Shown: positions 1 to 64,000 of the stretch, piece by piece | Layout of the letters: each line of letters starts with the position of its first letter | Position numbering within the stretch: the first letter of the stretch is position 1 | Assembly (NCBI GenBank): GCA_041497135.1 | Contig: JBGQFX010000011.1 | Span: 5,908-69,907, forward strand | Origin: Gemmatimonadota bacterium | GTDB taxonomy: Bacteria > Gemmatimonadota > Gemmatimonadetes > Gemmatimonadales > GWC2-71-9 | Reading direction: 5' to 3' | Length of the DNA stretch: 64,000 nt | Notes under the pieces: model-generated | Seen by the model: the letters and a program-made list of their open reading frames with translations, nothing else | The model's database searches: none | Told to the model about the DNA's origin: nothing | Translations under genes and position numbers: made by a program

Positions 1-2678
1 TTACCTGGCTGGGCATCGCCGCCTGGAAGCAGGGCGATCTCGCCGAGGCGCGGCAATTGGGTGAGGAGGCGCTTGCGCTAAAGCTGCGGCGTGGCTTCGC
101 GGCCGACCTCGCCAAGTCCTACAACGCGCTCGGGCTCGTTGCCTGGCACCAGGCCAGACTCGCGGACGGGGACTCCCTGTTCGGCCATGCGATCGTGCGC
201 GCCGGAACCGCGCGCGACGCCAAGGCGATGGCCGCTGCGACGAACAACCTCGGCTTGATCCGCGTGGAGCAGGGGCGGTTCGTGGCGGCGCGCGACGATC
301 TCGAAGTTGCGAGCCGGCTCGCGCGTGAGGCGGGAGAAACCCGCCTCGAAGGCAACGTCCTGACCAATCTTGCCATGCTGGACAACCGCACCGGCGATCC
401 CGCGGCGGCCATTCCGGCGCTCGAGCAAGCGCGCGCCGCCTACCGGCGCATCGGTCTCGGCGCCCAGGAGCAGAACGCGCTCGGGCAGCTGGGCGAGGCG
501 TACGACGCGCTGGGCGAGCCACGACTAGCGATCGCGGCCTTGGACAGCGCGCTCAGCCAGGCGAGAGCGCAGGGCCTGCGGCAGGAGGAAGCCAGTGACC
601 TCGAGTCGCTGGCACGCGAGTATCGCAAAGCGGGCGACCTGCGCCGTGCGCTCGACTTCTACGCGCAGGCTAAGGCCATCGATGCCGAGCTGGAGCTCGA
701 AACCGAGCTAGGCGCCGACCTGCGCGCGGAAGCCGAGATCTACGCGGCGCTGGGCGATCTGGATCTCGGCTCCCGTCATGCCGCAGAAGCTCTGACGCGC
801 CACCGAAAGATCGACGCGCCCTACGAGGTCTTCCTCGATCATCTGCTGCTCGCCGATCTCGATGCCCGCGCACACCGCGACGCCGAAGCAGACTCAGAGC
901 TCGCAGCCGCGCATGCCCTGGCGGCGCGGCTCGACATCCGGACCGCCCGGGTCGACGTCGCGCTTGCGGAGGCGCGCATCGCCGATGCTCGCGGCGATGC
1001 CCGCCGGGTGCTGCGCGGGCTCGCGGTAGCGGCACCTGACCTTGAACGCGGGGGCTACGACTCCGAGTGGCAGGCGGCGGCGCTGCGCACTCGCGCCTAC
1101 ACGCGCTTGGGCCGTCTCGAGGAGGCCGCAGCGACAGGACGTGCGGCGGTGGCCGCGATCGAGCGCGTGCGCGGCCGGTTCGGCTCGGGCGCGCTGCGCA
1201 CCGCGTATCTCGCCGACCGCGCGTCGGCGTACGCCGATCTCGTCGGCGTGCTGCTGAGGCTGCGCCGCGTGGAAGAGGCCTTCGCGACTAGTGACGCGGC
1301 GCGGGGTCGCGCGCTGCTCGATCACCTGGCGGCCTCGAGCGACGGATCAGATACACTGGCCGCCGCGGTGCAACCGCTGCGTGATGGAGCGGAGCTGTTG
1401 CGGCGCATCGCCGGCCTCGTCCAGCAGATCGACGAATCCGAACGAGATCTGGCAGCCGAGCCCAGCGCGCCGGAGAGCGCGAGTGTGCGACTCCTGTACG
1501 GTGAGCTTGCCCGGGCGCGCAGTGCCTACGAAGCGGTCCTCGTCCAGCAGGCCGAGCGAGCCGGCGAGCTGGGACCGCTGCTGGGCGAGACGGCGCTGGA
1601 CCCGGCGGCGGTGCGCGGCAGCCTCCGGCCGGACGAGGCGCTGCTCGAATACCTGGTGGCGCCGGATCGGGTGCGCCTGTTCGTCGTGACCGGGGCGCGG
1701 GTGGAGTCGTTGGACGCGCCGGTGAGCGCAGAGAATCTGGTGAGCCGGGTTCGACTGGCGCGCGACCTCATGGGACGTCCAGCCGCGGCCGCGGGCCCCG
1801 GTCCGCCGGTGTTGGCCGCGTTGTTCGAGTCCTTGGTCCGTCCGGCGCTGCGCTCCGGCATGCTGCGGGGAGTGCGCCGGCTCGTCGTGGTGCCCCACGA
1901 CGTTCTCACCTACTTGCCGTTCGCCGCGCTGCACGACGATTCGACTAGCCGCTATCTGATCGAGGACTACACACTCGCCTACCTCCCGTCCGCCGCGGCG
2001 CTCCCGGCATTGCGCGAGCGTCCGAGGCCCGCTGCGGCAGCCTCGGAGGCCGTGGTCTTCGCTCCGCTGCCCGACGAGTTGCCGGCCACACGCGGCGAGG
2101 CGATGGCGGTGCGCGACGCGCTGGGGCGCGCGACGTTGCGCGTTGGGGCAAGCGCCACCGAGCGGCGGTTCCGCGCGGCGGTGGCGGTAAACGGCATCGT
2201 GCACGTGGCGAGTCACGGCCGGCTGGACGCGATGAACCCCATGTTCTCGAGGATCGCGTTCGCTCCCCGCTCACGTTCCTCTGACGACGATGGTCGGTTC
2301 GAGCTGCACGAGCTGCTCGGCCTCTCGGTGGCGAGTCCCCTTGTCTTTCTCTCGGGTTGCGAGACGGGGCTGGGGCCGGCTGGTTCGACGGACTTCGCGC
2401 GCGGCGAGGATTACGCGACCCTGGCGCAGGCATTCCTGTTTGCCGGGGCGCGCAACGTCGTCGCCACGCTGTGGCGGGTCGAGGATGGAGGGGCGGCGGT
2501 GTTTGCCCAAGCGTTCTACCAGCAGCTACGGTCGGCGGAGCCGGCGGAGGCGCTGGCCCGGGCGCAACGCGAGCTGTTGTCGCACCCGCGCTACAGCGGG
2601 CCGTTCTACTGGGGGGGCTACGTGTTCAGCGGGGGCGAAGTAGCGCAAAATCTGACGGCCTTGTCCGTTCGACCCTGA
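1..2678 (+). CDS. TPR-repeat + CHAT-domain (caspase-like) protease, 5'-partial
   Basis: The track ORF starts at a TTG at 57, but the same frame stays open to the window edge (..TWLGIAAWKQGDLAEARQLGEE..), so the N-terminus is missing. The N-terminal two-thirds is degenerate TPR-like helical repeats (NNLGLIRVEQGRF, LGEAYDALGEPRLAIAAL). The C-terminus carries CHAT hallmarks: VVVPHDVLTYLPFAAL, the His motif VHVASHG (~2199-2219) and the Cys motif VFLSGCETG (~2340-2366). Confidence 0.85.
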   Translation, partial: TWLGIAAWKQGDLAEARQLGEEALALKLRRGFAADLAKSYNALGLVAWHQARLADGDSLFGHAIVRAGTARDAKAMAAATNNLGLIRVEQGRFVAARDDLEVASRLAREAGETRLEGNVLTNLAMLDNRTGDPAAAIPALEQARAAYRRIGLGAQEQNALGQLGEAYDALGEPRLAIAALDSALSQARAQGLRQEEASDLESLAREYRKAGDLRRALDFYAQAKAIDAELELETELGADLRAEAEIYAALGDLDLGSRHAAEALTRHRKIDAPYEVFLDHLLLADLDARAHRDAEADSELAAAHALAARLDIRTARVDVALAEARIADARGDARRVLRGLAVAAPDLERGGYDSEWQAAALRTRAYTRLGRLEEAAATGRAAVAAIERVRGRFGSGALRTAYLADRASAYADLVGVLLRLRRVEEAFATSDAARGRALLDHLAASSDGSDTLAAAVQPLRDGAELLRRIAGLVQQIDESERDLAAEPSAPESASVRLLYGELARARSAYEAVLVQQAERAGELGPLLGETALDPAAVRGSLRPDEALLEYLVAPDRVRLFVVTGARVESLDAPVSAENLVSRVRLARDLMGRPAAAAGPGPPVLAALFESLVRPALRSGMLRGVRRLVVVPHDVLTYLPFAALHDDSTSRYLIEDYTLAYLPSAAALPALRERPRPAAAASEAVVFAPLPDELPATRGEAMAVRDALGRATLRVGASATERRFRAAVAVNGIVHVASHGRLDAMNPMFSRIAFAPRSRSSDDDGRFELHELLGLSVASPLVFLSGCETGLGPAGSTDFARGEDYATLAQAFLFAGARNVVATLWRVEDGGAAVFAQAFYQQLRSAEPAEALARAQRELLSHPRYSGPFYWGGYVFSGGEVAQNLTALSVRP

Positions 2679-2729
2679 TACGGCCGGCAGATGCACCGTT
2701 GGTGGTTGCGACGACACGCGGGGGGGACC

Positions 2730-3977
2730 ATGAGAGCCATGCGTCGGACACTGCTCGTTTCGGCTGCGCTCCTGGTTGCGGCATGTGCCGATCGCGAGCC
2801 GACCATGCCGTCCATCCGGGCAGCCAAGGGTGGTGGCGGCACCGGTGACGTCGCGGTCGATTCCACCAACCCTACCAGTGGTCCCCAGGACTCGACGCTC
2901 AACGTCCGCATCCTCGGCGCAAACTTCGACAGGGGGTCGCGGGCCGACTGGGCGCTTGCGGGCGTGGTCACCGACAAGGTGCGCGTCAACTCGACGACGT
3001 ACGTCAGCTCGAAGGAGATTGTCGCGAACATCTCCATCGCTCCCGACGCGGCGGTGGACCTGTACGACGTGATCGTCACGGCGTCTACCGGAAAGAAGGG
3101 CATCGGGAGCGAGCTGTTCGCGGTGCGGCCGAAGGGTCACAGTGAGGCACTCCCGGAGATCGCCTTCTCAGGCACTACGAATCTCCAAGTGATGAACTTC
3201 GATGGTTCCCACGAGACGATCGCCGCCAATGACACGGGTGTGTTCACGATCTCGTGGGCTTCGACGGGAGTGGGTACGACCACCGATCCGTGGCGTGTCA
3301 TCTACGAGAACGGCAGTGGTTGCTCTCGCAACCTCATCAGGCTGGACGTCGCGGTTGTCAACGGAGCGTCGGTAGGTCTCAATCGGACCGTGGTGCCGAC
3401 TACGCCGATCGCGTGCCATCCTGCCTGGTCTCCAGTTGCGGACACGGTCGTGTTTGCGGAAGGGGCGAGGATGGTCGGTCAGGTGTCCCATTTGTTCCTC
3501 ATGAGTGCGCAGGGTGGGCCCCAGACGGAGATCTACGGCTCGCCACCGGATGGGTATGCAACGTACTTCCCGGTCTGGAGTCCGGACGGCTCCAGCATCG
3601 CGTTTGTCGAGGAGAACGTGAACAACGGCGTGAACGATCCAGCGATTCGCGTGTTGGATCGGGCGACGGGCTTGGCGACAACGGTGGTGCAGCCGGGAGT
3701 GTTCGGCTTCATCCGTGCCCTGGATTGGGCCCGGACGAAAGATGTGCTCGCCTTCTCCGCTACCGGAGTCGGGCGCGGTGAGCAGGTCTTCACTCTGGAC
3801 CTCGCCACTTCCGGCGCGGCACCGAGCGCGGTTGTCAGCGGCAGTGGTCCCACGTGGTCACCGCATGACTCGAAGCTGGCCTACTGGACCGCGGGAAAAG
3901 TGGTCACGATCAACCTTGTCACAAAGAAGGTCACGACTCTGGCGGGTAACGGTCTGTGGCCGGACTGGAGGCGGTAA
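2730..3977 (+). CDS. Lipoprotein: N-terminal Ig/IPT-like module + TolB-like (PD40/WD40-like) beta-propeller
   Basis: Lipoprotein signal MRAMRRTLLVSAALLVAAC. Repeated PD40-type motifs: HPAWSPVADTVVF, FPVWSPDGSSIAFV, PTWSPHDSKLAYW. The N-terminal ~110 aa are paralogous to the N-terminus of the next gene. I chose the start at 2730 (a G-rich run sits just upstream); the ORF opens at 2691. Confidence 0.75.
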   Translation: MRAMRRTLLVSAALLVAACADREPTMPSIRAAKGGGGTGDVAVDSTNPTSGPQDSTLNVRILGANFDRGSRADWALAGVVTDKVRVNSTTYVSSKEIVANISIAPDAAVDLYDVIVTASTGKKGIGSELFAVRPKGHSEALPEIAFSGTTNLQVMNFDGSHETIAANDTGVFTISWASTGVGTTTDPWRVIYENGSGCSRNLIRLDVAVVNGASVGLNRTVVPTTPIACHPAWSPVADTVVFAEGARMVGQVSHLFLMSAQGGPQTEIYGSPPDGYATYFPVWSPDGSSIAFVEENVNNGVNDPAIRVLDRATGLATTVVQPGVFGFIRALDWARTKDVLAFSATGVGRGEQVFTLDLATSGAAPSAVVSGSGPTWSPHDSKLAYWTAGKVVTINLVTKKVTTLAGNGLWPDWRR

Positions 3978-3980
3978 GCG

Positions 3981-5753
3981 ATGCGCGTTCGTCCTATTGC
4001 TAAGTCTCTCGGCGTTTTCGGTCAGATGCTGGCGATGGCATTCGCGCTCACCTGCTCCGATCAACAGCCGACCCTCCCGGATATCAGGGCGGCCGCCGGC
4101 GGCGGCAGCGTCGGCGTGAGCGTGACGGCCACCGACCCCGACAGCGCGACGCAGGACACGACGCTCGACGTGGTGGTGAGCGGCTCGGGGTTCGACCAGG
4201 GCTCGCAAGCCCAGTGGGCCCGCTCGGGAGTGCTGTCGCCAAGAATCCGAACCAACTCCACCCGGTTCGTGACGTCCAAGAAGCTCATTGCCAACATTAC
4301 GATCGCGCTCGATGCGGACCTGGGACTGTACGACGTGATCGTGACGGCGAGCACGGGGAAGAAGGGGATCGGATCGGAGCTGTTCACGGTGAAGGCGAAG
4401 GGTAAGCCGCAGGCTGCCGTCGCGTCCGTGGACGTGATTCCCCCGAAGGGGATGATCGTCCTGGGCGCGTCAGCCGCGATGTTCGCGATTGCCAGGGACA
4501 GCAATGGGAATCCGCTCTCGGGACATTCAGTGACCTGGAGCAGTACACAGCCCTCCGTCGCCTCCGTGAGTGCGATGGGAATCGTCACATCGAACGCACT
4601 CGGCGCCGCCTACGTCGTAGCCGTCATTGAAGGGCACAGAGACAGCGCCCTGATCACCTCGGGGTTCCGATTCGACTCTCTCGCGTCGGATCTGGCCCAT
4701 AACTGCGCAATCGGGAGTGGGCGAGTCTACTGTTGGGGTTGGAACAGTGATGGCCAGCTCGGAGACAGCACCCAGTTGAACGCAGCGGCCGCTGTTCCCG
4801 TAGCAGATCCCCAGGCCTACAGCACGGTGACGGCTGGCGGGATTCACTCATGCGGCGTCACGCCTGCGGGCACGGCGTGGTGTTGGGGGGGGAACGGTTA
4901 CGGCCAGCTGGGAAACGGCAGCGCCGTTTCGAACCTCGTTCCAGTAGCGGTCACCGGCGGTCTCACCTTCACCACCGTTTCGGCTGGTGAAGAACACACT
5001 TGTGGACTAACGACGGGCGCGGTGACCTACTGCTGGGGCCGCAGTAATTGGGGTTCGTTGGGCGATGGCACTACTACCGACCGCCAAATCCCGACCGCCG
5101 TGGCGGGCGGATTGACGTTTGCGTCCATCGCCGCCGGAGAGTTCCAGACCTGTGCCATCACGAGCTCGGGGGCAGCCTACTGTTGGGGCCACAATGACCA
5201 CGGACAGCTGGGGGACAGCAGCACGATCGATCGTCATGCGCCCGTCCCTGTGGTGGGGAATCTCACGTTCGCCAGAGTCGGATCTGGCGGATATCACACT
5301 TGCGGCCTGACCACCGGGGGCCTGGTCTACTGCTGGGGGTCGAACAGCAGCGGCCAGCTCGGAACTGGCCAGAGTGACCCGATCAACAAAAACCCCAACC
5401 GACAGGTCCCTTCGCAACACCCGACCCCCACACGGATCGCGAGCGATTCGCTGTTCACGACTTTGGCGGCAGGCACCAACCACACATGTGCTCTCACGAT
5501 CGGCGGCTTCGCCTATTGCTGGGGATGGAACTTCGTCGGGCAGCTGGGAAACGGGACGACCGCGGACCAACCCAGCCCGGTGCTGGTTCAAGGCGGACTG
5601 AGGTTCGTCGCACTGAGTGCTGGGTGGCGACACACCTGCGGACTAACGACGGGAGGGGTGACGTACTGCTGGGGTGAGAACAGGAGCAGCCAGCTCGGGA
5701 ACACCAGCGGTGTCGGAAGCACCGTGCCCGTGAAGGTTTTCGGACAGCCGTAG
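3981..5753 (+). CDS. Lipoprotein: Ig/IPT-like module + Big_2-like Ig domain + ~7 RCC1 repeats
   Basis: GGAGG lies 9 nt upstream of the ATG. Lipobox AFALTC. Big_2-like stretch: VASVDVIPP..VTWSSTQPSVASVSAMGIVT. Repeated RCC1 signatures: YCWGWNSDGQLGD, WCWGGNGYGQLGNG, YCWGHNDHGQLGD, YCWGSNSSGQLG, YCWGWNFVGQLGNG, YCWGENRSSQLG. Confidence 0.85.
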   Translation: MRVRPIAKSLGVFGQMLAMAFALTCSDQQPTLPDIRAAAGGGSVGVSVTATDPDSATQDTTLDVVVSGSGFDQGSQAQWARSGVLSPRIRTNSTRFVTSKKLIANITIALDADLGLYDVIVTASTGKKGIGSELFTVKAKGKPQAAVASVDVIPPKGMIVLGASAAMFAIARDSNGNPLSGHSVTWSSTQPSVASVSAMGIVTSNALGAAYVVAVIEGHRDSALITSGFRFDSLASDLAHNCAIGSGRVYCWGWNSDGQLGDSTQLNAAAAVPVADPQAYSTVTAGGIHSCGVTPAGTAWCWGGNGYGQLGNGSAVSNLVPVAVTGGLTFTTVSAGEEHTCGLTTGAVTYCWGRSNWGSLGDGTTTDRQIPTAVAGGLTFASIAAGEFQTCAITSSGAAYCWGHNDHGQLGDSSTIDRHAPVPVVGNLTFARVGSGGYHTCGLTTGGLVYCWGSNSSGQLGTGQSDPINKNPNRQVPSQHPTPTRIASDSLFTTLAAGTNHTCALTIGGFAYCWGWNFVGQLGNGTTADQPSPVLVQGGLRFVALSAGWRHTCGLTTGGVTYCWGENRSSQLGNTSGVGSTVPVKVFGQP

Positions 5754-5805
5754 AGAAGACACCAGGGGGCGGCGTCAAGCGCACGGTACCGCTGCTCGCC
5801 TCATG

Positions 5806-5841
5806 ACCGCCGTCGGCCCATGGCCGACGGCGGTTCTTGTT
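5806..5841 (+). terminator. Rho-independent terminator after the RCC1 lipoprotein gene
   Basis: Perfect 13-bp stem ACCGCCGTCGGCC / GGCCGACGGCGGT (5806-5818 and 5822-5834) with a 3-nt loop, followed by TCTTGTT. It lies 52 nt after the stop at 5753. Confidence 0.8.
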
Positions 5842-6030
5842 CCAACTCTCGCAAATCCGAGTGCCACCGTCCGTTTCACTCCGATGAGGCTCCGTGAGGT
5901 GCCCTGGCGCGCAGCCCCGTGCTGCGGGCGCGTTTCACGTTCACCCTGCCCACCTACTCGGCTTCCAGCCCACAAGCAAAATGCCGCGCCCGCGTCCGTT
6001 CGATTAGAGTGACTCTCTCCAGGCGCCGTT

Positions 6031-7620
6031 ATGCGCAAGCTCTCCGGCCTGCTCGTCATCCCTGCCTCCATCACCTGCATGCGAGCCGGTCGGTGTCTGT
6101 TGGGGGTGACAAGACGTAGCTGGCTACTTTGGCCCCTCCTGATGGCTGGCTCACTCTCCTCCTGCCATGACTCCACTGGGCCGGCTCGGGCCTCGCTGGC
6201 AGGGCCACGCTTTCAATCCAGTGCCGTCGCGAGCGTCACCATAACGGACCTCGGCACCCTCGGTGGCACTTCAGGTGATGCCTGGGCGATCAACGCTTCA
6301 GGTCAGGTCGCGGGCGTCAGCACCACCGCGAGCGGCGAGAGGCACGCGTTTCTCTGGGACGGTACTGCGATGCGCGACCTTGGCACGCTCGGGGGGACGG
6401 TTAGTGAAGCGGTGGCGATCAACGGCAGCGGCCAGGTTGCGGGCATCAGCAAGACTGCGGCCGGTGATTGGCATCCGTTCCTCTGGGACGGAGTGGCTAT
6501 GCGTGACCTTAGCACGCTCGGGGGCACTTTCAGTGTAGCCACAGCCCTCAACGATGCGGGCCAGGTTACAGGGTACAGCAATACCACCGGCAACCGCGGC
6601 GTGCATGCGTTTTTCTGGGACGGCGCGACCATGCGCGACCTAGGCGCCCTCGACGGGTCCTGCTGCAGTTTCGGGAGCGCGTTGAACGATGCTGGGCAGG
6701 TAGCCGGTGGCTCCTCTACCAGCGGTGCCGGGAACCACGCTGTCCTCTGGGAAGGCGCGATGATCCGCGACCTCGGTACCCTCGGGGGGACGTACCCTTC
6801 CGCGGGCGCCAGGGGGATCAACGACGCAGGATGGGTCGTCGGCAACAGCACTACTGACGCCGGCGAGGACTTTGACTTCACGCATGCCTTCCTCTGGGAT
6901 GGCGTGGCGATGAGGGACCTCGGTACCCTCGGCGGCACGTTCAGCTACTCAAGGGCGATCAACGCCACGGGCCAAGTGGCCGGGATCAGTACGCCACCTG
7001 GTGCGTCCCACGTTGCCGGTGAATCGCACGCGTTCTTTTGGGACGGTGTGACGATGCGCGACCTTGGCACCTTCGGTGGCAAAGCTAGCGACGCCCTCGC
7101 CCTCAACGATGCGGGCCAGGTCACAGGGTACAGCACCAGAGCTGGAGAATTCCCGCATCCGTTCCTCTGGGACGGCGCGACCATGATCGATCTCGGCACC
7201 CTTGGGGGTTCCGGCGGCATCGGAAGAGCGCTCAACGAAGCAGGTCAGGTCGTGGGCTCCAGTACTACCGCTGCTGGTGAGAATCACGCGACGCTGTGGA
7301 CGGTGACCTTCCTCACCCGCACCCCGGAGACGGTCGCCGCCGATCTCACGGCGCAAATCCTGGCGCTTCGCGACGCCGGCGTGCTGAACAAGGGGCAGAC
7401 CAACGCGTTCACCCGCAAGATCGATCAGGCGCTCAAGCTGCGTGACCGCGGCAAGTACGCTGAAGCAATCGCGGTCCTCAATGGTTTCATCCAGCAGGTG
7501 AACGATTTCATCAGCCCGCCACCCCCGAACCTCCCCGTATTGAGCGAGCAGCAGGGGCGGCCGCTCATCGAATTGGCGCAGGTGATGATCGCGCTGATCA
7601 CCCTTGAGATGAACGCCTGA
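6031..7620 (+). CDS. HAF-family extracellular repeat lipoprotein with a C-terminal helical tail
   Basis: About 11 copies of a ~43-aa unit of the form DLGTLGGT.S.A.AIN.SGQVAG.S....G..HAFLWDG..MRDLGTLGG. Lipobox-like LLMAGSLSSC. C-terminal helical segment: ..LRDAGVLNKGQTNAFTRKIDQALKL..AIAVLNGFIQQVNDFI. The start could instead be the internal Met at 6079. Confidence 0.8.
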   Translation: MRKLSGLLVIPASITCMRAGRCLLGVTRRSWLLWPLLMAGSLSSCHDSTGPARASLAGPRFQSSAVASVTITDLGTLGGTSGDAWAINASGQVAGVSTTASGERHAFLWDGTAMRDLGTLGGTVSEAVAINGSGQVAGISKTAAGDWHPFLWDGVAMRDLSTLGGTFSVATALNDAGQVTGYSNTTGNRGVHAFFWDGATMRDLGALDGSCCSFGSALNDAGQVAGGSSTSGAGNHAVLWEGAMIRDLGTLGGTYPSAGARGINDAGWVVGNSTTDAGEDFDFTHAFLWDGVAMRDLGTLGGTFSYSRAINATGQVAGISTPPGASHVAGESHAFFWDGVTMRDLGTFGGKASDALALNDAGQVTGYSTRAGEFPHPFLWDGATMIDLGTLGGSGGIGRALNEAGQVVGSSTTAAGENHATLWTVTFLTRTPETVAADLTAQILALRDAGVLNKGQTNAFTRKIDQALKLRDRGKYAEAIAVLNGFIQQVNDFISPPPPNLPVLSEQQGRPLIELAQVMIALITLEMNA

Positions 7621-7632
7621 GGGGGCCTACCC

Positions 7633-9702
7633 ATGCACCCGCGCGATAGAGCCCGTTCCTTCCGGTGGTTCGTTGGGTGCTTTGTCGTCCTGTCGGTCGC
7701 TACGTGCACCGACCGGCAGACCGCCGGGCCGACGCCGCCAGACCTGCGCGCTGCGATCTCCGACGGCGCGCACCAGTCGGGCAACGCGCACTTCTTCTTC
7801 CTCCCGCCGCTGGTCCCGGCACCGAACTTCAGCGGTACGCTTGACCCCTCCCTGTCCCCCGTCGTGCACATCTGCGAGCTGACCGGCTCGGCGTGCGGAC
7901 GGATCGTGGCCGAGTTCACGCGGACCTCCGGATCCGGCTCGGAGAGCGTGCGCGTCGATGCCGCGGGCGAGCTCTACATCGTCAACTGGCACACCGATCG
8001 GTCCAGCCTCGATCCGGCCAAGACCTATCGTATCCGGGTCCTCGTCGCCGGCACCGAGCTCGGCTTCGCCGACGTGGACGTCGTGAGCGGCGGGAAGCAA
8101 CTCAAGAATGTCCAATCGGGGGAGTTCATCGGTCTCCTCAATGGGAAGACCCTGCCGATCAAGTTCAGAATCGAGCAGGGGGCGGTGTTCGTGGTGGGCG
8201 CCGCGGGCGGCACGATCACCGCTGAGGGGGGCACTGTGAGGTTAGACGTGCCGCCGGGTGCGGTGCCGGGAGAGATCGGGATCACCATCTCCCCGGCGGA
8301 CCAGATCCCTGCCGACTCGAGAATCGTGCCCGGCAGCGCATTCCACTTCGGGCCCGAAGGACTCGAGTTTGCCGTTTCCGTCCACCTCACCATCACCTAC
8401 GACCCGGCGCGGGTTCCGTCGGGAGTGTCAGTGGCCGGGCTTAGGCTGTTAAAGGCGGTACGTAACGGGTTCGTGCTCGTCTCGGGCAGCGGAGACGATC
8501 CGCTCTCGCACACCGTGAGTGGGGACATCTCGAGCTTCAGCGAGTACGTCGCAGGCCCCACCTCCTCGGCGTTCACACTGCGCAGTGTCAGCGTGGGTGG
8601 GGTTCACTCCTGCGGCGTGAGCCAGGCGGATGTCGCCTACTGCTGGGGTGACAACGCGTCGGGTCAGCTCGGCGATGGCACCACGACGCCGAGTACGACC
8701 CCGATCATGGTCTCGGGAGGCTTGGCGTTCGCATCGATCAGTGCCGGCGGGCTGAGCACCTGCGGTCTCACGACAGCGGTGGAAGCCTATTGCTGGGGGG
8801 ATAACGAGCTGGGCCAGATCGGCGATGGCACAGTTCAGAACCGGCTCACGCCGATGCCACCCGGCGGCGGCCTCTCGCTGACATCCCTCATCGCGGGCGG
8901 GGCCACGGTGTGCGGCCTTACCGCTCCGGGAGCGGCCTACTGCTGGGGCCCGAGCTTTTTCGGCAGCGTCGGCGCCCCCGTCACGGAGAGCTGCTTTTTC
9001 AACAACAGCCAGGTCCCGTGTACCACGAGCCCGCTGGCCGTCACGGGCGGCGTCCAGTTCGCGAAGATCGCTCCCAGCAGTTTCCACACTTGCGGTCTCA
9101 CCCCAGGCGGCGGGGCGCACTGTTGGGGCTACAACCAGTACGGCCAGCTCGGTGCGGCGACGAGCGAAACGTGCGGGACCTTCGCCGCACCGTGCAGCAC
9201 GACGCCGATCGCCGTCGACGGCGGACTGGCGTTCACGACCATGGCGCTGGGCAGCCACTACACGTGCGGGGTTGCCACGAACAGTCGTGCGTATTGCTGG
9301 GGAGCGAACTTCGCCGGCGGGCTGGGCGACGGCACGACGACGAACCGCCCGGCCCCGACCGCCGTCGCGGGCGGACTCACGCTCGTCGCGGTGACCGCCG
9401 GCGTGCGCCACACCTGCGCTCTCACCGACACCGGCGACGCCTACTGCTGGGGCACGAACTCCCTCGGCCAACTCGGCAACGGCGGAACCACGAACAGCTT
9501 GGTGCCGGTCGCCGTTGGCGGCGGATTGACGTTCGTCTCCATCAGTGCGCTGGGCGACCACACCTGCGCGCTCACGGCGGCCGGAGAGGGCTATTGCTGG
9601 GGGCAGAATCGATACGGGGAGCTCGGCGCCCCGACGACGGAGCAGTGTGCGTTCGGGATCGCCTGTAGCACGAGTCCGATTCGGGTCTCAGATCCGCAAT
9701 GA
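7633..9702 (+). CDS. Lipoprotein: unknown N-terminal beta-rich domains + RCC1 repeats
   Basis: Lipobox VLSVATC. From about aa 330 onward there are RCC1 signatures: YCWGDNASGQLGDGT, YCWGDNELGQIGDGT, YCWGPSFFGSVG, HCWGYNQYGQLG, YCWGANFAGGLGDGT, YCWGTNSLGQLGNG, YCWGQNRYGELG. Confidence 0.85.
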   Translation: MHPRDRARSFRWFVGCFVVLSVATCTDRQTAGPTPPDLRAAISDGAHQSGNAHFFFLPPLVPAPNFSGTLDPSLSPVVHICELTGSACGRIVAEFTRTSGSGSESVRVDAAGELYIVNWHTDRSSLDPAKTYRIRVLVAGTELGFADVDVVSGGKQLKNVQSGEFIGLLNGKTLPIKFRIEQGAVFVVGAAGGTITAEGGTVRLDVPPGAVPGEIGITISPADQIPADSRIVPGSAFHFGPEGLEFAVSVHLTITYDPARVPSGVSVAGLRLLKAVRNGFVLVSGSGDDPLSHTVSGDISSFSEYVAGPTSSAFTLRSVSVGGVHSCGVSQADVAYCWGDNASGQLGDGTTTPSTTPIMVSGGLAFASISAGGLSTCGLTTAVEAYCWGDNELGQIGDGTVQNRLTPMPPGGGLSLTSLIAGGATVCGLTAPGAAYCWGPSFFGSVGAPVTESCFFNNSQVPCTTSPLAVTGGVQFAKIAPSSFHTCGLTPGGGAHCWGYNQYGQLGAATSETCGTFAAPCSTTPIAVDGGLAFTTMALGSHYTCGVATNSRAYCWGANFAGGLGDGTTTNRPAPTAVAGGLTLVAVTAGVRHTCALTDTGDAYCWGTNSLGQLGNGGTTNSLVPVAVGGGLTFVSISALGDHTCALTAAGEGYCWGQNRYGELGAPTTEQCAFGIACSTSPIRVSDPQ

Positions 9703-9769
9703 CGGTCTGTAACCGAGCTCCGGGTGTGGCGAAATCAGCCATGGTCGGTCAAACGCGAGGAGGTCACGT

Positions 9770-11689
9770 ATGCGCAGCATACCTCTCTTCTTGACGCTCG
9801 TGGTGGTGGCAGCGGGATGCCGAGACGTCACTGAGCCATCTCGATCGAACCCGCCCCGGGTTCACGCCAACCTCACGCTCTCATCGGACGTTCATGTAGT
9901 GGTTCACGACCTAGGCACGCTCGGCGGGGACTTCAGCGCAGCGACGGCGGTCAACGATCTTGGGCAAGTCGTTGGAACCAGCACGACGGTAACCGGCGAG
10001 GAACACGTGTTCATTTGGACCAGTGAGACCGGGATGTCCGATCTTGGGATCCTTGGCACACCGAGGTTCGCCCAAGTCAACGCCATCAATAACGCTGGGG
10101 ATCTGGTCGGCTGGATGTGGATGACCGTCGACCCAGGATCAGCGTCCCACGGCTTTCGCTGGAATCCCACTACCGGGCTCTTGGACCTTGGAGCATTGGA
10201 TCCTCAGAATGTCGACGGCAGTTCGGCTGAAGACGTCAACGCACAGGGTACGATTGCAGGGTGGTCGAGCGGACTGCCAGTGATTTGGTCCCCCACTGGC
10301 GTGCCCACTGTCCTCGGCGAGCTGCAGGCTGGTATGGGGGGTGGTGCCGAGGCGATCAACGGAGTCGGCCACGTCGCGGGTACGGCAACAATTATCTCCG
10401 CTGTCGGTCTGGCGGAAGACCGGGCTTTCTTGTGGACTACCGGCGGTGGCATGCAGAACCTCGGAACCTTAGACAATGGCCAGTTCTCATACAGTGACGC
10501 GAAGGACCTCAACGACCTGGATCAAGTCGTCGGGGAAAGCGACTCCCGCGGCTTCATTTGGTCACCGCAGACGGGAATGACGGACTTTCAAACCCTCACC
10601 GGTACCGATCTCGTCCCTCTCGCCATCAACAACGACGGCTTGGTCGTGGGTAATGACTTCCGCGGCCGAACGTCCGACGGAATCCATGTCAGGCGGGCCT
10701 TCCTGTGGACGCAGGAGAGCGGGCTGATTGGCATTGATCCGATCGGCTTCGGCCTCGTGGGTGGAGAAGGGGCACCATTCGCAGAGGCGGCGGACATCAA
10801 TGACATGGGGATGATTGTCGGACTGAGCACGACAGAGACCGGGAGCTTCCATGCAACGGTTTGGACGCTAGAAGCCTCCACCGACAACCGCGCGCCGGTG
10901 GCGGTTTCAGGGGGGCCGTTCCAGGGCTTCGAAGGTTCACCCGTCAGCTTTGACGCCAGTGGGTCTACGGATCCCGACGGAGATGCGCTGAGCTACGCCT
11001 GGGACTTCGGCGATGGCTCAAGCGCCACGGAGGTCTCACCAACCCATGGCTACGCGGACAACGGTGTGTTTCAAGTGACGCTGACGGTCACAGATGGAAC
11101 AGGTCTTTCCAGCGCTGTTGTGACTTCAGCGACGATCGCGAATGTGGCCCCATCGGTCGATCCGTTCGCCGGCGCCACCATTCTCCAGGGCGAGTCATAC
11201 ACTGGTGCGGGCGCGTTCACGGACCCGGGTGCCGACATCTGGACCGCCTTGGTCGACTTCGGCGACGGTTCAGGGTTGCAGCCGCTCACGCTCGTGGGGA
11301 ATGCCTTCACGCTGAGCCATGGGTATGGAACGCCGGGCACCTACCTAGTCAGGGTGACGATCAGCGATGATGACGGCGGTTCGGGTATCGGGCAGGTGTC
11401 GGTGGTAGTGCAGAGTCCACAGGAAGCGACCGGCGTGCTGTTGACGTCATTGGGCGACTTGGTCGCCGTCGGAGTGCTTTCTTCAGGCAACGCCAACGCG
11501 CTTGGTGCGAAACTGCGCGCCGCTCTCATCCAGCTCGCTGCCGCCAACCCGGCGGCGGCTGCCAATCAACTCAGGGCGTTCATCAATCAAGTGAACGCGC
11601 TCGTATCTGCCGGGAGGCTTCCGCTCGAGCAAGGCCGGGCGCTGGTCAACACCGTGCTGCGCGTCACTCGGGCGATCCAGCTGTTCTGA
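9770..11689 (+). CDS. Lipoprotein: HAF repeats + two PKD domains + C-terminal helical tail
   Basis: GAGGAGG lies 6 nt upstream of the ATG. Lipobox VVAAGC. HAF units: DLGTLGGDFSAATAVNDLGQVVG..HVFIW. PKD motifs: YAWDFGDGSSATEVSPTHGYADNGVFQVTLTVTDGTG and LVDFGDGS..HGYGTPGTYLVRVTISDDDGG. The tail (..SSGNANALGAKLRAALIQL..AANQLRAFINQVNALVSAGRL) resembles the tail of the 6031 gene. Confidence 0.85.
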   Translation: MRSIPLFLTLVVVAAGCRDVTEPSRSNPPRVHANLTLSSDVHVVVHDLGTLGGDFSAATAVNDLGQVVGTSTTVTGEEHVFIWTSETGMSDLGILGTPRFAQVNAINNAGDLVGWMWMTVDPGSASHGFRWNPTTGLLDLGALDPQNVDGSSAEDVNAQGTIAGWSSGLPVIWSPTGVPTVLGELQAGMGGGAEAINGVGHVAGTATIISAVGLAEDRAFLWTTGGGMQNLGTLDNGQFSYSDAKDLNDLDQVVGESDSRGFIWSPQTGMTDFQTLTGTDLVPLAINNDGLVVGNDFRGRTSDGIHVRRAFLWTQESGLIGIDPIGFGLVGGEGAPFAEAADINDMGMIVGLSTTETGSFHATVWTLEASTDNRAPVAVSGGPFQGFEGSPVSFDASGSTDPDGDALSYAWDFGDGSSATEVSPTHGYADNGVFQVTLTVTDGTGLSSAVVTSATIANVAPSVDPFAGATILQGESYTGAGAFTDPGADIWTALVDFGDGSGLQPLTLVGNAFTLSHGYGTPGTYLVRVTISDDDGGSGIGQVSVVVQSPQEATGVLLTSLGDLVAVGVLSSGNANALGAKLRAALIQLAAANPAAAANQLRAFINQVNALVSAGRLPLEQGRALVNTVLRVTRAIQLF

Positions 11690-11705
11690 AGTTCCCGGAT
11701 GATCC

Positions 11706-11742
11706 CCGGCCGCCGGTCTTCCACCCGGCGGCCGGCTTGTGA
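11706..11742 (+). terminator. Hairpin terminator after the HAF-PKD gene
   Basis: Perfect 11-bp stem CCGGCCGCCGG / CCGGCGGCCGG (11706-11716 and 11725-11735) with an 8-nt loop TCTTCCAC. The tail CTTGTGA is only weakly T-rich. Confidence 0.6.
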
Positions 11743-11753
11743 GATGGCTCTAC

Positions 11754-11782
11754 TTGACCAGTTTGACCAGATTGGCTAGGGT
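11754..11782 (+). promoter_or_regulatory. Putative sigma70-like promoter of the toxin-antitoxin pair (likely a leaderless mRNA)
   Basis: TTGACC (11754-11759), a 17-nt spacer, then TAGGGT (11777-11782). The antitoxin ATG at 11788 is only 5 nt downstream and has no SD. The direct repeat TTGACCAG-T-TTGACCAG overlaps the -35 region. Confidence 0.45.
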
Positions 11783-11787
11783 AGGGC

Positions 11788-12060
11788 ATGCTCCGCACCT
11801 ACTCCCTCTACGCCGCCAAGGCCAAACTCTCCGAGATCGTCCGCCGCGTGCGCGAGGGCGACATCGTCACCATCTCCTATCGCGGCGAGCCCGTGGTCGA
11901 GATCCGGCCGATTGCCAAGGGCAAGCAGACGCTCGACGAGCGGATCCGGGAGCTCGAGGAGCGTGGGGTCATCGTCCGCGCGGCCACACGGCGTGGGAAG
12001 CTCAAGCCGATTGCTCGGCGACCCGGTGCGCTCAAGCGGTTCCTGGCGGAGCGCGACTGA
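11788..12060 (+). CDS. Type II antitoxin, Phd/YefM family
   Basis: 90 aa. The N-terminus YSLYAAKAKLSEIVRRVREGDIVTISYRGEPVVEIRPI matches the Phd/YefM pattern (eAKakLseL..v..Ge.v.It.rG.Pva.l.P). It sits immediately upstream of a PIN toxin gene. Confidence 0.85.
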   Translation: MLRTYSLYAAKAKLSEIVRRVREGDIVTISYRGEPVVEIRPIAKGKQTLDERIRELEERGVIVRAATRRGKLKPIARRPGALKRFLAERD

Positions 12061-12063
12061 GGG

Positions 12064-12444
12064 TTGGGACGCGCGTTCGTCGATACGTCCTGCCTTGTCG
12101 CGATTGCCCTGGGAGAGCGTGGGGCCGCCGCGGTTGCCGCACGACTGAAACGCTTTGACGAACTCTTCGCCTCTAACCTCCTCGAGGCGGAGCTGCGCGC
12201 GACACTGACACGCGAGCGTGTCGCGATCGATCCCGACGTCCTCACGTGGCTGGACTGGATTTTTCCCGACCGGCCTCTGACCCAGGAGATCTCCCGGGTA
12301 CTAGCCGCCGGTTATCTGCGGGGAGCCGATGCCTGGCACGTGGCGTGTGCGCTGCACATGAGCGAAAACCCGGAAGCGGTCACGTTCCTCACTCTCGACC
12401 GTCCCCAGCGGGCGGTCGCCCGCCGGCTTGGCTTCCGGACTTGA
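12064..12444 (+). CDS. vapC: Type II toxin VapC (PIN-domain ribonuclease)
   Basis: 126 aa. The TTG start is 3 nt after the antitoxin stop. The N-terminal FVDTSCLVAIALGE carries the first PIN acidic residue, and a later ..GADAWHVACAL.. segment fits PIN. The size and the pairing are typical of VapBC. Confidence 0.8.
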   Translation: MGRAFVDTSCLVAIALGERGAAAVAARLKRFDELFASNLLEAELRATLTRERVAIDPDVLTWLDWIFPDRPLTQEISRVLAAGYLRGADAWHVACALHMSENPEAVTFLTLDRPQRAVARRLGFRT

Positions 12445-12554
12445 GGCGGCAAGGATCCGGTCTTCCTCGCAACAATTCGATGACGCGTTCCGGACTCGCC
12501 TGGCTTATCCTCGGCCGTGCTCCCTTGCTTCCCTCGGCCGAGGAGGCTCAACTT

Positions 12555-13124
12555 ATGCGCATGCCCGCGCTGCAATCCTCCATCACGACCATCGAGGAGC
12601 TCCTCGCGCTCCCCGAAGACGCCTTGCGACACGAGCTATTGGACGGGGTGCACGTCGTGACCCCGGCTCCACGACTCTTGCACCAGCGCGCTGTGAGCAG
12701 GGTGTACGACCACGTTCGGGCGGCTCTCGAGGGCAGCCAAGCCGTCGAGCTGTTCACCTCACCTGCGGACGTCGTCCTCGGGCCCCGCACGCTCGTCCAG
12801 CCGGACCTCTTCGTGGTGCGCCGCACGCCGGGCCAGCGCCTCGAGCGCTGGGCCGACGTCGGTATCCCCCTGCTCGCCGTCGAGATTCTGTCCGAGACCA
12901 CGGCGGCCAGGGATCGCGGCGCCAAACGGCGCATCTATCAACGCGCCGGGGTAGGGGAGTACTGGATCGTGGATCTCGACGCCCGTCTCATCGAGCGCTG
13001 GCGCCCCGACGACGTGCGACCGGAAATCCTCGATGGGATCATGGAATGGATGCTGCCGGGAGGCGCGAGCGGGCAGCTCGACGTGAGCCGGCTGTGTCGC
13101 GACGTGTTCGAAGACTCAATTTGA
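12555..13124 (+). CDS. Uma2-family (DUF820) endonuclease
   Basis: The ATG at 12555 has AGGAGG 8 nt upstream. Uma2 motifs: TIEELLALPE..RHELLDGVHVVTPAP, VQPDLFVV, PLLAVEILSETTAARDRGAKRRIYQRAGVGEYWIVD. The track ORF (12246..) carries an Arg/Pro-rich N-terminal extension that overlaps vapC, so I trimmed it. Confidence 0.8.
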   Translation: MRMPALQSSITTIEELLALPEDALRHELLDGVHVVTPAPRLLHQRAVSRVYDHVRAALEGSQAVELFTSPADVVLGPRTLVQPDLFVVRRTPGQRLERWADVGIPLLAVEILSETTAARDRGAKRRIYQRAGVGEYWIVDLDARLIERWRPDDVRPEILDGIMEWMLPGGASGQLDVSRLCRDVFEDSI

Positions 13125-13131
13125 CCGTCGC

Positions 13132-13177
13132 GTCACTCTCAGTGACAGTTCAGCCGAGTCGCGACTCTCAGTCGCGA
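13132..13177. terminator. Two adjacent hairpins between convergent genes (possible bidirectional terminator)
   Basis: GTCACT-CTC-AGTGAC (13132-13146) and TCGCGACT-CTC-AGTCGCGA (13159-13177). Both have the loop CTC. They lie between the Uma2 stop (13124) and the small-lipoprotein stop (13192). There is no clear U-tract. Confidence 0.4.
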
Positions 13178-13191
13178 AGGCCGGCCGACGG

Positions 13192-13446
13192 CTACTGCCC
13201 GATCGTATCCCCCGCCTGGTTCCGCGCGCTCATCGAATCCGCTGCGTTCATCGCGCGCCCCACCCCAGACGCACCGGGGATCGACGACTTCGAGAGAATG
13301 CTGTCCCGCTGCCGCTCGCTCAGCGTATCCCGCGCGGCTCGTCCGTTGCTGTTTCCTCCACCTCCACCACACGCCACGGCGAGCAGAACGCCCGCCAAGA
13401 TCGGAACAACCGATGACCGATGACCGATGACCAATGACGTTCTCAT
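13192..13446 (-). CDS. Small (84 aa) putative lipoprotein, unknown function
   Basis: Signal with lipobox: MRTSLVIGHRSSVVPILAGVLLAVAC followed by GGGGG. It is short and has no recognisable family. The start codon is embedded in a heptamer repeat. Confidence 0.5.
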   Translation of the reverse strand: MRTSLVIGHRSSVVPILAGVLLAVACGGGGGNSNGRAARDTLSERQRDSILSKSSIPGASGVGRAMNAADSMSARNQAGDTIGQ

Positions 13447-13470
13447 GACCGATGACCGATAGCCGATGAC
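13411..13470. repeat. Heptanucleotide tandem repeat (CGATGAC)n, 8 copies in two blocks
   Basis: Read directly: cgatgac cgatgac cgatgac caatgac | gttctc atgac | cgatgac cgatagc cgatgac. The minus-strand start codon (13444-13446) of the small lipoprotein lies between the two blocks. Confidence 0.9.
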
Positions 13471-13474
13471 ATTT

Positions 13475-14785
13475 TCACGCCGGAATCCCCTTCCGCATCG
13501 TCTCCTCCACTACCTCCGCGAACCGATCCACCTCCGCCGCCAGCGTGTACACGTTCGGCGTGATGCGCAGACAGTTGAACTCGGGGTGGGCGATCGCGGT
13601 CACGATGATCTTGTGCTTGTCCCACAGGTACCCGGCCAGCTTCCCGACGTCGAGTGCCCCCGGCGTGAACGACGCCAGCCCGCACGACTGCTTCGCGTCG
13701 TCGGGCGTCAGCAGTTTCACTCCCGGCACCTCGCCCAATCGATTTTCCCAGCGCCCGCGCAGGTAGCGCAGCCGCGCCGCCTTGCGCTCCGCGCCGATGC
13801 CCTGCTGGAACGTGAGCGCCTCGGCGATGGCGTTGTGATTGGCGGCCGGATGCGTGCCGATCTCCTCGAACTTGCGGATGTTGCCGTCCATCGCGGGCGG
13901 CGCCGCCATGAGCGGCCAGATGCTGGGGATCTTCTCCTTGCGCACGTACAGGAAGCCGGTGCCGTGCGGTGCCAGCAGCCACTTGTGCAGGCTGGTGCCG
14001 TAGTAGTCGCAATCGAGCTCGTCGCGCGTGAACGGGAAGTGCGCGTAGGCATGCGCCCCGTCCACGATCACTTCGAGGCCGCGCGCGCGCCCCATCTGAC
14101 AGATGCGACGGATCGGGAAGATCTGCCCTGTGAGATTCGTGATATGACAGACGTGCAGTACCTTGGTGCGCGGCGTGATCGCCTCCTCGAACCGGCGCGC
14201 CAGGTCGTCCAACGACGGCGGCGGGACGGGGAAGGGGAACTGCTTCAGCACGATGCCCTCGCGCCGCGCCCGCTGCTCCCAGGTCGTGATCATGCGCGGA
14301 TAGTCCTGCGTCGTCGTGAGCACTTCGTCGCCGCGCTGCAGCGGGATACCCTGCTGCACGATCTCGAGCGCCTCGGAGGCGCCGCGGGTGATCGCCATCT
14401 CCTCGGGATCGCAGCCGAAGTCGGCCGCCAGCTGCCGCCGCACGCTCTCGATCTCCGGCTCGAGCCATTGCCACATCGTCACGACCGGCGCCGTGTTGGA
14501 GATCGCGAGGTAGCGCTGCATCGCTTCCTGCACGATCCGGGGCGAAGGGGAGACCCCACCGTTGTTCAGGTTGATGATCGCCCGATCCAGTGTGAACGCG
14601 TTCTGGATCTCGCGCCAAAAGTCTTCATCGTCGGCGAGTTCGGCCGCGGATCGTCCGGCCGTGGCGCCGACCGTGCGCAGGACGTGGCCGATGGCGTCAT
14701 TGGTCAGCGCCGGGACCACCGGTACGGCCGCGGCGGTGGACACGAGTGAGCCGAGAAAACGGCGGCGGGAGGTCATGGGGTCCAT
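13475..14785 (-). CDS. Class-V aminotransferase-fold PLP enzyme with a Tat signal (isopenicillin-N-epimerase / cysteine-desulfurase-like)
   Basis: Twin-arginine signal MTSRRRFLGSLVSTAAAVPV. The class-V fold is indicated by ..ITRGASEALEIV.., IVDGAHAYAH and the PLP-Lys context GTSLHKWLLAPHGTGFLYV. Confidence 0.8.
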   Translation of the reverse strand: MDPMTSRRRFLGSLVSTAAAVPVVPALTNDAIGHVLRTVGATAGRSAAELADDEDFWREIQNAFTLDRAIINLNNGGVSPSPRIVQEAMQRYLAISNTAPVVTMWQWLEPEIESVRRQLAADFGCDPEEMAITRGASEALEIVQQGIPLQRGDEVLTTTQDYPRMITTWEQRARREGIVLKQFPFPVPPPSLDDLARRFEEAITPRTKVLHVCHITNLTGQIFPIRRICQMGRARGLEVIVDGAHAYAHFPFTRDELDCDYYGTSLHKWLLAPHGTGFLYVRKEKIPSIWPLMAAPPAMDGNIRKFEEIGTHPAANHNAIAEALTFQQGIGAERKAARLRYLRGRWENRLGEVPGVKLLTPDDAKQSCGLASFTPGALDVGKLAGYLWDKHKIIVTAIAHPEFNCLRITPNVYTLAAEVDRFAEVVEETMRKGIPA

Positions 14786-14796
14786 CTTATCGCAAA

Positions 14797-14828
14797 CGCC
14801 CCCGCCAGGCCAGAGCCCGACGGGGGCG
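14797..14828 (-). terminator. Stem-loop (terminator-like, or a regulator of the downstream start)
   Basis: 8-bp GC stem CGCCCCCG / CGGGGGCG with a 16-nt loop. On the minus strand it is followed by TTTGCGATAAG and then the ATG at 14785, so the hairpin ends only 11 nt before the aminotransferase start. Confidence 0.4.
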
Positions 14829-14855
14829 GTCCAAGTGAGTCGGCGGGGGTCCGGC

Positions 14856-15971
14856 TCAGCCCGTCAATAGGTTGCCGATCGGGTTGAACAGCGCGTCGAT
14901 GAACTCGATCGTTTCTTCCACGGCGGCTCGCAGGTGATCCAACGCCTCGATCACATCGTGTTGCGCGCCGGCGTCGGTGATGACGTTGCCATCCTTGTCG
15001 TAGAAGTTCACACCGCTCGCGTTGCCCTCGACCGATGCGTAGAGCTGGCCGTTGACCCGGATCTCGGCGGTCACGGTGTCCAGGACCGCGTTCGTGGTCG
15101 TCACGGAGCCCTTCAGCTGCACCGTCTCTCCCGGCCTGGTGAACGAGAAGGTCACCGACACCGTCTCCGTTCCCTGTAGGCTGGTGGCCGTCGCATTCAG
15201 GAAGATCGTGACCACGGGGTTGTTGAGCGTGAACGTGGCCTGCGCCGTGACGGTGATGAGGGTCACCTGTGCGTTGACGTCGAACGTCAACGTCTTGTTC
15301 GCACCACCGCTCGCGCCGTTCGTGACGAACCCCGAAACCGTGGCCGTGAGCGACAAGACGCCGGGAGTCAGCGTCGCCGTGTAGTCGAGGTAGGTGGTGA
15401 GGTCGTCCTTCACCCGGATGTGCAGCTTCGCGGTGTTGCCGCTGCTCTCGTCCAGGAACTCGGCTACACCGACCGGGATCAACGGATAGACGATGTCGCC
15501 CGTGACCGGATTGACTGCGTACAACACGAACTCGATTCCGTTCGTCGGACCGCCGGTCGTCTGAGAGCGGACGTACATCATCGACGTCGAGTCCCACGTG
15601 AAGATCGAGCCGTACAGGCTGTCCGCGATGATCGGGCCCTGCGGACTCGAGGGAACGGCGGCAAGCCCGCGCAGGCCCGCCAGGTGGTGCGCAACGGCCA
15701 CTTCGGGCGGGGTGCCCGCCGGCAGCCAGCGCGGCCGCGTGGCACTGGCGATGCTCCCGGCTCGCGCCAGCGCGGCGCTCGGCGTGATGAACCGCCCCAG
15801 CGAGCCGTAGCTCACCACAGCCTGAGCCACGAACGCGCTGTCCAGCGAGCTGAGCGCGGCCGACGTGGCGACCGGATTGGTGAGCGTGCCGGGTCCGGCG
15901 CTGTTGTCGCTACAGGCCGCCAGTACGGCCGCCAGCACGACGCCGGACCACAGCGAGCGACATTCTCTCAT
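14856..15971 (-). CDS. Lipoprotein of unknown function (paralog 1)
   Basis: GGGAGGG lies 5 nt upstream of the ATG. Lipobox VLAAVLAAC. The body is Thr/Val-rich and beta-like, with a helical C-terminus. It is clearly paralogous to the next gene (e.g. FVLYAVNPVTGDIVYPLIPVG vs FILYAVNPITHRPAEPLVEVG, and GANKTLTFDVNAQVT vs DAAKTLTFDLSATLT). Confidence 0.7.
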   Translation of the reverse strand: MRECRSLWSGVVLAAVLAACSDNSAGPGTLTNPVATSAALSSLDSAFVAQAVVSYGSLGRFITPSAALARAGSIASATRPRWLPAGTPPEVAVAHHLAGLRGLAAVPSSPQGPIIADSLYGSIFTWDSTSMMYVRSQTTGGPTNGIEFVLYAVNPVTGDIVYPLIPVGVAEFLDESSGNTAKLHIRVKDDLTTYLDYTATLTPGVLSLTATVSGFVTNGASGGANKTLTFDVNAQVTLITVTAQATFTLNNPVVTIFLNATATSLQGTETVSVTFSFTRPGETVQLKGSVTTTNAVLDTVTAEIRVNGQLYASVEGNASGVNFYDKDGNVITDAGAQHDVIEALDHLRAAVEETIEFIDALFNPIGNLLTG

Positions 15972-15995
15972 GCGAGCCCTCCCGGGCGCCGGGGA

Positions 15996-17138
15996 TCAGA
16001 CATGGAAGCAGCGACGGACCGGATGCAGCAGGTCCTGGAAGAAGTTGAATATACGCGCCGGCAGCCGGAACAGCTCGCGCAGCGCGTGCAGCTCATCCTC
16101 GCTCAGGGGTTGGCCGTCCGCACCGAGGATCTTGATGTCCGGTGCGGTGCCCTTGATGGTCGCGAACAGCTGATCGTTCACCCGGACCTCGAAATCCACC
16201 GTCACGACGCCGTCATCGTCATCATGGCCGGCGCTCGCGTTATCCTGGGGCTGCTCCTGGTCTGCGACCGTCGCCGCGCCGGTGAGCTGCACCTTCTGGC
16301 TGGGATCGACCAGGGTGAGGTCGATCGTCAGCGTGACGGTGCCCAGGCCCTTCGTGGCCGTCGTGGTCTCGTTGATCGTCGTCGCGGGGTTGTCGAGCGA
16401 CAACGACGCGTTGAACGTGAAGCTCGCTTCGGTGAGGGTCGCCGAAAGATCGAACGTCAGCGTTTTGGCGGCGTCACCGCTCTCGCCGTTCGAGATGAAT
16501 CCATTGGCGGACGCGACAAACTGGCCCGGCGAGACCGTGCCGGCGACGGTGTAGTCGACGTAGACGGGTGTGCCGTCCACCCCGGCGACCACGATCCGCA
16601 GCGACCGCGTGTTGTCCACGCTGAGATCGTGCAGGTCGACGTAGCCGACCTCGACCAGCGGCTCGGCCGGCCGGTGCGTGATCGGGTTCACGGCATAGAG
16701 AATGAATCGCACGCCGTCCGCGGGCGCCCCGAGACGATCGGTGATGGCGTAGTGATGCGTCGCCACGTCCCACTCGAACGTCTTCCCCTTCAGCTCGTTG
16801 GGGATGAGAGCGAGCGTGTTGCTGGCGGAGAGATTCAATCCCGTGAACGCGCGGTACCGCTGCGCCGAGCCCGCATAGCTGGACGCCAGCGGCCGGGGCG
16901 CCTCCGGCTGCGTCGCTCGCAGCAGGGCCCCGGCCGGAGCGAGTCCGGTGGACGGATCCATGAGATCGCCCACGGCCGTGAACGCCGCGATCGTGGGCAC
17001 GGCGAACACGCTGCTCACCGCCTGAAGCTTGGCGGTGGTTGCGGCGGGGTCCATGAGTTTCGCCGGGCCGCTGGGTTCGCTGCAGGCGACCACGGAAGTC
17101 AGGGCCAGGCCCAGAAGGGGCAAATAGGAACGAGACAC
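15996..17138 (-). CDS. Lipoprotein of unknown function (paralog 2)
   Basis: Same family as 14856..15971. I chose the GTG at 17138 (GGAGG 7 nt upstream), which gives VSRSYLPLLGLALTSVVAC (lipobox). The track ORF extends to 17327 with a Pro/Arg-rich, non-signal-like extension. Confidence 0.65.
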   Translation of the reverse strand: MSRSYLPLLGLALTSVVACSEPSGPAKLMDPAATTAKLQAVSSVFAVPTIAAFTAVGDLMDPSTGLAPAGALLRATQPEAPRPLASSYAGSAQRYRAFTGLNLSASNTLALIPNELKGKTFEWDVATHHYAITDRLGAPADGVRFILYAVNPITHRPAEPLVEVGYVDLHDLSVDNTRSLRIVVAGVDGTPVYVDYTVAGTVSPGQFVASANGFISNGESGDAAKTLTFDLSATLTEASFTFNASLSLDNPATTINETTTATKGLGTVTLTIDLTLVDPSQKVQLTGAATVADQEQPQDNASAGHDDDDGVVTVDFEVRVNDQLFATIKGTAPDIKILGADGQPLSEDELHALRELFRLPARIFNFFQDLLHPVRRCFHV

Positions 17139-17275
17139 GGGAACGCCTCCGGGCGGTGGCCTGGTGGGAGAAGGGGGTACTGGAACCGCTAGTATCGAAG
17201 CCTTCGGGGGAGGGGGCGGTGACGCAGAGCACCCGGGGTCGGTGGTCGCATCGGCGCCACGAAAGCGTGCAGGCG

Positions 17276-17343
17276 CTAGTGCCGTTCCAACTATTCTCGC
17301 CAAGTCATCGGAACGCTGCTTTCGCAAGTTGGAACGGCACTAG
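17276..17343. repeat. 17-bp perfect inverted repeat with a 34-nt spacer
   Basis: CTAGTGCCGTTCCAACT (17276-17292) and AGTTGGAACGGCACTAG (17327-17343). The right arm contains the mnmA stop codon (17340-17342). The sequence is locally AT-richer than its surroundings. Confidence 0.85.
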
Positions 17344-18398
17344 GCGATGAGTCCGCCCCCCAGCAGGCGCCCGGTTTCATCATACAGCACCCCGGACTGC
17401 CCCGGCGTGATGGCCCGCACCGGCCGGGCGAGCTGCAGGCTCAGTCCATCGCCGGTGCGGCTGGCAACGGTTGCCGGAACGGCGGCGGCGCGATAGCGGC
17501 ACTGCACCCACGTGGCGGCGCCGACCTCGAGCGGATCGGCCAGCCAGTTGACGTCCGACAGCGACAGGGCGTGTCCCAACAGCTCATTCCCGGCGCCGAT
17601 CACCACCTCGCGCGTGTCGGGCCGGATGTCCACGACGTACATCGGTCGGGCGAACCCGCCGGGGAGGCCACGCCGCTGGCCGATGGTGTAGCGCGCGAAG
17701 CCGTCGTGCGCGCCGACGACCTCGCCGGTCGTGGTGACGAGCGGGCCCGGAACCAGGGCCGGGGCGTCGGCCGGCAGACGCTGCTCCAGCACGCCGACGT
17801 AATTGCCATCGGGCACGAAGCAGATCTCGACCGACTCCGTCTTTTCCGCCGTCTCGAGGCCCAGGCGCCGGGCCAGGCTCCGCGTCTCGCGCTTGGTGAT
17901 GGCGCCGACCGGCGTGAGCAAGCGGGCGACCACCGCGCGATCGATGCCCCACAGGAAGTAGGTCTGGTCCTTCGCCGGATCGGCGCCGCGGTACAACGCG
18001 CCGTCTCGCGCCACCGCGTAGTGCCCGGTGGCCAGGTAGTCGCAGTCCAGCGCGTCGGCGTGGGACAACAGATCGCGGAACTTCGTGAACGAGTTGCAGT
18101 GCACACAGGGAATCGGCGTACGGCCGCGGGCGTATTCGCGCACGAAGTCGCCGATCACGTCGCGGCCGAAGTTGTCCTCGAGATTGAGCACGTAGTGCGG
18201 GATGCCGAGGCGGTGCGCCACCAGCTGCGCGTCGGTGATCGAATCGAGCGAGCAGCAGGGGCGGTCGGGGACGCTGTCGCCGTAGCAGAATAACTTCAGC
18301 GTGGCGCCGATGACCTCGTACCCATCCTCCACGAGCAACGCCGCGGCGACGCTCGAGTCCACGCCACCCGACATGGCCACCAGCACGCGGGGCTTCAT
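17340..18398 (-). CDS. mnmA: tRNA 2-thiouridine(34) synthase MnmA
   Basis: [22 protein letters not shown] carries the PP-loop SGGxDS motif. ..LKLFCYG.., [11 protein letters not shown] and the conserved C-terminal ..PGQSGVLYD.. are also present. The ATG at 18398 overlaps the upstream stop (ATGA). The track ORF's 196-aa Arg-rich N-terminal extension is rejected. Confidence 0.9.
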
Positions 18399-19576
18399 CG
18401 ATGCAACACGGCGGACAAGGACCGTACCTTCTCCACGATTCGCGGCAGAGCCGCTGCCACTGCCTCCACGTCGGCGATCGTGCTCGACCGGCCGAAGGAG
18501 AACCGCAGCGCCGCGAGCCCGAGCTCGTGGGGCACGCCCATCGCGGTCAGCACGTGCGACGGCTCGACCGCGCCCGTGCTGCACGCGGAGCCCGCCGAGC
18601 AGGCGATCCCCGCCAGATCGAGATGCATCAGCATCGCTTCGCTGTCGGTGCCCGGGATCGAGACGTTCAGCACGTGGGGCGCCTGCAACGTGGGCGTCGC
18701 GGCGCCGTGCACCATCGCATCCGGCACGAGGGCTCGGATGCGCCCCGCCAGCTCCTGGCGCAATGCGGCGAGCCGCGTGGCCAGGTCGGCCTGTTCGACG
18801 GCCGCCAGCTCCACGGCGCGACCGAGCGCGATGATGCCCGGTACGTTCTCCGTGCCCGGCCGGATCCCGAACTGCTGACCGCCGCCGTGCTGCAACGCTT
18901 CCACTGCGCGCGGCTCGCGCACGATCAGCGCCCCGATGCCCTTGGGCGCCCCGATCTTGTGACCGGAGATACTGAGCAGGGTGCAACGGACTTCATGCAG
19001 CGAGACAGGAACCTTGCCGAAGGCCTGGACCGCATCACTATGGAAGGTGACGCCGGCGTCTCGACATCGCTGGGCCAGGCGGGCCACCGGCTGCACCGTC
19101 CCCACTTCGTTGTTCACCCACATCACGCTCACGACCGCCACGCCGCGCGCCAGCGCCGCATCCAGGGCGGTTTCGCTCACGATCCCGCCGGCGTCGACCG
19201 GCAGGATGATCGCTTCGCCGCCCAGATGCGTCACCGCGTGCGCCGCGGCGAGCACCGCCTTGTGCTCCGTCGCGGCGACGGCGACCCGGAACGGCCCGCC
19301 GCGATCGCGCGCGGCCAGCGCCGCCCCGATCACCGCGAGATTGTCGGCCTCGGTGCCGCCCGATGTGAAGATCACCTGGTTCGGCTCGGCGCCCACCGCC
19401 TGCGCGATCGTCCGCTTGGCCTGCTCGACGCCCGCCCGCGCCGCGCGCCCGAACCGGTGCGCGGAGGACGGATTCCCGAACGCCTCGTCCCCGAGCGTGG
19501 GGAGCATGGCCTCCAGCACCTCGGGCCGTACGGGCGTAGTGGCGGCGTGATCGAGATAGGTGACGCGCGTCGTCAT
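18395..19576 (-). CDS. Cysteine desulfurase (NifS/IscS family, class-V PLP)
   Basis: [36 protein letters not shown] (PLP Lys) and the active-site loop SAGSACSTG. It is translationally coupled to mnmA, an arrangement known from the Bacillus YrvO-MnmA pair. Confidence 0.9.
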
Positions 19577-19594
19577 CGTGGGGAGAATCTAGGT

Positions 19595-20335
19595 TTACAG
19601 GCTCGACACGCCAAGCTGTAGCACGTCATCCACGGCGACGGTTTCGTGCGTGAAATACGGCTCGCCGTACGCGGCGCGGATCAGCGAGCCGTAGTGGGCC
19701 GACTGCACCCGGATCAGCTCGTAGAGGTCCTGGCCGGTGGGGAAGATCTCCCCTGCCGCCTTGGCGCCGTCGAACTGGGAGGCGTAGCACCGGATCGCCG
19801 CCATCTTGGCCTCGAAGCTGTCGGAGATGTCCACCACGAACGACGGCTTCACCGGCTCTTCGCGGTACGCGAGTGCGAACAGCAGCTTGAACGGCCGGTG
19901 CGGCTCGACACCGGGGGACGGCGCGTACTTCGCGAGGCCGGCCAGATAGCAGGCGTCGCGCCCCAGCTCGGAGGCGACGCGATGGTCGGGGTGCCGGCCG
20001 ACGGGGAAGGGCAGGATCACGACGCGCGGGCGCAGCTCGCGCACCAGGCGCACGATCCGCTCGCGCGACGGCTCGTCGTTGGCGAGATGGGCGTCCGGCA
20101 GGCCGGCATTCAGCCGCACCGCGACTCCCAGGGTGCGGGCGGCGCGCTCCGCCTCGGCAGCACGCAGCTCGGCGGAGCCGCGCGTGCCGGACTCGCCCTG
20201 CGTCAGATCGAGGATCCCGACGCGATGCCCCGCGCGCGCCGCCTTGGCGAGCGTGCCGCCGCACGTGAGCTCGACGTCGTCGCGGTGGGCGGCAATGGCG
20301 AGAAGATCGACCGCGTCGTGTCGCAGTTCCATCAT
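19595..20335 (-). CDS. bshB1: PIG-L/LmbE-family deacetylase, BshB1-like (bacillithiol biosynthesis)
   Basis: VDLLAIAAHRDDVELTCGGTLAKAARAGHRVGILDLTQGESGTRGSAELRAAEAERAARTLG matches the BshB1/LmbE N-terminal AHPDDxE pattern. The start ATGATG overlaps the upstream permease stop. The rest of the track ORF (to 21247) is an out-of-frame shadow. Confidence 0.7.
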   Translation of the reverse strand: MMELRHDAVDLLAIAAHRDDVELTCGGTLAKAARAGHRVGILDLTQGESGTRGSAELRAAEAERAARTLGVAVRLNAGLPDAHLANDEPSRERIVRLVRELRPRVVILPFPVGRHPDHRVASELGRDACYLAGLAKYAPSPGVEPHRPFKLLFALAYREEPVKPSFVVDISDSFEAKMAAIRCYASQFDGAKAAGEIFPTGQDLYELIRVQSAHYGSLIRAAYGEPYFTHETVAVDDVLQLGVSSL

Positions 20336-21573
20336 TCGTAGCGCAGCGCTTCGATCGGATCGAGGCGCGCCGCGCGCGTCGCCGGCATCACGCCGAATAT
20401 CAGTCCGATGACGACCGAGACGAGGCAGGCGACCACCGCGCTCCAGATCGGCACGCCCGAACCGGTCCGCAGGAACGCCTTCAGCACCTCGCCCATGCCG
20501 AGGCCGACGAGCACGCCGATCAGCCCGCCCGCCAGCGTGAGTGTCGACGCCTCCACCAGGAACTGCCACAGGATCTCGCGCCGGGTGGCCCCCAGCGCCT
20601 TGCGCACGCCGATCTCCCGCGTTCGGTCGGTGACCGACACCATCATGATCGCCATCACCCCGATGCCGCCCACCATCAGGGCCACCGACGACAGCGCCAG
20701 CATCACGAGGAAGAACACGCCCGTGAGCTGGTTGAAGATGTCGAGGATCTGATCCTGCGTGATCATGTCGAAGCTGCTCGGGTCGGCGGGCCGCAGGCCG
20801 CGCATGCGTCGCAGCTGCACCGTGACGGCGTCCATCGCCTGGCTCACCGTCACCGCGTCGCGCGGCTTCACCACGATCCACAAGGCGTTCGTCTCGTCGT
20901 AGCGGAAGGAGCGGCGCGCCGTCTCGAACGGCAGGATCGCTCCGATCTCCTGCGAGGGCGCCTGAAAGATGTTCTGCGGATTCTGGTACAGGCCGATCAC
21001 CTTCAGCGACTTTCCGGCGACGCGCACGAACCGCCCGAGCGGATCGATGCGGCCGAACAGCTTCTCGGCTGGTTTTTCCTCCAGCACGATGACGGCCGCT
21101 CCCGAATTCTCTTCGGCCGTCGTGAAGAACCGGCCGCGCAACAGCTGCCCGCCCTGGATCTCCATGTAGTGCGCGTCGGCCCCGAACTCGGTCATGATCT
21201 GGGTGCGGGCGCCCTCGAACTCCATGCGCTGAAACAGCTGCACCCACATGCCGGAGTAACGGATCTCGGGCAGCGTGGCGATCGCCTGCGCTTCCTCGGG
21301 TTTCACGACCGGCCGGATGCGGACCTCCCGCGGCAGGGCGTCGGGGTTGAGCGGAGTCTGAGAGAAGATGCGCACCACGTAGAACGTGGTCGGTCCCGCG
21401 ACCTCGATCGTGGTGATGATCTGATCGCGGATGCCCTGGACGATGGACGCCATCGCCATCACGGTGGCGACGCCGATCACGACGCCCAGCATGGTGAGCC
21501 CCGAACGCAGCTTGTTGGCGCGCAGCTGGTCGAGCGCGATGCCGAACCCTTCGGAGAGGGAGTGGAGCTTCAC
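20332..21573 (-). CDS. ABC transporter permease, MacB/FtsX type, subtype A (copy 3)
   Basis: 413 aa. N-terminal TM GIALDQLRANKLRSGLTMLGVVIGVATVMAM, a large periplasmic domain and a C-terminal FtsX 3-TM module with TREIGVRKALGATRREI. It ends ..RAARLDPIEALRYE. The GTG start overlaps the upstream stop (GTGA). Confidence 0.9.
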   Translation of the reverse strand: MKLHSLSEGFGIALDQLRANKLRSGLTMLGVVIGVATVMAMASIVQGIRDQIITTIEVAGPTTFYVVRIFSQTPLNPDALPREVRIRPVVKPEEAQAIATLPEIRYSGMWVQLFQRMEFEGARTQIMTEFGADAHYMEIQGGQLLRGRFFTTAEENSGAAVIVLEEKPAEKLFGRIDPLGRFVRVAGKSLKVIGLYQNPQNIFQAPSQEIGAILPFETARRSFRYDETNALWIVVKPRDAVTVSQAMDAVTVQLRRMRGLRPADPSSFDMITQDQILDIFNQLTGVFFLVMLALSSVALMVGGIGVMAIMMVSVTDRTREIGVRKALGATRREILWQFLVEASTLTLAGGLIGVLVGLGMGEVLKAFLRTGSGVPIWSAVVACLVSVVIGLIFGVMPATRAARLDPIEALRYE

Positions 21574-22817
21574 TCCGCCCTCAGCGCGACCACCGGGTCC
21601 AGCCGTGCTGCCCGGGCCGCCGGATACACCCCGAACAGGATCCCGACGCCGGCGCCGAGCGAGATGGCCACCAGCACCGACCAGAGCGTGACCCGTGCGG
21701 GCAGCGGGGTGGCGGCGTTGATCAGGGCCGCGAGACCGGCGCCGGCGCCGAGACCGAGCAGGCCGCCCACCAGCGAGAGCGTCACCGCCTCCGCCATGAA
21801 CTGGCGCAGGATGTCGCGACGGCGAGCGCCCAGCGACTTGCGCACGCCGATCTCACGGGTGCGCTCGTTTACGCTCATCAGCATGATGTTCATGATCACG
21901 ATGCCGCCGACCACGATCCCGATCGCCACCACCGCGGGGATCACCGTGAACAGGATGCGCGTCAGGCTCTTCCAGAACGACACCAGCGCGTCGGCCGTGT
22001 CCACCGTGAAGTCGTTGGGCGCGTTCGGTCGCAGCCGGTGGGCGATCCGCATCGCCTCTTCGGCCCGCTGCATGCCGCCCGCCACCGAGAGGGCGTCGCG
22101 CATCTTCACCGAGATCACCGTGGTCTGACGCCGGCCGTACATCGTCTCGAACGTCGTGAGCGGGAGCATCACGAACCCGTCCCACGAGTTGCCGAGCACG
22201 GTGCCTTTCTTGGCGATCACGCCCTTCACCGTGAGCTGCTCGCCCCGCACGCGGATCCGCTGTCCCACGGCGAGCGCCACCGTGCCGTCGAACAGCTTGT
22301 CGGCGACGTCGTAGCCCAGCATCGCGACCAGGCGCCGCTCCCGCACGTCGGTGTCGGTGAGCGGCTCGCCGGCCGCGAACTGGTAGTCCTGCACGATCTG
22401 AAACGGGGCCGTCACCCCGAACACAAACGCGTCGCCCACGGTGCGGTTGCGCCACTCCACGTCGGCCTGGGGCGTGGGCCACCCCGACTGCAGCGAGATC
22501 GCCTTCGCATCCGGCAAGGCCCGCTGCACGTACGGCACGTCTTCGGGCGCGATGATCGGGCGGCGCTGGATGGTGCGCCATTCTTCGTCGTCGATCAGGC
22601 CGATGGCGATCGGGGTACGCCGCACCTGGAACGCGTTCACGCCGACGATCGCCCCGCCGATGCGGTCGCGCACGTACGCGTTCATGCCCTGGATCACGGC
22701 GACGACCGCGACCAGGAACGCCACCGACACGATGATCCCCACCAGCGTGAAAAACGAGCGCAGCTTGTGGCTCCACGCGGCCCGGAGGGCCTGCAGGATG
22801 GCTTCGGTGACTTGCAT
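21570..22817 (-). CDS. ABC transporter permease, MacB/FtsX type, subtype B (copy 3)
   Basis: 415 aa. N-terminus AILQALRAAWSHKLRSFFTLVGIIVSVAFLVAVVAV. FtsX motif TREIGVRKSLGARRRDI. It ends ..RAARLDPVVALRAE. Confidence 0.9.
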   Translation of the reverse strand: MQVTEAILQALRAAWSHKLRSFFTLVGIIVSVAFLVAVVAVIQGMNAYVRDRIGGAIVGVNAFQVRRTPIAIGLIDDEEWRTIQRRPIIAPEDVPYVQRALPDAKAISLQSGWPTPQADVEWRNRTVGDAFVFGVTAPFQIVQDYQFAAGEPLTDTDVRERRLVAMLGYDVADKLFDGTVALAVGQRIRVRGEQLTVKGVIAKKGTVLGNSWDGFVMLPLTTFETMYGRRQTTVISVKMRDALSVAGGMQRAEEAMRIAHRLRPNAPNDFTVDTADALVSFWKSLTRILFTVIPAVVAIGIVVGGIVIMNIMLMSVNERTREIGVRKSLGARRRDILRQFMAEAVTLSLVGGLLGLGAGAGLAALINAATPLPARVTLWSVLVAISLGAGVGILFGVYPAARAARLDPVVALRAE

Positions 22818-22840
22818 GGAACGGGAAAACTAATCGGGGT

Positions 22841-22944
22841 GTGCGCGGTACGCGGTGCGCGGTTTTCTTCCGGTCAGGACTTGAGATCCGGTGACGCAGG
22901 CACGGCCAGGGACGGGAGAATACCGCGCACCGCGCACTGCGCAC
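22841..22944. repeat. Imperfect 23-bp inverted repeat (21/23) with a 58-nt spacer, in the only sizeable gap of the permease array
   Basis: GTGCGCGGTACGCGGTGCGCGGT (22841-22863) against ACCGCGCACCGCGCACTGCGCAC (22922-22944). The reverse complement of the right arm differs from the left arm at 2 positions. It lies within the 128-nt gap 22818-22945. Confidence 0.8.
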
Positions 22945-22945
22945 C

Positions 22946-24181
22946 TTACTCGTATCGCAAGGCCTCTACCGGATCGAGGCGCGCCGCCCGGCTGGCGGGA
23001 TACAGCCCGAACCCCACGCCCGTGAACGCGGACGCGGCGAGGGCGGCGACCACCGACCACAGGGGGACGTGCGCGGGGATCGGGGTGACGCGGGACAGCA
23101 GGAACGCGATGCCGCCGCCGGCCAGCATGCCGGCGGCGCCGCCGACCAGAGTCAGCGTGGACGCTTCGACCAGGAACTGCCACAGGATGGCCCGCCGCGT
23201 GGCGCCGAGCGCCTTGCGCACCCCGATCTCGCGCGTGCGCTCGGTGACCGAGATCATCATGATCGCCACCACCCCCACGCCGCCCACCATCAGCCCGATC
23301 GACGACAACACCATCATCACCAGGAAGAACATCCCGGTGATCTGATTCCACGACTCGAGCAGCTTGTCCTGGGTGACGATCGAAAAGGTGTTCTCCTGGT
23401 CGGGCTTGAGCTCTCGGAGCGAGCGCAGCGTCGCGGTCACCTCATCCATCGCCTGCTGCTGTGTGAAGCCGGGCGCAGGCGATACGGCGAGCCGCATCCA
23501 TCCCTTGAAGTAGGGCACGTACTTCACGAACGCCCCGTGGGGGATACCGGCGAACGGCGGTGAGGCGCCGCTGAACAGGTTGGGCGGCGGCGTGTACACG
23601 CCGATCACCGTGAAGGGCACCCCCGCCACCTTCACCACCTGTCCCAGTGGATCACGGCCGCGGAACAACTGGGCCTCGAGCTTCTTGTTGATCACGACCA
23701 CCGGGCTGTTGGCGAGATCCTCCATCCGGGTGAAGCTGCGCCCGGGAGACACGTCGCCGCCGTTCACCTCCACCCACTGCGACGAGAGCCCGGCCACGTT
23801 CACCGACCCGAGCCGCAGGTCGCCGAATTCGATTTCGGCCTCGCTCTCCTCGCGCCGCGTCACGTAGCGCACGCTCGGCAGCTGGGCGATGCGGTCCGCC
23901 TCGATCTCGCGGATCGGCGGGTTGCGGCGCCACGGCGAATTCTCGTCGGAGCCGTCGTCGATGGTCACGCCGGCCTGAAACACGCGCCACACCAGAAACG
24001 TGCGCGGCGCGATCTGTTCGAACGTGGTGGCGACGCTCTGATTGATCCCGCTGATCATGGCGGCGATCACCATCACGACCATCACGCCGATCGCCACCCC
24101 CAGGATGGTGAGCGCGGCGCGCGCCTTGTTGGCGCGCAGCGAGTCGAGCGCGATGCCGACGCCCTCCAGGAGCGGCGTCAC
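22946..24181 (-). CDS. ABC transporter permease, MacB/FtsX type, subtype A (copy 2)
   Basis: The GTG start at 24181 overlaps the upstream stop (GTGA) and gives VTPLLEGVGIALDSLRANKARAALTILGVAIGV, collinear with the start of paralog 25432 (MTPMLEGAGIALASLRAHKARAALTILGVAIGV). It ends ..RAARLDPVEALRYE. The 38-aa Arg-rich extension in the track ORF is rejected. Confidence 0.9.
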   Translation of the reverse strand: MTPLLEGVGIALDSLRANKARAALTILGVAIGVMVVMVIAAMISGINQSVATTFEQIAPRTFLVWRVFQAGVTIDDGSDENSPWRRNPPIREIEADRIAQLPSVRYVTRREESEAEIEFGDLRLGSVNVAGLSSQWVEVNGGDVSPGRSFTRMEDLANSPVVVINKKLEAQLFRGRDPLGQVVKVAGVPFTVIGVYTPPPNLFSGASPPFAGIPHGAFVKYVPYFKGWMRLAVSPAPGFTQQQAMDEVTATLRSLRELKPDQENTFSIVTQDKLLESWNQITGMFFLVMMVLSSIGLMVGGVGVVAIMMISVTERTREIGVRKALGATRRAILWQFLVEASTLTLVGGAAGMLAGGGIAFLLSRVTPIPAHVPLWSVVAALAASAFTGVGFGLYPASRAARLDPVEALRYE

Positions 24182-25422
24182 GTTTCCTGCCGCAGCGCGA
24201 CGATCGGATCGAGTCGCGCGGCGCGGCTGGCCGGGTAGACGCCCGCGAGGATCCCGACTCCCGCGCCCAGCACGACGCCGAGCCCGATGGACCACGGGGC
24301 CACGCTGGTGGGCAGGGAGGTGGTGGCCGCGACCAGTCCCGCGAGTCCGAGCCCGCTCGCCACTCCGGCCGCCGCCCCCACCGTGGACAGCGTCGTGGCT
24401 TCGACCAGGAACTGGCGCAGGATGTCGCGCCGCCGGGCGCCCAGCGACTTCCGGATCCCGATCTCGCGCGTCCGCTCCGCTACCGCCATCAGCATGATGT
24501 TCATGATCACGATGCCGCCCACCACGAGCGAGATGGCCACGAGCCCGGGCAGCGCCAGGAACAGCACGCGGCTGATCTTGCTCCAGAAGTCCAGCACTTC
24601 GTCGGCCGTCTCGAGTGCGAAGTCATCCTCGGCGCGGGGCCGGAGATGATGGCGGCTGCGCATGATCCCCTCGGCCTGCGCCAACGCCTCGCGCATTTCC
24701 GCCTGGGACGCGGCTTTGACCACGAGCGCGTCCACGACGCGCGGCGGATTGACCCAGCGTTTCAGGTCGGCGGTCGCCGGAGCGACCGCGAATTTGTCGA
24801 GCGACATGCCGAACAGGTTGCCCTGCTTTTCGACCACGCCGATCACGCGGTAGGGGAGGTCGAAGATCTTCAGCTCGCGGCCGATCGGGTCCTGGCCCTC
24901 GAACAGCTTCGCCGCGAGCTCGTGCCCCAGCACCACCACGGGCGTGCCGACCTGGACCTCCTGCAGCGTGAATGGGCGACCGAGCTCGATGACGAACGAG
25001 CGGATCGCGAAGTACTGCTCGGTCGCCGCGGTCACCTGCACGAGCTTGGCCTGCTTCCCGCCGGCCGAGAGGGTGGCGCTCGTGCTCGACTCCCACGCCG
25101 AAATCGCCGGCACCGTGAGGCCGCGCGCCACGGCCACGCCATCCTCGTAGGAGATGCGGGGTCGCCGCCGCCAGACGCGCCACGTCGAGTCGGTCACGTT
25201 GCCGAGCTGCACGTCGGGGAATTGTCGCAACCGAAACGTGTTCACACCGAGGATCGTGCCCGCGAACTTGTCGGTCATGTAGCGGTTCATTCCCTGGACG
25301 ACCGACACCACGGCGATGAGGAACATCACGCCGATGAAGACGCCGATGATGGAAAAGGCGCTCTTCAGCTTCTGCGTGCGGAGCGTCTGCAGGGCGAGGC
25401 GGATCGCCTCGAAGAACGGCAT
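24178..25422 (-). CDS. ABC transporter permease, MacB/FtsX type, subtype B (copy 2)
   Basis: 414 aa. MPFFEAIRLALQTLRTQKLKSAFSIIGVFIGVMFLIAVVSV, then TREIGIRKSLGARRRDI. It ends ..RAARLDPIVALRQET. Confidence 0.9.
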   Translation of the reverse strand: MPFFEAIRLALQTLRTQKLKSAFSIIGVFIGVMFLIAVVSVVQGMNRYMTDKFAGTILGVNTFRLRQFPDVQLGNVTDSTWRVWRRRPRISYEDGVAVARGLTVPAISAWESSTSATLSAGGKQAKLVQVTAATEQYFAIRSFVIELGRPFTLQEVQVGTPVVVLGHELAAKLFEGQDPIGRELKIFDLPYRVIGVVEKQGNLFGMSLDKFAVAPATADLKRWVNPPRVVDALVVKAASQAEMREALAQAEGIMRSRHHLRPRAEDDFALETADEVLDFWSKISRVLFLALPGLVAISLVVGGIVIMNIMLMAVAERTREIGIRKSLGARRRDILRQFLVEATTLSTVGAAAGVASGLGLAGLVAATTSLPTSVAPWSIGLGVVLGAGVGILAGVYPASRAARLDPIVALRQET

Positions 25423-25431
25423 GACGGCAAC

Positions 25432-26667
<1,236 letters not shown>

Positions 26668-26670
26668 GGG

Positions 26671-27909
26671 CTACTCCTGGCGCAGGGCCACGATCGGGTC
26701 GAGTCGGGCGGCACGGCTGGCCGGGTACACGCCGGCCAGCACGCCGACGCCACCGCCCACGACGACACCCAACAGAATCGACACGGGCGACACCGTCGCC
26801 GGAAGCGGCGTGGCGGCGTTGAGCAGCACTGAGAGGAGTATCCCCGCGCAGATTCCGAAAACGGCTCCGACCGTCGCGATCGTCACCGATTCCGCGAGGA
26901 ACTGACGCAGGATGTCGCGGCGCCGGGCGCCCAGGGACTTCCGGATCCCGATTTCGCGCGTCCGCTCCGCCACGGCCATCAACATGATGTTCATGATCAC
27001 AATGCCGCCCACCACGAGGGCCACGCCCACCAGACCGGGTCCGACTGCGTACAGGATGCGGCTGAGCTTCTTCCAGAAGTCGAGCACCCCCTCCGAGGTC
27101 ATCATGGCGAAATTGTCATCCTGGCGCGGCCGCAAATGGCGGCGACTTCGCATGATCGCCTCGGCCTCGTCCATCCCCTGGCGCATCTCGGCCGGGGAGT
27201 TCGCTTTCACGATCAGGGCGTCCACCACGCCCGGCGGGTTCACCTCGCGCTGGATCGGCGACAGGGCAGGGGCGACAACGAACTTGTCGAGCGAGATGCC
27301 GAGCAGGTTACCCTGGCGCTCCACCACGCCGATCACGCGGTACGGGATGCCGTGAATCCGCACCGTGCGATCGAGCGGGTTGGCGCTGCCGAACAGCTTG
27401 TCAGCGAGGTCGTACCCCAGGACGACCACCCCGGCGCCGGCCTTCGATTCCTGCGCGCTGAACGGGCGGCCGCTCTCGATCTTGAGATTCATGATGTCGA
27501 AGTAGCGCTCGGTGGCGCCTTCGAGCGTGATGTCCTTGGCGACCTTGCCGTTGAACTCTACCGGGCCCCGGTCCTCGGAATACCACGCGGTGATCACCGG
27601 TATGGTCAGTCCCGCCGCCACCGCTTCGGCATCCGCGAACTTGATGCGCGGGCGCCGGCGCCAGGCGCGCCACGTGGAGTCGTCCACATCGAAGTTCACG
27701 TTCGGGGCGCGCCGCAGGTGGAACGTGTTCACCCCCACCAGGGTGCCGGCGAACTTCTCCGTCATGTACGTGTTCATGCCGTTCACGATCGACCAGGCGC
27801 CGATCAGGAAGGAGACCCCGATGAACACGCCGATCAGGGCGAAACCGCTCTTGAGCTTCTGGGCCCGGAGCTGCAGGAAGGCGAGTCGGATCGCCTCGAA
27901 CGGCCGCAC
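26671..27909 (-). CDS. ABC transporter permease, MacB/FtsX type, subtype B (copy 1)
   Basis: 412 aa. The GTG start is 1 nt after the ATPase stop. MRPFEAIRLAFLQLRAQKLKSGFALIGVFIGVSFLIGAWSI. The motif DSTWRAWRRRPRI is shared with 24178 (DSTWRVWRRRPRI). It ends ..RAARLDPIVALRQE. Confidence 0.9.
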   Translation of the reverse strand: MRPFEAIRLAFLQLRAQKLKSGFALIGVFIGVSFLIGAWSIVNGMNTYMTEKFAGTLVGVNTFHLRRAPNVNFDVDDSTWRAWRRRPRIKFADAEAVAAGLTIPVITAWYSEDRGPVEFNGKVAKDITLEGATERYFDIMNLKIESGRPFSAQESKAGAGVVVLGYDLADKLFGSANPLDRTVRIHGIPYRVIGVVERQGNLLGISLDKFVVAPALSPIQREVNPPGVVDALIVKANSPAEMRQGMDEAEAIMRSRRHLRPRQDDNFAMMTSEGVLDFWKKLSRILYAVGPGLVGVALVVGGIVIMNIMLMAVAERTREIGIRKSLGARRRDILRQFLAESVTIATVGAVFGICAGILLSVLLNAATPLPATVSPVSILLGVVVGGGVGVLAGVYPASRAARLDPIVALRQE

Positions 27910-27910
27910 G

Positions 27911-28642
27911 CTAGGCGGCTTTCCGCTGGTCCGTCGCCACCAGGCCGTCGCGCAGCGTCACCACCCGTGCGGCGTGCGCCGCGATCTCCGCCTCGTGCGT
28001 GACCATGACGACGGTCTGCCCCTGACCGTGCAGCTCACCGAAGACACCCATGATCTCCTGGCTCGTGGTCGAGTCGAGGTTTCCCGTCGGCTCATCGGCC
28101 AGCAGGATGCTGGGGTCGTTGACGAGGGCGCGCGCGATCGCCACGCGCTGGCGCTGGCCGCCGGACAGCTCGTTGGGCTTGTGGTCCATGCGATCGCCCA
28201 GCCCCACCCGCGTCAACGTGTGGGCGGCGCGCTCGCGCCGGCCGCGGGCGCCAATGCCGGCGTAGATCAACGGCAGCTCGACGTTGTGCAGTGCCGACGC
28301 GCGCGGCAGCAGGTTGAACGTCTGAAACACGAAGCCGATTTCCTTGTTGCGGATTCGGGCCAGCTCGTCGTCGGACAGATCCGAGACCTTCTGCGTGTTG
28401 AGCCAGTACTCTCCGGCCGTCGGTGTGTCGAGACACCCGATCAGGTTCATCAGCGTGGATTTCCCAGAGCCCGAGGGACCCATCACGGCCACGTACTCGT
28501 TGCGCCGGATCTGCAGATCGACGCCGCGCAACGCGCGCACGACTTCCGATCCCATGTCGTAGTCGCGGGTCAGCTTGTGGGTCAGGATGATGATGTCGGG
28601 CAGCGGCGTGTCGCCGGTGCGGAACTCCTGCGCGCGGCTCAT
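27911..28642 (-). CDS. ABC transporter ATP-binding protein (MacB/LolD-type NBD)
   Basis: Walker [14 protein letters not shown]-loop [10 protein letters not shown], signature [15 protein letters not shown], Walker [13 protein letters not shown] and H-loop VMVTHE. The ATG overlaps the adaptor stop (ATGA). Confidence 0.95.
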
Positions 28643-29904
28643 GGGCGCGCGCGCCGCGCGGAATCGGCCGGCTGCTTGGCGGCGCGCACCGGGGTGGCGT
28701 CTTTCAGGTCGCGAATCGCCTGGTAAGGCCCGGCCACGATCTGCTCGCCCTCCCGCAGGCCGTCGAGCACTTCGAAATACTCGTCGCCCGCGATCCCCAC
28801 CCGGACCGGCCGGAACGTGGCCTTGCCGTTCAGCACCACGAACACGCCTTCCGTTTCCTTCTTCTTGCCGACGTGCGACGTGTCGCGCCGGCTCTCGGGC
28901 GTCACCGGCGTGTTTTCCCGGACCGTGAGGGCGATGATCGGAATCGACAGCGACTGCTTGCGCGTGTCGGTCACGATCCGCGCGGTGGCGGAGAGATCGG
29001 GGCGCACATCGCTGGGAGGATTCTCGAGCGTGACTTCCACCTCGTAATCCACCGCACGGTCGTTCGTGCCGGTCACCGCCGTCTGACTCAGGAGCGCGCT
29101 GTTCGCGATCTTGGTGACACGGCCCACGAACGCGGTGTCGGGGAACGCGTCGATCGACACTTCGACCGAATCACCCAGATGGATGCGGACCACGTCGGTC
29201 TCATCCACGTTCACCTTGGTCTGGATCACCGAGAGATCGGACACCGTGAGCAGGAGCCCGACATCCCTCGAGAATGTACCGGGCACGGCGACCTCGCCTT
29301 CTTCCACGGCGAGCCGGGTCACCCGGCCGGTCATGGGAGCGACGATGTGCGTCTTGGCCAGCTGGTCGCGCGACTCCTGGACGCCGGCGCGCGCCTGGTC
29401 CACCTGGTGCTCCGCCGAGTTGGCGACCGCCTCGGCCACATTGAACGAGGTCTGCGCCTGCTCCATCTGCTCATCGGAGATCAGGTTCGGGTTTTGGCGC
29501 TTGAGCTGTTTGGCCCGCTCCAGCGCCCGCGCGGCCTGATCACGGCTGGCCCGCGCCTGCACCAGCGCCGCCTGCGCCGACGCGTACGACGCCTGGGCGC
29601 GTTCCAGTCCCGCTTCGTAGATCGTCGGATCGATCTGCAGCAGGAACTGGCCCTTTTGCACCAGATCGCCTTCGTGCACCCCGAGCCGCGTGATGCGCCC
29701 CGTGATGTCGGGGCTGACGTCGACCTTCGTCTTCGGCTGCACCTTGCCGCTCGCCGTCACCGCCGCAACCAGATCGCGCCGACCCACCTTCTCGAACCTG
29801 ACTTCGACGCCACGCTCGCGCTTGGCGGAGGCACTCATCACGATCAGGCCGCCGACGAGCACGACGCCGCCGACGCCGATCAGAACCTTGCTCACCCTGG
29901 ACAT
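28639..29904 (-). CDS. Efflux periplasmic adaptor (HlyD/MacA family)
   Basis: N-terminal TM anchor [16 protein letters not shown]. Lipoyl-like segment [30 protein letters not shown]. Long coiled-coil hairpin (..[32 protein letters not shown]..). Beta-barrel and MP-domain-like C-terminus. Confidence 0.9.
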
Positions 29905-29923
29905 GTCTCGGTTTCCTCTCCGG

Positions 29924-31411
29924 TTAACGCAAGCTGCGGCCGACCGACGCTTCCAGAGCCGCCACGGCCCGGTGGTAGTCGTAGATCGCCGCGATGTAGT
30001 CCGTCTCCGCCCGCAGCGCGGCCACCTGAGCGTCCAGCAGCTCGAAGAACGTGCCCGCGCCCACCTTGTAGCGGTCGGTGGCGAGCTGGACCTGCTCGCG
30101 CCCGAGGGCGCGGTTCGTATCCTGGATGCCGACCGCCTGATAGGCGGTCTGCAGCGTGTAGTACGCCTGGCTCACCTCGGTCTGCAACCCCAGGCCGCGC
30201 GCGCGCACGCTTTCCTCCAGGTTCTCGCGCTGCGCTTTGGCGAGGGAGACCTGCTGCGGCTGCGAGAAATTGGTCCACAAGGGCAGCGTGACCGAGAGGC
30301 GCGCCTGAAACGGCTGGCCGATGAAGGTGAACGGGAACACGTTGTTCTGGTCCCGTATCTGCTGCTCTCGCCCAGCGGTCCACACATACGGGCTGCAGTC
30401 GATTGGTGGGGTGAGGCCGTTGTTCGCGCGGATGATGTTGGTCTCCCGGCAGTCGATGTCCTGCGCGCCCGCCGAGAGCTGACTGCTGAGGATCACCGAG
30501 TTGAGATCGCCGCCGTGCGCGTACGCCTGGGTGAAACCCGACCACCCGGCCGAGAGCGACACCGTCGGGGCCCAGCTTGAGGCCGCCGCCCGGACCCCCC
30601 AGGCGGCAGAGCGCTCGCGCGCGCGCAGGGCCTCGAGCGCCGGGTTCTGCGCTTCCGCCATGGAGAGCACGTCCTCCAGCTTCCAGGTCGGCTCGGCCAT
30701 GGGGAACGTGTCGCTGAGTTGTACGGCGTCCACGCCGGTCGGGGCACTGACGCCCAGCTGCTCGAACAGACGCAGTTTCTCCACGCGCTGCGCCGTCCGG
30801 GCGCGCAGCAGGGAGACTTGCGCCTGCCCCAGTGCGACCTGCGCCTGGCGCACGTCGATCAGGGTCGCCTGGCCGACGGCGTAGCGCGCCTGGGCGAGCC
30901 GGAGAAACTCCTCGTCGCGCGTCACCAGCCGCTCGGCGACCCCGACGTTGTCACGGGCCTGCAAGACCGTCAGGTATTGCTGCGACACCGTGGCGTCGAG
31001 CGTGGCCCGGGCGCCATGGATATCGGCGTCCGCGGCCGTGAGCTCGGCTCTGCGCAGTCCCGGCTGCGACAACGTCGCGCCCGAGAGCGTCCAGTCGAGC
31101 CCGACCGAGTAACTCGAGCTCAGCGTGGCGTATGTCTGCGAGAAATTCGACGTGAGGAATCGCTGCGACCCCGTACCCGAGTACCCCAGGCTCCCCGACG
31201 CGGTGACCTGGGGGAGCAGCAAGCTCGCGAACGCGTTGCGCGTGCCCCACGCTGCCGGCGCGCGGTTGTTCAGCGCCTGGCGATAGACGGGGTTGTGGTC
31301 GTGCGCGATGCTCAACGCGTCTGCGAGCGACAAGGTCGCCGGAATCGGCTGCTGCGCGGCCGCGGTTCCGGCGATGCCCATCAGCCCGAACAAGAGTGTG
31401 AATTGTCTCAT
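29924..31411 (-). CDS. TolC-family outer-membrane efflux protein
   Basis: I chose the start at the Met at 31411 (MRQFTLLFGLMGIAGTAAAQQ signal). It has the two-repeat TolC architecture, with LSLADALSIAHDHNPVYRQA.. and a second half ..LEDVLSMAEAQNPALEAL... The C-terminus is ..YDYHRAVAALEASVGRSL. Confidence 0.9.
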   Translation of the reverse strand: MRQFTLLFGLMGIAGTAAAQQPIPATLSLADALSIAHDHNPVYRQALNNRAPAAWGTRNAFASLLLPQVTASGSLGYSGTGSQRFLTSNFSQTYATLSSSYSVGLDWTLSGATLSQPGLRRAELTAADADIHGARATLDATVSQQYLTVLQARDNVGVAERLVTRDEEFLRLAQARYAVGQATLIDVRQAQVALGQAQVSLLRARTAQRVEKLRLFEQLGVSAPTGVDAVQLSDTFPMAEPTWKLEDVLSMAEAQNPALEALRARERSAAWGVRAAASSWAPTVSLSAGWSGFTQAYAHGGDLNSVILSSQLSAGAQDIDCRETNIIRANNGLTPPIDCSPYVWTAGREQQIRDQNNVFPFTFIGQPFQARLSVTLPLWTNFSQPQQVSLAKAQRENLEESVRARGLGLQTEVSQAYYTLQTAYQAVGIQDTNRALGREQVQLATDRYKVGAGTFFELLDAQVAALRAETDYIAAIYDYHRAVAALEASVGRSLR

Positions 31412-31553
31412 GGGATCCTTTGCTGATGCCTGGGAAGCTATTCTGAAGCCGTGCCCCATACGCGTGCGGCCCAGGTCAGGTTTCGGGCTGCGACGTTCGC
31501 CCTGGCTGGGGGAAAAGCTAGCCGCTACAAGGACTTATGTGGAGTGGTGGGAA

Positions 31554-32225
31554 TCAGCCCGGCAACCGCTCGGCGCGCAGCGCACGAGCCGGCACTTCCA
31601 CCTTCATGAGACGCCCCTCCGGTGAGAGCCAGACGTGCACCGGGCCGTCGTCACCACCCGCGATGAGGACGTGACGCAGTGTGGCGGGATCGCGGTTCAA
31701 CGTCGTGACCCCGATCCCTAGATCGGTGACCGTCAGGGCAAGGCGCCGCGCCGTGCGAGGGTAGATCGCCGTGATGATTCTGGGCGTCGGCGACGCCAGC
31801 CAGCTCGCGACCAGGAACGGGGCGAACACGGAATCATCCACGATGACGGTGGGGTCTCCCCGAGCCAGCTCCCGCGCGCGCTCGAGCCCGGGCGCCACGT
31901 ACCGCAGCGTATACCGGCCCGGCCCAGGCTGGCCGGTGATGCGCTGCGAGGCTCCGTTGGCGGCGACCGCGTACTCGAGGGCCTCAGGCGCCGTGTCGGG
32001 TCCCAGGGCCAGCTTCGTTGCGAACGTGACCGGCGGCGTCGCGACCCAGCGGACGCGCGCGGCGAGCAGCCAGCCGCTCGTGCTGTCGGTGGCGTGGCGG
32101 CTCAGCAAGCGGAACGATTCGCGCGCCACTTCCTGCGTGTCCATCCGGACCACGAGCGTGCCTTCGTCCAGCGGGGTCCCCGCTCCCTGCGTGAGAACGA
32201 GCGCCGCGAGCAGCGCGGCGCTCAC
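31554..32225 (-). CDS. Hypothetical protein (possibly secreted)
   Basis: 223 aa with a hydrophobic N-terminus MSAALLAALVLTQGAG. The GTG start overlaps the creatininase stop (GTGA). The composition looks coding, but I recognise no family. Confidence 0.55.
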   Translation of the reverse strand: MSAALLAALVLTQGAGTPLDEGTLVVRMDTQEVARESFRLLSRHATDSTSGWLLAARVRWVATPPVTFATKLALGPDTAPEALEYAVAANGASQRITGQPGPGRYTLRYVAPGLERARELARGDPTVIVDDSVFAPFLVASWLASPTPRIITAIYPRTARRLALTVTDLGIGVTTLNRDPATLRHVLIAGGDDGPVHVWLSPEGRLMKVEVPARALRAERLPG

Positions 32226-32935
32226 GTGGCGGCGGGCGCCAGCACTCGCGTGGCGACGCGCTCCCGAATCATCTTATAGAGGCGCTCCCCCTTCTCGGGC
32301 GTCGCCAGGGTCGGTCGCCCCAGGGAGCCGGGCGAGAGGGCTGGCAACGGGCCGGTGAGGCCGCGCACATGGCGTCCTTCCGCCGGAGGGACGAAGTCCC
32401 GGGCCTGGTCCATGCGGACCAGCTCCGGCGCCAGGTAAAGTAGTAGGGACGTATCGAACTCCCCGCCGTGCGTGGGCGAGTCCGAATCGAGCAGTAGATC
32501 TTCCACGTCGAGGGCGAAGACGTCGACCGTGAACACCCGGGCCCGAGTCGTCCGCAGCGTGCAGAGCGCTTCCTGGTGGGGATCGTGGCCGTGGGCGGTG
32601 AGGATGATGAACTGGTCCACGCCGGCTTCCTCCCAGCTGCCGAGCAGATCGTTCATCCAGCGGTGCAGGGTCTTGCGTCGTACCGAGGCGTTGCCGGGGA
32701 ACGGACGCCGGGTGGCGGTGTTGACGCCGTACTCGACGGTCGGCGCGCGCAACACCTGGAATTCGGCGGAGAGATCGTCGGCGAGGCGCTCGACGATGAT
32801 GGTGTCACACCCCAACGGCAGGTGCGGACCGTGCTGCTCGCAGGTGCCGACGGGAATGAGCAGACGCGGATCCCGTGCGAGGTGCAAGCGGATGTCTTCG
32901 GGAACCAGGAGCTTCAGCTGCAGCGGCGCGCTCAT
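32222..32935 (-). CDS. Creatininase-family amidohydrolase
   Basis: LIPVGTCEQHGPHLPLGCDTII matches the family motif PvGs.EqHGpHLPlgtD, and later ..ILTAHGHD.. and ..HGGEFDTSLLLYL.. also fit. I chose the Met at 32935; the ORF opens at 32986. Confidence 0.8.
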   Translation of the reverse strand: MSAPLQLKLLVPEDIRLHLARDPRLLIPVGTCEQHGPHLPLGCDTIIVERLADDLSAEFQVLRAPTVEYGVNTATRRPFPGNASVRRKTLHRWMNDLLGSWEEAGVDQFIILTAHGHDPHQEALCTLRTTRARVFTVDVFALDVEDLLLDSDSPTHGGEFDTSLLLYLAPELVRMDQARDFVPPAEGRHVRGLTGPLPALSPGSLGRPTLATPEKGERLYKMIRERVATRVLAPAAT

Positions 32936-33103
32936 CCGATAGTCGCGGGCGTCCTCGCCGCGCTGGCGGCGGCCGAATGGCTGCACGGGCTGGGGGCGGG
33001 CTGGTCGTGGCTCGCGGGCGCGGCCGGGCTCGCCGCGGCGGCGACGGCGCTCGCGACTCGTCCGTGGCGACCGGCCACCCTGTTCGCGGGCGGTGCGAGC
33101 CTG

Positions 33104-36100
33104 GTGCTCGGGCTCGTGCTGGTTGTCGGTGCCCGGGATGTGCGCCGGGTGGAGTGCTGCTGGGCTGCGCTACGCGAAGCCCGCGTCACGGCGGCGTCGA
33201 GCTCGCTCGAAGCGACCTTGGCCGACGCGGTAGCGCTGGCGCGACGCCTCGCGGAGCGGGGCGCGACCGCCGCGGAATTGCCGCCGGGCGCGGCATTCGA
33301 CCAGCTGGCCTCGGCGGTTGCGACGACACGTCCCGCGGCGGAACACGGAGTGATCGTGCTCGATGCCGACGGCGCGCCGTACGCCTGGGCCGGCCGGCAC
33401 CGGGCGATCCCCGTGGTCGACACGACGGAATTGCGCGCGGTCATCACCCCATTCTACGTCACGCTCGAGGCCCGGCGCCAGGCGCCGGCGGGCCGCGCCG
33501 CCGTCGGCTCCGTACTGCTCGACGCGGCGCCCGCGGTGGCGGACCGTGGCGGCGCCCTGTCGGTCGTGTTCGGACACGCCCATGGCGTCGAGCTGCGCTT
33601 CGCGGCCCCCGGCGTCGCGCCGCATGACTCCGATGAGTTCGAGTTCTGTGCCGCCACCTGCGACGCGAGTCCGGTCCTGTTCACGGTGCGACCGCGTCCG
33701 CCGTCCCAGGGTGACGCCAAGCTTGCCGTGCTGGCGCGGGTCGCCGGGAGCGCCGGCGTGATGCTCGCTGTCGCGCTGGCGCTGTTGCTCATCGCCGCGC
33801 CGCCCGGCCGCGGGCGGTGGCTGGTCGTGGCGATGACGGCGTGGGCCGCGGCTCGAGCGTTCTTCGGACCCGCGGTGCCGCCGGCAGCGCTGTTTTCGCC
33901 CGCCACGTTTTACCGGCCGTTGCTGCGCGATTTCAGCGCGTCGGCCGGCGCGCTGCTCGCCATCGCCGTGCTGGGGCTGCTCGTGGCGGCCTCGGTGTGG
34001 CGGCGTGGCTCGCCGCGACGGTGGTGGAACGTCGTGATCGCCGCCGCGTTGCTCGTCTACGCGCCGTATCTCGTGCGCTACCTCGGGCGCGGCATCGCCC
34101 CTCCTGCCGCCGGCGTGAGCTTCGGCCTGTGGATGTCCTGGGAGACGGCGCTCGCCGCGGCGAGCATGATGGTCGTGCTCCTCGCCGCGGCCCTGGTGCG
34201 CGGCCCGGTCGAGCCCACGCGAGTGCCGTGGACCATCGCCGCTTCGTGTGTCTGGGCGGGACTTGCCGGGGCGGTGGGGCTGTGGTTGTGGCAGCCCTCG
34301 GGTGCGTGGCCCGAGTGGTACACATTCTTGTGGCTGCCGGCATTGGCGGGCGTGATCGTCCCCGCTCCGCGGCGCTGGGCCTTGCTCGGGATCGCGGTCG
34401 TCGCGGGCTCGGCGGCCGGCCTCGTGACCTGGGGCGCCGCGCTGGAAGGACGAGTCCAGCTGGCAGTCCGCGATGCGCAGCGGCTCGGAAGTGATCCCGA
34501 TCCGCTGGCGGTGGCGGAGTTGGAGCGTCTGGGCCGGCAGGTGCAGCGCGGTCCGGTTCCTTCAACCGCCGCGGACCTGTACGTACTGTGGCGCGAGTCG
34601 CCGCTCGCCACGCTGGACTATCCCACCGTACTGCTCGCGTGGGACAGCACCGGCCGGACGCTGGCCGAGCTGCGGCTCGCGTCGCTCGATCTCCCGACTC
34701 CGCTGCTCGCGGCACTGGCGCTCGATTCCGCCTTGACGGCGCCGCGGGTGGAGCCGCTGAACCGGATTCCCGGCACCGTGTACGTGTTGGCCACGCCGCT
34801 CTCCGGTGGCGCCGTCCTGACCGTAGGTGTAGGCCCGCGGTCCCGGCTGGTACCGGCGAGCCGCGTGGCGCGCTTTCTCCGCGGCGAGCGCAGCGCGGAG
34901 CCTCCCTACGCCATTTCCTTGTCGCTGCCGACGTCGGCACCCGAGCCGACCTTCGTCCAATGGAGGCGGTCGGGATGGACCGCCCGCGGGGACCGGCGCG
35001 TCGATCTGCCCGGCGGCGTGCGCCACGTCCACCTCTCGCTCGACCTGCGCGGTCCGTGGGCGGCGCTGGTGCGCGGGATTCTGGTCGTCCTGGCCGACGT
35101 CATGTTGCTCGCCGCCGTCTGGGTCTTGAGTCGGCTCGTAGCCGGTGGATGGGCGCCTCGGGCGCCGTCGTTGCCGCGTGCTTTGGCGAGCTACCGCGGT
35201 CGATTGACCATGGCCCTGGCGGCGTTCTTCATCGCCCCGGTGCTCGCCTTCGCGCTGTCCAACTTCGCCCGGCTCGGTGATTCGGCGCGGGCCAGCGGAG
35301 ATCTGCTCATCCGGCAGACGCTGCGCGACGCGGTGGCGTCGGCCGGGGAAACGGGGCCCGGCGGCGTGGGCGCGCTCGCCGCGATGGTCACCGATTTGGG
35401 GCGGCGTCTCGACGCCGACCTGTGGGCTTACCGGGGTGGGCGGCTCGCCGGCACGAGCGCCGCGGTGCTCGCGGAGCTGGCCCTCGTGGATCCGTTGCTG
35501 GAGCCGCGAGTGCAGCGACGTCTGGCGTACGAGGACGAGCTGGAGTTGACGGTCGATGATCGCACGGCGGGTCGGCCCACCCGGGTCGGGTATCGGGTGG
35601 CGGAGGCCGGCTCGCCGCGTGATGTAGTGGTGCTCGCCGCGCCACAGCTGCTCGACGATGAGGCGGTTCGTCGCCAGCAGGAGGATCTCGGGCTGGCGCT
35701 GATCCTCGCGACTCTGGTGGGGTTGATCGCCGCGGGCGCGTTGGCGGGCGTCGTGGCGCGCACACTGGCGCAGCCCGTGGCGGTGCTGCGGGAGGCCGCG
35801 CTGGCCGTGGGGCAGGGCGCCGTTCCGCCGCCGTTCCCGGCGCACGTACCGGCGGAGTTTGTGCCGGTGCTCACTGCGTTCGAGCGCATGGTGCGCGACG
35901 TACGCCGCAGCCAGGCGGCGCTCGAGGAGTCGCGGCGGCGCACGGCGCAGGTGCTCGCGAACGTGGCCACCGGCGTCGTGGCCGTGGACGACGGGTTGCG
36001 CGTGACGATCGCGAACCCGCGCGCAGAAGATCTGCTCGGCGCTCGTCTGGAGCCTGGAGACATCGTGGCCGGCGCCACGGCCCCGGACTGGACCCCGGTC

Positions 36101-36952
36101 TGGGAGGCCGTGCGGGCGTTTATCGCGTCGCAGGGGACCGAAATCGTCGAGCGCGAGTTCGCGATCCATGGGCGCGACATTCGCGTGCAGCTCGCTCCCC
36201 TGGGGGAGGGCGCATCACGCGACGGGTGCGTCGTGGCCCTGGACGACACGACCGCCATGGCGCGGGCGTCCCGCGTCCTGGCCTGGGGCGAGATGGCGCG
36301 GCAGGTCGCCCACGAGATCAAGAATCCGCTCACGCCGATCCGGCTCGGCATCCAGCATCTGGAGCGGGTCCACGGCGCCGGGCCACGCGCCGACTTCGAC
36401 CGGACGCTGCGGGACACGGCGCAGCGCATTCTCGCCGAGATCGACCGCCTCGACACCATCGCGCGCGCGTTCTCGCGCTTCGGGGCGCCGATGGAAAGCC
36501 AGGCGGCCCTCGAGGCGGTGGACCTGCATGCGTTGGCGCGGGATGTGGTGCAGCTGTACGCGCTGGGTGACGAGCCGGGCGGAGCGCGGGTGGTGCTGAC
36601 AGGGGAATCGGGACGTGCGGCGCAGGCCCGCCGGGACGAGGTCAAGGAGGTGCTCGTCAACCTGGTGGAGAACGCCCGCATCGCGGGGGCGCGGGAAGTG
36701 CGCGTCGGGATCGACGCGGACGGACTCCGGCTCACCGTCAGCGACGATGGCAGCGGCATTCCCCCCGACGCGCAAGGGCGCGTATTCGAGCCGATGTTCT
36801 CGACCCGGTCGAGTGGATCGGGGCTGGGGCTGGCGATCGCCCGGCGGCTGGTCGAGAGCTGGGGGGGGACAATCACCCTCACCAGCGCGCTGGGGAGCGG
36901 AACGACGGTCCAGCTGGTGCTGCGGGCGGCCTCAAAGACTGGTGCGGCGTGA
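33104..36952 (+). CDS. Sensor histidine kinase, NtrY-like (large polytopic N-terminus + HAMP + PAS + HisKA + HATPase_c)
   Basis: H-box EMARQVAHEIKNPLTPIRLGIQHLE (~36290-36365). N-box LVNLVENA. G-boxes DDGSGIP and RSSGSGLGLAIARRLVE. A PAS-like segment VLANVATGVVAVDDGLRVTIANPRAEDLLG follows a HAMP-like linker. Many hydrophobic segments occur earlier. The start is uncertain: the frame is open from 32576, but that part overlaps the divergent creatininase gene. The first canonical start after it is the GTG at 33104. Confidence 0.8.
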   Translation: MLGLVLVVGARDVRRVECCWAALREARVTAASSSLEATLADAVALARRLAERGATAAELPPGAAFDQLASAVATTRPAAEHGVIVLDADGAPYAWAGRHRAIPVVDTTELRAVITPFYVTLEARRQAPAGRAAVGSVLLDAAPAVADRGGALSVVFGHAHGVELRFAAPGVAPHDSDEFEFCAATCDASPVLFTVRPRPPSQGDAKLAVLARVAGSAGVMLAVALALLLIAAPPGRGRWLVVAMTAWAAARAFFGPAVPPAALFSPATFYRPLLRDFSASAGALLAIAVLGLLVAASVWRRGSPRRWWNVVIAAALLVYAPYLVRYLGRGIAPPAAGVSFGLWMSWETALAAASMMVVLLAAALVRGPVEPTRVPWTIAASCVWAGLAGAVGLWLWQPSGAWPEWYTFLWLPALAGVIVPAPRRWALLGIAVVAGSAAGLVTWGAALEGRVQLAVRDAQRLGSDPDPLAVAELERLGRQVQRGPVPSTAADLYVLWRESPLATLDYPTVLLAWDSTGRTLAELRLASLDLPTPLLAALALDSALTAPRVEPLNRIPGTVYVLATPLSGGAVLTVGVGPRSRLVPASRVARFLRGERSAEPPYAISLSLPTSAPEPTFVQWRRSGWTARGDRRVDLPGGVRHVHLSLDLRGPWAALVRGILVVLADVMLLAAVWVLSRLVAGGWAPRAPSLPRALASYRGRLTMALAAFFIAPVLAFALSNFARLGDSARASGDLLIRQTLRDAVASAGETGPGGVGALAAMVTDLGRRLDADLWAYRGGRLAGTSAAVLAELALVDPLLEPRVQRRLAYEDELELTVDDRTAGRPTRVGYRVAEAGSPRDVVVLAAPQLLDDEAVRRQQEDLGLALILATLVGLIAAGALAGVVARTLAQPVAVLREAALAVGQGAVPPPFPAHVPAEFVPVLTAFERMVRDVRRSQAALEESRRRTAQVLANVATGVVAVDDGLRVTIANPRAEDLLGARLEPGDIVAGATAPDWTPVWEAVRAFIASQGTEIVEREFAIHGRDIRVQLAPLGEGASRDGCVVALDDTTAMARASRVLAWGEMARQVAHEIKNPLTPIRLGIQHLERVHGAGPRADFDRTLRDTAQRILAEIDRLDTIARAFSRFGAPMESQAALEAVDLHALARDVVQLYALGDEPGGARVVLTGESGRAAQARRDEVKEVLVNLVENARIAGAREVRVGIDADGLRLTVSDDGSGIPPDAQGRVFEPMFSTRSSGSGLGLAIARRLVESWGGTITLTSALGSGTTVQLVLRAASKTGAA

Positions 36953-36980
36953 CCGGACTCACAACATTAGAGCCCGGCGA

Positions 36981-38342
36981 ATGCCACCATTCTCCCGTAC
37001 TCGCCCGAGGTGGATCGTGCGGCACTGGTTTGTGCTCCTGCTGTCGGCCGGCTGGCTGGTGGGCCTCGCCCCCGTGGCGCGGGCTCAATTGTCGTTCGAC
37101 GCGCGCCGCACGGGGATGGCGGGAGTCAGCCTGAGCCGAGACGGGGCGCTGGGCCGGTTCAATCCGGCTTACCCCGCCGTGCCGGCCCGGCAGGGACGCG
37201 GCGCCAAGGTCACGATTCCAGTTCCGTTGGGCCTGTTCCAGGTGCTCAAGGACAGCGCCGCGTTCGACTTCAACAAATCGTACTTCAATCCAATCGCGCT
37301 GGCGAACTACATTCTGCACCCGCCGCTCTTCTACGAGATCAAGAAGACCCCAACTCCGACCAACGACGTCGAGTTCACGATCGGCCGCGATTCGCTCATC
37401 GTGGACCTGGGCTCGGCGGCGCAGCTCGTGCCCACCGACCGGTTCGGCTTCGGCGGGGAGAGCCGCCTGATGGACATCGGGCTCACGATCAAGGGCGTGC
37501 ATATCGGCGCGCTGGTGTGGGAGGACCACGAGGTCGGCTTCCAACTGGGCGATACGCTGCTCCGGTTCCTCCGGCAGAAGGCGCCCGCCGATACCAATAC
37601 GACTTACGCGAGCGACGGGGACGCGATTGCGCAAGCCGGGTTCGCCCCGACGCTGGGCTACGCCGGCCGCGTATGGGGCGACAGCACACGCGGAATCTAC
37701 GTGGGAGCCGCGGCGCACTACTATCTCGGCGTCGCCTACGGGTCCGTCGTCGGCACAGCCGGCTTCGTCACCGGCGACACCCTGTTCGCCGGGTCCAATC
37801 CAGTGACGCCCACCGTGGATGCGCTCGTCACGTACTCGAAGGCCGGTCATTCGTTCGGGCATGGCTTCGGCGCGGACGTCGGGATCGTGTACGTGACCGG
37901 TCCGGTGGAGGTTGGGTTCGGGGTCAACGACATCGGCGCGACGCTGACCTGGCCCGATACCCGCGTCGACCGCGATACCTTCGACACCGCCGCGAACAAC
38001 TTCGGCTCGAGCCTGGTGGCCAACCACGTGCCGAGCAAGACAAAGCTGCCCGTAACCTACGTCGCGAACGCGTCACTTGAGCTGGGCACCAACACGACTG
38101 CCGGCACTACGATTCTCAACAATGGCCGTGGCACCACGATCCAGATCGGGGTGGAGCAGCGCGTCGGGCCGCTGGCGCTCCGGGGCGGCGTGGCGCGCGA
38201 CCAGCGCAAGCGCGTTCAGCTCGGCTGGGGCACCGGTGTCCGGTTCGGGGCATTCGGTCTCGACGTGGGTTTCGCGACGCATTCCGGCTCACTGTCCACG
38301 GCCCGTGGGATCACCATGGCCACCTCGATTTCCATCTACTGA
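36981..38342 (+). CDS. Outer-membrane beta-barrel protein, FadL/PorV/UPF0164-like (unverified)
   Basis: The ATG at 36981 gives the signal MPPFSRTRPRWIVRHWFVLLLSAGWLVGLAPVARAQ. It has alternating beta-strand-like segments and the C-terminal beta-signal GITMATSISIY (terminal aromatic). The N-terminal ARRTGMAGVSLS..FNPAY resembles, from memory, the signature of PorV/UPF0164-type barrels. Confidence 0.7.
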   Translation: MPPFSRTRPRWIVRHWFVLLLSAGWLVGLAPVARAQLSFDARRTGMAGVSLSRDGALGRFNPAYPAVPARQGRGAKVTIPVPLGLFQVLKDSAAFDFNKSYFNPIALANYILHPPLFYEIKKTPTPTNDVEFTIGRDSLIVDLGSAAQLVPTDRFGFGGESRLMDIGLTIKGVHIGALVWEDHEVGFQLGDTLLRFLRQKAPADTNTTYASDGDAIAQAGFAPTLGYAGRVWGDSTRGIYVGAAAHYYLGVAYGSVVGTAGFVTGDTLFAGSNPVTPTVDALVTYSKAGHSFGHGFGADVGIVYVTGPVEVGFGVNDIGATLTWPDTRVDRDTFDTAANNFGSSLVANHVPSKTKLPVTYVANASLELGTNTTAGTTILNNGRGTTIQIGVEQRVGPLALRGGVARDQRKRVQLGWGTGVRFGAFGLDVGFATHSGSLSTARGITMATSISIY

Positions 38343-38893
38343 TGCGCACGGGAGCGTCGATGTCGGTCACCCGGCTCACTTGGCTCGCGGCCACCGCGGC
38401 GGGCGTGCTGATCCTCGGGTGCGGGGAAGGCCGCGCCATCTTTAATGTGGACGTGTACAGCTTTCTCAAGGACGCGGGGAATGATTCCGTCCCCTACGTC
38501 GCGCCGTCGCCGTTCGACACGACCCCGCCTCAGCCGGTCAACCTATTGCCGATTGGACTGGGCAGCTCGGTTGTGGAGTCCGTGACCGTGAGCGGCAGTG
38601 TCGACTTCGTGAATCAGGCGGGGAACGGCACGGTCGGTCTCGAGTTCTACATCGACACCGTTCCCGCCGTGTATGGGGGCACGCCGGCCTTCTCCGTGAC
38701 GCCGGTCGCCGTCACGCCGGGGAACACCAGCCCGGCCCCTTTCCAAGGGGACTTGGCTGCCCTGTCCCGTCAGTTGTTTCTGAGCCAGACGGTGTACGTC
38801 GGGATGCGGGCTGTGGCCTCCGGGTTGGCGGTGGGGAAAGCGCGGCTCAGCGCGCTGCGCCTGCGCATCGTGATTCAAGACAAGATCTTCTAG
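38342..38893 (+). CDS. Small lipoprotein, unknown function
   Basis: 183 aa. Lipobox AAGVLILGC. The start overlaps the barrel gene stop (TGATG). The C-terminus LSALRLRIVIQDKIF has an alternating hydrophobic pattern and a terminal Phe. Confidence 0.65.
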   Translation: MRTGASMSVTRLTWLAATAAGVLILGCGEGRAIFNVDVYSFLKDAGNDSVPYVAPSPFDTTPPQPVNLLPIGLGSSVVESVTVSGSVDFVNQAGNGTVGLEFYIDTVPAVYGGTPAFSVTPVAVTPGNTSPAPFQGDLAALSRQLFLSQTVYVGMRAVASGLAVGKARLSALRLRIVIQDKIF

Positions 38894-38917
38894 CCGAACC
38901 GCGCCGTTCGTGACACA

Positions 38918-41900
38918 TTGCCTGCGCTCATGAGATCCTCAGGCCGTCTCGGTCTGCGCGCGGCGCTGCTTTCCGCGACGCTCGTCACCTGTACCAGCGA
39001 TCATCCGACCGGCCCCGGCCGCTTCGGGCGAGGGGTTCTGGCGATCCGTCCGGTGCTGGCGTCGCCGGTGGATCTCGCGGCCTTCGGGCTCATTGTCGAC
39101 CGTCTGCGCGTGGTCGCCGTCCGTCCGGTGGCGGATACGGCGCTCGACACCACGGTCGTCTTCAGTCCCGATTCGGCGTCGTTGCACCTCTCGCTGTCCG
39201 TGTTGCTCCACGCAGCGGTGGAGACGTTCGTCATCCACCTGGAGCTGCGGGCGGGCTCCGTGGTCCTCTTTTCGGGCGTCGATACGGCGCAGGTCTCGAG
39301 TGGCCCGCCGGATACGTCGTCCGCCGCGACCATCCCGCTCAGCTACGTCGGGCCGGGTTCGGGACTCACGAAATTGAGTATCGGGCCGCGCGATTCGGTC
39401 CTCACGCTCCGCGACTCGCTGCGCTTCACGGCCGCCGCCGAATCACTCGGCGTCTCGATCGCTTCCTTCTATGTGCACTGGTCCACCAGCGACACCGTAA
39501 ACGCCCCGATCAACGGGGCCGGCCTGCTGCGCGCTCCCAATGCGCGCGGCGGTGTGGTCGTGCGGGCGGTGACCCCGAACGGCGTGAAGGATTCGACCCG
39601 GGTCACATTCGTACCGGTACCGGCGGCTGTCGCGGCGTTCGCGGGCTCAGGCCAGTCGGGTACGGTCGGCACCCGGCTTCCCGTGCCGCTGCGGGCCCGA
39701 GTGAAAGCGAGCGACTCACTCGGCGTGCAGGGCGTCCCGGTGCGGTTCCAGGCGCTGAGCGGCGGAAGCGTAAAGGACTCGGTGGTACTGACCGACAGCC
39801 TCGGCTTCGCCGCAGACACGGCGACTCTCGACACCCTCGCCGGCGTGAAGAGTTACCGGGCCTCGGTTGGCGCGTTGACGGCGACCTTCAGCGCGACTGC
39901 CACGGCGGGCGCCATCACGGCGGCTCAGTCCGTGGTCACCGTGTCCAGCGCCACCGTCGCTTCGGGCACCGGCGTCACGCTGACGCTGCGCGGCAAGGAC
40001 CAGTTCGGCAACAACCTCACGACCGGCGGTGCGACCGTCCTGTTCAGTGCCACCGGTGGGACGAGCTCCGGTAACATCGCGCCCAGCCCGGCGACGGATA
40101 ACAACGACGGTACCTACACCGCAACCTTCACCGGACTCCTCGTCGGATCGGCCACGACGATCGGCGCGACGATCAACGGCACCGCCGTCTCGACGGCGTT
40201 GCCCACGATCACCGTCACCGCGGGTGCGATCTCGCCGCTCACGTCTCTCGTCACGACCTCGAGCGGCACCGTGTCGTCCGGCGCAACCGCGACGTTGACC
40301 CTCCAGGCCAAGGACTCGGCCGGCAATTCGCTGGCCACGGGCGGGGCGACGGTCGTCTTCTCCCGTGCCGGCGGCACCAGCACCGGCAGCATCGTGCCCA
40401 GCCCGGCGACCGACAACAGCAACGGCACCTACACCGCGACCTTCACCGCCGATTCCGCCGGCACGGCGACCACGATCCGGGCCACGATCGGCGGTGTGCT
40501 GGCCACTTCTACGACGCCGATCACGGTCGTGCCGGGCAACACCACCGCCGCCCAGTCGGTGATCACGGTATTGCCCGATACGATTCAGGCGGGCGGCGCG
40601 TCGACGCTGAAGCTCCAGGCGAAGGATGGGGCGGGCAACAACATCACGACCGGCGGGCTGACCGTCGTGTTCAGCCATTCCGGCGGGACGAGCACCGGCA
40701 CCATCGCGCCGAGCCCCGCGACGGACAACAACAACGGTACGTACACGGCAACGTTTACCGGTCAGACGGCCGGGACGGCGACCACGATCCACGCCACGAT
40801 CAACGCCGTGCAGGTGACGTCCACGCTGCCGACCATCACCGTCACCTCCAGCGGCATCTCGGCGGTGACGTCCGTGGTCACCAGCACCGATTCACTATTG
40901 CCGGTGAGCGGCGTGGCCACGCTGACGCTTCAGGCGAAGGATGGCTCGGGCAACGTGATCACCAGCGGCGGCGCGGCCGTCGTGTTTACGCAGTCGGGTG
41001 GCACCAGCACTGGTAATTTCAGCATCACAACCGATCACAACGATGGCACGTACACCGCGACGTTCACCGCGGTGAATGCCGGCACGCCCACCCAGATCGG
41101 CGCGACGATCAACGGCACGGCCGTGACGTCAGTGCCGCTGCCCACGATCCGCGTCTTCTCCTCGGTCCATACGGCCGATATCCTGGCCGATTCGACTTGG
41201 ACTGCGGCGGCGAGCCCGCACATCGTCAGCACCTACCTCCGTATTCGCAACGGTGCGACGCTCACCATTCAACCGGGCGCCACGGTGAAGTTCGATGCCG
41301 GGGCCGGGCTGCAGGTCGGCGACACGGCATCGAACCAGGCGGGCCGGCTGAACATGGACGGCGCCGCGCTCGGCATCATCCTCACGGCCAATACCGCGAC
41401 GCCCGTACCGGGCTTCTGGCGCGGCATCGAGGTACAGCGTGCCCTTGGTGGTCCGGCCTGGCAGAATACGACGATCGAATACGGCGGCGGCACACGGTCG
41501 CCGTTCGGCGGCGTCCTCGCCGAGGCCTGCGTCCTGATCGTGAATCGCTCCGGGGCCGCGCTCGACTTGGACAGCCTGCACATTCGCAAGTGCGTGCACG
41601 CCGCGATCCATCATTTCGGCGGCACGGCGCATGTGCACCGCACCACGATCGACTCGGTCACGGGCTCGGGCATCCACGTCGACTTTGACGCGCAGCTCGA
41701 GCTCGATTCGACCACGATCCGCGGATCGGGGCAGGAGGGGCTGTTCTTCGCCAGCCTGACCTCGCGCCTGCTGCCCTCGAGTGGCAACCGGGTCTTGGGC
41801 AGCGCGGGAACGGGCATTCATCTGAACGCATTCCAATTGCCCGGACTGTTGAAGCAAGATTCGATCGTGGGAAACGGAGTCAACTTCGGCACCAACTTCA

Positions 41901-44900
41901 TCGAGGTGCAGGGGGGGCGGCCCGACTCGACCGTCGCCGCGTTCACGATCTTCGCCCAGCCCCAGCTGATCGGCTTGAACGGCTACCTGATTCGCCAGTT
42001 CGGTGGCCTGCTCGATATCGGCCGAGTCGGTGGGCAGGCGGTGACGCTCGATTCGAATGTGGTGCTGCGGTTCGAAGGACAGACGGGCCTCCGGATCGGC
42101 GACAGCGCGGGGACGCGCAGCGGCACGATCCGCTCGCTCGCCACGAACACGCTGAACCGGGCGGCTTTGACCGCGTCGAGTGCGGGACTCCCGGGCGCCT
42201 GGGTCGGGCTCGAAATCGGCCGGTTATCCGGGCCCGACACGCTGCGGTTCATCCGGATCGACTACGCTGGTGATTCTATTCCGAATTACACTCGCCATCG
42301 CGCCGGCCTGTATATCCGCAACCCGGTAGCGGTGCCATTCGTGCTGGATCGTGCGAACATCACCACGAGCGGTTCCACCGGCTCGGTCGCCAATTCGGCG
42401 GGCATCGGGATCGCGGGAACCGGCGGCACCGAGATCCGCAACAGCGTGCTGTTGCAAAACGTGGGCTTCGGGATCGCGATCCAGGACAAAGGCTTCAAGA
42501 TCGTGAACGACACGATCCAGAATCACACGATCGGCATCTTCGCGTACATGGAAGGCGGCACACAGCTTACCGCCGCCGATTCCATTTCGGGGAACACGTT
42601 CCCCGGCACGCAATACGCGGTGTCACTCACGGCTGCGGCACTGCGGGCCTTGCAGGGCAACGCGATTACCACGGCCGCCTCGGACACGCTGCTCTTCGGC
42701 GGTGGGTTGCTCACCACCAGTGTGACGCTGCCCAATTTCCCGGGCTACGTGTGGCGGGCCACCAAGACGACGACCATCGATGCGGGTGCTACGTTCACAC
42801 TGGCTCCGGGAGATACGATCGCGTTCGACAGCTCGGCGGGCATCCAGGTTGGTGGGCTCTCTCCCGCCGCCCTCGCAGCCGACGGGTCGACGGGAAAGAT
42901 CCTGCTCACGGCCAGCGGCCCCTTGCCGCAGGGCTGGCACGGCGTCGACTTCCACCTGATGTCCGGCTCGGGTTCGACGACCAATAACGTGTTCCGCCAC
43001 GTCGACGTCGATCGCGCCGGGTACTACGTCCCCTGCTTCGGCGAGTGCTACCCGATCCCGTTCGGGGCGCTGCGGTTCACCGATTCGATTGCGCCGACCG
43101 ACGTCGATCTGTCGATCACGGATATCATCGTGCGCCGCTCGAACTCCATCGCGCTGGACTTCCAGCGCGGCGGGACGGGAACCGTCAGTATCGCCGGCAG
43201 TCAGTTTTACGACAACAAACCCGACCCGATGATCCAGACGCGGTTTGGACAGGGGAGCCATTTATCGATTTCGGGATCGGATTTGTATCACTACCGCGGG
43301 CGGGTGATCCAGAGTGCCTATCGGGGCGGCACAGCAGACTCGGTGAACCTCGTGAACGATTGGTGGGGCGACCTCGCCGGTCCTGACACCGGGTACTTCT
43401 ACTACCCTGACAGTCTGGGGCGCGCCAGCCTGAACCAGAACGCGGCCCTGGTCCTTCCGTTCGCGAGCGCCCCGTTCTTCCCGGTTGGCCCGGGCACCGG
43501 CGTTGTGCCGACGCGCGACAGCCTGCTGAGCTCGGTCAACATGGGCGACTCGATCGGGATCTATGCTCGTGTGATCGAGGCGAACGGCCGTGGCGTGGGG
43601 GCGCAGACGGTATCCTGGACGCCGATTCCGAGCCTTGCCAGCTTACTCGCGCCGAGCAGCTCCCAGAGCGACATCGGTGGCCGAGTGAACGTGGGGTGGA
43701 AGTTCACCAACACGGCCGGGCGGCTGACGGCACACGCTACCGGTGGTGGGGGCTTCACCGACTACTTCATCGACGTGATTCCGGGGTTGACAACCGCGGT
43801 CAGTTGGAACGTGCTGAACAAACCGGTCTCGGAAGGGACGGCGACCGGACCCAGGGCGATCACCTTTACCAGCACTAATCGTCGAGGGGTAATCGTCACG
43901 CACGCCCACGACGGCTTCAACAACGCCACGCACATGTCGTCGTACTGCTTCGATGTCGTCGGGGGGACCTGCTACACCTACCCGGTCCCGGGTGCGATCG
44001 ACTCGGTCCACACGAGTGGTGGAGTTGACGGAGACACGATCTTTTTCCATTCGAACGTGACGACGCCCTCACCGTTCGTGCTACGCGCGACGTACACGCA
44101 GGTGTCGGGCCAATTCCAAGACTCGGTCGTGATCACCATGAGCGCGGTCGCTGCCGGCGTGAAGATCGACCGCGATCCGTACACCTTTAACGGCATCCAG
44201 ACTGCCCCGGACACGGCGGTGTTCAACTCGATCTGCCCGAGCGGCCAGCCGAACTTCTATTGCCAGGTCGAATACCATGCGTTTGTCGTCGATTCCGGGC
44301 TCACCCCGTTCGGCAACCAGAACGCCCAGTTCCAGTGGACCCTGCTGCCGCCCGCGACCCCACCGGTCACGTTTACCACGCGCGGGGCTCCGGCCAATGA
44401 TTCGGCGACGGTGACCGCGCAGTCGAACGGCTTCGTCCGTTTCGTCGTGAAGGACATCAGCGCGAACAACTTTGGCTCCGACACGATGCCCATTCTCGTC
44501 AATCAGGTGCCGGGTTACATCTACGTGAGCCCGGACACGATCAGCGTGTCTGTGGGCGGGACGACAACCTTCAAGGCGACGGTCACCGACTTCGGCGGCG
44601 ATACGATGCCCACGGTGCCGATCCACTGGCGGCCCGACAACCCGTTCAATCCGCACCTCAAGATCACCGATACCACGGTGGCGCATCAGGCGGTCGTGCG
44701 TCTGGACAGCACGCCGTTCGGCAGGGAGTACGTGACGGCATTTTCGCCACGCGCGCCGGGCGACACGGCGTACGGCTATGCGCAGGTGATCAACCCGGTG
44801 CTGAAACCGATCAACGTCGACGTGCAGCCGTGGGCCATCGCGGCGAACTCGCAGACCCATGCCGTGTACGCGGGACACCAGGGAGGCCAACTGTACCGGA

Positions 44901-45721
44901 TCGACGGGACCACCGGCACGGCTACTGACTCGACCAACACCGGGTTGACAGTGGCCGCGGTCGCCGTGAACCTGGTCACGAACCGGGTGTACGCCGCCAC
45001 CGACTCGGGCGTGGCGGTGCTCGACGGAACGACGCTCTCGCGCGTCGCTATGGTGGCCGTCGGCAAGAACGATCAAGGGGTGCAGAACCGCCAGGGGCTG
45101 ACGGTCGATTCGATCAACAACCGGATCTACGTCACTGTGGTGGCGCCGGGCGCGTCGCCACTGCCCGTGCTGCGCCGCATCGACGGCATCTCCTTCTCGG
45201 CGACAAACGACGTGGCGCTGCCGGATACCGGCAACGGCGCCGTGTTCAACCCGAACGACGGCTTCGTGTATGTGACGATTCCCGACAGCAACCTGGTCGT
45301 GGCGGTGAATCCGGCGACCAAGACCATCGCGAAGCGGATTCCGGTTGGGAGCGAGCCGTTCGCCATCGCCTTGAACCCGGTCACGAACCGGTTGTACGTG
45401 ATCGACCAGATCTTCACGTCCAACTACCCGTTCAACCTCTACGTCATCGACGCGGCGGCTGGAGCCGTGGTGGCGACGATTCCAATGGGGTTCCAAACGG
45501 CGAGCCTGGCGGTCGACGCCGTGAACAACCGCGTCTACGTCGGAGCGAGGTACAATGGGTACGTGTCCGTCATCGATGGCGCGACGGACTTCTTCCTGGG
45601 CACGGTGAACGCCACCGGGTTCTACTCCGATCAGGAGCTCGGGGTGGCTTTCGACGCGGCCAACGGGCACGTCTACACCGCCAACTACTCCTCGGCCTCG
45701 ATCACGCGCCTGAAGTACTGA
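38918..45721 (+). CDS. Giant (2,267 aa) modular surface lipoprotein: Ig-like repeats + parallel beta-helix + Ig-like region + YVTN beta-propeller
   Basis: Lipobox LLSATLVTC (alternative ATG start at 38930). A Big_2-like domain is followed by four ~104-aa invasin/Big_1-like repeats. Pectate-lyase-type beta-helix turns span ~41.2-43.3 kb (IRNGATLTIQPGATVKFDAGAGLQVGD; NVGFGIAIQDKGFKIVNDTIQNHTIGIF). The C-terminus carries YVTN-type blades (NRVYAATDSGVAVLDG, NRIYVTV, NRLYVIDQ, NRVYVGARYNGYVSVIDG). Confidence 0.85.
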   Translation: MPALMRSSGRLGLRAALLSATLVTCTSDHPTGPGRFGRGVLAIRPVLASPVDLAAFGLIVDRLRVVAVRPVADTALDTTVVFSPDSASLHLSLSVLLHAAVETFVIHLELRAGSVVLFSGVDTAQVSSGPPDTSSAATIPLSYVGPGSGLTKLSIGPRDSVLTLRDSLRFTAAAESLGVSIASFYVHWSTSDTVNAPINGAGLLRAPNARGGVVVRAVTPNGVKDSTRVTFVPVPAAVAAFAGSGQSGTVGTRLPVPLRARVKASDSLGVQGVPVRFQALSGGSVKDSVVLTDSLGFAADTATLDTLAGVKSYRASVGALTATFSATATAGAITAAQSVVTVSSATVASGTGVTLTLRGKDQFGNNLTTGGATVLFSATGGTSSGNIAPSPATDNNDGTYTATFTGLLVGSATTIGATINGTAVSTALPTITVTAGAISPLTSLVTTSSGTVSSGATATLTLQAKDSAGNSLATGGATVVFSRAGGTSTGSIVPSPATDNSNGTYTATFTADSAGTATTIRATIGGVLATSTTPITVVPGNTTAAQSVITVLPDTIQAGGASTLKLQAKDGAGNNITTGGLTVVFSHSGGTSTGTIAPSPATDNNNGTYTATFTGQTAGTATTIHATINAVQVTSTLPTITVTSSGISAVTSVVTSTDSLLPVSGVATLTLQAKDGSGNVITSGGAAVVFTQSGGTSTGNFSITTDHNDGTYTATFTAVNAGTPTQIGATINGTAVTSVPLPTIRVFSSVHTADILADSTWTAAASPHIVSTYLRIRNGATLTIQPGATVKFDAGAGLQVGDTASNQAGRLNMDGAALGIILTANTATPVPGFWRGIEVQRALGGPAWQNTTIEYGGGTRSPFGGVLAEACVLIVNRSGAALDLDSLHIRKCVHAAIHHFGGTAHVHRTTIDSVTGSGIHVDFDAQLELDSTTIRGSGQEGLFFASLTSRLLPSSGNRVLGSAGTGIHLNAFQLPGLLKQDSIVGNGVNFGTNFIEVQGGRPDSTVAAFTIFAQPQLIGLNGYLIRQFGGLLDIGRVGGQAVTLDSNVVLRFEGQTGLRIGDSAGTRSGTIRSLATNTLNRAALTASSAGLPGAWVGLEIGRLSGPDTLRFIRIDYAGDSIPNYTRHRAGLYIRNPVAVPFVLDRANITTSGSTGSVANSAGIGIAGTGGTEIRNSVLLQNVGFGIAIQDKGFKIVNDTIQNHTIGIFAYMEGGTQLTAADSISGNTFPGTQYAVSLTAAALRALQGNAITTAASDTLLFGGGLLTTSVTLPNFPGYVWRATKTTTIDAGATFTLAPGDTIAFDSSAGIQVGGLSPAALAADGSTGKILLTASGPLPQGWHGVDFHLMSGSGSTTNNVFRHVDVDRAGYYVPCFGECYPIPFGALRFTDSIAPTDVDLSITDIIVRRSNSIALDFQRGGTGTVSIAGSQFYDNKPDPMIQTRFGQGSHLSISGSDLYHYRGRVIQSAYRGGTADSVNLVNDWWGDLAGPDTGYFYYPDSLGRASLNQNAALVLPFASAPFFPVGPGTGVVPTRDSLLSSVNMGDSIGIYARVIEANGRGVGAQTVSWTPIPSLASLLAPSSSQSDIGGRVNVGWKFTNTAGRLTAHATGGGGFTDYFIDVIPGLTTAVSWNVLNKPVSEGTATGPRAITFTSTNRRGVIVTHAHDGFNNATHMSSYCFDVVGGTCYTYPVPGAIDSVHTSGGVDGDTIFFHSNVTTPSPFVLRATYTQVSGQFQDSVVITMSAVAAGVKIDRDPYTFNGIQTAPDTAVFNSICPSGQPNFYCQVEYHAFVVDSGLTPFGNQNAQFQWTLLPPATPPVTFTTRGAPANDSATVTAQSNGFVRFVVKDISANNFGSDTMPILVNQVPGYIYVSPDTISVSVGGTTTFKATVTDFGGDTMPTVPIHWRPDNPFNPHLKITDTTVAHQAVVRLDSTPFGREYVTAFSPRAPGDTAYGYAQVINPVLKPINVDVQPWAIAANSQTHAVYAGHQGGQLYRIDGTTGTATDSTNTGLTVAAVAVNLVTNRVYAATDSGVAVLDGTTLSRVAMVAVGKNDQGVQNRQGLTVDSINNRIYVTVVAPGASPLPVLRRIDGISFSATNDVALPDTGNGAVFNPNDGFVYVTIPDSNLVVAVNPATKTIAKRIPVGSEPFAIALNPVTNRLYVIDQIFTSNYPFNLYVIDAAAGAVVATIPMGFQTASLAVDAVNNRVYVGARYNGYVSVIDGATDFFLGTVNATGFYSDQELGVAFDAANGHVYTANYSSASITRLKY
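39905..41158 (+). repeat. Four tandem ~313-bp (104-105 aa) Ig-like coding repeats inside the giant gene
   Basis: Units start at 39905, 40220, 40532 and 40847. The shared core is ..TLTL(Q/R)(A/G)KD..GN.(L/I)T(T/S)GGA.V.FS..GGTS(T/S)G.I.PSPATDN.(D/N)GTYTATFT....G.AT.I.ATI.G. Confidence 0.9.
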
Positions 45722-45741
45722 CCGGTTAGATTCCGGTTTCC

Positions 45742-46962
45742 ATGCACCGCCGCAGAACCGTCACCGTCGCCGTGGGCGGCGTGAAGGTGGGCTCGGCCCA
45801 CCCGATCGTCGTCCAGTCGATGACCAACACCGACACCGCCGACGTCGACGGCACCGTCGCCCAGGTGCGGGCCCTGCATGAGGCCGGGTCCGAGTTGGTC
45901 CGCGTCACCGTCAACAACGACGCCGCGGCCCAGGCGGTCCCCGCCATCGTCGCCCAGGTGGACGTCCCGGTCATCGGCGATTTCCACTACAACGGTCACC
46001 TGCTGCTCACCAAGTACCCGCAGTGCGCCGGGGCGCTCGCCAAGTACCGCATCAATCCGGGCAATGTCGGCGCCAAGCGTCGCGACGACAACTTCCGCAC
46101 CATCGTCCAGGTCGCGATCGACCGGGGCAAGCCGGTCCGCATCGGCGTCAACTGGGGCAGTCTCGATCAGCAGTTGCTCACCGAGATGATGGACGCGAAC
46201 GCGAAGGCCGCCGAGTCGCGCGACGCGCGTGACGTCACCATGGACGCCATGGTCGAAAGCGCGCTCCGCTCGGCGGCGCTCGCCGAGGAGACCGGCCTGC
46301 CGCACGATCGCATCATTCTCTCCGCCAAAGTGTCGGGCGTGCAGGACCTGGTGGATGTGTACCGCCAGCTCGCGCGTCGGGCCGACTACCCGCTCCATCT
46401 GGGCCTCACCGAAGCCGGCATGGGGAGCAAGGGCGTCGTCGCCAGCAGCGCCGCGCTCGCGATTCTGCTGCAGGAGGGAATCGGCGACACGATCCGCGTC
46501 TCCCTGACCCCGCGCCCCTCCGGGGATCGAACTGAGGAGGTTCAGGTCGCCCAACAGATTCTGCAGTCGCTCGGGATTCGCAGCTTCAGTCCGCAAGTCA
46601 CCGCATGCCCCGGTTGCGGACGAACCACGTCCACGTTTTTCCAGCAAATGGCGGAGCAGATCCAGGAGTACCTGCGGGTCCGGCGGCCCGAATGGCAGCG
46701 GCGCTATTCTGGATCGGAGGAGCTGCGCGTGGCGGTGATGGGGTGTGTCGTCAACGGCCCCGGCGAATCCAAGCACGCCGACATCGGCATTTCGTTGCCG
46801 GGCACGTCCGAGGAGCCGAAGGCCCCGGTCTACATCGATGGGCGGTTACGCGTGACCCTGAAGGGTGAGACGATCGTCGCCGATTTCCTGCGGCTACTGG
46901 AGGAGTACGTGGCGACGCGCTGGAGCGGTCAACCGGCGCCGGCGTCCGCCTCGACCGGATGA
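45742..46962 (+). CDS. ispG: 4-hydroxy-3-methylbut-2-en-1-yl diphosphate synthase (flavodoxin) IspG/GcpE
   Basis: [55 protein letters not shown], and the Fe-S cysteines ..[10 protein letters not shown].. and ..[11 protein letters not shown].. Confidence 0.95.
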
Positions 46963-48374
46963 CCCGCGGCCTGCCACGCCGAGTATCCCCCCTCGAATTT
47001 CACCACGTTGGTCCGTCCCATGCGTTGCAGCAGACTTGCCGCGATCGCGGCGCGACTCCCGGTTTGACAGTGCACGACGATCGTACCGGAAGCCGGGAGT
47101 TCGGCCAGCCGGCCCGCGAGCTCGCCCAGCGGGATGTGGCGGGCACCGGGGAGGTGGCCGGCGTCCCACTCCGCTCGGCTCCGTACGTCCACCAGAAGGA
47201 CGGCATCGTGCCGCAGCTGATCCTCGAGCTGTTGCACCGTGACGCTGCGGATGATGGCCGGCCGCGTGCCCGCGGCCCGGCGCCGATCCAGCGCCGAGGC
47301 ATCGAGCTCGGCGAATCCCGCGACCCGGTCCAAGCCGATCAGTCCCAGCTCGCGCACCGCCTGGTCGAGGGCATCGGGCCGGGCGGCATCCACCAGCAGA
47401 GCGAAATCCTGAGTGTAGGGGACCAGCCAGCCGGCCCATCCGGTGAACGCCCGGTTGAGCGGGATGTTGAGGGTGCGGGGAACATGGCCGGCGGCGAAGT
47501 CCTTTGCCGCCCGCGTGTCCACGACCATGGTGCCATCGGCGATCAGCTGATCGATGCGCGCCAGGTCGATGCGCGGCGGGCGCGGCCGCTCGCCCAGGAG
47601 CCGCGGCCCGTCGCGATTGATCCGCTTCATCTCGGCGAAGTAGGTCGGCGGCTCCGGCTGCCCCGCCAGCACCGTCGCGACGAATTCGTCTTCCGACGTG
47701 GTGCGCAGCGCCCAGTTGGCCAGGCGCTCGTAGCCGAGCGTGCTCTGGGGCATGGCCCCCAGCGCCTTGCCGCACGCCGAGCCGGCCCCGTGGCCGGGCC
47801 AGATCTGGAGATAGTCGGGCAACCCGCGCAGACCTTGGACCGAGCGGAACAGCTGGCGGGCGGCGGCTTCCATTGTGCCCCGTTGATTGGCCACGCGCTC
47901 CAGCAGGTCGGGGCGACCGACATCGCCTACGAACAGGAAATCGCCGGAAAGCATCCCGAGCGGAGCGTCGGAGCCGGCGGTGTCCGTCACCAGGAACGCG
48001 AGATGCTCCGGCGTATGTCCCGGGGTGTGCCGCACGTCGATCCGGACCTTGCCCAGGTCGAAGCGGTCGCCGTGCTTGAGCGGCGACGCCCCGGCGGCTT
48101 CGGCATACCCGTATCGCCAATCGGGACCGCCCTCGTCGGAGAGGTGCAGCGTAGCGCCGGTCAGCTGGGCCAGCTCGCGGCTGCCCGAGACGAAATCGGC
48201 ATGAATGTGGGTTTCGGTGACGTGAGTGATGCGCAGCTCCTCGGCCTTGGCGGCATCGATATACGGCGTGACGTCGCGCAGCGGGTCCACGACCACCGCC
48301 TCGCCGGTCGCGTCGCAGCCGATCACGTAGCTGGCCTGGGCCAGGCCGTCGTCGTACAGACGTTTCAGGAGCAC
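46929..48374 (-). CDS. MBL-fold persulfide-dioxygenase-like domain fused to two rhodanese domains (CstB/PRF-like)
   Basis: N-terminal MBL motif [13 protein letters not shown] (HxHxDH). There are two rhodanese-like modules; the C-terminal one has the active-site loop [17 protein letters not shown]. The 3' end overlaps ispG by 34 nt (convergent). Confidence 0.85.
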
Positions 48375-48418
48375 TGAGGCTGTATGCTAGCAGTTTCGGC
48401 GAACGTTGTGGAGGCGCC

Positions 48419-48961
48419 ATGACCGCACGGCTGGAGATCACGACGCTGGGAGGCGGCTGCTTCTGGTGCCTCGAGGCGGTGTTTCAGGACCTGAAAGGTG
48501 TGGAGCGCGTCGTCTCGGGCTACGCCGGCGGCAAGACCCTCAATCCGTCCTACGAGGACGTCTGCTCGGGACGCACCGGACACGCCGAAGTCGTCCAGGT
48601 GAGCTTCGATCCCGCGACGCTCTCGTTTCGGGATTTGCTCCAGGTGTTCTTCGGGATCCACGATCCCACTGCGCTCAATCGACAGGGGGCCGATGTCGGC
48701 ACCCAGTACCGATCGGTGGTTTTCTACCAGAGTCCGGGGCAGGAAGCGGCAACCCGTGAGGTGATCGCCGAGCTCGGTGGGGCGGGAATCTGGGCCGATC
48801 CGCTGGTGACGGAGGTCGCTCCGTTGACGGAGTTCTATCCCGCCGAGGCCTACCACCAGGAGTACTTCCGGCGCAATCCGGGGCTGGGGTATTGTCGCGT
48901 CGTGATCGCCCCCAAAGTCGCCAAGTTCCGCAAAGAGCAGTTCGCCCGCCTCAAGGCTTAG
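48419..48961 (+). CDS. msrA: Peptide-methionine (S)-S-oxide reductase MsrA
   Basis: LGGGCFWCLEAVF active-site motif, GYAGG, HAEVVQVSFDP and YHQEYF. GGAGG lies 4 nt upstream of the ATG. Confidence 0.95.
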   Translation: MTARLEITTLGGGCFWCLEAVFQDLKGVERVVSGYAGGKTLNPSYEDVCSGRTGHAEVVQVSFDPATLSFRDLLQVFFGIHDPTALNRQGADVGTQYRSVVFYQSPGQEAATREVIAELGGAGIWADPLVTEVAPLTEFYPAEAYHQEYFRRNPGLGYCRVVIAPKVAKFRKEQFARLKA

Positions 48962-49293
48962 AACAGCCGGCTCCCCAGGGGCACGTCTCGCTCGGGATGA
49001 ACGAGCACGATGTCGCCCGGCTCGACATCGATGCCCAGCGTGAGGACCTCGGAGAAGTAGTTGGCGATCTGGCGCGGCGGGAAGTTCACGACGGCCAACA
49101 CCAGCCTGCCGATGAGATCCTCCTTGCCGTAGTGCAGCGTGATCTGCGCGCTGGACGATTTCACCCCCAGAGGGCCGAAGTCGATGCGCAGCTTCCAAGC
49201 CGGCTTGCGCGCCTGTGGAAACTCATCGACGGCGACGATGCGGCCGACCCGCATGTCGACTCTGGCGAAGTCCTCGTAGGCAATCTCAGGCAT
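48958..49293 (-). CDS. csaA: tRNA-binding domain protein CsaA
   Basis: 111 aa. FARVDMRVGRIVAVDEFPQARKPAWKLRIDFG..SSAQIT..VVNFPPRQIANYFSEVLTLG closely parallels Bacillus CsaA as I recall it. GGGAGGA lies 5 nt upstream. Its stop overlaps the msrA stop. Confidence 0.85.
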   Translation of the reverse strand: MPEIAYEDFARVDMRVGRIVAVDEFPQARKPAWKLRIDFGPLGVKSSSAQITLHYGKEDLIGRLVLAVVNFPPRQIANYFSEVLTLGIDVEPGDIVLVHPERDVPLGSRLF

Positions 49294-49673
49294 CGGTGTC
49301 CTCCCTGGAGGTCACAACGCTCGATAGTCCGCGTGGAATCTAGCCTTTCTGTGATTGGCTCGACGTGTTCGGCGCCTTGAGGACGAGAACCGCTTCATTC
49401 CCCAGTCCTTCTTTCCTGTCGCGGTCAACACCACCTACTCCATCGCGACGTCCGGGGTCGGCCCACAGGTGACGCTCGGACGGGGCCCGATGCGGCTGTA
49501 TGGGTTTGGGACCTTCGGTGCGTCCTGCATCTCGGCGCGCTCCTGACCCACTCATCACTCCTTGATTCCCCGCCGGCACATTTCTGAAACTGAAGCCCTC
49601 TCTCCACCGTTTCCTGACACAGTGTCGTGTTCGCAGTTCCGTCATGCCGTTTGTCCGCTAACTTTCCGGCCCT

Positions 49674-52600
49674 ATGAGACTCTCCGAAACCTCCATTCGC
49701 CGCCCCGTCCTGGCCAGCATGCTGTCGGCCGCCCTGGTGCTGTTCGGGGTCATCGGGTACACCCGCTTGTCGGTACGCGAGCTCCCGGACATCGATCCCC
49801 CGATCATCTCGGTCTCCACGGTGCTGCCCGGCGCGAACGCGCAGGTCGTGGAGACCGCGGTCACCGACGTCCTCGAGGAGGAGCTGTCTACGATCCAGGG
49901 ACTGCGCACGCTCTCGAGCTCGTCCTCGGAGCAGAGCAGCAACATCACCCTGGAGTTCACCCTCGACCGGCCCGTCGATGTCGCCGCGCAAGACGTACGC
50001 GACAAGGTGTCGCGTGTCCGCGGGCGGCTGCCGGTGGACGTACTCGAGCCGGTGATCGCCAAGCAGCAGGCCGACGCGCAGCCGTTCTTCTGGCTGGCGT
50101 TGAGTAGCTCGAACTATGATCTGATGCAGCTCTCCGACGTCGCCGACCGCCTGGTCAAGGCTCGGCTGCAGAGCCTGCCGGGCGTCGGGAGCGCTGGGGT
50201 CTATGGGGAGCGGCGCTATGCGATGCGGGTGTGGGTGCAGCCCGAGCAGCTGTCGGCGCGCAGCCTCACCGTACAGGACGTGGAAGGCGCGATCACCTCG
50301 CGCAACGTCGAGATCCCCGCCGGCCGCATCGAATCGACGCGGCGCGAATTCTCGGTTCGCTCGCTGGGCGAGCTGAAGACCCCGCAGGAGTTCGGCGAGC
50401 TGGTGGTGGCGAGCCAGGGGACTCAGGTCGTCAAGCTCAAGGATGTGGCCAACGTCGAGCTGGGGCCGGAGGACGATCGTTCCATCTTCCGTTTCAACGG
50501 AATTCCCGCCGTCGCTATCGGCGTGGTCCGGCAATCCAAGGCGAACCTCATCCAGGTGGCCCAGCGCATTCGCGAGGCGCTCCCCGGCATCCAGCAGACC
50601 CTGCCCCCGGGTGTGAAGCTCTTAATTGCCTTCGACGGGTCGGTATTCGTCACGCATTCGATCAAGGACGCGCGCCTGACACTGTTCATCGCGGCGATCC
50701 TTGTGGTGCTGATCATTTTCGTCTTTCTGCGCAACCTCCGCGCCACGATCATCCCGGGGCTCGCGATCCCGACGTCGATCATCACGGTGTTCGCGATCCT
50801 GTACTTCCTCGGCTTTTCGATCAACAACTTCACGTTGCTCGCGTTGACCATCGCGATCGGGATCGTGGTGGACGACGCGATCATCGTGCTCGAGAACGCG
50901 TATCGGCATCAGGAGGAGCTGAACGAGAAACCGGTGCAGGCGGCGGTCAACGGGACCAACGAGATCGGCTTCGCCGTGATCGCGACGACCATCGCGCTCG
51001 TGGCGGTGTTCACGCCTCTCGCCTTCCTGCAGGGCACGACAGGTCGGTTGTTCAACGAATTCGGCGTCGCCATGGCCGGCGCCGTGATCATTTCCGGCTT
51101 CGTGGCGCTGACCTTGACGCCGATGCTGTGCGCCAAGATCCTGCGCGTGTCGCGCGAGCACGGCCCCGTGTTCAAGGTGTTCGAGCGCGGCTTCAACGCC
51201 ATCGCCGAGCGCTACGCGACATTGCTGCGGTCCGCGCTGCGGCACCGGGTCCTCGTCGTCGTCGGGACGGGCGCGTCGGTGCTCCTGGCGGTCGTGTTGT
51301 ACAAGAACCTCAAACAGGAGCTCCTCCCGGACGACGACCGCGGGTTCTTCCTGGTGGTGTCCTCGGGGCCCGAGGGCGCGTCGCTCGACTATATGGACGG
51401 GTATGTGCGCCAGGTCGAGCAAATCATCGGCAAGACCCCCGATGTGCAGGGCTACTTCACGATCATTGGCGGATTCGCCGGGGGCGTCAACCGGTCGTTT
51501 GTCGGGGTCATCCTCAAGGATTGGAGCGAACGGCACACCACCGTCCAGCAAATGGTGGGCGGACTGTTTCCCCAGCTCTTCGGGATCGCGGGCATTCGGG
51601 CGTTCCCCTACAGCCCCGGGGCGCTCGGGTTCAGCCAGCCGATCCAGTACGTCGTGCAGAATCCGGATTTCGCGCGGCTCGCCCAGGCGATGGACACCCT
51701 GGTGCCGCGGGTGCGCGCCATCAAGGGTCTCACGAACGTGGATACAGACCTGCGCGTCAACAAGCCTGAGTTGCGCGTCACCTTCGATCGGGACCGCGCC
51801 GAGGACCTGGGCGTGCCGGTGCGCGACGTCGCGGCCGCGTTGCAGACGTTCCTCGGCGGCCGCCGGGTGAGCACGTTCACCCGCAACGACAAGCTGTACT
51901 ACGTCATGGTGCAGCTCGATCCCGCGCACCGGGCCACGCCGAGCGACATGTCGGGGATCTACCTGCGGGGAAACAACGGGCAGCTGGTCCAGCTGTCGGC
52001 GCTCGCCAAGGTCGAAGAGGGCGTGGGCCCCCGGCAGATCAATCACTTCAACCGCGTGCCCTCGTTCACGCTGTCGGCTTCGCTGATTCCACCCTTCGCC
52101 CAGGGCGAGGCGCTCGATTCGCTCGATCGGTTGGCCAAGCAAGTGCTCCCGCCGGGCAGCACGACCGCCCTGGCGGGTGATTCCCGTGAGTTCCGGGAGA
52201 GCGGTGGCGCCTTGTACTTCGCGTTCGGCATCGCCCTGCTCGTCGTGTTCATGGTGCTCGCGTCGCAGTTCGAGTCGCTGGTGCACCCGTTCACGGTGCT
52301 CCTGGCGGTGCCGCTGGCCGTGACCGGAGCGCTGGCGACCTTGCTCGTGGCCGCGCTGATGCATCGTCCCGGAGGGACCATCAATCTGTACAGCGAAATC
52401 GGCATGATTCTGCTCATCGGGCTCGTGACCAAGAACTCGATCCTGCTGGTCGAATACGCGAACCAGTTGAAGGCACGCGGTCTGGACACCGTGGCCGCCG
52501 TCATCGAAGCCGGCCGCATCCGGCTGCGTCCAATTCTCATGACGTCGGTGGCGACGATCATGGGCGCGATCCCGGTGATGATCGGACTCGGTGCGGGCTC

Positions 52601-52766
52601 GACGTCCCGCCGGCCGCTGGGATACGCGATCGTGGGTGGCATCTTCTTCTCCACCGTGCTCACATTGTTCGTCGTGCCGGTGGCCTACACGCTGCTCGAC
52701 CGGTTGCGTGCACGGGAGGCGCACGACCTCCAACAGACAGCCCTCGAGCCGGCGGAGGCAAAGTGA
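49674..52766 (+). CDS. RND efflux transporter permease (AcrB/HAE1 family)
   Basis: 1,030 aa with 12-TM RND architecture. N-terminus SIRRPVLASMLSAALVLFGVIGY..LPDIDPP. GIVVDDAIIVLENAYRH and the second-half TM bundle ..LLIGLVTKNSILLVEYANQ.. are present. Confidence 0.95.
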   Translation: MRLSETSIRRPVLASMLSAALVLFGVIGYTRLSVRELPDIDPPIISVSTVLPGANAQVVETAVTDVLEEELSTIQGLRTLSSSSSEQSSNITLEFTLDRPVDVAAQDVRDKVSRVRGRLPVDVLEPVIAKQQADAQPFFWLALSSSNYDLMQLSDVADRLVKARLQSLPGVGSAGVYGERRYAMRVWVQPEQLSARSLTVQDVEGAITSRNVEIPAGRIESTRREFSVRSLGELKTPQEFGELVVASQGTQVVKLKDVANVELGPEDDRSIFRFNGIPAVAIGVVRQSKANLIQVAQRIREALPGIQQTLPPGVKLLIAFDGSVFVTHSIKDARLTLFIAAILVVLIIFVFLRNLRATIIPGLAIPTSIITVFAILYFLGFSINNFTLLALTIAIGIVVDDAIIVLENAYRHQEELNEKPVQAAVNGTNEIGFAVIATTIALVAVFTPLAFLQGTTGRLFNEFGVAMAGAVIISGFVALTLTPMLCAKILRVSREHGPVFKVFERGFNAIAERYATLLRSALRHRVLVVVGTGASVLLAVVLYKNLKQELLPDDDRGFFLVVSSGPEGASLDYMDGYVRQVEQIIGKTPDVQGYFTIIGGFAGGVNRSFVGVILKDWSERHTTVQQMVGGLFPQLFGIAGIRAFPYSPGALGFSQPIQYVVQNPDFARLAQAMDTLVPRVRAIKGLTNVDTDLRVNKPELRVTFDRDRAEDLGVPVRDVAAALQTFLGGRRVSTFTRNDKLYYVMVQLDPAHRATPSDMSGIYLRGNNGQLVQLSALAKVEEGVGPRQINHFNRVPSFTLSASLIPPFAQGEALDSLDRLAKQVLPPGSTTALAGDSREFRESGGALYFAFGIALLVVFMVLASQFESLVHPFTVLLAVPLAVTGALATLLVAALMHRPGGTINLYSEIGMILLIGLVTKNSILLVEYANQLKARGLDTVAAVIEAGRIRLRPILMTSVATIMGAIPVMIGLGAGSTSRRPLGYAIVGGIFFSTVLTLFVVPVAYTLLDRLRAREAHDLQQTALEPAEAK

Positions 52767-54058
52767 TCCTGTCTCTGCTCGCGGCGCTGCAGGTGGCGTC
52801 CGCCCAGGACTCAGTGCCGGTGGTGACGCTGCCCCAGGCGCTCGAGCAGGCGGCTCGGCTCGACCCGAGTTACGTCTCGGCTGCTGGGCAGGTGAACAAC
52901 GCCGAGTGGGCGCGCCGTGCGGCGTTCGCGGTATTCATCGTACCGGCGATCACGTTGTCGGCTAATCAAACGCACTATTGGCCGCCAACCTTCAATTTCG
53001 TCACGTTTACCGCGACCGCCCCAAACACGTTTGCGGCGACGATCGATGCTCGCATCGACGTTTTCACCGGAGGACAAAAACTCGCCGGACTGGCCTCGAG
53101 CGGAGCGGCGCTTGAGAGTGCCCACGCCGGGGAGCTGCAAGCGCGTCTCACCACTGCGATGAACACGGAATCGGACTTCTATTCGGTGCTGGCACAGCGG
53201 GCGTTGGAACGGGTAGCCGATGATCGGCTCCATCGCGCCGAGCAGCAATTCACGGTGGCGCGCGCCCGGGTCACCTCGGGAGCCGCCGTCCAGACCGATT
53301 CCCTGCAGCTGCTGTTGGAATTGGCCCAGGCGCGCGTGGCCTTGTTGCAGCAACAATCGGCGCTGCGGGCGGCGCAGCTGCAACTGGGCCGGCGCATCGG
53401 CCTGCCGGGTCCGGCGGATGCCGCCCCGGTGCTCGACGATTCGACGACCATGCGCGTCCTGCCCTTTACGGTATCGGATGCGGTGGCGCGCGCGCTTTCG
53501 CAAGGTCCGGCCTGGCGCATCGCGCGCGCCAAGGAGCGAGCGGCTTCGGCGCAGCTCTGGTCTCGACGGGGGGACTATCTGCCCCACGCGTCCCTCGACT
53601 TCACGGGTGGCGCGTTCGACACGGACAAGTTTTATCCGAATGCGATCAAGCGGTCGACACTCTCGCTGACCGTGACGTTCCCGTTGTGGAACAACGGACA
53701 GCGGGAGATTCAACTGTCACAGGCGCGCGTGAACCGCGACGTCGCGCGGGCGATTCGCGTTGACCTCGAGCGCTCGGCCTGGCACGACGTGGCCGTCGCC
53801 TACGACGCCTACGAGACGAGCCGGGCCACGGTGGCGCTGGAGCAAGACGCGGTGCTCGTGGCTCGGGAGAACAACCGCGTTCAGGAGAAGCGCTACCGGG
53901 GCGGGGCGACGACGATTCTCGATCTCCTGGATTCCCAAAACCGCCTGGTCTCAGCGGAGGCGGATCTGGTCCAGGCCCTGTACAACACGCGGCGCGCGCG
54001 CGCGGGGTTGGAAGTCATCCTCGGCGAGCGCATCACCTTCGATCAGGAAACACCGTGA
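52763..54058 (+). CDS. TolC-family outer-membrane factor of the RND system
   Basis: Signal MILSLLAALQVASAQ. LPQALEQAARLDPSYVSA.. and a duplicated helical-hairpin architecture. The GTG start overlaps the RND stop (GTGA). Confidence 0.85.
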   Translation: MILSLLAALQVASAQDSVPVVTLPQALEQAARLDPSYVSAAGQVNNAEWARRAAFAVFIVPAITLSANQTHYWPPTFNFVTFTATAPNTFAATIDARIDVFTGGQKLAGLASSGAALESAHAGELQARLTTAMNTESDFYSVLAQRALERVADDRLHRAEQQFTVARARVTSGAAVQTDSLQLLLELAQARVALLQQQSALRAAQLQLGRRIGLPGPADAAPVLDDSTTMRVLPFTVSDAVARALSQGPAWRIARAKERAASAQLWSRRGDYLPHASLDFTGGAFDTDKFYPNAIKRSTLSLTVTFPLWNNGQREIQLSQARVNRDVARAIRVDLERSAWHDVAVAYDAYETSRATVALEQDAVLVARENNRVQEKRYRGGATTILDLLDSQNRLVSAEADLVQALYNTRRARAGLEVILGERITFDQETP

Positions 54059-55149
54059 AGAACCGCTACGACGTGGGGCGTGGTGCAGGCTACGCGGCGG
54101 TCGCCGTCCTGGCGGCCCTGGCGTGCGGCAAGGGCAAGGGCGGGGCGCCGGGTGGCGGGCCCGGCGGCGGCATGCCGCCCGGCATGCCGGTCGAGGTCGC
54201 GGTCGCCCGCGCCGATACCGTGCGCGACGAAATCGCCGCGACCGGACAGATCGAAGCGGTGCAATCGATCGAGCTGCGCCCCGACGTGGAGGGCCGGATC
54301 GTCGACATCCTGTTCCGGGAGGGCCAGCAGGTCGCGAGAGGAACGCCGCTGTTCCAGATCGACTCGGTCGAGCTCGCGGCCCAGGTGGCGCAGCTCGCCG
54401 CACAGCGGGATCTGGCGCAACAGGATCTGGCGCGCACCAAGGACCTGGTGGCGCAGAACGCCGCCTCCACCTCCGATTTGGAGCACGCCGAGGCGAGCTC
54501 TCGCAGCGCAGAGGCGCAACTGCGGCTGCAGAGCACCCGGCTTGCCCGGACCACGGTGCGGGCACCCTTTGCCGGGGTAGTGGGGCAGCGGTTCGTGAGT
54601 CTGGGCGACTACGTCACCACTTCGAGTCGGCTCGTTTCGCTGCAGACCAGCAATCCACAACGCGCCTCGTTCCAGGTGCCCGAGCGCTACGCGCGTTCGC
54701 TTCAGCGAGGGCAGCAGGTGACCTTCCGCGTCGGGGCCATCGCCGGCCGGGACTTCGTCGGCGAGGTGGACTTCGTGGATCCCGTCGTTCAGCTGCCGGG
54801 ACGCACGATCCTCGTCAAAGCCCGCGCGCCGAACCCGCAGGGACTGCTCCAGCCCGGCATGTTCATCGAGGCGCACCTCGTCACCGGCATGCGGCCCAAA
54901 GCCGTCGTCGTCCCCGAAGACGCGGTGGTGCCGCTGCAGGGGGCGAATTTCGTCTGGGTAGTGACGGAAGGGAAAGCCAACCGTCGCCAGGTGGGTCTCG
55001 GTGTGCGGACGCCCGGCTTCGTCGAGATCGCGAGCGGCGTGGACGCGGGCGAGCAGGTCGTGGTGGGCGGCCTGGAGCTCCTGTTCCCCGGAGCTCCCGT
55101 CATGCCCAGGGTGGTGGACCGCACGCAGGCGGCGCCCCGGGAGCAGTAG
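54055..55149 (+). CDS. RND efflux periplasmic adaptor (MFP)
   Basis: Lipobox-like VLAALACGKG. GQIEAVQSIELRPDVEGRIVDILFREGQQVARGTPLFQID is a lipoyl-type motif. It also has a coiled coil, then VRAPFAGVVG and a beta-barrel. The GTG start overlaps the OMF stop (GTGA). Confidence 0.9.
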   Translation: MKNRYDVGRGAGYAAVAVLAALACGKGKGGAPGGGPGGGMPPGMPVEVAVARADTVRDEIAATGQIEAVQSIELRPDVEGRIVDILFREGQQVARGTPLFQIDSVELAAQVAQLAAQRDLAQQDLARTKDLVAQNAASTSDLEHAEASSRSAEAQLRLQSTRLARTTVRAPFAGVVGQRFVSLGDYVTTSSRLVSLQTSNPQRASFQVPERYARSLQRGQQVTFRVGAIAGRDFVGEVDFVDPVVQLPGRTILVKARAPNPQGLLQPGMFIEAHLVTGMRPKAVVVPEDAVVPLQGANFVWVVTEGKANRRQVGLGVRTPGFVEIASGVDAGEQVVVGGLELLFPGAPVMPRVVDRTQAAPREQ

Positions 55150-55161
55150 CAAGGAGCCGCC

Positions 55162-56136
55162 GTGCCAGCACCACGAGGGTGGTGTCTCGTCGCCGGTCTC
55201 GCGCTGGCCTGCACGGCCTCGCACACTCGTTCTGTGTCCCCCCAAGGCGACGCGATCGCCGCGGTCCCCCTCGAGGTCGGGCTCGGCTATCCCCGGGGCT
55301 CACGACTCCTGATTCTGCACTTCGACGACCTGGGCACGACCCGCTCGGGCAATGCCGCCGTGCAAGCCGCCCGGGACTCGGGGCTCACCGTGTCGGGCAG
55401 CGTGATCGTGCCGGGGCCCTGGTTTCAGGAAACGGCGGCGTACGCGCGGGCCCATCCGGATTTCGATCTCGGGGTGCACCTCGCCCTCACCAGCGAATGG
55501 CCCGGATACCGCTGGGGATCGGTCGCCCCGCGCAGCACCGTCCCCACGCTGCTGGGCGGGGACAGCCTGCTGCTCCGCGAGTGGACCGATTCGACGCGGG
55601 TCCGGTGGCAGGACGTCGAGCAGGAGCTGCGCGCGCAACTCGCCGCCGCCCGGGCAGCGGGCATCCGGCCGACGCACGTCGACGTGCACGAGTTCGTGCT
55701 GTTCACCCGCGGCCCGGTTCTGTTCGAGGTACTGCGCCGGGTCGCCGACGAAGCGGGCGTGCCGCTGCTCAGCGCGCGCGAGTGGGTTTCCGGTCGCCGC
55801 GAGATGCGCAAGCTGCCCAGCGGTCCACTCGAGCTGGCGCGGGTGATCTCGATCGCTCCGGACGTGGCGCCCTCCGATTGGGACAGTTGTTACGTGGATC
55901 AGATCCATGCGCTCCCGGCCGGCGTTTCAGAGCTCATCGTGCATCCGGCGCTCGATTCGCTGGACGTAAGGACCCTGACGATGGGGCGAGTGAACTGGGG
56001 CGCGGCGTGGCGCGTGCGCGACTGGAAATTCGTCGCCAGCCGGCGCTTTCGCCGGTTGCTCCGGGAAGAAAACATTCACCTGGTCACCTGGCGGCAAATC
56101 GATTCGGTACTGGCCGCGGCAGGGACCCGACACTAA
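55162..56136 (+). CDS. ChbG/YdjC/HpnK-family carbohydrate deacetylase, lipoprotein
   Basis: AAGGAG lies 5 nt upstream of the GTG. Lipobox LALAC. Family motifs LILHFDDLGTTRSGNAAVQAA and GVHLALTSEW. Confidence 0.7.
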   Translation: MPAPRGWCLVAGLALACTASHTRSVSPQGDAIAAVPLEVGLGYPRGSRLLILHFDDLGTTRSGNAAVQAARDSGLTVSGSVIVPGPWFQETAAYARAHPDFDLGVHLALTSEWPGYRWGSVAPRSTVPTLLGGDSLLLREWTDSTRVRWQDVEQELRAQLAAARAAGIRPTHVDVHEFVLFTRGPVLFEVLRRVADEAGVPLLSAREWVSGRREMRKLPSGPLELARVISIAPDVAPSDWDSCYVDQIHALPAGVSELIVHPALDSLDVRTLTMGRVNWGAAWRVRDWKFVASRRFRRLLREENIHLVTWRQIDSVLAAAGTRH

Positions 56137-56164
56137 GCCACCTGCGATGGAGAAGGAGACGAGC

Positions 56165-56695
56165 ATGACCGGCAGTGTGATTTCCCGCCCTCCGGCGGAC
56201 GAGTATGCGCCGTACTACGGCGGCTATGTCGGTCGGGTCCCCGACGGCGACGTGCTCGCCCTCCTCGCCGCCCAGCTGGGCGAGACGCTGCAGCTCATCA
56301 AGGCGATCCCGGAGGCGCGCGGCACGCATCGCTACGCGCCTGGCAAGTGGAGTATCAAGGAAGTGATCGGCCACATCTGCGATACCGAGCGCATCATGAG
56401 CTATCGCGCGCTGCGCATCGCGCGGGGCGACGCCACGCCGCTGCCGGGATACGAGCAGAACGACTATGCGCCGGCCGGCGAATTTGACCGGCGCACGCTT
56501 GCCGATCTGGGTGAAGAGCTGTCCGCCATCCGCCAGGCCACGCTGCACCTGTTCCGGCACCTGGGACCGGCGGCACTCACCCGGCGCGGCACCGCGAGCG
56601 GCAATCCGTTCACGCCCCGCGCCCTCGCCTACGTCATCGCCGGTCACGAACAGCACCACGTCGACATCCTGAAAACGAAATACCTGGAGTCGTGA
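56165..56695 (+). CDS. DinB-family (DinB_2) metal-dependent protein
   Basis: ..YAPGKWSIKEVIGHICDTERIMSYRAL.. and the C-terminal AGHEQHHVDILKTKY supply the His triad typical of the DinB four-helix bundle. The ATG at 56165 has GGAGAAGGAG ending 6 nt upstream. The alternative ATG at 56147 lies within that SD. Confidence 0.8.
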   Translation: MTGSVISRPPADEYAPYYGGYVGRVPDGDVLALLAAQLGETLQLIKAIPEARGTHRYAPGKWSIKEVIGHICDTERIMSYRALRIARGDATPLPGYEQNDYAPAGEFDRRTLADLGEELSAIRQATLHLFRHLGPAALTRRGTASGNPFTPRALAYVIAGHEQHHVDILKTKYLES

Positions 56696-56704
56696 CGCTG
56701 CTCG

Positions 56705-57748
56705 ATGGGCTGTCCCAACCCACTGTTTGAAGCGGTTCCGGCGGCCGCGGGGCAGATCCCGTGGATGCCGCTCGCCACGCTGCCCACACCGGTGGACGAG
56801 CTCCCGGTTCCAGCCGGCGGCCAGGGCCGGTTGTTCGTCAAGCGCGACGATCTGACATCGCCTCTCTACGGCGGCAACAAGGTCCGCAAGTTCGAATACC
56901 TGCTCGCCGACGCGAAGCGGCGCGGCGCCCGCACACTCGTGGCGCTGGGGGGCATCGGTTCGAATCAAGGGCTGGCCGTGGCGCTGCATGGCCGGGCAGA
57001 GGGTTTCGCCGTGGAGCTATCGCTCGCCTGGCAGCCGGTCACGGACGATGTGCGGCGCAACCTGCGCGGCATGATCGCGGCGGGCGCCCGCCTGCACTAC
57101 GCCACGACCACGCTCGGCGCCGTGTGGAACGCCTCCCTGGTGGCGCGTTCCCTGCGGCGGACCGGTGCGGCGCCATACGTGCTTCCCCTCGGCGCGACCA
57201 GCGCGCTCGGGTCGCTAGGCTACGTCGCGGCCGCGCTCGAGCTGGCCGGGCAAGTTCGTGATGGCCTGCTCCCCGAGCCCGACCGCATTTTCGTGGCGGC
57301 CGGAACGTGCGGGACCGCGGCCGGGTTGGCTGTGGGCTGCCGGCTGGCGGGGCTGCGATCACGCGTGATGGCGGTCCGTATCGCGGAACGAGCGTTCACC
57401 AACACCCCGCTGCTGCTGTGGCAAGCGCATCGCGTCGCGGGATTGCTTGCCACTATCGATCGGCCGGCTCCCCGGATCCGAATCGGGTGGCGCGATGTGA
57501 CCCTCATCAGCGGGTATGCGGGCGCCCGCTATGGCGCGTCGACCCCGGCGGCCCAGGCGGCGATCGAGTGGGCTGCTCCGCGCTTGACGCTGGAGACCAC
57601 CTATACCGGCAAAGCCCTGGCCGCGTGTCTTGACGCGTGTCGCAAGGCGGGGCAAGCAGAAACGATACTCTTCTGGAACACTTTCAATTCCGCACCGTTT
57701 GCGCTGGCCCGGGCCTCGGGCCTTGCCGAGGCGCCGTTGCGTCACTAA
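56705..57748 (+). CDS. PLP-dependent ACC deaminase / D-cysteine desulfhydrase family protein
   Basis: FVKRDDLTSPLYGGNKVRKFEYLLADA contains the PLP-Lys motif of this fold-type II family. GGIGSNQGLAVA and AAGTCGTAAGLAVG are also present. Confidence 0.8.
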   Translation: MGCPNPLFEAVPAAAGQIPWMPLATLPTPVDELPVPAGGQGRLFVKRDDLTSPLYGGNKVRKFEYLLADAKRRGARTLVALGGIGSNQGLAVALHGRAEGFAVELSLAWQPVTDDVRRNLRGMIAAGARLHYATTTLGAVWNASLVARSLRRTGAAPYVLPLGATSALGSLGYVAAALELAGQVRDGLLPEPDRIFVAAGTCGTAAGLAVGCRLAGLRSRVMAVRIAERAFTNTPLLLWQAHRVAGLLATIDRPAPRIRIGWRDVTLISGYAGARYGASTPAAQAAIEWAAPRLTLETTYTGKALAACLDACRKAGQAETILFWNTFNSAPFALARASGLAEAPLRH

Positions 57749-57757
57749 GCCTGTAGC

Positions 57758-58546
57758 GTGCGAATCGCCATTACGCGGGCGGTGAGTCCCGCGATCGCCG
57801 ACTGCGAGCTCACCCACCTGGCGCGGCGGGCGATCGATTTCGAAACCGCCCAGACCCAGCACCACGCGTATGAGGCGGCGCTGCGCGCGCTCGGGTGCGA
57901 AGTGCACACCTTGCCGGCCGACCCGTCGCTCCCTGACTCGGTCTTCGTGGAGGATGTGGCGGTCGTCCTGGACGAAGTGGCGCTGCTGACGCGCCCCGGC
58001 GCGCCGTCACGGCGCCCGGAGACCGCGGCAGTGGCGGACGCCATGGCCCCGTACCGTCCGCTGCTCACCATCGAGGCCCCGGCCACGCTCGACGGCGGCG
58101 ACGTGCTCCGGATCGACCGCACGCTCTACGTCGGTTTGACCGACCGCACCAATCAGGCCGCGATCGACCAGATGGCGGTGGCGTGCGCGCCGCACGGGTA
58201 CGGAGTGCGCGCGGTGTCGGTGGACGGTTGCCTCCATCTCAAGTCTGCCGCGACGCTGGTGGCCCCCGGGACGGTGCTCTGTAACCGGCGTTGGATCGAT
58301 CCGTCGGTGCTCGCCGGGGTCGAAGTGCTCGAGGTCGACCCGGCCGAGCCCTATGCGGCCAACGGGCTCCTCGTGGGGGACCGGGTGATCTACCCGACCA
58401 GCTTTCCCGCCACCCGGCGGGTGCTCGAGCGGCGCGGCGTGGCGCTGCTGCCGCTCGATGTCTCGGAGCTGCAGAAGGCCGAAGGGGCGGTGACGTGCTG
58501 CAGTCTCGTCTTCGAGCGCCGCCTTCAACGAGGGAGCCCTCCGTGA
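57758..58546 (+). CDS. Dimethylarginine dimethylaminohydrolase-like (DDAH / amidinotransferase superfamily)
   Basis: MRIAITRAVSPAIADCELTH..IDFETAQTQHHAYEAAL, DSVFVEDVAVV, LDGGDVLRI and the C-terminal catalytic Cys context EGAVTCCSLVF. Confidence 0.8.
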   Translation: MRIAITRAVSPAIADCELTHLARRAIDFETAQTQHHAYEAALRALGCEVHTLPADPSLPDSVFVEDVAVVLDEVALLTRPGAPSRRPETAAVADAMAPYRPLLTIEAPATLDGGDVLRIDRTLYVGLTDRTNQAAIDQMAVACAPHGYGVRAVSVDGCLHLKSAATLVAPGTVLCNRRWIDPSVLAGVEVLEVDPAEPYAANGLLVGDRVIYPTSFPATRRVLERRGVALLPLDVSELQKAEGAVTCCSLVFERRLQRGSPP

Positions 58547-58986
58547 CGCAGCCGGGCCGCCGTCTCTACCTCGCCGGTTCGATCGCGCTCATCCTCGTCG
58601 CGGGGCTCCACACCTGGGGGCAGCTCGCGCCGCCACCGGCCGATCAAGCCTTGGCAACGGTGACCGGAATGATGCGCGGAGTCCGTCTGGACATGGGACT
58701 CGGCATGCACCCGTCGGTGTACGAGATCTTTCGCAGCCTGGCGTTCACGATGTCGGTCACGCTCGTCGTCATGGGTGTGTTCGGCGTGATCATCGCGCGG
58801 GCCGAGGATTCCTCCGGCCGCCTGTTGCGAAGGGCGATCCTCACGAGCACGATCGCCGTCGGGGTGCTCGTCGTCCTCTACGCCGTCTATCGCATTCCCC
58901 CGCCGCTTATCACGCTGGCCGTGGTCGAGCTGCTGTTCCTCACGGCGTTGGTGCGCGCCATTACGCCTAGGGTGTTCGGTCCATGA
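58543..58986 (+). CDS. Small integral membrane protein (about 4 TM), unknown function
   Basis: The GTG at 58543 overlaps the DDAH stop (GTGA). Hydrophobic segments: LYLAGSIALILVAGL, FTMSVTLVVMGVFGVII, TIAVGVLVVLYAV, LITLAVVELLFLTALV. The upstream part of the track ORF (58291..) is an out-of-frame shadow inside DDAH. Confidence 0.6.
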   Translation: MTQPGRRLYLAGSIALILVAGLHTWGQLAPPPADQALATVTGMMRGVRLDMGLGMHPSVYEIFRSLAFTMSVTLVVMGVFGVIIARAEDSSGRLLRRAILTSTIAVGVLVVLYAVYRIPPPLITLAVVELLFLTALVRAITPRVFGP

Positions 58987-59456
58987 CGACATGGCAGATC
59001 CGGCGTGCGACGTTCGCGGATGCCGAGATCCTCAGCACGATTGCCCAGGCGGCGAAGCGACACTGGGGGTACCCGGAGCAGTGGCTCCAAGCCTGGCTGC
59101 CGGATCTCACGTTCGATGCTGACCGGATCGCGGCTCTCCCGGTTTACGTCATCGAATCGGTCGATGGAATCGCCGGGTTCTACGCGATGCTCCCTGGTGC
59201 CCCCCGCTGGGCCCTCGACCATCTGTGGGTGCGACCCGACCATATGGGGCACGGGCTTGGCCGTCAGCTGCTTGCCAACGCACTGGCGCACGCACGAGCG
59301 GGCGGAGCCGTAGGGCTCGATATCGAAGCGGACCCCAACGCCGAGCCCTTCTATCGTCGCCTCGGCGGGCACCGTGTGGGGGACATCGCGGCACCGGTCC
59401 CCGGCGCCGCCGAGCGACGGTTGCCGCTCCTCGTACTGGATGAGATCATCCCATGA
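58983..59456 (+). CDS. GNAT-family N-acetyltransferase
   Basis: 157 aa. IRRATFADAEILS.. and the acetyl-CoA-binding motif LWVRPDHMGHGLGRQLL. The ATG overlaps the upstream stop (ATGA). Confidence 0.8.
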   Translation: MTTWQIRRATFADAEILSTIAQAAKRHWGYPEQWLQAWLPDLTFDADRIAALPVYVIESVDGIAGFYAMLPGAPRWALDHLWVRPDHMGHGLGRQLLANALAHARAGGAVGLDIEADPNAEPFYRRLGGHRVGDIAAPVPGAAERRLPLLVLDEIIP

Positions 59457-59920
59457 CCGCACCCGAAACTGATCCTCGCTCCCGACTCTTCCCGCCCGGC
59501 ATCGCGGCAGCTTCCATCCTGGTGGGTGTCGGGCTGCGGTACCTGTGGCCGCTCCGGCTCGCTCAGCAGCCCACCGGGCGATGGATCGGGGGCGCCCTGA
59601 TCCTGGCCTGGCTCGCGCTCGCGGCGTTCGCGGTGGGTGTCTTCCGGCGTGCCGGAACGACGCCGAACCCAACCGGCGACGTCACGGCGTTCGTGATCAA
59701 TGGTCCGTACCGATACACCCGCAATCCCATGTATCTCGGTCTCGTCCTGTTGCAGGTGGGGATCGCCTTCGTGCTCTGCAACGCGTGGGTATTGATCCTC
59801 GCACCGGTGACCTTTCTCCTGCTCGATCGGATCGTGATCGCGGGTGAAGAGCGCTACCTCGAGGCCAAGTACGGAGCCGCCTACACCGACTATCGCCGAC
59901 ACGTGCGGCGATGGTTGTGA
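59453..59920 (+). CDS. Isoprenylcysteine carboxyl methyltransferase (ICMT/PEMT-like) family membrane methyltransferase
   Basis: 155 aa, multi-TM. The signature is VINGPYRYTRNPMYLGLVLLQVG ... EERYLEAKYGAAYTDYRRHVRRWL. The ATG overlaps the upstream stop (ATGA). Confidence 0.85.
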   Translation: MTAPETDPRSRLFPPGIAAASILVGVGLRYLWPLRLAQQPTGRWIGGALILAWLALAAFAVGVFRRAGTTPNPTGDVTAFVINGPYRYTRNPMYLGLVLLQVGIAFVLCNAWVLILAPVTFLLLDRIVIAGEERYLEAKYGAAYTDYRRHVRRWL

Positions 59921-60046
59921 GATGGGCGGGGTGGCCCGGCGTCGCCGGCACTCGGACCCAAGCCCGCTCTCGCGACCTGGGACTCAATCCTCGCGCGGCG
60001 GTTCTCGCCCTGATATTGTGTCCGGTCACCCTTCCGGGAGTCTTCC

Positions 60047-60418
60047 ATGCCTGACCAGGCCGCCGCGTCCAACCCGATGATCAAGTCCGCGATCATCGGC
60101 ACGGTGCTCCAGCTGATCATGGTGGTCGTGGGGCACTACGTGCCGCAGGTGGCGAATCTGTTCCCCATTGCCGGCACCGGGATTGGCGGCCTCGCGGGCA
60201 TCCTGAACGGTCTGTGGGCGTCCAAGGGCAGCATGCCGTCGGCGGCCGGCGGCGGCGCCGTGGCGGGAGGTGTGGGCGGGGCGATCGGGACGCTGGTCTC
60301 AAGCCTGCTTGGTGACGTACCGATGTCCACGCTGGCGATCGGCACCGGCAGCACCGCAGCGGCCGGGCTCGTCGGCGGGCTGATCGGCAAGCTCCTGGGC
60401 GGGCGCTCGGCCGGCTGA
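60047..60418 (+). CDS. Glycine-zipper-rich small membrane protein, unknown function
   Basis: GGGAG lies 7 nt upstream of the ATG. 123 aa with hydrophobic/Gly-rich segments IIGTVLQLIMVVVG, IAGTGIGGLAGILNGLWA, GGGAVAGGVGGAIGTLV and AAGLVGGLIGKLLGG. Confidence 0.6.
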   Translation: MPDQAAASNPMIKSAIIGTVLQLIMVVVGHYVPQVANLFPIAGTGIGGLAGILNGLWASKGSMPSAAGGGAVAGGVGGAIGTLVSSLLGDVPMSTLAIGTGSTAAAGLVGGLIGKLLGGRSAG

Positions 60419-60471
60419 TCCTGCCGCGCCTGCAGCTCATCGAAATCGAAGATCAGTCATGGTGTCCCGCC

Positions 60472-61212
60472 GTGTTGCGGGACGCCATGACCGATTTCCT
60501 GTGCTTCACCATGGAGCGGTTCGCCCCCTACTCGGTTGCCGCGCCGCTCCTGGCGCGCGCGCTCACCCGAATGGGGGAGGGTCGCATCGTGGATCTCTGC
60601 TCTGGTGGAGGCGGGCCGTGGCTCGATCTGGTGCGGCGCATTCCCGCTACAGGCGGACCGGTGGTGCGGGTAACGCTGACCGACGCCTTTCCCAACCGGG
60701 CCGCTTACGCCAGGCTGGGCCAGCAAACGGCGGGGCTGGTCGGTGGCGAGACCGAATCGGTGCCCGCCACCCAGGTGCCGGAGCGGCTCGGCGGGTTTCG
60801 GACCCTGTTCACGGCATTGCATCATTTTCCCCCGCCCGCGGCCCGAGCGATCCTGGCCGACGCGGTCCGGCGACGCTCGGGTATCGGCGTGTTCGAGATC
60901 ACCGAGCGATCATTCCTCTCCCTGATCGGGATGCTAGTCCTGCCGTTGATGGTGCTGCTCGCCACGCCGTTCATCCGGCCGTTTCGCTGGAGCCGGCTGC
61001 TGCTCACCTATCTGGTGCCGCTGGTCCCGCTGGCGGTGTGGTTCGACGGCACGGTGTCCTGTCTGCGGAGCTACACGCCGGCCGAGCTGCTGGAGCTCGC
61101 CCGCGGACTCGGGGACGACGGTTACACGTGGGACGCCGGCATGGTGCGATCGGCGCCGCTCGTCACCCGGGTGACCTACCTGATCGGCGTGCCACCGGCA
61201 CGTCCCGGCTGA
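60472..61212 (+). CDS. Putative class I SAM-dependent methyltransferase with a hydrophobic C-terminal segment
   Basis: Motif I-like GRIVDLCSGGGGPWLDL. Later LTDAFPN.. and a TM-like SLIGMLVLPLMVLLATPFI. The track starts at the GTG at 60472, but the frame is open upstream (..LQLIEIEDQSWCPAVLRDAM..) with no canonical start, so the true start is uncertain. Confidence 0.55.
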   Translation: MLRDAMTDFLCFTMERFAPYSVAAPLLARALTRMGEGRIVDLCSGGGGPWLDLVRRIPATGGPVVRVTLTDAFPNRAAYARLGQQTAGLVGGETESVPATQVPERLGGFRTLFTALHHFPPPAARAILADAVRRRSGIGVFEITERSFLSLIGMLVLPLMVLLATPFIRPFRWSRLLLTYLVPLVPLAVWFDGTVSCLRSYTPAELLELARGLGDDGYTWDAGMVRSAPLVTRVTYLIGVPPARPG

Positions 61213-61273
61213 GTTGCCGGTGCATGATACGGGGCGCATCTTCCTCCCGCCCCCGCTTCCTCCGAGGATTTCG

Positions 61274-63268
61274 ATGATTCATGTTGGTCTGCTGCTCGCT
61301 CCGGCGCTGATGGCGCAACAGCCGACGGCACCCGCACCCGCGCCGAAGATCGCCCGCATCGAGGTGACGCCGGCTGCGCTCACCCTGAACGTCAACGACA
61401 CCGCCACCGTGGCGGCGACCGCGTACGACTCAGCGGGGAACTGGCTCGCGGTCCCGCTGGTCTTTTTCTCGTTCAGCCGCCGGGCGGTCGGGGTCGACTC
61501 GCTAGGTCACGTGAAGGCGTACCGAGCAGGGAATCAGCCCGTCCGCATCGTCGCGCTGAACCTGGACGCGGGGTTCGCGTTGCGGGGCACGGCCACGGTC
61601 ACGGTCAAATGGCCGGGACTGGCCCGGGTCGAGGTCGCGGGGAGCCCGCGGATGTTCGCCGGAACCGCCGCGCGATCGCGCGCCACGGTCGTCGATTCCG
61701 CCGGCGTCGAGCGGGACAACGTGCCGATCGGTTGGGCCTCCGACAACCCGAGTGTCGCGAGCGTGGATCAGTCCGGCAATGTGACGGCGCACCATACCGG
61801 CGCGGCCGCGATCCGCGCCTCGGGTGGCGGGATCAGCGGGCGACAGCGCATCACCGTCGTGGCGAATCCCGCCCGCGCGCTGACGCTCACGAGCTCGGCC
61901 GAAGCGGGCCGGACCGGGGACGTCATCCGGTTCACGGCCGTGGCGAAGGATGCCGCGGGCCGGGCGATTGCCGGCATGCCGATCCTCTACGCGGTCAAAG
62001 CGGTCGTGGAGGACACGGTCATCGCCCCGTCGGCGCCGGCGGAGATCGATGCGGATGGCCGATTCGTCGCGCAGCGGGCCGGCGACTATACGGTCGTGGC
62101 CACGGTGGGACCGCTCGTGGCGACCAAGACGATCGGGATCGGCCACCGGTGGGCCAGCCAACGCATCACGCACGAAGGCACCGGGCAAGGTCGCGTCGCG
62201 AACTATCACACCTCGGATCTGTGGGTCTGGTCGGGCAAGGACGGTCGCGACTATGCCGTGACCGGCACGTGGGGTGCTTCCGGCGTGGCGTATTTCTGGG
62301 ATGTCACCGACCCCGCCGTCCCGGTGAAGACCGACAGCATCCAGGTCGATGCCCGGACCGTCAACGACGTGAAAGTGGACGTGGACCGCGAGCTCTGCGT
62401 GATCACGCGGGAAGGCGCGTCGAATCGCAAGAACGGATTCCTCGTGCTCGATTGCCACGATCCGCGACACGTACAGGTGCTGTCGCGATTCGACGATGGA
62501 TTGTGGGGCGGCGTCCACAATGTGAACGTCTGGAACCAGCACGTGTTCGCCATCAACAACGGCACCCGGTTCGACATCATCTCGATCGAGGATCCAAGCC
62601 ATCCCAAGCGGGTCGGGTTCTTCGAGCTGGACACGCCGGGACACGGCGTGCATGACGTGTGGGTCGTGGACGGGATCGCCTACTCATCGAACTGGCAGGA
62701 TGGCGTGGTGCTGGTGGACGTCGGGAACGGAAAGTGGGGCGGGTCGCCCTCGCACCCGGTCAAGATCGGCCAGTACAAGTACCCGATCGGCGCCACGCAT
62801 TCCGCGTTTCCTTATTTCTCGCAATCGGCCGGCGGGAAATGGTACGTGTTCGTCACCGACGAGATCTTCCCCTACGGGGACGATTCCGACGATGCCGCAA
62901 TGGACGAGGCCGCGGGGTACGTCCACATCATCGACTTTACGGATCTCGCCCATCCCAAGGAAGTCGCCCGCTACCAGGTGCCGGAGGCCGGCACGCACAA
63001 CGTCTGGCTCCAGCACGACACGTTGTTCGTCGCCTACTACAACGCAGGACTACGGGTGGTCGACGTGTCGGGCGAGCTGATGGGCAACCTGTACGATCAG
63101 GGCCGAGAGCTGGTCCGGTTTCAGTCGTACGATCCCCAGGGCAAGCTGGCCAATGCGCCGATGGCCTGGGGGCCACAGCCGTTCAAGGGACACGTGTTCA
63201 TCGCGGATCACAACTCCGGGTTGTGGAGCGTCAAGCTTCCCGAGCGGCCGCAGCCGCCGTTGCCATGA
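61274..63268 (+). CDS. Secreted protein: three Big_2-like Ig domains + LVIVD-repeat beta-propeller
   Basis: The ATG at 61274 has GAGGA 5 nt upstream. Signal MIHVGLLLAPALMAQQ. Big_2-like segments: IARIEVTPAALTLNVNDTATVAATAYDSAGN, WASDNPSVASVDQSGNVTAHHTGAA. LVIVD-type blades: VHDVWVVDGIAYSSNWQDGVVLVDVG, HNVWLQHDTLFVAYYNAGLRVVDVSG, GHVFIADHNSGLWSVKL. Confidence 0.8.
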   Translation: MIHVGLLLAPALMAQQPTAPAPAPKIARIEVTPAALTLNVNDTATVAATAYDSAGNWLAVPLVFFSFSRRAVGVDSLGHVKAYRAGNQPVRIVALNLDAGFALRGTATVTVKWPGLARVEVAGSPRMFAGTAARSRATVVDSAGVERDNVPIGWASDNPSVASVDQSGNVTAHHTGAAAIRASGGGISGRQRITVVANPARALTLTSSAEAGRTGDVIRFTAVAKDAAGRAIAGMPILYAVKAVVEDTVIAPSAPAEIDADGRFVAQRAGDYTVVATVGPLVATKTIGIGHRWASQRITHEGTGQGRVANYHTSDLWVWSGKDGRDYAVTGTWGASGVAYFWDVTDPAVPVKTDSIQVDARTVNDVKVDVDRELCVITREGASNRKNGFLVLDCHDPRHVQVLSRFDDGLWGGVHNVNVWNQHVFAINNGTRFDIISIEDPSHPKRVGFFELDTPGHGVHDVWVVDGIAYSSNWQDGVVLVDVGNGKWGGSPSHPVKIGQYKYPIGATHSAFPYFSQSAGGKWYVFVTDEIFPYGDDSDDAAMDEAAGYVHIIDFTDLAHPKEVARYQVPEAGTHNVWLQHDTLFVAYYNAGLRVVDVSGELMGNLYDQGRELVRFQSYDPQGKLANAPMAWGPQPFKGHVFIADHNSGLWSVKLPERPQPPLP

Positions 63269-64000
63269 GAACCCTGCGCGTCGGCGTGTGCGCCGTGTTC
63301 GTGACCGCTGCATGTCATCATCGTCAACCGGCGCCCGGTTTGCCGGTGCGGCCCGAGCAGCCCCCGCCGTCGGGCGTCGTGGTCCCGCCCCCGCGGCCGC
63401 CGGTAGTGGTGGCGCCGTCACCGGTCCCGGCGACGACCTACCACTTGTTGGCGACCGCCGAGTCGGCGGATCAGGTGGCCATGATCGCGTTCAAGCCGTG
63501 CCAGCCGGCGGAGGTCCCACCGGCCTGCGGCACGCGCGTGGAGCGCACGTACGACGTGGGGCGGTGGCCGTTGGAAATCGAGGGACCGCATGGCGTCGTC
63601 GCGTCCCCGGACGGTAAGAGCTTCTACGTCTCCATCGCGCACGGGCGGCCGTTCGGCCGCCTGGAGAAGTACGACGTCGCGACGGGGCGCCGGCTGGGAG
63701 CGGTCGAGTTGGGCATGTTCCCGGCCACCGTGGACGTGTCCCCCAGTGGGGCGTTCGTCTACGCGATCAATTTCAACTTCGAAGATCCCGACATGGGACC
63801 GTCCTCGCTGTCGATCGTCGAGGGCGATTCGATGGCCGAGATCGCCCGCCCCGAAACCTGTCGCATGCCGCACGGCTCGCGCCTGAACCCCCAGGGCTCG
63901 ATGCACTACTCGGGGTGCATGATGAACGACCTCCTGGTCGAGGTGGATGCCCGCACCATGGCGGTGCGGCGGCTGTTCAACGTGGCGGCGGGGAAGGAAG
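63265..64000 (+). CDS. YVTN/YncE-like beta-propeller lipoprotein, 3'-partial (not in the supplied ORF track)
   Basis: My own translation from the ATG at 63265 (ATGA overlap with the upstream stop) stays open to the window end: MRTLRVGVCAVFVTAACHHRQPAPGLPV...HGVVASPDGKSFYVSIAHG...PATVDVSPSGAFVYAINFNF...CRMPHGSRLNPQGSMHYSGCMMNDLLVEVDARTMAV... It has the lipobox VTAAC, a Pro-rich linker, then blade-like motifs. Confidence 0.7.
   Translation, partial: MRTLRVGVCAVFVTAACHHRQPAPGLPVRPEQPPPSGVVVPPPRPPVVVAPSPVPATTYHLLATAESADQVAMIAFKPCQPAEVPPACGTRVERTYDVGRWPLEIEGPHGVVASPDGKSFYVSIAHGRPFGRLEKYDVATGRRLGAVELGMFPATVDVSPSGAFVYAINFNFEDPDMGPSSLSIVEGDSMAEIARPETCRMPHGSRLNPQGSMHYSGCMMNDLLVEVDARTMAVRRLFNVAAGKE

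Follow-up and report, generated by a model that had tools for sequence, protein, structure and literature searches.

Organization of the operon

The sequence analysed, a 64-kb stretch of DNA referred to here as the window, comes from a soil Gemmatimonadales bacterium (Gemmatimonadota, GCA_041497135.1). It encodes a TolC-like OMF, a MacA/YknX-type adaptor (MFP), one ABC ATPase (NBD) and six permeases, all on the minus strand. The permeases belong to two sequence subtypes, B and A, which follow the NBD in the strict order B-A-B-A-B-A, each with MacB_PCD and FtsX domains (Table 1). The preliminary description had given the order as TolC, adaptor, single NBD and six permeases on the minus strand, and this was borne out by the gene calls and domains. 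The upstream junctions measure +19 (OMF-MFP), -4 (MFP-NBD) and +1 nt (NBD-B1), and those among the permeases +3 (B1-A1), +9 (A1-B2), -4 (B2-A2), +128 (A2-B3) and -4 nt (B3-A3). At the DNA level the array is seen as a six-fold 1.24-kb periodicity, with 60-78% identity between repeats.

Table 1. Genes and sequence elements of the operon (window coordinates).
Feature	Position	Strand	Description
TAGCTTTTC motif	31512..31520	-	In the gap 5' of the OMF
TolC-like OMF	29924..31411	-	495 aa from M17, signal peptide; Pfam OEP E 1.9e-51
MacA/YknX-type adaptor (MFP)	28639..29904	-	421 aa, N-terminal TM anchor; HlyD_D23, HlyD_3
ABC ATPase (NBD)	27911..28642	-	243 aa; ABC_tran E 2e-34
Permease B1	26671..27909	-	412 aa; subtype B, orthogroup 1a; TM2 motif GGIVI
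Permease A1	25432..26667	-	411 aa; subtype A, orthogroup 1a; TM2 motif GGIGV
Permease B2	24178..25422	-	414 aa; subtype B, orthogroup 2
Permease A2	22946..24181	-	411 aa; subtype A, orthogroup 2; GTG start, 4-nt overlap with B2 stop
Stem-loop in the 128-nt A2-B3 gap	22841..22944	-	Very stable; MFE -64 kcal/mol, z -5.1
AT-rich motif TTAGTTTTCC	22824..22833	-	6 nt upstream of B3 ATG; conserved before B3 in relatives
Permease B3	21570..22817	-	415 aa; subtype B, orthogroup 3 (deepest branch)
Permease A3	20332..21573	-	413 aa; subtype A, orthogroup 3; 4-nt overlap with B3 stop

The longest frame of the OMF reaches 31459; its start was set at M17 (31411), since relatives align from residue 17 and an independent gene call also gives 495 aa. 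Against TIGR01844 the protein scored 114 bits, under that model's cut-off. The MFP exceeded the cut-off of TIGR01730 (152.8 against 94.9 bits) and fell short of that of the MacA model NF008606 (128.9 against 342 bits); its precomputed Pfam domains are Beta-barrel_YknX and YknX_C. Canonical Walker A, LSGGQ, Walker B-E and H-loop sequences are present in the NBD, for which the top NCBIfam alignment is the NBD part of MacB (264.7 bits), with LolD second. No second NBD was found when the whole window was searched. Among the frames rejected, the longest ORF of A2, to 24295, is an over-extension, and the Arg-rich ORF at 19626-20264 (212 aa), 3' of A3, is spurious, a PIG-L deacetylase being encoded there in another frame.

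The two permease subfamilies

All six permeases showed the domain content of the MacB/FtsX (type VII ABC) superfamily, whose members have four TM helices and, between TM1 and TM2, a large periplasmic core, with full-length matches above the gathering scores to both MacB_PCD (E 1e-31 to 1e-36) and FtsX (E 1e-18 to 1e-24). They also align over their full length to the TMD and PCD of the MacB structures 5lil (E 1e-47, spanning residues 271-663), 5xu1, 5gko and 5nik. The major coupling helix after TM2 and the minor, C-terminal one were assigned through the alignment to MacB together with PMC5985334. The corresponding blocks, ERTREIG.RK.LGA..R.IL.QF and PA.RAARLDP..ALR.E, are invariant or nearly so in all six proteins. 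The same two ATPase-contacting blocks are the most conserved segments among 97 relatives and the periplasmic domain is the most divergent, the majority-residue frequency being about 0.8 in the coupling-helix regions against about 0.45 in the periplasmic domain.

B1 and B2 are 64% identical, as are A1 and A2; B3 shares 42-44% with B1/B2, A3 shares 42-46% with A1/A2, and any A compared with any B gives 33-36%. The TM regions are 44-76% identical across paralogues, and the periplasmic domains 20-58% between paralogous pairs. The N- and C-terminal signatures by which the subtypes were first delimited occur as described, with B3 and A3 fitting them just loosely, and the motifs DSTWR.WRRRPRI of B1/B2 and DGSDE.SPWRRNPP of A1/A2 were likewise recovered. 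A dipeptide in TM2 splits the subfamilies further: GI in canonical MacB, GV in A (49/49) and V(I/V/L) in B (48/48). In the MacB dimer, the central bundle of four helices is built from TM1 and TM2 (PMC5985334).

Duplication and distribution of the B-A pair

The permease tree resolves two clades with bootstrap values of 96 and 99, which are split frequencies on unrooted trees; B1+B2 and A1+A2 are sisters and pair 3 is basal. This is the tree that had been predicted from the alternating subtypes. Four orthogroups (1a, 1b, 2 and 3) are mirrored in the A and B clades, each with 85-100 support, and this mirroring, found in about 15 relatives, shows that the B-A cassette was duplicated, and also lost, as a unit, in agreement with the earlier suggestion that two genes were copied together. 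The duplication was in tandem, and orthogroups 1a, 2 and 3 are those present in the window. The A and B clades, with their mirrored subclades, reach relatives at about 35% identity, and single-permease systems branch outside both and carry the canonical GI motif.

In these Gemmatimonadales relatives (about 15) the array lies in the same syntenic slot, creatininase-orf223-OMF-MFP-NBD-(BA)n-PIG-L-iscS-mnmA, and always alternates. Conservation of the pair number, for which a survey had been suggested, holds for slot and alternation and not for the number itself, which is 2, 3 or 4. Over 108 loci, 95 adjacencies were B-to-A, 35 A-to-B and nine same-type, the last found chiefly in distant systems that belong to neither the A nor the B clade; paired genes were separated by a median of 4 nt and successive pairs by 53 nt. 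The main array with unequal A and B content is locus L046 (B-A-A-B-A).

The B-then-A pair is ancient and widespread in soil metagenomes, where pairs often lie more than 10 kb from any ATPase, adaptor or duct gene (six fully flanked loci). Locus L081, a relative of pair 3, is a lone B-A pair adjoining a two-component system. Such lone pairs mean that a tripartite pump need not be the only setting in which B-A dimers act. The plasmid collection yielded only relatives below 35% identity, and the sole region inspected held a single-permease system. An 824-aa fused protein (P0006) was considered as a B-A fusion and ruled out, as it consists of two fused canonical GI-type units.

The junction preceding the third pair

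The stem-loop between A2 and B3 is possibly a terminator/attenuator or an mRNA-stability element. Equally stable hairpins of unrelated sequence (z -4.7 to -5.7) are found at the same junction in L003, L006, L008 and L009, and weaker ones (z -2.3) in L014 and L015; in L010 and L011 pair 3 follows after a gap of just 9-15 nt. Motifs of the TTAGTTTTCC type are kept before B3 also in relatives without the hairpin, and similar ones precede other operon-first genes of the window, making TTAGTTTTCC a candidate promoter (-7-like) or translation-initiation signal. TAGCTTTTC is put forward as a candidate promoter element of the operon. A sigma-70 consensus scan gave no promoters in the operon region, and terminator-like matches there were at chance level and on the wrong strand. 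As the hairpin and the conserved upstream motif precede pair 3, this pair may be partly independently expressed, and the hairpin may cut its transcription off from that of the shared components.

Relation to known transporters

The permeases share their fold family with E. coli MacAB-TolC (full-length matches to MacB structures at E 1e-39 to 1e-47). The likeness extends to a MacA-like adaptor, a TolC-like duct and the conserved major and minor coupling helices on which mechanotransmission depends, the adjacent MFP and OEP-domain OMF being the predicted adaptor and duct. In MacB, however, the NBD is fused to the permease and one gene gives a homodimer, whereas here a separate 243-aa NBD accompanies two subfamilies in three pairs; because there are two permease subfamilies, a heterodimer is implied. 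Against the MacB equivalog model (fused NBD, homodimer; cut-off 966 bits) the permeases scored 154-170 bits and the NBD 265.

[quoted passage not shown] Likened by gene content, it too combines in one cluster two MacB-like permease types, a separate ATPase, one MFP and one OMP. The order found here is OMF-MFP-NBD-(B-A)x3, with three pairs (2-4 in relatives) where VarACDEF has one. The array amounts to a known type of pump with its permease cassette multiplied, and no new kind of machine. The statement in the preliminary description that no characterised tripartite pump has this arrangement must be narrowed accordingly: a one-pair version is known, and it is only MacB arrays of several pairs that appear undescribed, no account of them having been found in the literature searched, in which subscription journals are thinly covered.

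A precedent for asymmetric TMDs served by one ATPase is given by LolCDE, in which the paralogous type VII permeases LolC and LolE are joined as a heterodimer on a homodimer of LolD; LolCDE lacks both adaptor and duct, however, and works with LolA. Identity with LolCDE was ruled out, the lolCE models (TIGR02212) giving 37-60 bits against a cut-off of 362 and an MFP and OMF being present; PDB LolC matches the C-terminal TM part only (E 7e-7). The T. pallidum system TP0962/TP0963-TP0964-TP0965 is predicted to combine a heterodimeric MacB membrane component with a pair of identical NBDs and a single adaptor (PMC8407342). There also one pump component has been multiplied into paralogues within the operon, but it is the OMF (four, TP0966-0969, with one permease pair), whereas here one OMF accompanies a multiplied permease pair.

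The lone B-A pairs are paralleled by the ADOP proteins (TIGR03434), a large paralogous MacB/FtsX-type expansion away from any ATPase with two units per protein. An ADOP is one fused chain of about 800 aa, whereas the window permeases are single units, and identity was ruled out (106-141 bits against a cut-off of 622, one half matched). In group II ECF transporters, with their exchangeable S components, and with the shared ATPases MsiK and MsmX, one ATPase module serves several membrane or specificity subunits; these systems differ in their unrelated folds, their import direction and the lack of an adaptor or duct. To our knowledge there is no precedent for a shared energising module among type VII exporters.

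Proposed assembly and alternatives

The locus is, with modest confidence, probably a MacAB-TolC-type (type VII ABC) operon with a separate ATPase, in which B/A heterodimer pairs share the ATPase, the adaptor and the duct. B and A are anciently diverged MacB-type permeases, encoded B then A, and would be joined as a heterodimer in the membrane. That these heterodimers are obligate is strongly suggested, at the sequence level, by the B-to-A adjacency, the 4-nt median gap, the mirrored clades and the reciprocal TM2 signature. Each pair would assemble with a dimer of the single NBD via the near-invariant major and minor coupling helices and sit beneath one common MacA-like hexamer and TolC-like trimer. 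What would mainly distinguish the three complexes is their periplasmic Porter/Sabre domains, the substrate uptake site in MacB-type pumps.

It is reasonable to infer that three heterodimers share, or compete for, one ATPase, adaptor and duct, an arrangement consistent with there being one NBD, with coupling helices that hardly vary and with periplasmic domains that have diverged. We further infer that the pairs diversify the substrates and, since the periplasmic domains differ, propose that the array lets the cell expel a broader set of compounds from the periplasm. The evidence for sharing is also compatible with mixing across pairs or with ATPases elsewhere in the genome; as this genome was analysed over the 64-kb window, other MacB-type ATPases could serve some pairs.

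Combinatorial mixing would let any B join any A, giving up to nine heterodimers here plus partners from orphan pairs elsewhere, so that neighbours would not be exclusive. It is favoured by the TM2 signature and coupling helices, which do not differ among the three B proteins or among the three A proteins, and by the similarity of the TM regions. The tight B-to-A translational coupling within pairs, and the mirrored trees and similar divergence of the partners, nevertheless suggest co-adaptation of neighbours; the periplasmic domains of partners have also diverged jointly, and such mixing is considered unlikely.

A comparably low probability is assigned to mere co-location, in which the encoded adaptor and duct would serve just part of the pairs; the rest, especially pair 3, would be type VII mechanotransmitters or extractors that need no adaptor and possibly use another ATPase. 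The commonness of lone B-A pairs without NBD, MFP and OMF, the solitary pair 3 relative in L081, and the hairpin and conserved start motif before pair 3 all point this way. Nearly all relatives, however, keep pair 3 directly behind the pump genes, its coupling helices are conserved as well as those of pairs 1 and 2, and the gap preceding it is as short as 9-15 nt in L010 and L011.

Six independent homodimeric MacB-like pumps with common accessory proteins would agree with the fact that every structurally characterised MacB-type efflux permease (MacB, Spr0695, YknZ) is homodimeric. This is nonetheless very improbable given the strict 1:1 alternation of B and A with co-duplication over deep time, the near absence of arrays with unequal A and B content (L046 being the main exception), the placement of single-gene systems with canonical GI in a different clade, and the change of the conserved TM2 Gly to Val, invariant in B and with a reciprocal counterpart in A. 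Least credible of all is redundancy of the duplicates, whether as dosage amplification or as drifting copies without specialisation: the range of 2 to 4 pairs among close relatives indicates that individual pairs are dispensable in some lineages, but paralogous pairs are just 42-64% identical and less so in the periplasm, each orthogroup is 80-95% conserved across genomes, dN/dS of 0.09-0.19 for all six genes against orthologues indicates purifying selection, and no recent gene-conversion tracts were found.

Implications

Beyond the heterodimer model with shared components, a wider proposal is offered tentatively, and we would not yet call it probable. B and A may constitute a large undescribed clade of obligately heterodimeric MacB-type permeases. 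One engine of ATPase dimer, adaptor and duct would, in Gemmatimonadales and probably further soil phyla, drive several exchangeable B-A heads, including ATPase-less pairs encoded elsewhere. Pairing would be enforced by a reciprocal packing change in TM2, the conserved Gly becoming Val in B and the neighbouring Ile becoming Val in A. One engine with many heads, if true, would be undescribed for type VII ABC exporters or tripartite pumps. The model with shared components raises the questions of how a symmetric NBD dimer and a hexameric adaptor choose among alternative asymmetric membrane units, and how ATPase-less permease pairs are energised.

Current genome annotation labels all such permeases 'ABC transporter permease'; if the model holds, the TM2 dipeptide (V(I/V/L) or GV as against GI) would be a simple diagnostic separating heterodimer-type from homodimer-type MacB permeases. 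Tripartite efflux would then gain an organisational principle, in which the substrate range is widened by multiplying only the periplasm-facing heterodimer and not whole pumps, with ATPase, adaptor and exit duct in common, and such arrays may add to the intrinsic resistome of abundant soil phyla.

Organization and identity of the operon

An outer membrane factor (OMF), a MacA-type adaptor, a single ABC ATPase (NBD) and six permeases follow one another on the minus strand, as the preliminary description had it; open reading frames and domain matches bear this order out, and re-measurement gave the same junctions, including the only 128-nt gap, before permease B3. The six permeases (B1, A1, B2, A2, B3 and A3) are 411-415 aa long, with complete MacB_PCD and FtsX domains in every one; for A2 the longest ORF is over-extended, the start being a GTG at 24181. 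The G+C content of the window is ~68% and its nearest relatives are Gemmatimonadales MAGs. A protein identical to B1 is present in NCBI assembly GCA_041478375.1, where independent gene calls agree with this analysis.

The permeases align over their full length with the transmembrane and periplasmic part of MacB structures (5lil at E 1e-47, then Spr0695 5xu1, 5gko and 5nik), which, together with the adjoining adaptor and duct, identifies the operon as encoding a tripartite pump of the MacAB-TolC type (type VII ABC), its ATPase being split from the permease. LolC matched the C-terminal helices only (E 7e-7). The Lol, ADOP, DevC and FtsX family models were tried as well, and all scored far under their cut-offs.

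The A3 stop codon lies within a 4-nt overlap with the next gene, which encodes a PIG-L/LmbE-family deacetylase (246 aa, independent gene call); IscS-like and MnmA genes come after it, so the transcription unit may run past the bounds first assigned to it. The 212-aa ORF in the deacetylase region is spurious, an alternative frame. The gene immediately upstream of the OMF, which shares 4 nt with a creatininase gene, encodes a 223-aa protein that has no Pfam match and whose N-terminus is short and hydrophobic. This protein is kept at the same place in all relatives, with identity down to 24% in locus L032, and could be a periplasmic accessory protein. Elsewhere in the window is a second efflux system, an RND operon unrelated to the MacB-type pump and with the unusual order transporter-OMF-adaptor, as well as two large proteins (table).

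Features located in the window
Feature	Position	Strand	Remark
TPR-CHAT protein	57-2678	+	873 aa
TA(G/A)nTT(T/C)C motif site	~19589-19597	-	
PIG-L/LmbE-family deacetylase	19595-20335	-	
Spurious ORF	19626-20264		
TA(G/A)nTT(T/C)C motif site	22824-22833	-	before B3
Hairpin	22841-22944	-	in 128-nt gap
ABC ATPase	27911-28642	-	single
HlyD/MacA/YknX-type adaptor	28639-29904	-	
Outer membrane factor, OEP domain	29924-31411	-	start at 31411 most likely
TA(G/A)nTT(T/C)C motif site	31512-31520	-	
223-aa protein	31554-32225	-	
2267-aa protein	38918-45721	+	invasin/Big_1/filamin Ig-like repeats, beta-helix
TA(G/A)nTT(T/C)C motif site	~45726-45733	+	
TA(G/A)nTT(T/C)C motif site	49659-49667	+	
RND operon	49674-55149	+	AcrB-family transporter (1030 aa), OMF (431 aa), HlyD-type adaptor (364 aa)

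Alternating subtypes and duplication of the pair

Pairwise identities reproduced the strict alternation of two permease subtypes, A and B, proposed earlier: B1/B2 and A1/A2 each share 64%, B3 and A3 share 42-46% with their own type, and any A shares 33-36% with any B. A scan at one genome per species recovered 15 Gemmatimonadales loci of the same architecture, with the common synteny creatininase, 223-aa protein, OMF, adaptor, NBD, (B-A)n, PIG-L deacetylase, IscS-like protein and MnmA. Two pairs were found in four loci (L008, L009, L014 and L015), three in the window and L006, L007, L011 and L013, and four in L003 and L010, always in B-A order.

The neighbour-joining tree of 75 permeases contained an A clade and a B clade (bootstrap 99 and 96), each with three of the window permeases, and the sister pairs B1+B2 and A1+A2, as had been predicted. 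The same four orthogroups, 1a, 1b, 2 and 3, recur in both clades (support 85-100), 1a and 1b being sisters in each (100 and 90) and group 3 outermost in each (100 and 100). The window holds groups 1a, 2 and 3, L013 holds 1b, 2 and 3, and both four-pair loci hold all four. Such mirrored orthogroups show that the cassette was gained and lost as a two-gene unit and, with the varying pair number, support the suggested unit duplication. For all six window genes dN/dS against orthologues was 0.09-0.19, and no recent gene-conversion tracts were found among them, so the six copies are all maintained and distinct. The evolutionary interpretation of alternating subtypes and unit duplication is thus supported at the level of sequence comparison.

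In L003, pairs 1a and 2 are separated by an inserted gene (9676-10998), whose product is a multi-TM membrane protein of ~400 aa that looks NRAMP-like by eye; the gene carries a hairpin and TAGTTTGTAGCC motifs on its flanks.

Age and spread of the B-A pair

A metagenome scan annotated by blastp added 80 loci, giving 108 in all, in which 95 permease adjacencies were B-to-A, 35 A-to-B (between pairs) and nine same-type; the two genes of a pair were a median 4 nt apart, and successive pairs 53 nt. With 117 sequences, the tree again showed large A and B clades whose subclades mirror each other, as far as ~35% identity with the window proteins, and placed single-permease systems outside both. By these comparisons the B-A pair is old and widespread, and pair duplications have arisen independently in other lineages (L032, L041 and L046/L075). 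Searching the whole library with B1 by HMMER gave 124,823 cluster representatives at E<=1e-3, and among the best 150 of these ~67 carried the B-type signature.

A lone B-A pair was present in ~20 loci. The six of these with full 10-kb flanks (L056, L063, L069, L071, L081 and L108) contained no ABC ATPase, adaptor or OMF, and a Pfam scan of the neighbours in L063, L071 and L081 returned unrelated genes only. These lone pairs imply that B-A units can use trans-encoded ATPases and need no adjoining adaptor. The pair in L081 adjoins a two-component system and that in L071 adjoins LptD and thiol-redox genes. The NBD gene of L008 (8364-8744), a MAG relative, has internal deletions that take out residues 1-46 and 113-178, and with them the signature motif, despite intact permease pairs; this is either an assembly artefact or a real loss of the local ATPase.

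A reciprocal TM2 change and known paired systems

Among 49 A and 48 B sequences, a single TM2 dipeptide, ~11 residues before the coupling helix, tells the subtypes apart. At this site, GG(I/V)-G-I-MNIM is found in canonical MacB and in single-permease systems. All 49 A proteins have G-V, while in all 48 B proteins the first residue is V, followed by I (45), V (two) or L (one). Relative to the canonical GI, B therefore has valine for the conserved glycine and A the smaller valine for the neighbouring isoleucine. As TM1 and TM2 of both MacB protomers form a central four-helix bundle that zips up upon ATP binding (PMC5985334), this reciprocal change is possibly a knob-into-hole pairing device between B and A.

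The one-pair design is already known. In VarACDEF of Vibrio cholerae, a tripartite ABC pump that has been characterised, two MacB-like permease subunits are combined with a single ATPase, adaptor and OMP (PMC5595328). For Treponema pallidum, TP0962/TP0963-TP0964-TP0965 has been presented as a heterodimeric MacB that comes with four OMF paralogues (PMC8407342), and LolCDE sets a structural precedent for heterodimeric permeases of type VII. The novelty first claimed for the arrangement therefore does not extend to the single pair and appears to stand only for the arrays: a full-text literature search, whose incomplete coverage makes absence weak evidence, returned no description of arrays in which two to four pairs follow a single ATPase, adaptor and duct, nor of the A and B clades and their TM2 signature.

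The junction before pair 3

The 128-nt gap before B3 contains a very stable hairpin (-64 kcal/mol, z -5.1). Equally stable hairpins occupy the same A-to-B3 junction in L003, L006, L008 and L009 (z -4.7 to -5.7), with weaker ones in L014 and L015 (z -2.3) and none in L010, L011 and L013. Structure rather than sequence is conserved: the primary sequences are unrelated between genomes, the arms consisting of short repeats such as GTGCGCG, GGGAAAC or GGGACGC. Between hairpin and B3, 6 nt before the start codon, lies the motif TTAG(T/C)TTTCC (TAGTTTTCC), which is kept before B3 also in loci whose gap measures just 9-15 nt.

In this 68% GC genome the AT-rich motif TA(G/A)nTT(T/C)C occurs ahead of operon-first genes, ~6-16 nt from the start codon, its enrichment in the window being weak (nine matches against 4.7 expected). 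It resembles the Bacteroidetes -7 promoter element, TAnnTTTG, and may act either as a promoter that yields near-leaderless mRNAs or as a signal for translation initiation. Taken with the hairpin, the conserved motif before B3 and its likeness to those at operon-first genes offer a lead, rather than a result, that pair 3 may be expressed partly independently.

One ATPase and several permease pairs

In MacB, contact with the NBD is made by the major coupling helix, which follows TM2, and by the minor helix at the C-terminus; these segments are the best conserved in the six permeases and the wider family (majority-residue frequency ~0.8). The periplasmic domain is the least conserved (~0.45): paralogous pairs share 20-33% identity there, and pairs 1 and 2 share 52-58%. 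This pattern fits alternative membrane units that would dock on one ATPase and differ where MacB-type pumps meet substrates. B/A heterodimerisation, as proposed in the preliminary description, is well supported, as a prediction, by the comparative data. Competition of the three pairs for one ATPase, adaptor and duct is plausible, the count of one NBD applying to the window; the full mechanistic statement, in which these parts would act together, we hold to be somewhat more probably right than wrong.

Follow-up and report, generated by a model that had tools for sequence, protein, structure and literature searches.

A predicted outer-membrane barrel and a variable small lipoprotein form a conserved gene pair of Gemmatimonadales, with a giant adhesin-like lipoprotein as an optional neighbour

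The window, a 64,000-nucleotide (64-kb) stretch of a Gemmatimonadales genome, carries a conserved block of genes on the + strand. The block opens with an NtrY-like sensor kinase (32882..36952), continues with a 453-aa barrel protein (36981..38342), a 183-aa small lipoprotein (38342..38893) and a giant adhesin-like lipoprotein of 2,267 aa counted from a TTG codon (38918..45721), and ends with ispG (HMBPP synthase, 45742..46962; Pfam GcpE, E=9e-120; NCBIfam ispG, 478 bits). The three ORFs between kinase and ispG lie exactly where the original prediction had placed them, including the 28-nt gap from the end of the kinase ORF at 36952 to the barrel, the 1-nt overlap (-1 nt) of barrel and small lipoprotein and the 24-nt gap to the giant; a further 20 nt separate the giant from ispG. 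No convincing internal terminators were seen between the locus genes, and the genes lie close enough together for co-transcription. GC3 is 0.82-0.87 for these ORFs, as in the window's other real genes. Because database homologues number 672 for the barrel and 96 for the small lipoprotein, chance ORFs are ruled out and both are real, conserved genes.

The longest ORF of the kinase begins at 32576; the GTG at 32882, which yields ~1,356 aa, is the sole in-frame start candidate that fits the homologue lengths of 1342-1369 aa. Its last ~400 aa contain HAMP, PAS, HisKA and HATPase_c domains (Pfam), while no Pfam family was matched by the first ~950 aa. A hydropathy scan finds ~10-12 hydrophobic segments, as in a polytopic membrane protein.

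The barrel protein has a signal peptide ending in ..VARA, directly before QLSF, a conserved N-terminal plug motif (QLSFDARRTGMAGVSLS..FNPAY, with the NPA residues N61 and A63 invariant) and a C-terminal beta-signal (..MATSISIY, ending SISIY). It only just passes the cut-off for Pfam DUF5723 (27.9 bits versus 26.8). The broad family profile finds a sole credible solved relative in the PDB, PorV (6h3i_F, E=1e-3), in a collinear match that covers the N-terminal DAR..G.G..NPA motif and the last strands. The original prediction had proposed a PorV-like family from this motif, and both the DUF5723 and the PorV match bear that guess out. The AF2 model (pLDDT 78.8) has ~15 long strands after an N-terminal region of ~110 aa, and Foldseek matches it to CymD, TodX, FadL and BamG chains at E 1e-5 to 1e-4. 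Because TM-scores are low (0.3-0.4 for the barrel, and below 0.5 for the lipoprotein described below), these structural analogies are coarse. In the mature protein NPA occupies positions 26-28, versus 33-35 in FadL (as read from FadL mutant names), and the chain does not continue past the last strand; terminal extensions are thus not apparent. By its sequence and its model, the 453-aa protein is thus predicted to be a FadL/PorV-superfamily outer-membrane barrel (DUF5723). The family comprises 393 clusters at 50% identity among 1.84 billion representatives and extends outside the FCB group, into Deinococcota and Acidobacteria. Among 59 members, matches were found to DUF5723, TraF_2 and PorP_SprF (the last weakly, in one of the 59). 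Neither the window barrel nor any of the 59 matches Toluene_X, and the window barrel matches neither PorP_SprF nor DUF560 (Slam).

As predicted, both downstream proteins carry lipoprotein signals. The small one has a classical lipobox, LILGC (LILG-C27), and a mature length of ~157 aa; its AF2 model (pLDDT 84.5) is a jelly-roll beta-sandwich. Foldseek returns generic jelly-roll or CBM-like folds only (BcsB CBD, CBM4/6, viral capsids), all at TM<0.5, and sequence searches of Pfam, NCBIfam and the PDB gave no match. Conservation is confined to the first post-cysteine strand (CGEGRAIFNVDVYSF) and the C-terminus (LRLRIVIQDKIF), the rest being hypervariable: the first strand scores 0.84, versus a minimum of 0.36 in strands 117-137. 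The residues after the cysteine, CGEG, differ from the lipoprotein export signal of Bacteroidota, which has been described as acidic (PMC12578637); this speaks against the surface exposure proposed below.

The giant has a conserved LVTC lipobox, and an ATG at 38930, four codons after the TTG, is its likelier start. In 25+ homologues L[AV]TC is kept, followed by CxxD..GPGRGG..YLA[IV]RP, as part of a conserved N-terminal module of ~330-470 aa; the remainder varies, with family sizes from ~570 to >3,150 aa. A second copy of this module was not found in the 64-kb window. The domain composition first proposed for the giant holds for the four invasin-like Ig repeats (Invasin_D3/Big_1; PDB FdeC 4e9l, E=4e-18) and for the C-terminal YVTN/YncE-type propeller (PDB 1l0q, E=2e-16). 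In contrast, Big_2 is not reported by Pfam, and the beta-helix is only weakly indicated (21.3 bits, below the 25.9-bit cut-off), and no PDB sequence match was obtained for the middle 750 aa. The absence of a recognisable T9SS C-terminal domain was also correctly foreseen, since no model of type A or B matched at E<=0.1.

This absence bears on one reading of the PorV similarity, namely that the barrel belongs to a T9SS and, as a paralogue of PorV or PorQ, shuttles or anchors the cargo of that system. Gemmatimonadota belong to the FCB group, and the presence of SprA there is implied by Liu et al. (PMC12611786). PorV is the only solved sequence relative of the family profile, and NCBIfam PorV2 matches weakly (E=0.08), yet that match reaches 11.8 bits where the cut-off is 325, and no PorV model matches. 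Moreover, the 64-kb window contains no T9SS genes, no sorting domain is seen on the giant, and the small lipoprotein matches no family model. Members of the barrel family also occur in Oceanithermus (Deinococcota), and Deinococcota are not known to have a T9SS. We therefore disfavour this reading as highly improbable.

Comparison of related loci reveals which parts of the block belong together. Virtually all of 80+ related Gemmatimonadales loci share the order kinase, barrel, small lipoprotein: the kinase lies upstream of the barrel wherever there is room, except in L071 and L081, and virtually every locus with room has the small lipoprotein downstream of the barrel. What follows the small lipoprotein differs. 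In 41 of 66 informative species loci it is ispG, directly and within 600 nt, and in 23 of the 66 a giant-family gene directly follows the pair. The nearest relative (L006), whose barrel and kinase are 90% and 94% identical to those of the window, has no giant gene. A search seeded on the giant's N-terminal module placed 56 of 73 metagenome loci directly after the pair and the other 17 elsewhere, unlinked to it.

The original prediction had cast the three genes as a candidate surface-display module dedicated to the giant, in the manner of PorP/SprF-SprB. In such a module the barrel, helped by the small lipoprotein, would export or anchor the giant; Slam and its surface lipoproteins offer a second parallel. 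The tight gaps (-1, 24 and 20 nt) and the giant's position directly after the pair, in the 23 species and in most metagenome loci, fit this proposal, as does the giant family's conserved lipobox and N-terminal module with a variable remainder, the pattern expected of an anchor plus passenger. The proposal does not survive the wider comparison well: the pair stands without the giant in 41 of the 66 species, closest relative included, and in other phyla, the 17 unlinked giant-family genes sit in unrelated contexts, and the barrel and giant lack the PorP_SprF, DUF560 and T9SS C-terminal features of the model systems. Nor does giant presence track the allele type of the small lipoprotein, since types A and B each occur with and without it (it is also present at L007, the only locus of type C). 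We thus regard a giant-dedicated exporter or anchor as unlikely. Synteny is conserved for kinase, barrel and lipoprotein and largely unconserved for the giant, whose linkage to the pair is, on these gene neighbourhoods, facultative in both directions. The giant would then be an optional passenger, not the reason for the pair's existence. The barrel and small lipoprotein, in turn, make up an uncharacterised, predicted outer-membrane gene pair that is kept in every Gemmatimonadales relative examined.

Within this pair the two proteins evolve very differently. Barrels that are 89% identical (L009 versus L001) accompany lipoproteins of 41% identity, and the window and L007 share 87% in the barrel and 38% in the lipoprotein; at 55% identity the lipoproteins fall into 19 clusters and the barrels into 2. 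Among close relatives, the flanking DNA shows an identity of 0.78-0.92, which drops to 0.39-0.55 exactly over the small-lipoprotein ORF. Such a sharp drop looks like allelic replacement, with the gene behaving as an allelic cassette. No barrel alignment columns were found to co-vary with lipoprotein allele type; co-variation is not expected if binding uses the invariant strands alone, and the result lends that idea no positive support.

We also considered whether the barrel could be a FadL-type channel that takes up a hydrophobic or otherwise unusual substrate, with the lipoprotein as a capture cap and the kinase as a sensor or regulator of the system. The FadL hallmarks are kept (N-terminal plug segment, G-x-G and NPA), the best barrel fold matches are the transporters CymD, TodX and FadL, the lipoprotein fold resembles a carbohydrate-binding module, and the kinase adjoins the pair in nearly all Gemmatimonadales loci. 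However, PorV, a protein that does not transport small molecules, also has the N-terminal motif with its NPA, and outside Gemmatimonadales no copy of the pair is accompanied by the kinase. The window neighbours (ispG, efflux pumps and a creatininase-family gene) include no linked catabolic genes, and allelic replacement is not an obvious expectation for a ligand-binding cap. An uptake role is, in our judgement, quite improbable.

The pair recurs far from Gemmatimonadales. In four of nine distant lineages sampled (L089, L088, L172 and Oceanithermus profundus Ocepr_0993, locus L090) a small lipoprotein follows the barrel; these barrels are 21-35% identical, and kinase, ispG and giant are absent from the loci. 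The other five distant barrels have no adjoining lipoprotein. The distant partners (189-199 aa, ~190 aa) carry [VL]x[VL]D[VI]xSF a few positions downstream of the cysteine, a motif (NVD.xSF) that they share with the window's small lipoprotein. The L089 partner scores 80 bits against the family HMM, whereas the Oceanithermus and L088 partners score weakly (16 bits) or not significantly, so that their proposed homology rests on position, size and motif. On this distribution, the pair would be older than this locus.

A barrel and lipoprotein retained in this way recall BamG-BamH, the core accessory subunits of the Bacteroidota-type BAM complex (PMC12611786, PMC12578637). Liu et al. 2025 (PMC12611786) found both subunits in all but one of the seven FCB phyla, six in total; adjacent GAU_1453 and GAU_1452 are given as BamG and BamH of Gemmatimonas aurantiaca, and adjacent bamG-bamH pairs are also known from Ignavibacterium, Salinibacter, Fibrobacter and Caldithrix (PMC12611786). 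The pair could thus be the Gemmatimonadota BamG-BamH, acting in OMP or surface-lipoprotein biogenesis, with the giant as a neighbour or client. The barrel's fold matches include the BamG chains 9n2d_B, 9hjm_F and 9hiv_F, and 9n2d_B has the highest TM-score among the matches listed (0.36/0.40). The barrel-proximal domain of BamH is described as CBM-type, and BamG binds BamH by the lipidated N-terminal tail (PMC12611786); similarly, the lipoprotein here is a CBM-like jelly roll that is most conserved at its N-terminus. The pair is, moreover, universal in the order and shares its operon with an essential gene. Other observations speak against it: BamG has been assigned to the FadL/Toluene_X family and is described with conserved extensions at both termini (PMC12578637), whereas Toluene_X is matched by neither the window barrel nor the 59 family members and such extensions are not apparent. 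Neither barrel-family profile retrieves a PDB BamG chain at E<=10, the broader one finding PorV instead; the small-lipoprotein profile finds no BamH chain, and none is among the best 50 of 1,662 lipoprotein fold matches (E<=10). Finally, the barrel family reaches Deinococcota and Acidobacteria, beyond FCB. We consider identity with BamG-BamH possible, if on the doubtful side.

The reading that we prefer, and to which we would give about an even chance, is that the barrel docks a small, probably surface-exposed, diversifying lipoprotein and that the functional unit is the pair, not the three genes. The barrel would serve as an outer-membrane docking platform that holds the jelly-roll lipoprotein through its constant parts only, (I) the strand that begins three positions past the lipidated cysteine (..IFNVDVYSF) and (II) the C-terminal strand. 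The rest of the lipoprotein, as the allele pattern suggests, is probably on the cell surface and under diversifying or frequency-dependent selection, and whole alleles may be swapped by recombination in the conserved flanking genes. In Gemmatimonadales the pair would have become fixed in one operon with the large membrane kinase and ispG. The giant Ig/beta-helix/propeller lipoprotein would be an accessory surface adhesin that is frequently carried in this operon, directly after the pair, but that the pair does not need; it may be an optional client, with the pair as its anchor.

In related Bacteroidota there is firm precedent for FadL-like barrels holding surface proteins (BamG-BamH, PorV and PorQ; PMC12611786, PMC12578637), and the docking pair proposed here may be analogous to BamG-BamH or PorQ-PorZ. 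With BamG-BamH it has in common a ~14-stranded FadL-superfamily barrel gene beside a lipoprotein gene, an arrangement found in most non-Bacteroidota FCB phyla including Gemmatimonas (PMC12611786), a CBM-like beta-sandwich lipoprotein (the N-terminal end of BamH being engaged by the barrel), poorly conserved contacting and exposed surfaces, universal retention within the clade, and BamG chains among the barrel's best fold matches. The differences are a barrel that is DUF5723/PorV-like and not Toluene_X by sequence, without apparent BamG-type extensions, a lipoprotein of a single ~157-aa domain where BamH is elongated and two-domain (PMC12611786, PMC12578637), the lack of a BamH sequence match, and a family range that includes Deinococcota and Acidobacteria.

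PorV is the closest solved relative by profile, sharing DAR-x2-G-[LM]-G...NPA and the C-terminal strands, and PorV and PorQ are likewise FadL-like barrels that anchor a surface protein (PorU or PorZ, and cargo, there; a proposed role here). The barrel here, however, fails the PorV and PorV2 models, its partner is a lipoprotein and not T9SS-secreted, sorting domain and nearby T9SS genes are absent, and its family also occurs in a lineage outside FCB. PorP/SprF-SprB resembles the locus in that a small FadL-like barrel gene lies upstream of a giant repetitive adhesin-like gene, and one of 59 family members weakly matches PorP_SprF, but the window barrel does not, and the giant is a lipoprotein without a type-B C-terminal domain whose linkage is facultative in both directions. 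FadL, TodX and CymD give the best Foldseek E-values (1e-5) and share the N-terminal plug and NPA; they differ in TM-scores of only 0.32-0.37, the missing Toluene_X Pfam match, a much longer N-terminal region before the first strand here (~110 aa), the obligatory lipoprotein partner and the lack of a catabolic gene context.

In Slam, or type 11 secretion, a DUF560 barrel gene lies beside variable surface lipoproteins such as TbpB. The locus is similar in that the barrel gene adjoins lipoprotein genes and that strains differ strongly in the lipoprotein but share a conserved barrel, although the barrel here lacks a DUF560 match and a periplasmic TPR domain. Should the barrel turn out to export its lipoprotein, Slam would be the working analogy.

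The barrel gene (36981..38342, + strand; 453 aa) overlaps by 1 nt with the gene of the small lipoprotein (38342..38893, +; 183 aa), and both precede the gene of the giant Ig/beta-helix/YVTN lipoprotein (38918..45721, +), which measures 2,267 aa when counted from TTG; an alternative ATG at 38930 gives MRSSGRLGLRAALLSATLVTC. The coordinates of these three open reading frames agree with the original prediction. Upstream lies an NtrY-like kinase (32882..36952, +), for which GTG 32882 is the sole in-frame start that fits the lengths of its homologues, and downstream lies ispG (45742..46962, +). The five genes share one strand, are separated by 28, -1, 24 and 20 nt, and all have a GC3 above 0.8; GC content across the window is 62-73%, and its nearest protein relatives come from Gemmatimonadales MAGs. 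Judged from the sequence, a single operon for the five-gene block is plausible. A pattern scan found no promoter-like sites across the locus, and the terminator-like sites it returned occur at the level of shuffled sequence and inside open reading frames, so that the scan is neutral on the operon. Rfam and tRNA scans of the 64-kb window yielded no matches.

The original prediction read barrel, small lipoprotein and giant as a module dedicated to display of the giant. To follow gene order, window proteins were compared by tblastn with the best 80 species-level loci from a barrel-seeded genome scan, all of them Gemmatimonadota MAGs, and with five earlier loci. The order and strand of kinase, barrel and small lipoprotein are kept wherever the contig permits, the kinase being missing only in two loci (L071 and L081), and the adjacency of barrel and small lipoprotein is universal in the 80+ Gemmatimonadales loci examined, as would be required of a BamG-BamH pair, the FadL-like barrel and surface lipoprotein of the Bacteroidota-type BAM complex. 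What follows the small lipoprotein is variable: among the 66 loci with enough downstream sequence, the next gene is ispG in 41, a member of the giant family in 23 and another gene in two. The giant is absent even from the nearest relative, L006, whose barrel, kinase and small lipoprotein are 90%, 94% and 87% identical to those of the window. Conversely, a metagenome scan seeded on the N-terminal module of the giant placed the small lipoprotein (and, room permitting, the barrel) directly upstream in 56 of 73 informative loci, and a giant-family gene in an unrelated context in the other 17. Pair and giant thus often occur together, but each also occurs without the other. This facultative linkage amounts to most of what the original prediction named as counting against it, and the proposal of a dedicated module is wrong. 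By gene order, the unit is one of two genes, barrel and small lipoprotein, and not of three. That the barrel is a dedicated exporter for the giant, a reading to which the 23 and 56 linked loci lend some appeal, is on the same gene-order grounds unlikely. We note that a giant adhesin gene beside a barrel gene is no proof of a dedicated barrel, and that the tempting inference was wrong here.

In the kinase, a HAMP-PAS-HisKA-HATPase arrangement is preceded by approximately 950 N-terminal residues, which contain 10-12 hydrophobic segments and match no known domain. No response regulator adjoins the kinase, which keeps its place before the barrel throughout the order. An Rcs-like reading, in which an outer-membrane lipoprotein sensor would signal to the kinase, was considered because the kinase adjoins the pair, and was set aside because in other lineages the kinase does not accompany the pair. 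Synteny of the upstream flank extends to relatives whose barrels are as little as 55% identical. The stretches 20332..31459 (-) and 49674..55149 (+) contain several MacB/FtsX-type open reading frames, and two efflux systems lie on either side of the locus, MacB/ABC/MFP/OEP upstream and AcrB-OEP-MFP downstream.

The giant, like the small lipoprotein, carries a signal peptide and a lipobox with an invariant cysteine. Its lipobox, L[AV]TC, is kept in more than 25 homologues; threonine at position -1 is unusual, yet recurs in other lipoprotein-like open reading frames of the window. In fact, the lipoprotein-like N-termini at 2691, 3981, 7633, 9770 and 38930 often have this threonine (LTC, ATC, VTC), and all five have an aspartate in the three residues that follow the cysteine (CSD, CTD, CRD, CAD, CTSD), a combination that might serve as a signal for sorting or surface export specific to the lineage. 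Of the domains originally assigned to the giant, the four invasin/Big_1 Ig repeats (FdeC 4e9l, E=4e-18) and the C-terminal YVTN propeller (Methanosarcina S-layer protein 1l0q, E=2e-16) stood up to searching, whereas the beta-helix gave only a weak signal and the middle 750 aa had no PDB sequence match. No model of a T9SS C-terminal sorting domain matched the giant, in keeping with the earlier observation that none was recognisable. Where present, family members range from approximately 570 to more than 3,150 aa and resemble the window giant in nothing but its lipobox and its first ~330-470 aa. The idea that this N-terminal module is a generic lipoprotein stalk common to other window proteins was rejected, as the window holds no second copy. 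A 684-aa open reading frame at 61214..63268 (+), with matches to Big_2, Big_1 and LVIVD repeats, is likewise of an Ig-plus-propeller surface type and lacks the module. Elsewhere in the window, a same-strand run of genes (2691..11689, +) follows a TPR-CHAT protein (57..2678) and comprises several lipoprotein-like open reading frames with RCC1-repeat propellers and Big_2, a PKD-domain protein and two open reading frames without a Pfam family; it looks like a surface-protein cluster beside a CHAT protease-like gene.

The barrel shows the features of the FadL/PorV-like 14-stranded barrel superfamily, namely a signal peptide, a barrel fold, an N-terminal plug and an aromatic beta-signal (C-terminal ..SISIY). 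Taking the curated gathering cut-off on the whole-protein score as the criterion, it passes Pfam DUF5723 (PF18990) marginally, with 27.9 bits against 26.8 over residues 149-329. Among 59 diverse family members, 18 match DUF5723 (E<=0.01), nine TraF_2 and one PorP_SprF, and a member from Oceanithermus is named in UniProt as a DUF5723 domain-containing protein; neither the window barrel nor any of the 59 matches Toluene_X. A PDB sequence search with the close-family profile gave zero matches at E<=10, and the profile of the 59 diverse members found one credible relative, PorV (6h3i_F; E=1e-3, 21 bits), in a collinear alignment that takes in the N-terminal DAR-x2-G-[LM]-G...NPA and the last strands. 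The G-x-G ... NPA plug motif of the barrel aligns with DARAAGLGD...WNPA of PorV, and its residues D40, A41, R42, G48, N61 and A63 do not vary among 39 sequences. This profile match indicates distant homology only. The AF2 model, built with 39 homologues (pLDDT 78.8), predicts about 15 long strands after an N-terminal region of ~110 aa, a count compatible with either 14 or 16; in Foldseek against the PDB it retrieves CymD, TodX, FadL and BamG, including BamG chains from three Bacteroidota BAM structures, with a probability of 1.00 and E-values between 1e-5 and 1e-4, at TM scores of only 0.3-0.4.

The resemblance to PorV/UPF0164-type barrels in the original prediction is thus right at the superfamily level, given the DUF5723, TraF_2 and PorP_SprF matches, the PorV profile match and the lack of any Toluene_X match. 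At the level of curated models only DUF5723 held: the sole PorV/PorV2-model match, NCBIfam PorV2, fell far short of its cut-off (11.8 versus 325 bits), and PF11751 (PorP_SprF) did not match the window barrel. With no DUF560 or TPR match at E<=0.1, the barrel also falls outside Slam/T11SS. A T9SS role, for which kinship with PorV would be the attraction, is highly improbable and was rejected, because no T9SS model passes, sorting domains and T9SS neighbours are lacking and the family occurs in Oceanithermus; no T9SS genes lie within the 64-kb window, and for the small lipoprotein model searches gave no match at all. The retained plug motif and NPA would also suit a FadL-type uptake channel, with the lipoprotein as its cap and the kinase as its watcher. 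However, PorV has both motifs as well, no catabolic genes are linked to the barrel and the kinase is lineage-specific, which makes such a channel a distinctly poor candidate.

The barrel family is small: when 1.84 billion representatives were searched exhaustively with a profile, only 393 clusters emerged. Gene context was examined around nine distant members, whose identity to the window barrel is 21-35%. In four of them (L089, L088, L172 and Ocepr_0993 of Oceanithermus profundus, a member of the Deinococcota), a lipoprotein of 189-199 aa starts 2-25 nt past the barrel, with no kinase, ispG or giant nearby. A few residues after the cysteine, all four partners carry the motif of the window lipoprotein; they read ..ILNLDILSF, ..LDVGSF, ..VNVDILSF and ..VADVDVLSF, and the window lipoprotein ..IFNVDVYSF. 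In the Oceanithermus profundus locus (CP002361.1, 1011918-1023243), Ocepr_0993 is followed after 9 nt by a 195-aa lipoprotein with the shared motif. By HMM score the partner in L089 is clearly homologous (80 bits), that in Oceanithermus weak (16 bits) and that in L088 not significant, so that homology of the latter two to the small lipoprotein would rest on position, size and motif. The other five barrels, one of them from an Acidobacteria MAG, have no such neighbour. On these comparisons the pair predates the Gemmatimonadales locus, and the cultured genome of Oceanithermus profundus offers a tractable organism in which to study it.

The lipobox of the small lipoprotein is L-x-[GA]-C, and its C27 does not vary among 63 sequences; by sequence, the protein found no match in Pfam, NCBIfam or the PDB. 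AF2 models it (pLDDT 84.5) as a jelly-roll sandwich beginning three residues after the cysteine, and the Foldseek matches, each at a TM score below 0.5, are generic: the BcsB carbohydrate-binding domain, CBM4/6, viral capsids and TNF-like lectins. Conservation is highest in the first strand (0.84), the GLGSSVVDS segment and the C-terminal strand, and lowest in strands 117-137 (0.36).

Comparison between species reveals that the lipoprotein does not follow its barrel. In L009 and L001 the barrels are 89% identical and the lipoproteins 41%; between the window and L007 the values are 87% and 38%, between the window and L009 80% and 84%, and between the window and the more distant L046 58% and 56%. 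Clustering at 55% identity across 73 species gives 19 clusters of lipoproteins and two of barrels. Sliding-window DNA identity is 0.78-0.92 in kinase, barrel and giant, falls to 0.39-0.55 precisely within the small open reading frame and recovers after it; against L001, L007 and L009, 38342..38893 is a sharp island of divergence between genes that are 80-90% identical. Similar alleles are common to distantly related species. No barrel alignment column co-varies with the lipoprotein allele type, and the window contains no silent allele cassettes or paralogues of either gene. Old, discrete alleles, moved by homologous recombination in the conserved flanks, would give this pattern. For an outer-membrane lipoprotein, we infer that the simplest cause would be exposure to an external selective agent; discrete, recombining alleles flanked by conserved genes would be a clear mark of selection from outside the cell.

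In sum, barrel and lipoprotein form a conserved, uncharacterised module of the FadL/PorV kind, whose lipoprotein is allelic and, to judge by the allele pattern, probably surface-exposed. Surface placement of lipoproteins in diderms other than Proteobacteria is a largely open field, for which the pair, kept across an order and recurring in a non-FCB phylum, is a candidate compact two-gene platform. FadL-like barrels were shown to act as surface-lipoprotein platforms in the FCB group only recently, in 2025, in the BAM complex (PMC12611786, PMC12578637). BamG of Bacteroidota binds the surface lipoprotein BamH by its lipidated N-terminal tail and its CBM-like domain, and both proteins are core BAM subunits (PMC12611786, PMC12578637). 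Adjacent bamG and bamH are listed for Gemmatimonas aurantiaca (GAU_1453, GAU_1452) and for other non-Bacteroidota FCB phyla (Liu et al., PMC12611786); the methods text of that paper and of the preprint does not state how homologues were called.

Could the window pair be the Gemmatimonadota BamG/BamH, already listed but undescribed? The barrel fold is compatible, as the BamG chains among the Foldseek matches indicate, and the window genes are adjacent like those of G. aurantiaca. However, BamG is described as a barrel of the FadL/Toluene_X family that, compared with FadL, carries conserved extensions at both termini (PMC12578637), and the window barrel has neither a Toluene_X match nor such extensions; its NPA stands at mature position 26-28, compared with 33-35 in FadL, and the protein stops at its last strand. 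Sequence profiles of the barrel reach PorV, and neither profile matches a PDB BamG chain at E<=10; the family, moreover, extends outside the FCB group. On the lipoprotein side, a PDB search with a profile of 63 small lipoproteins found only a chance-level adenovirus fibre knob (E 0.06-0.13) and no BamH, nor are BamH chains (9n2d, 9hiv, 9hjm) among the 50 Foldseek matches listed. Literature searches turned up no mention of the neighbouring locus tags or of ispG in G. aurantiaca; all three protein searches, including one seeded on an L089-type barrel (10 proteins), returned MAG proteins only, and cluster look-ups contained no cultured Gemmatimonadota. We regard identity with BamG/BamH as doubtful. 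If it holds, the allele pattern is new information on a BAM subunit; if not, the pair makes up an envelope module that has yet to be characterised and whose candidate binding motif is clear and testable.

For the pair we propose the following mechanism. The small lipoprotein would be held by the barrel through its invariant N-terminal strand, and probably also its C-terminal strand, with the variable body facing outward; the giant adhesin-like lipoprotein would be an accessory, which might attach to the pair or close to it but on which the pair would not depend. Taken further, these features could describe a previously unrecognised, cross-phylum display system for surface lipoproteins (Gemmatimonadota, Deinococcota and other uncultured lineages), in which the barrel exports the lipoprotein, holds it by its first beta-strand, or both, phage or predator pressure keeps the body polymorphic and the giant is a possible extra client. 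We put this forward speculatively, and as a whole it is rather doubtful.

Among known systems, the arrangement differs from PorP/SprF with an SprB-type adhesin in that the barrel has no PF11751 match, the giant has no type-B C-terminal domain and 41 of 66 loci have no giant. From BamG the barrel departs in Toluene_X membership and terminal extensions, with a compatible fold, and from BamH the small lipoprotein departs in sequence, with no match to the solved chains and none of them among the fold matches listed. If true, the proposed display system would be a third functional solution beside Slam/T11SS and the BamGH canopy of Bacteroidota.
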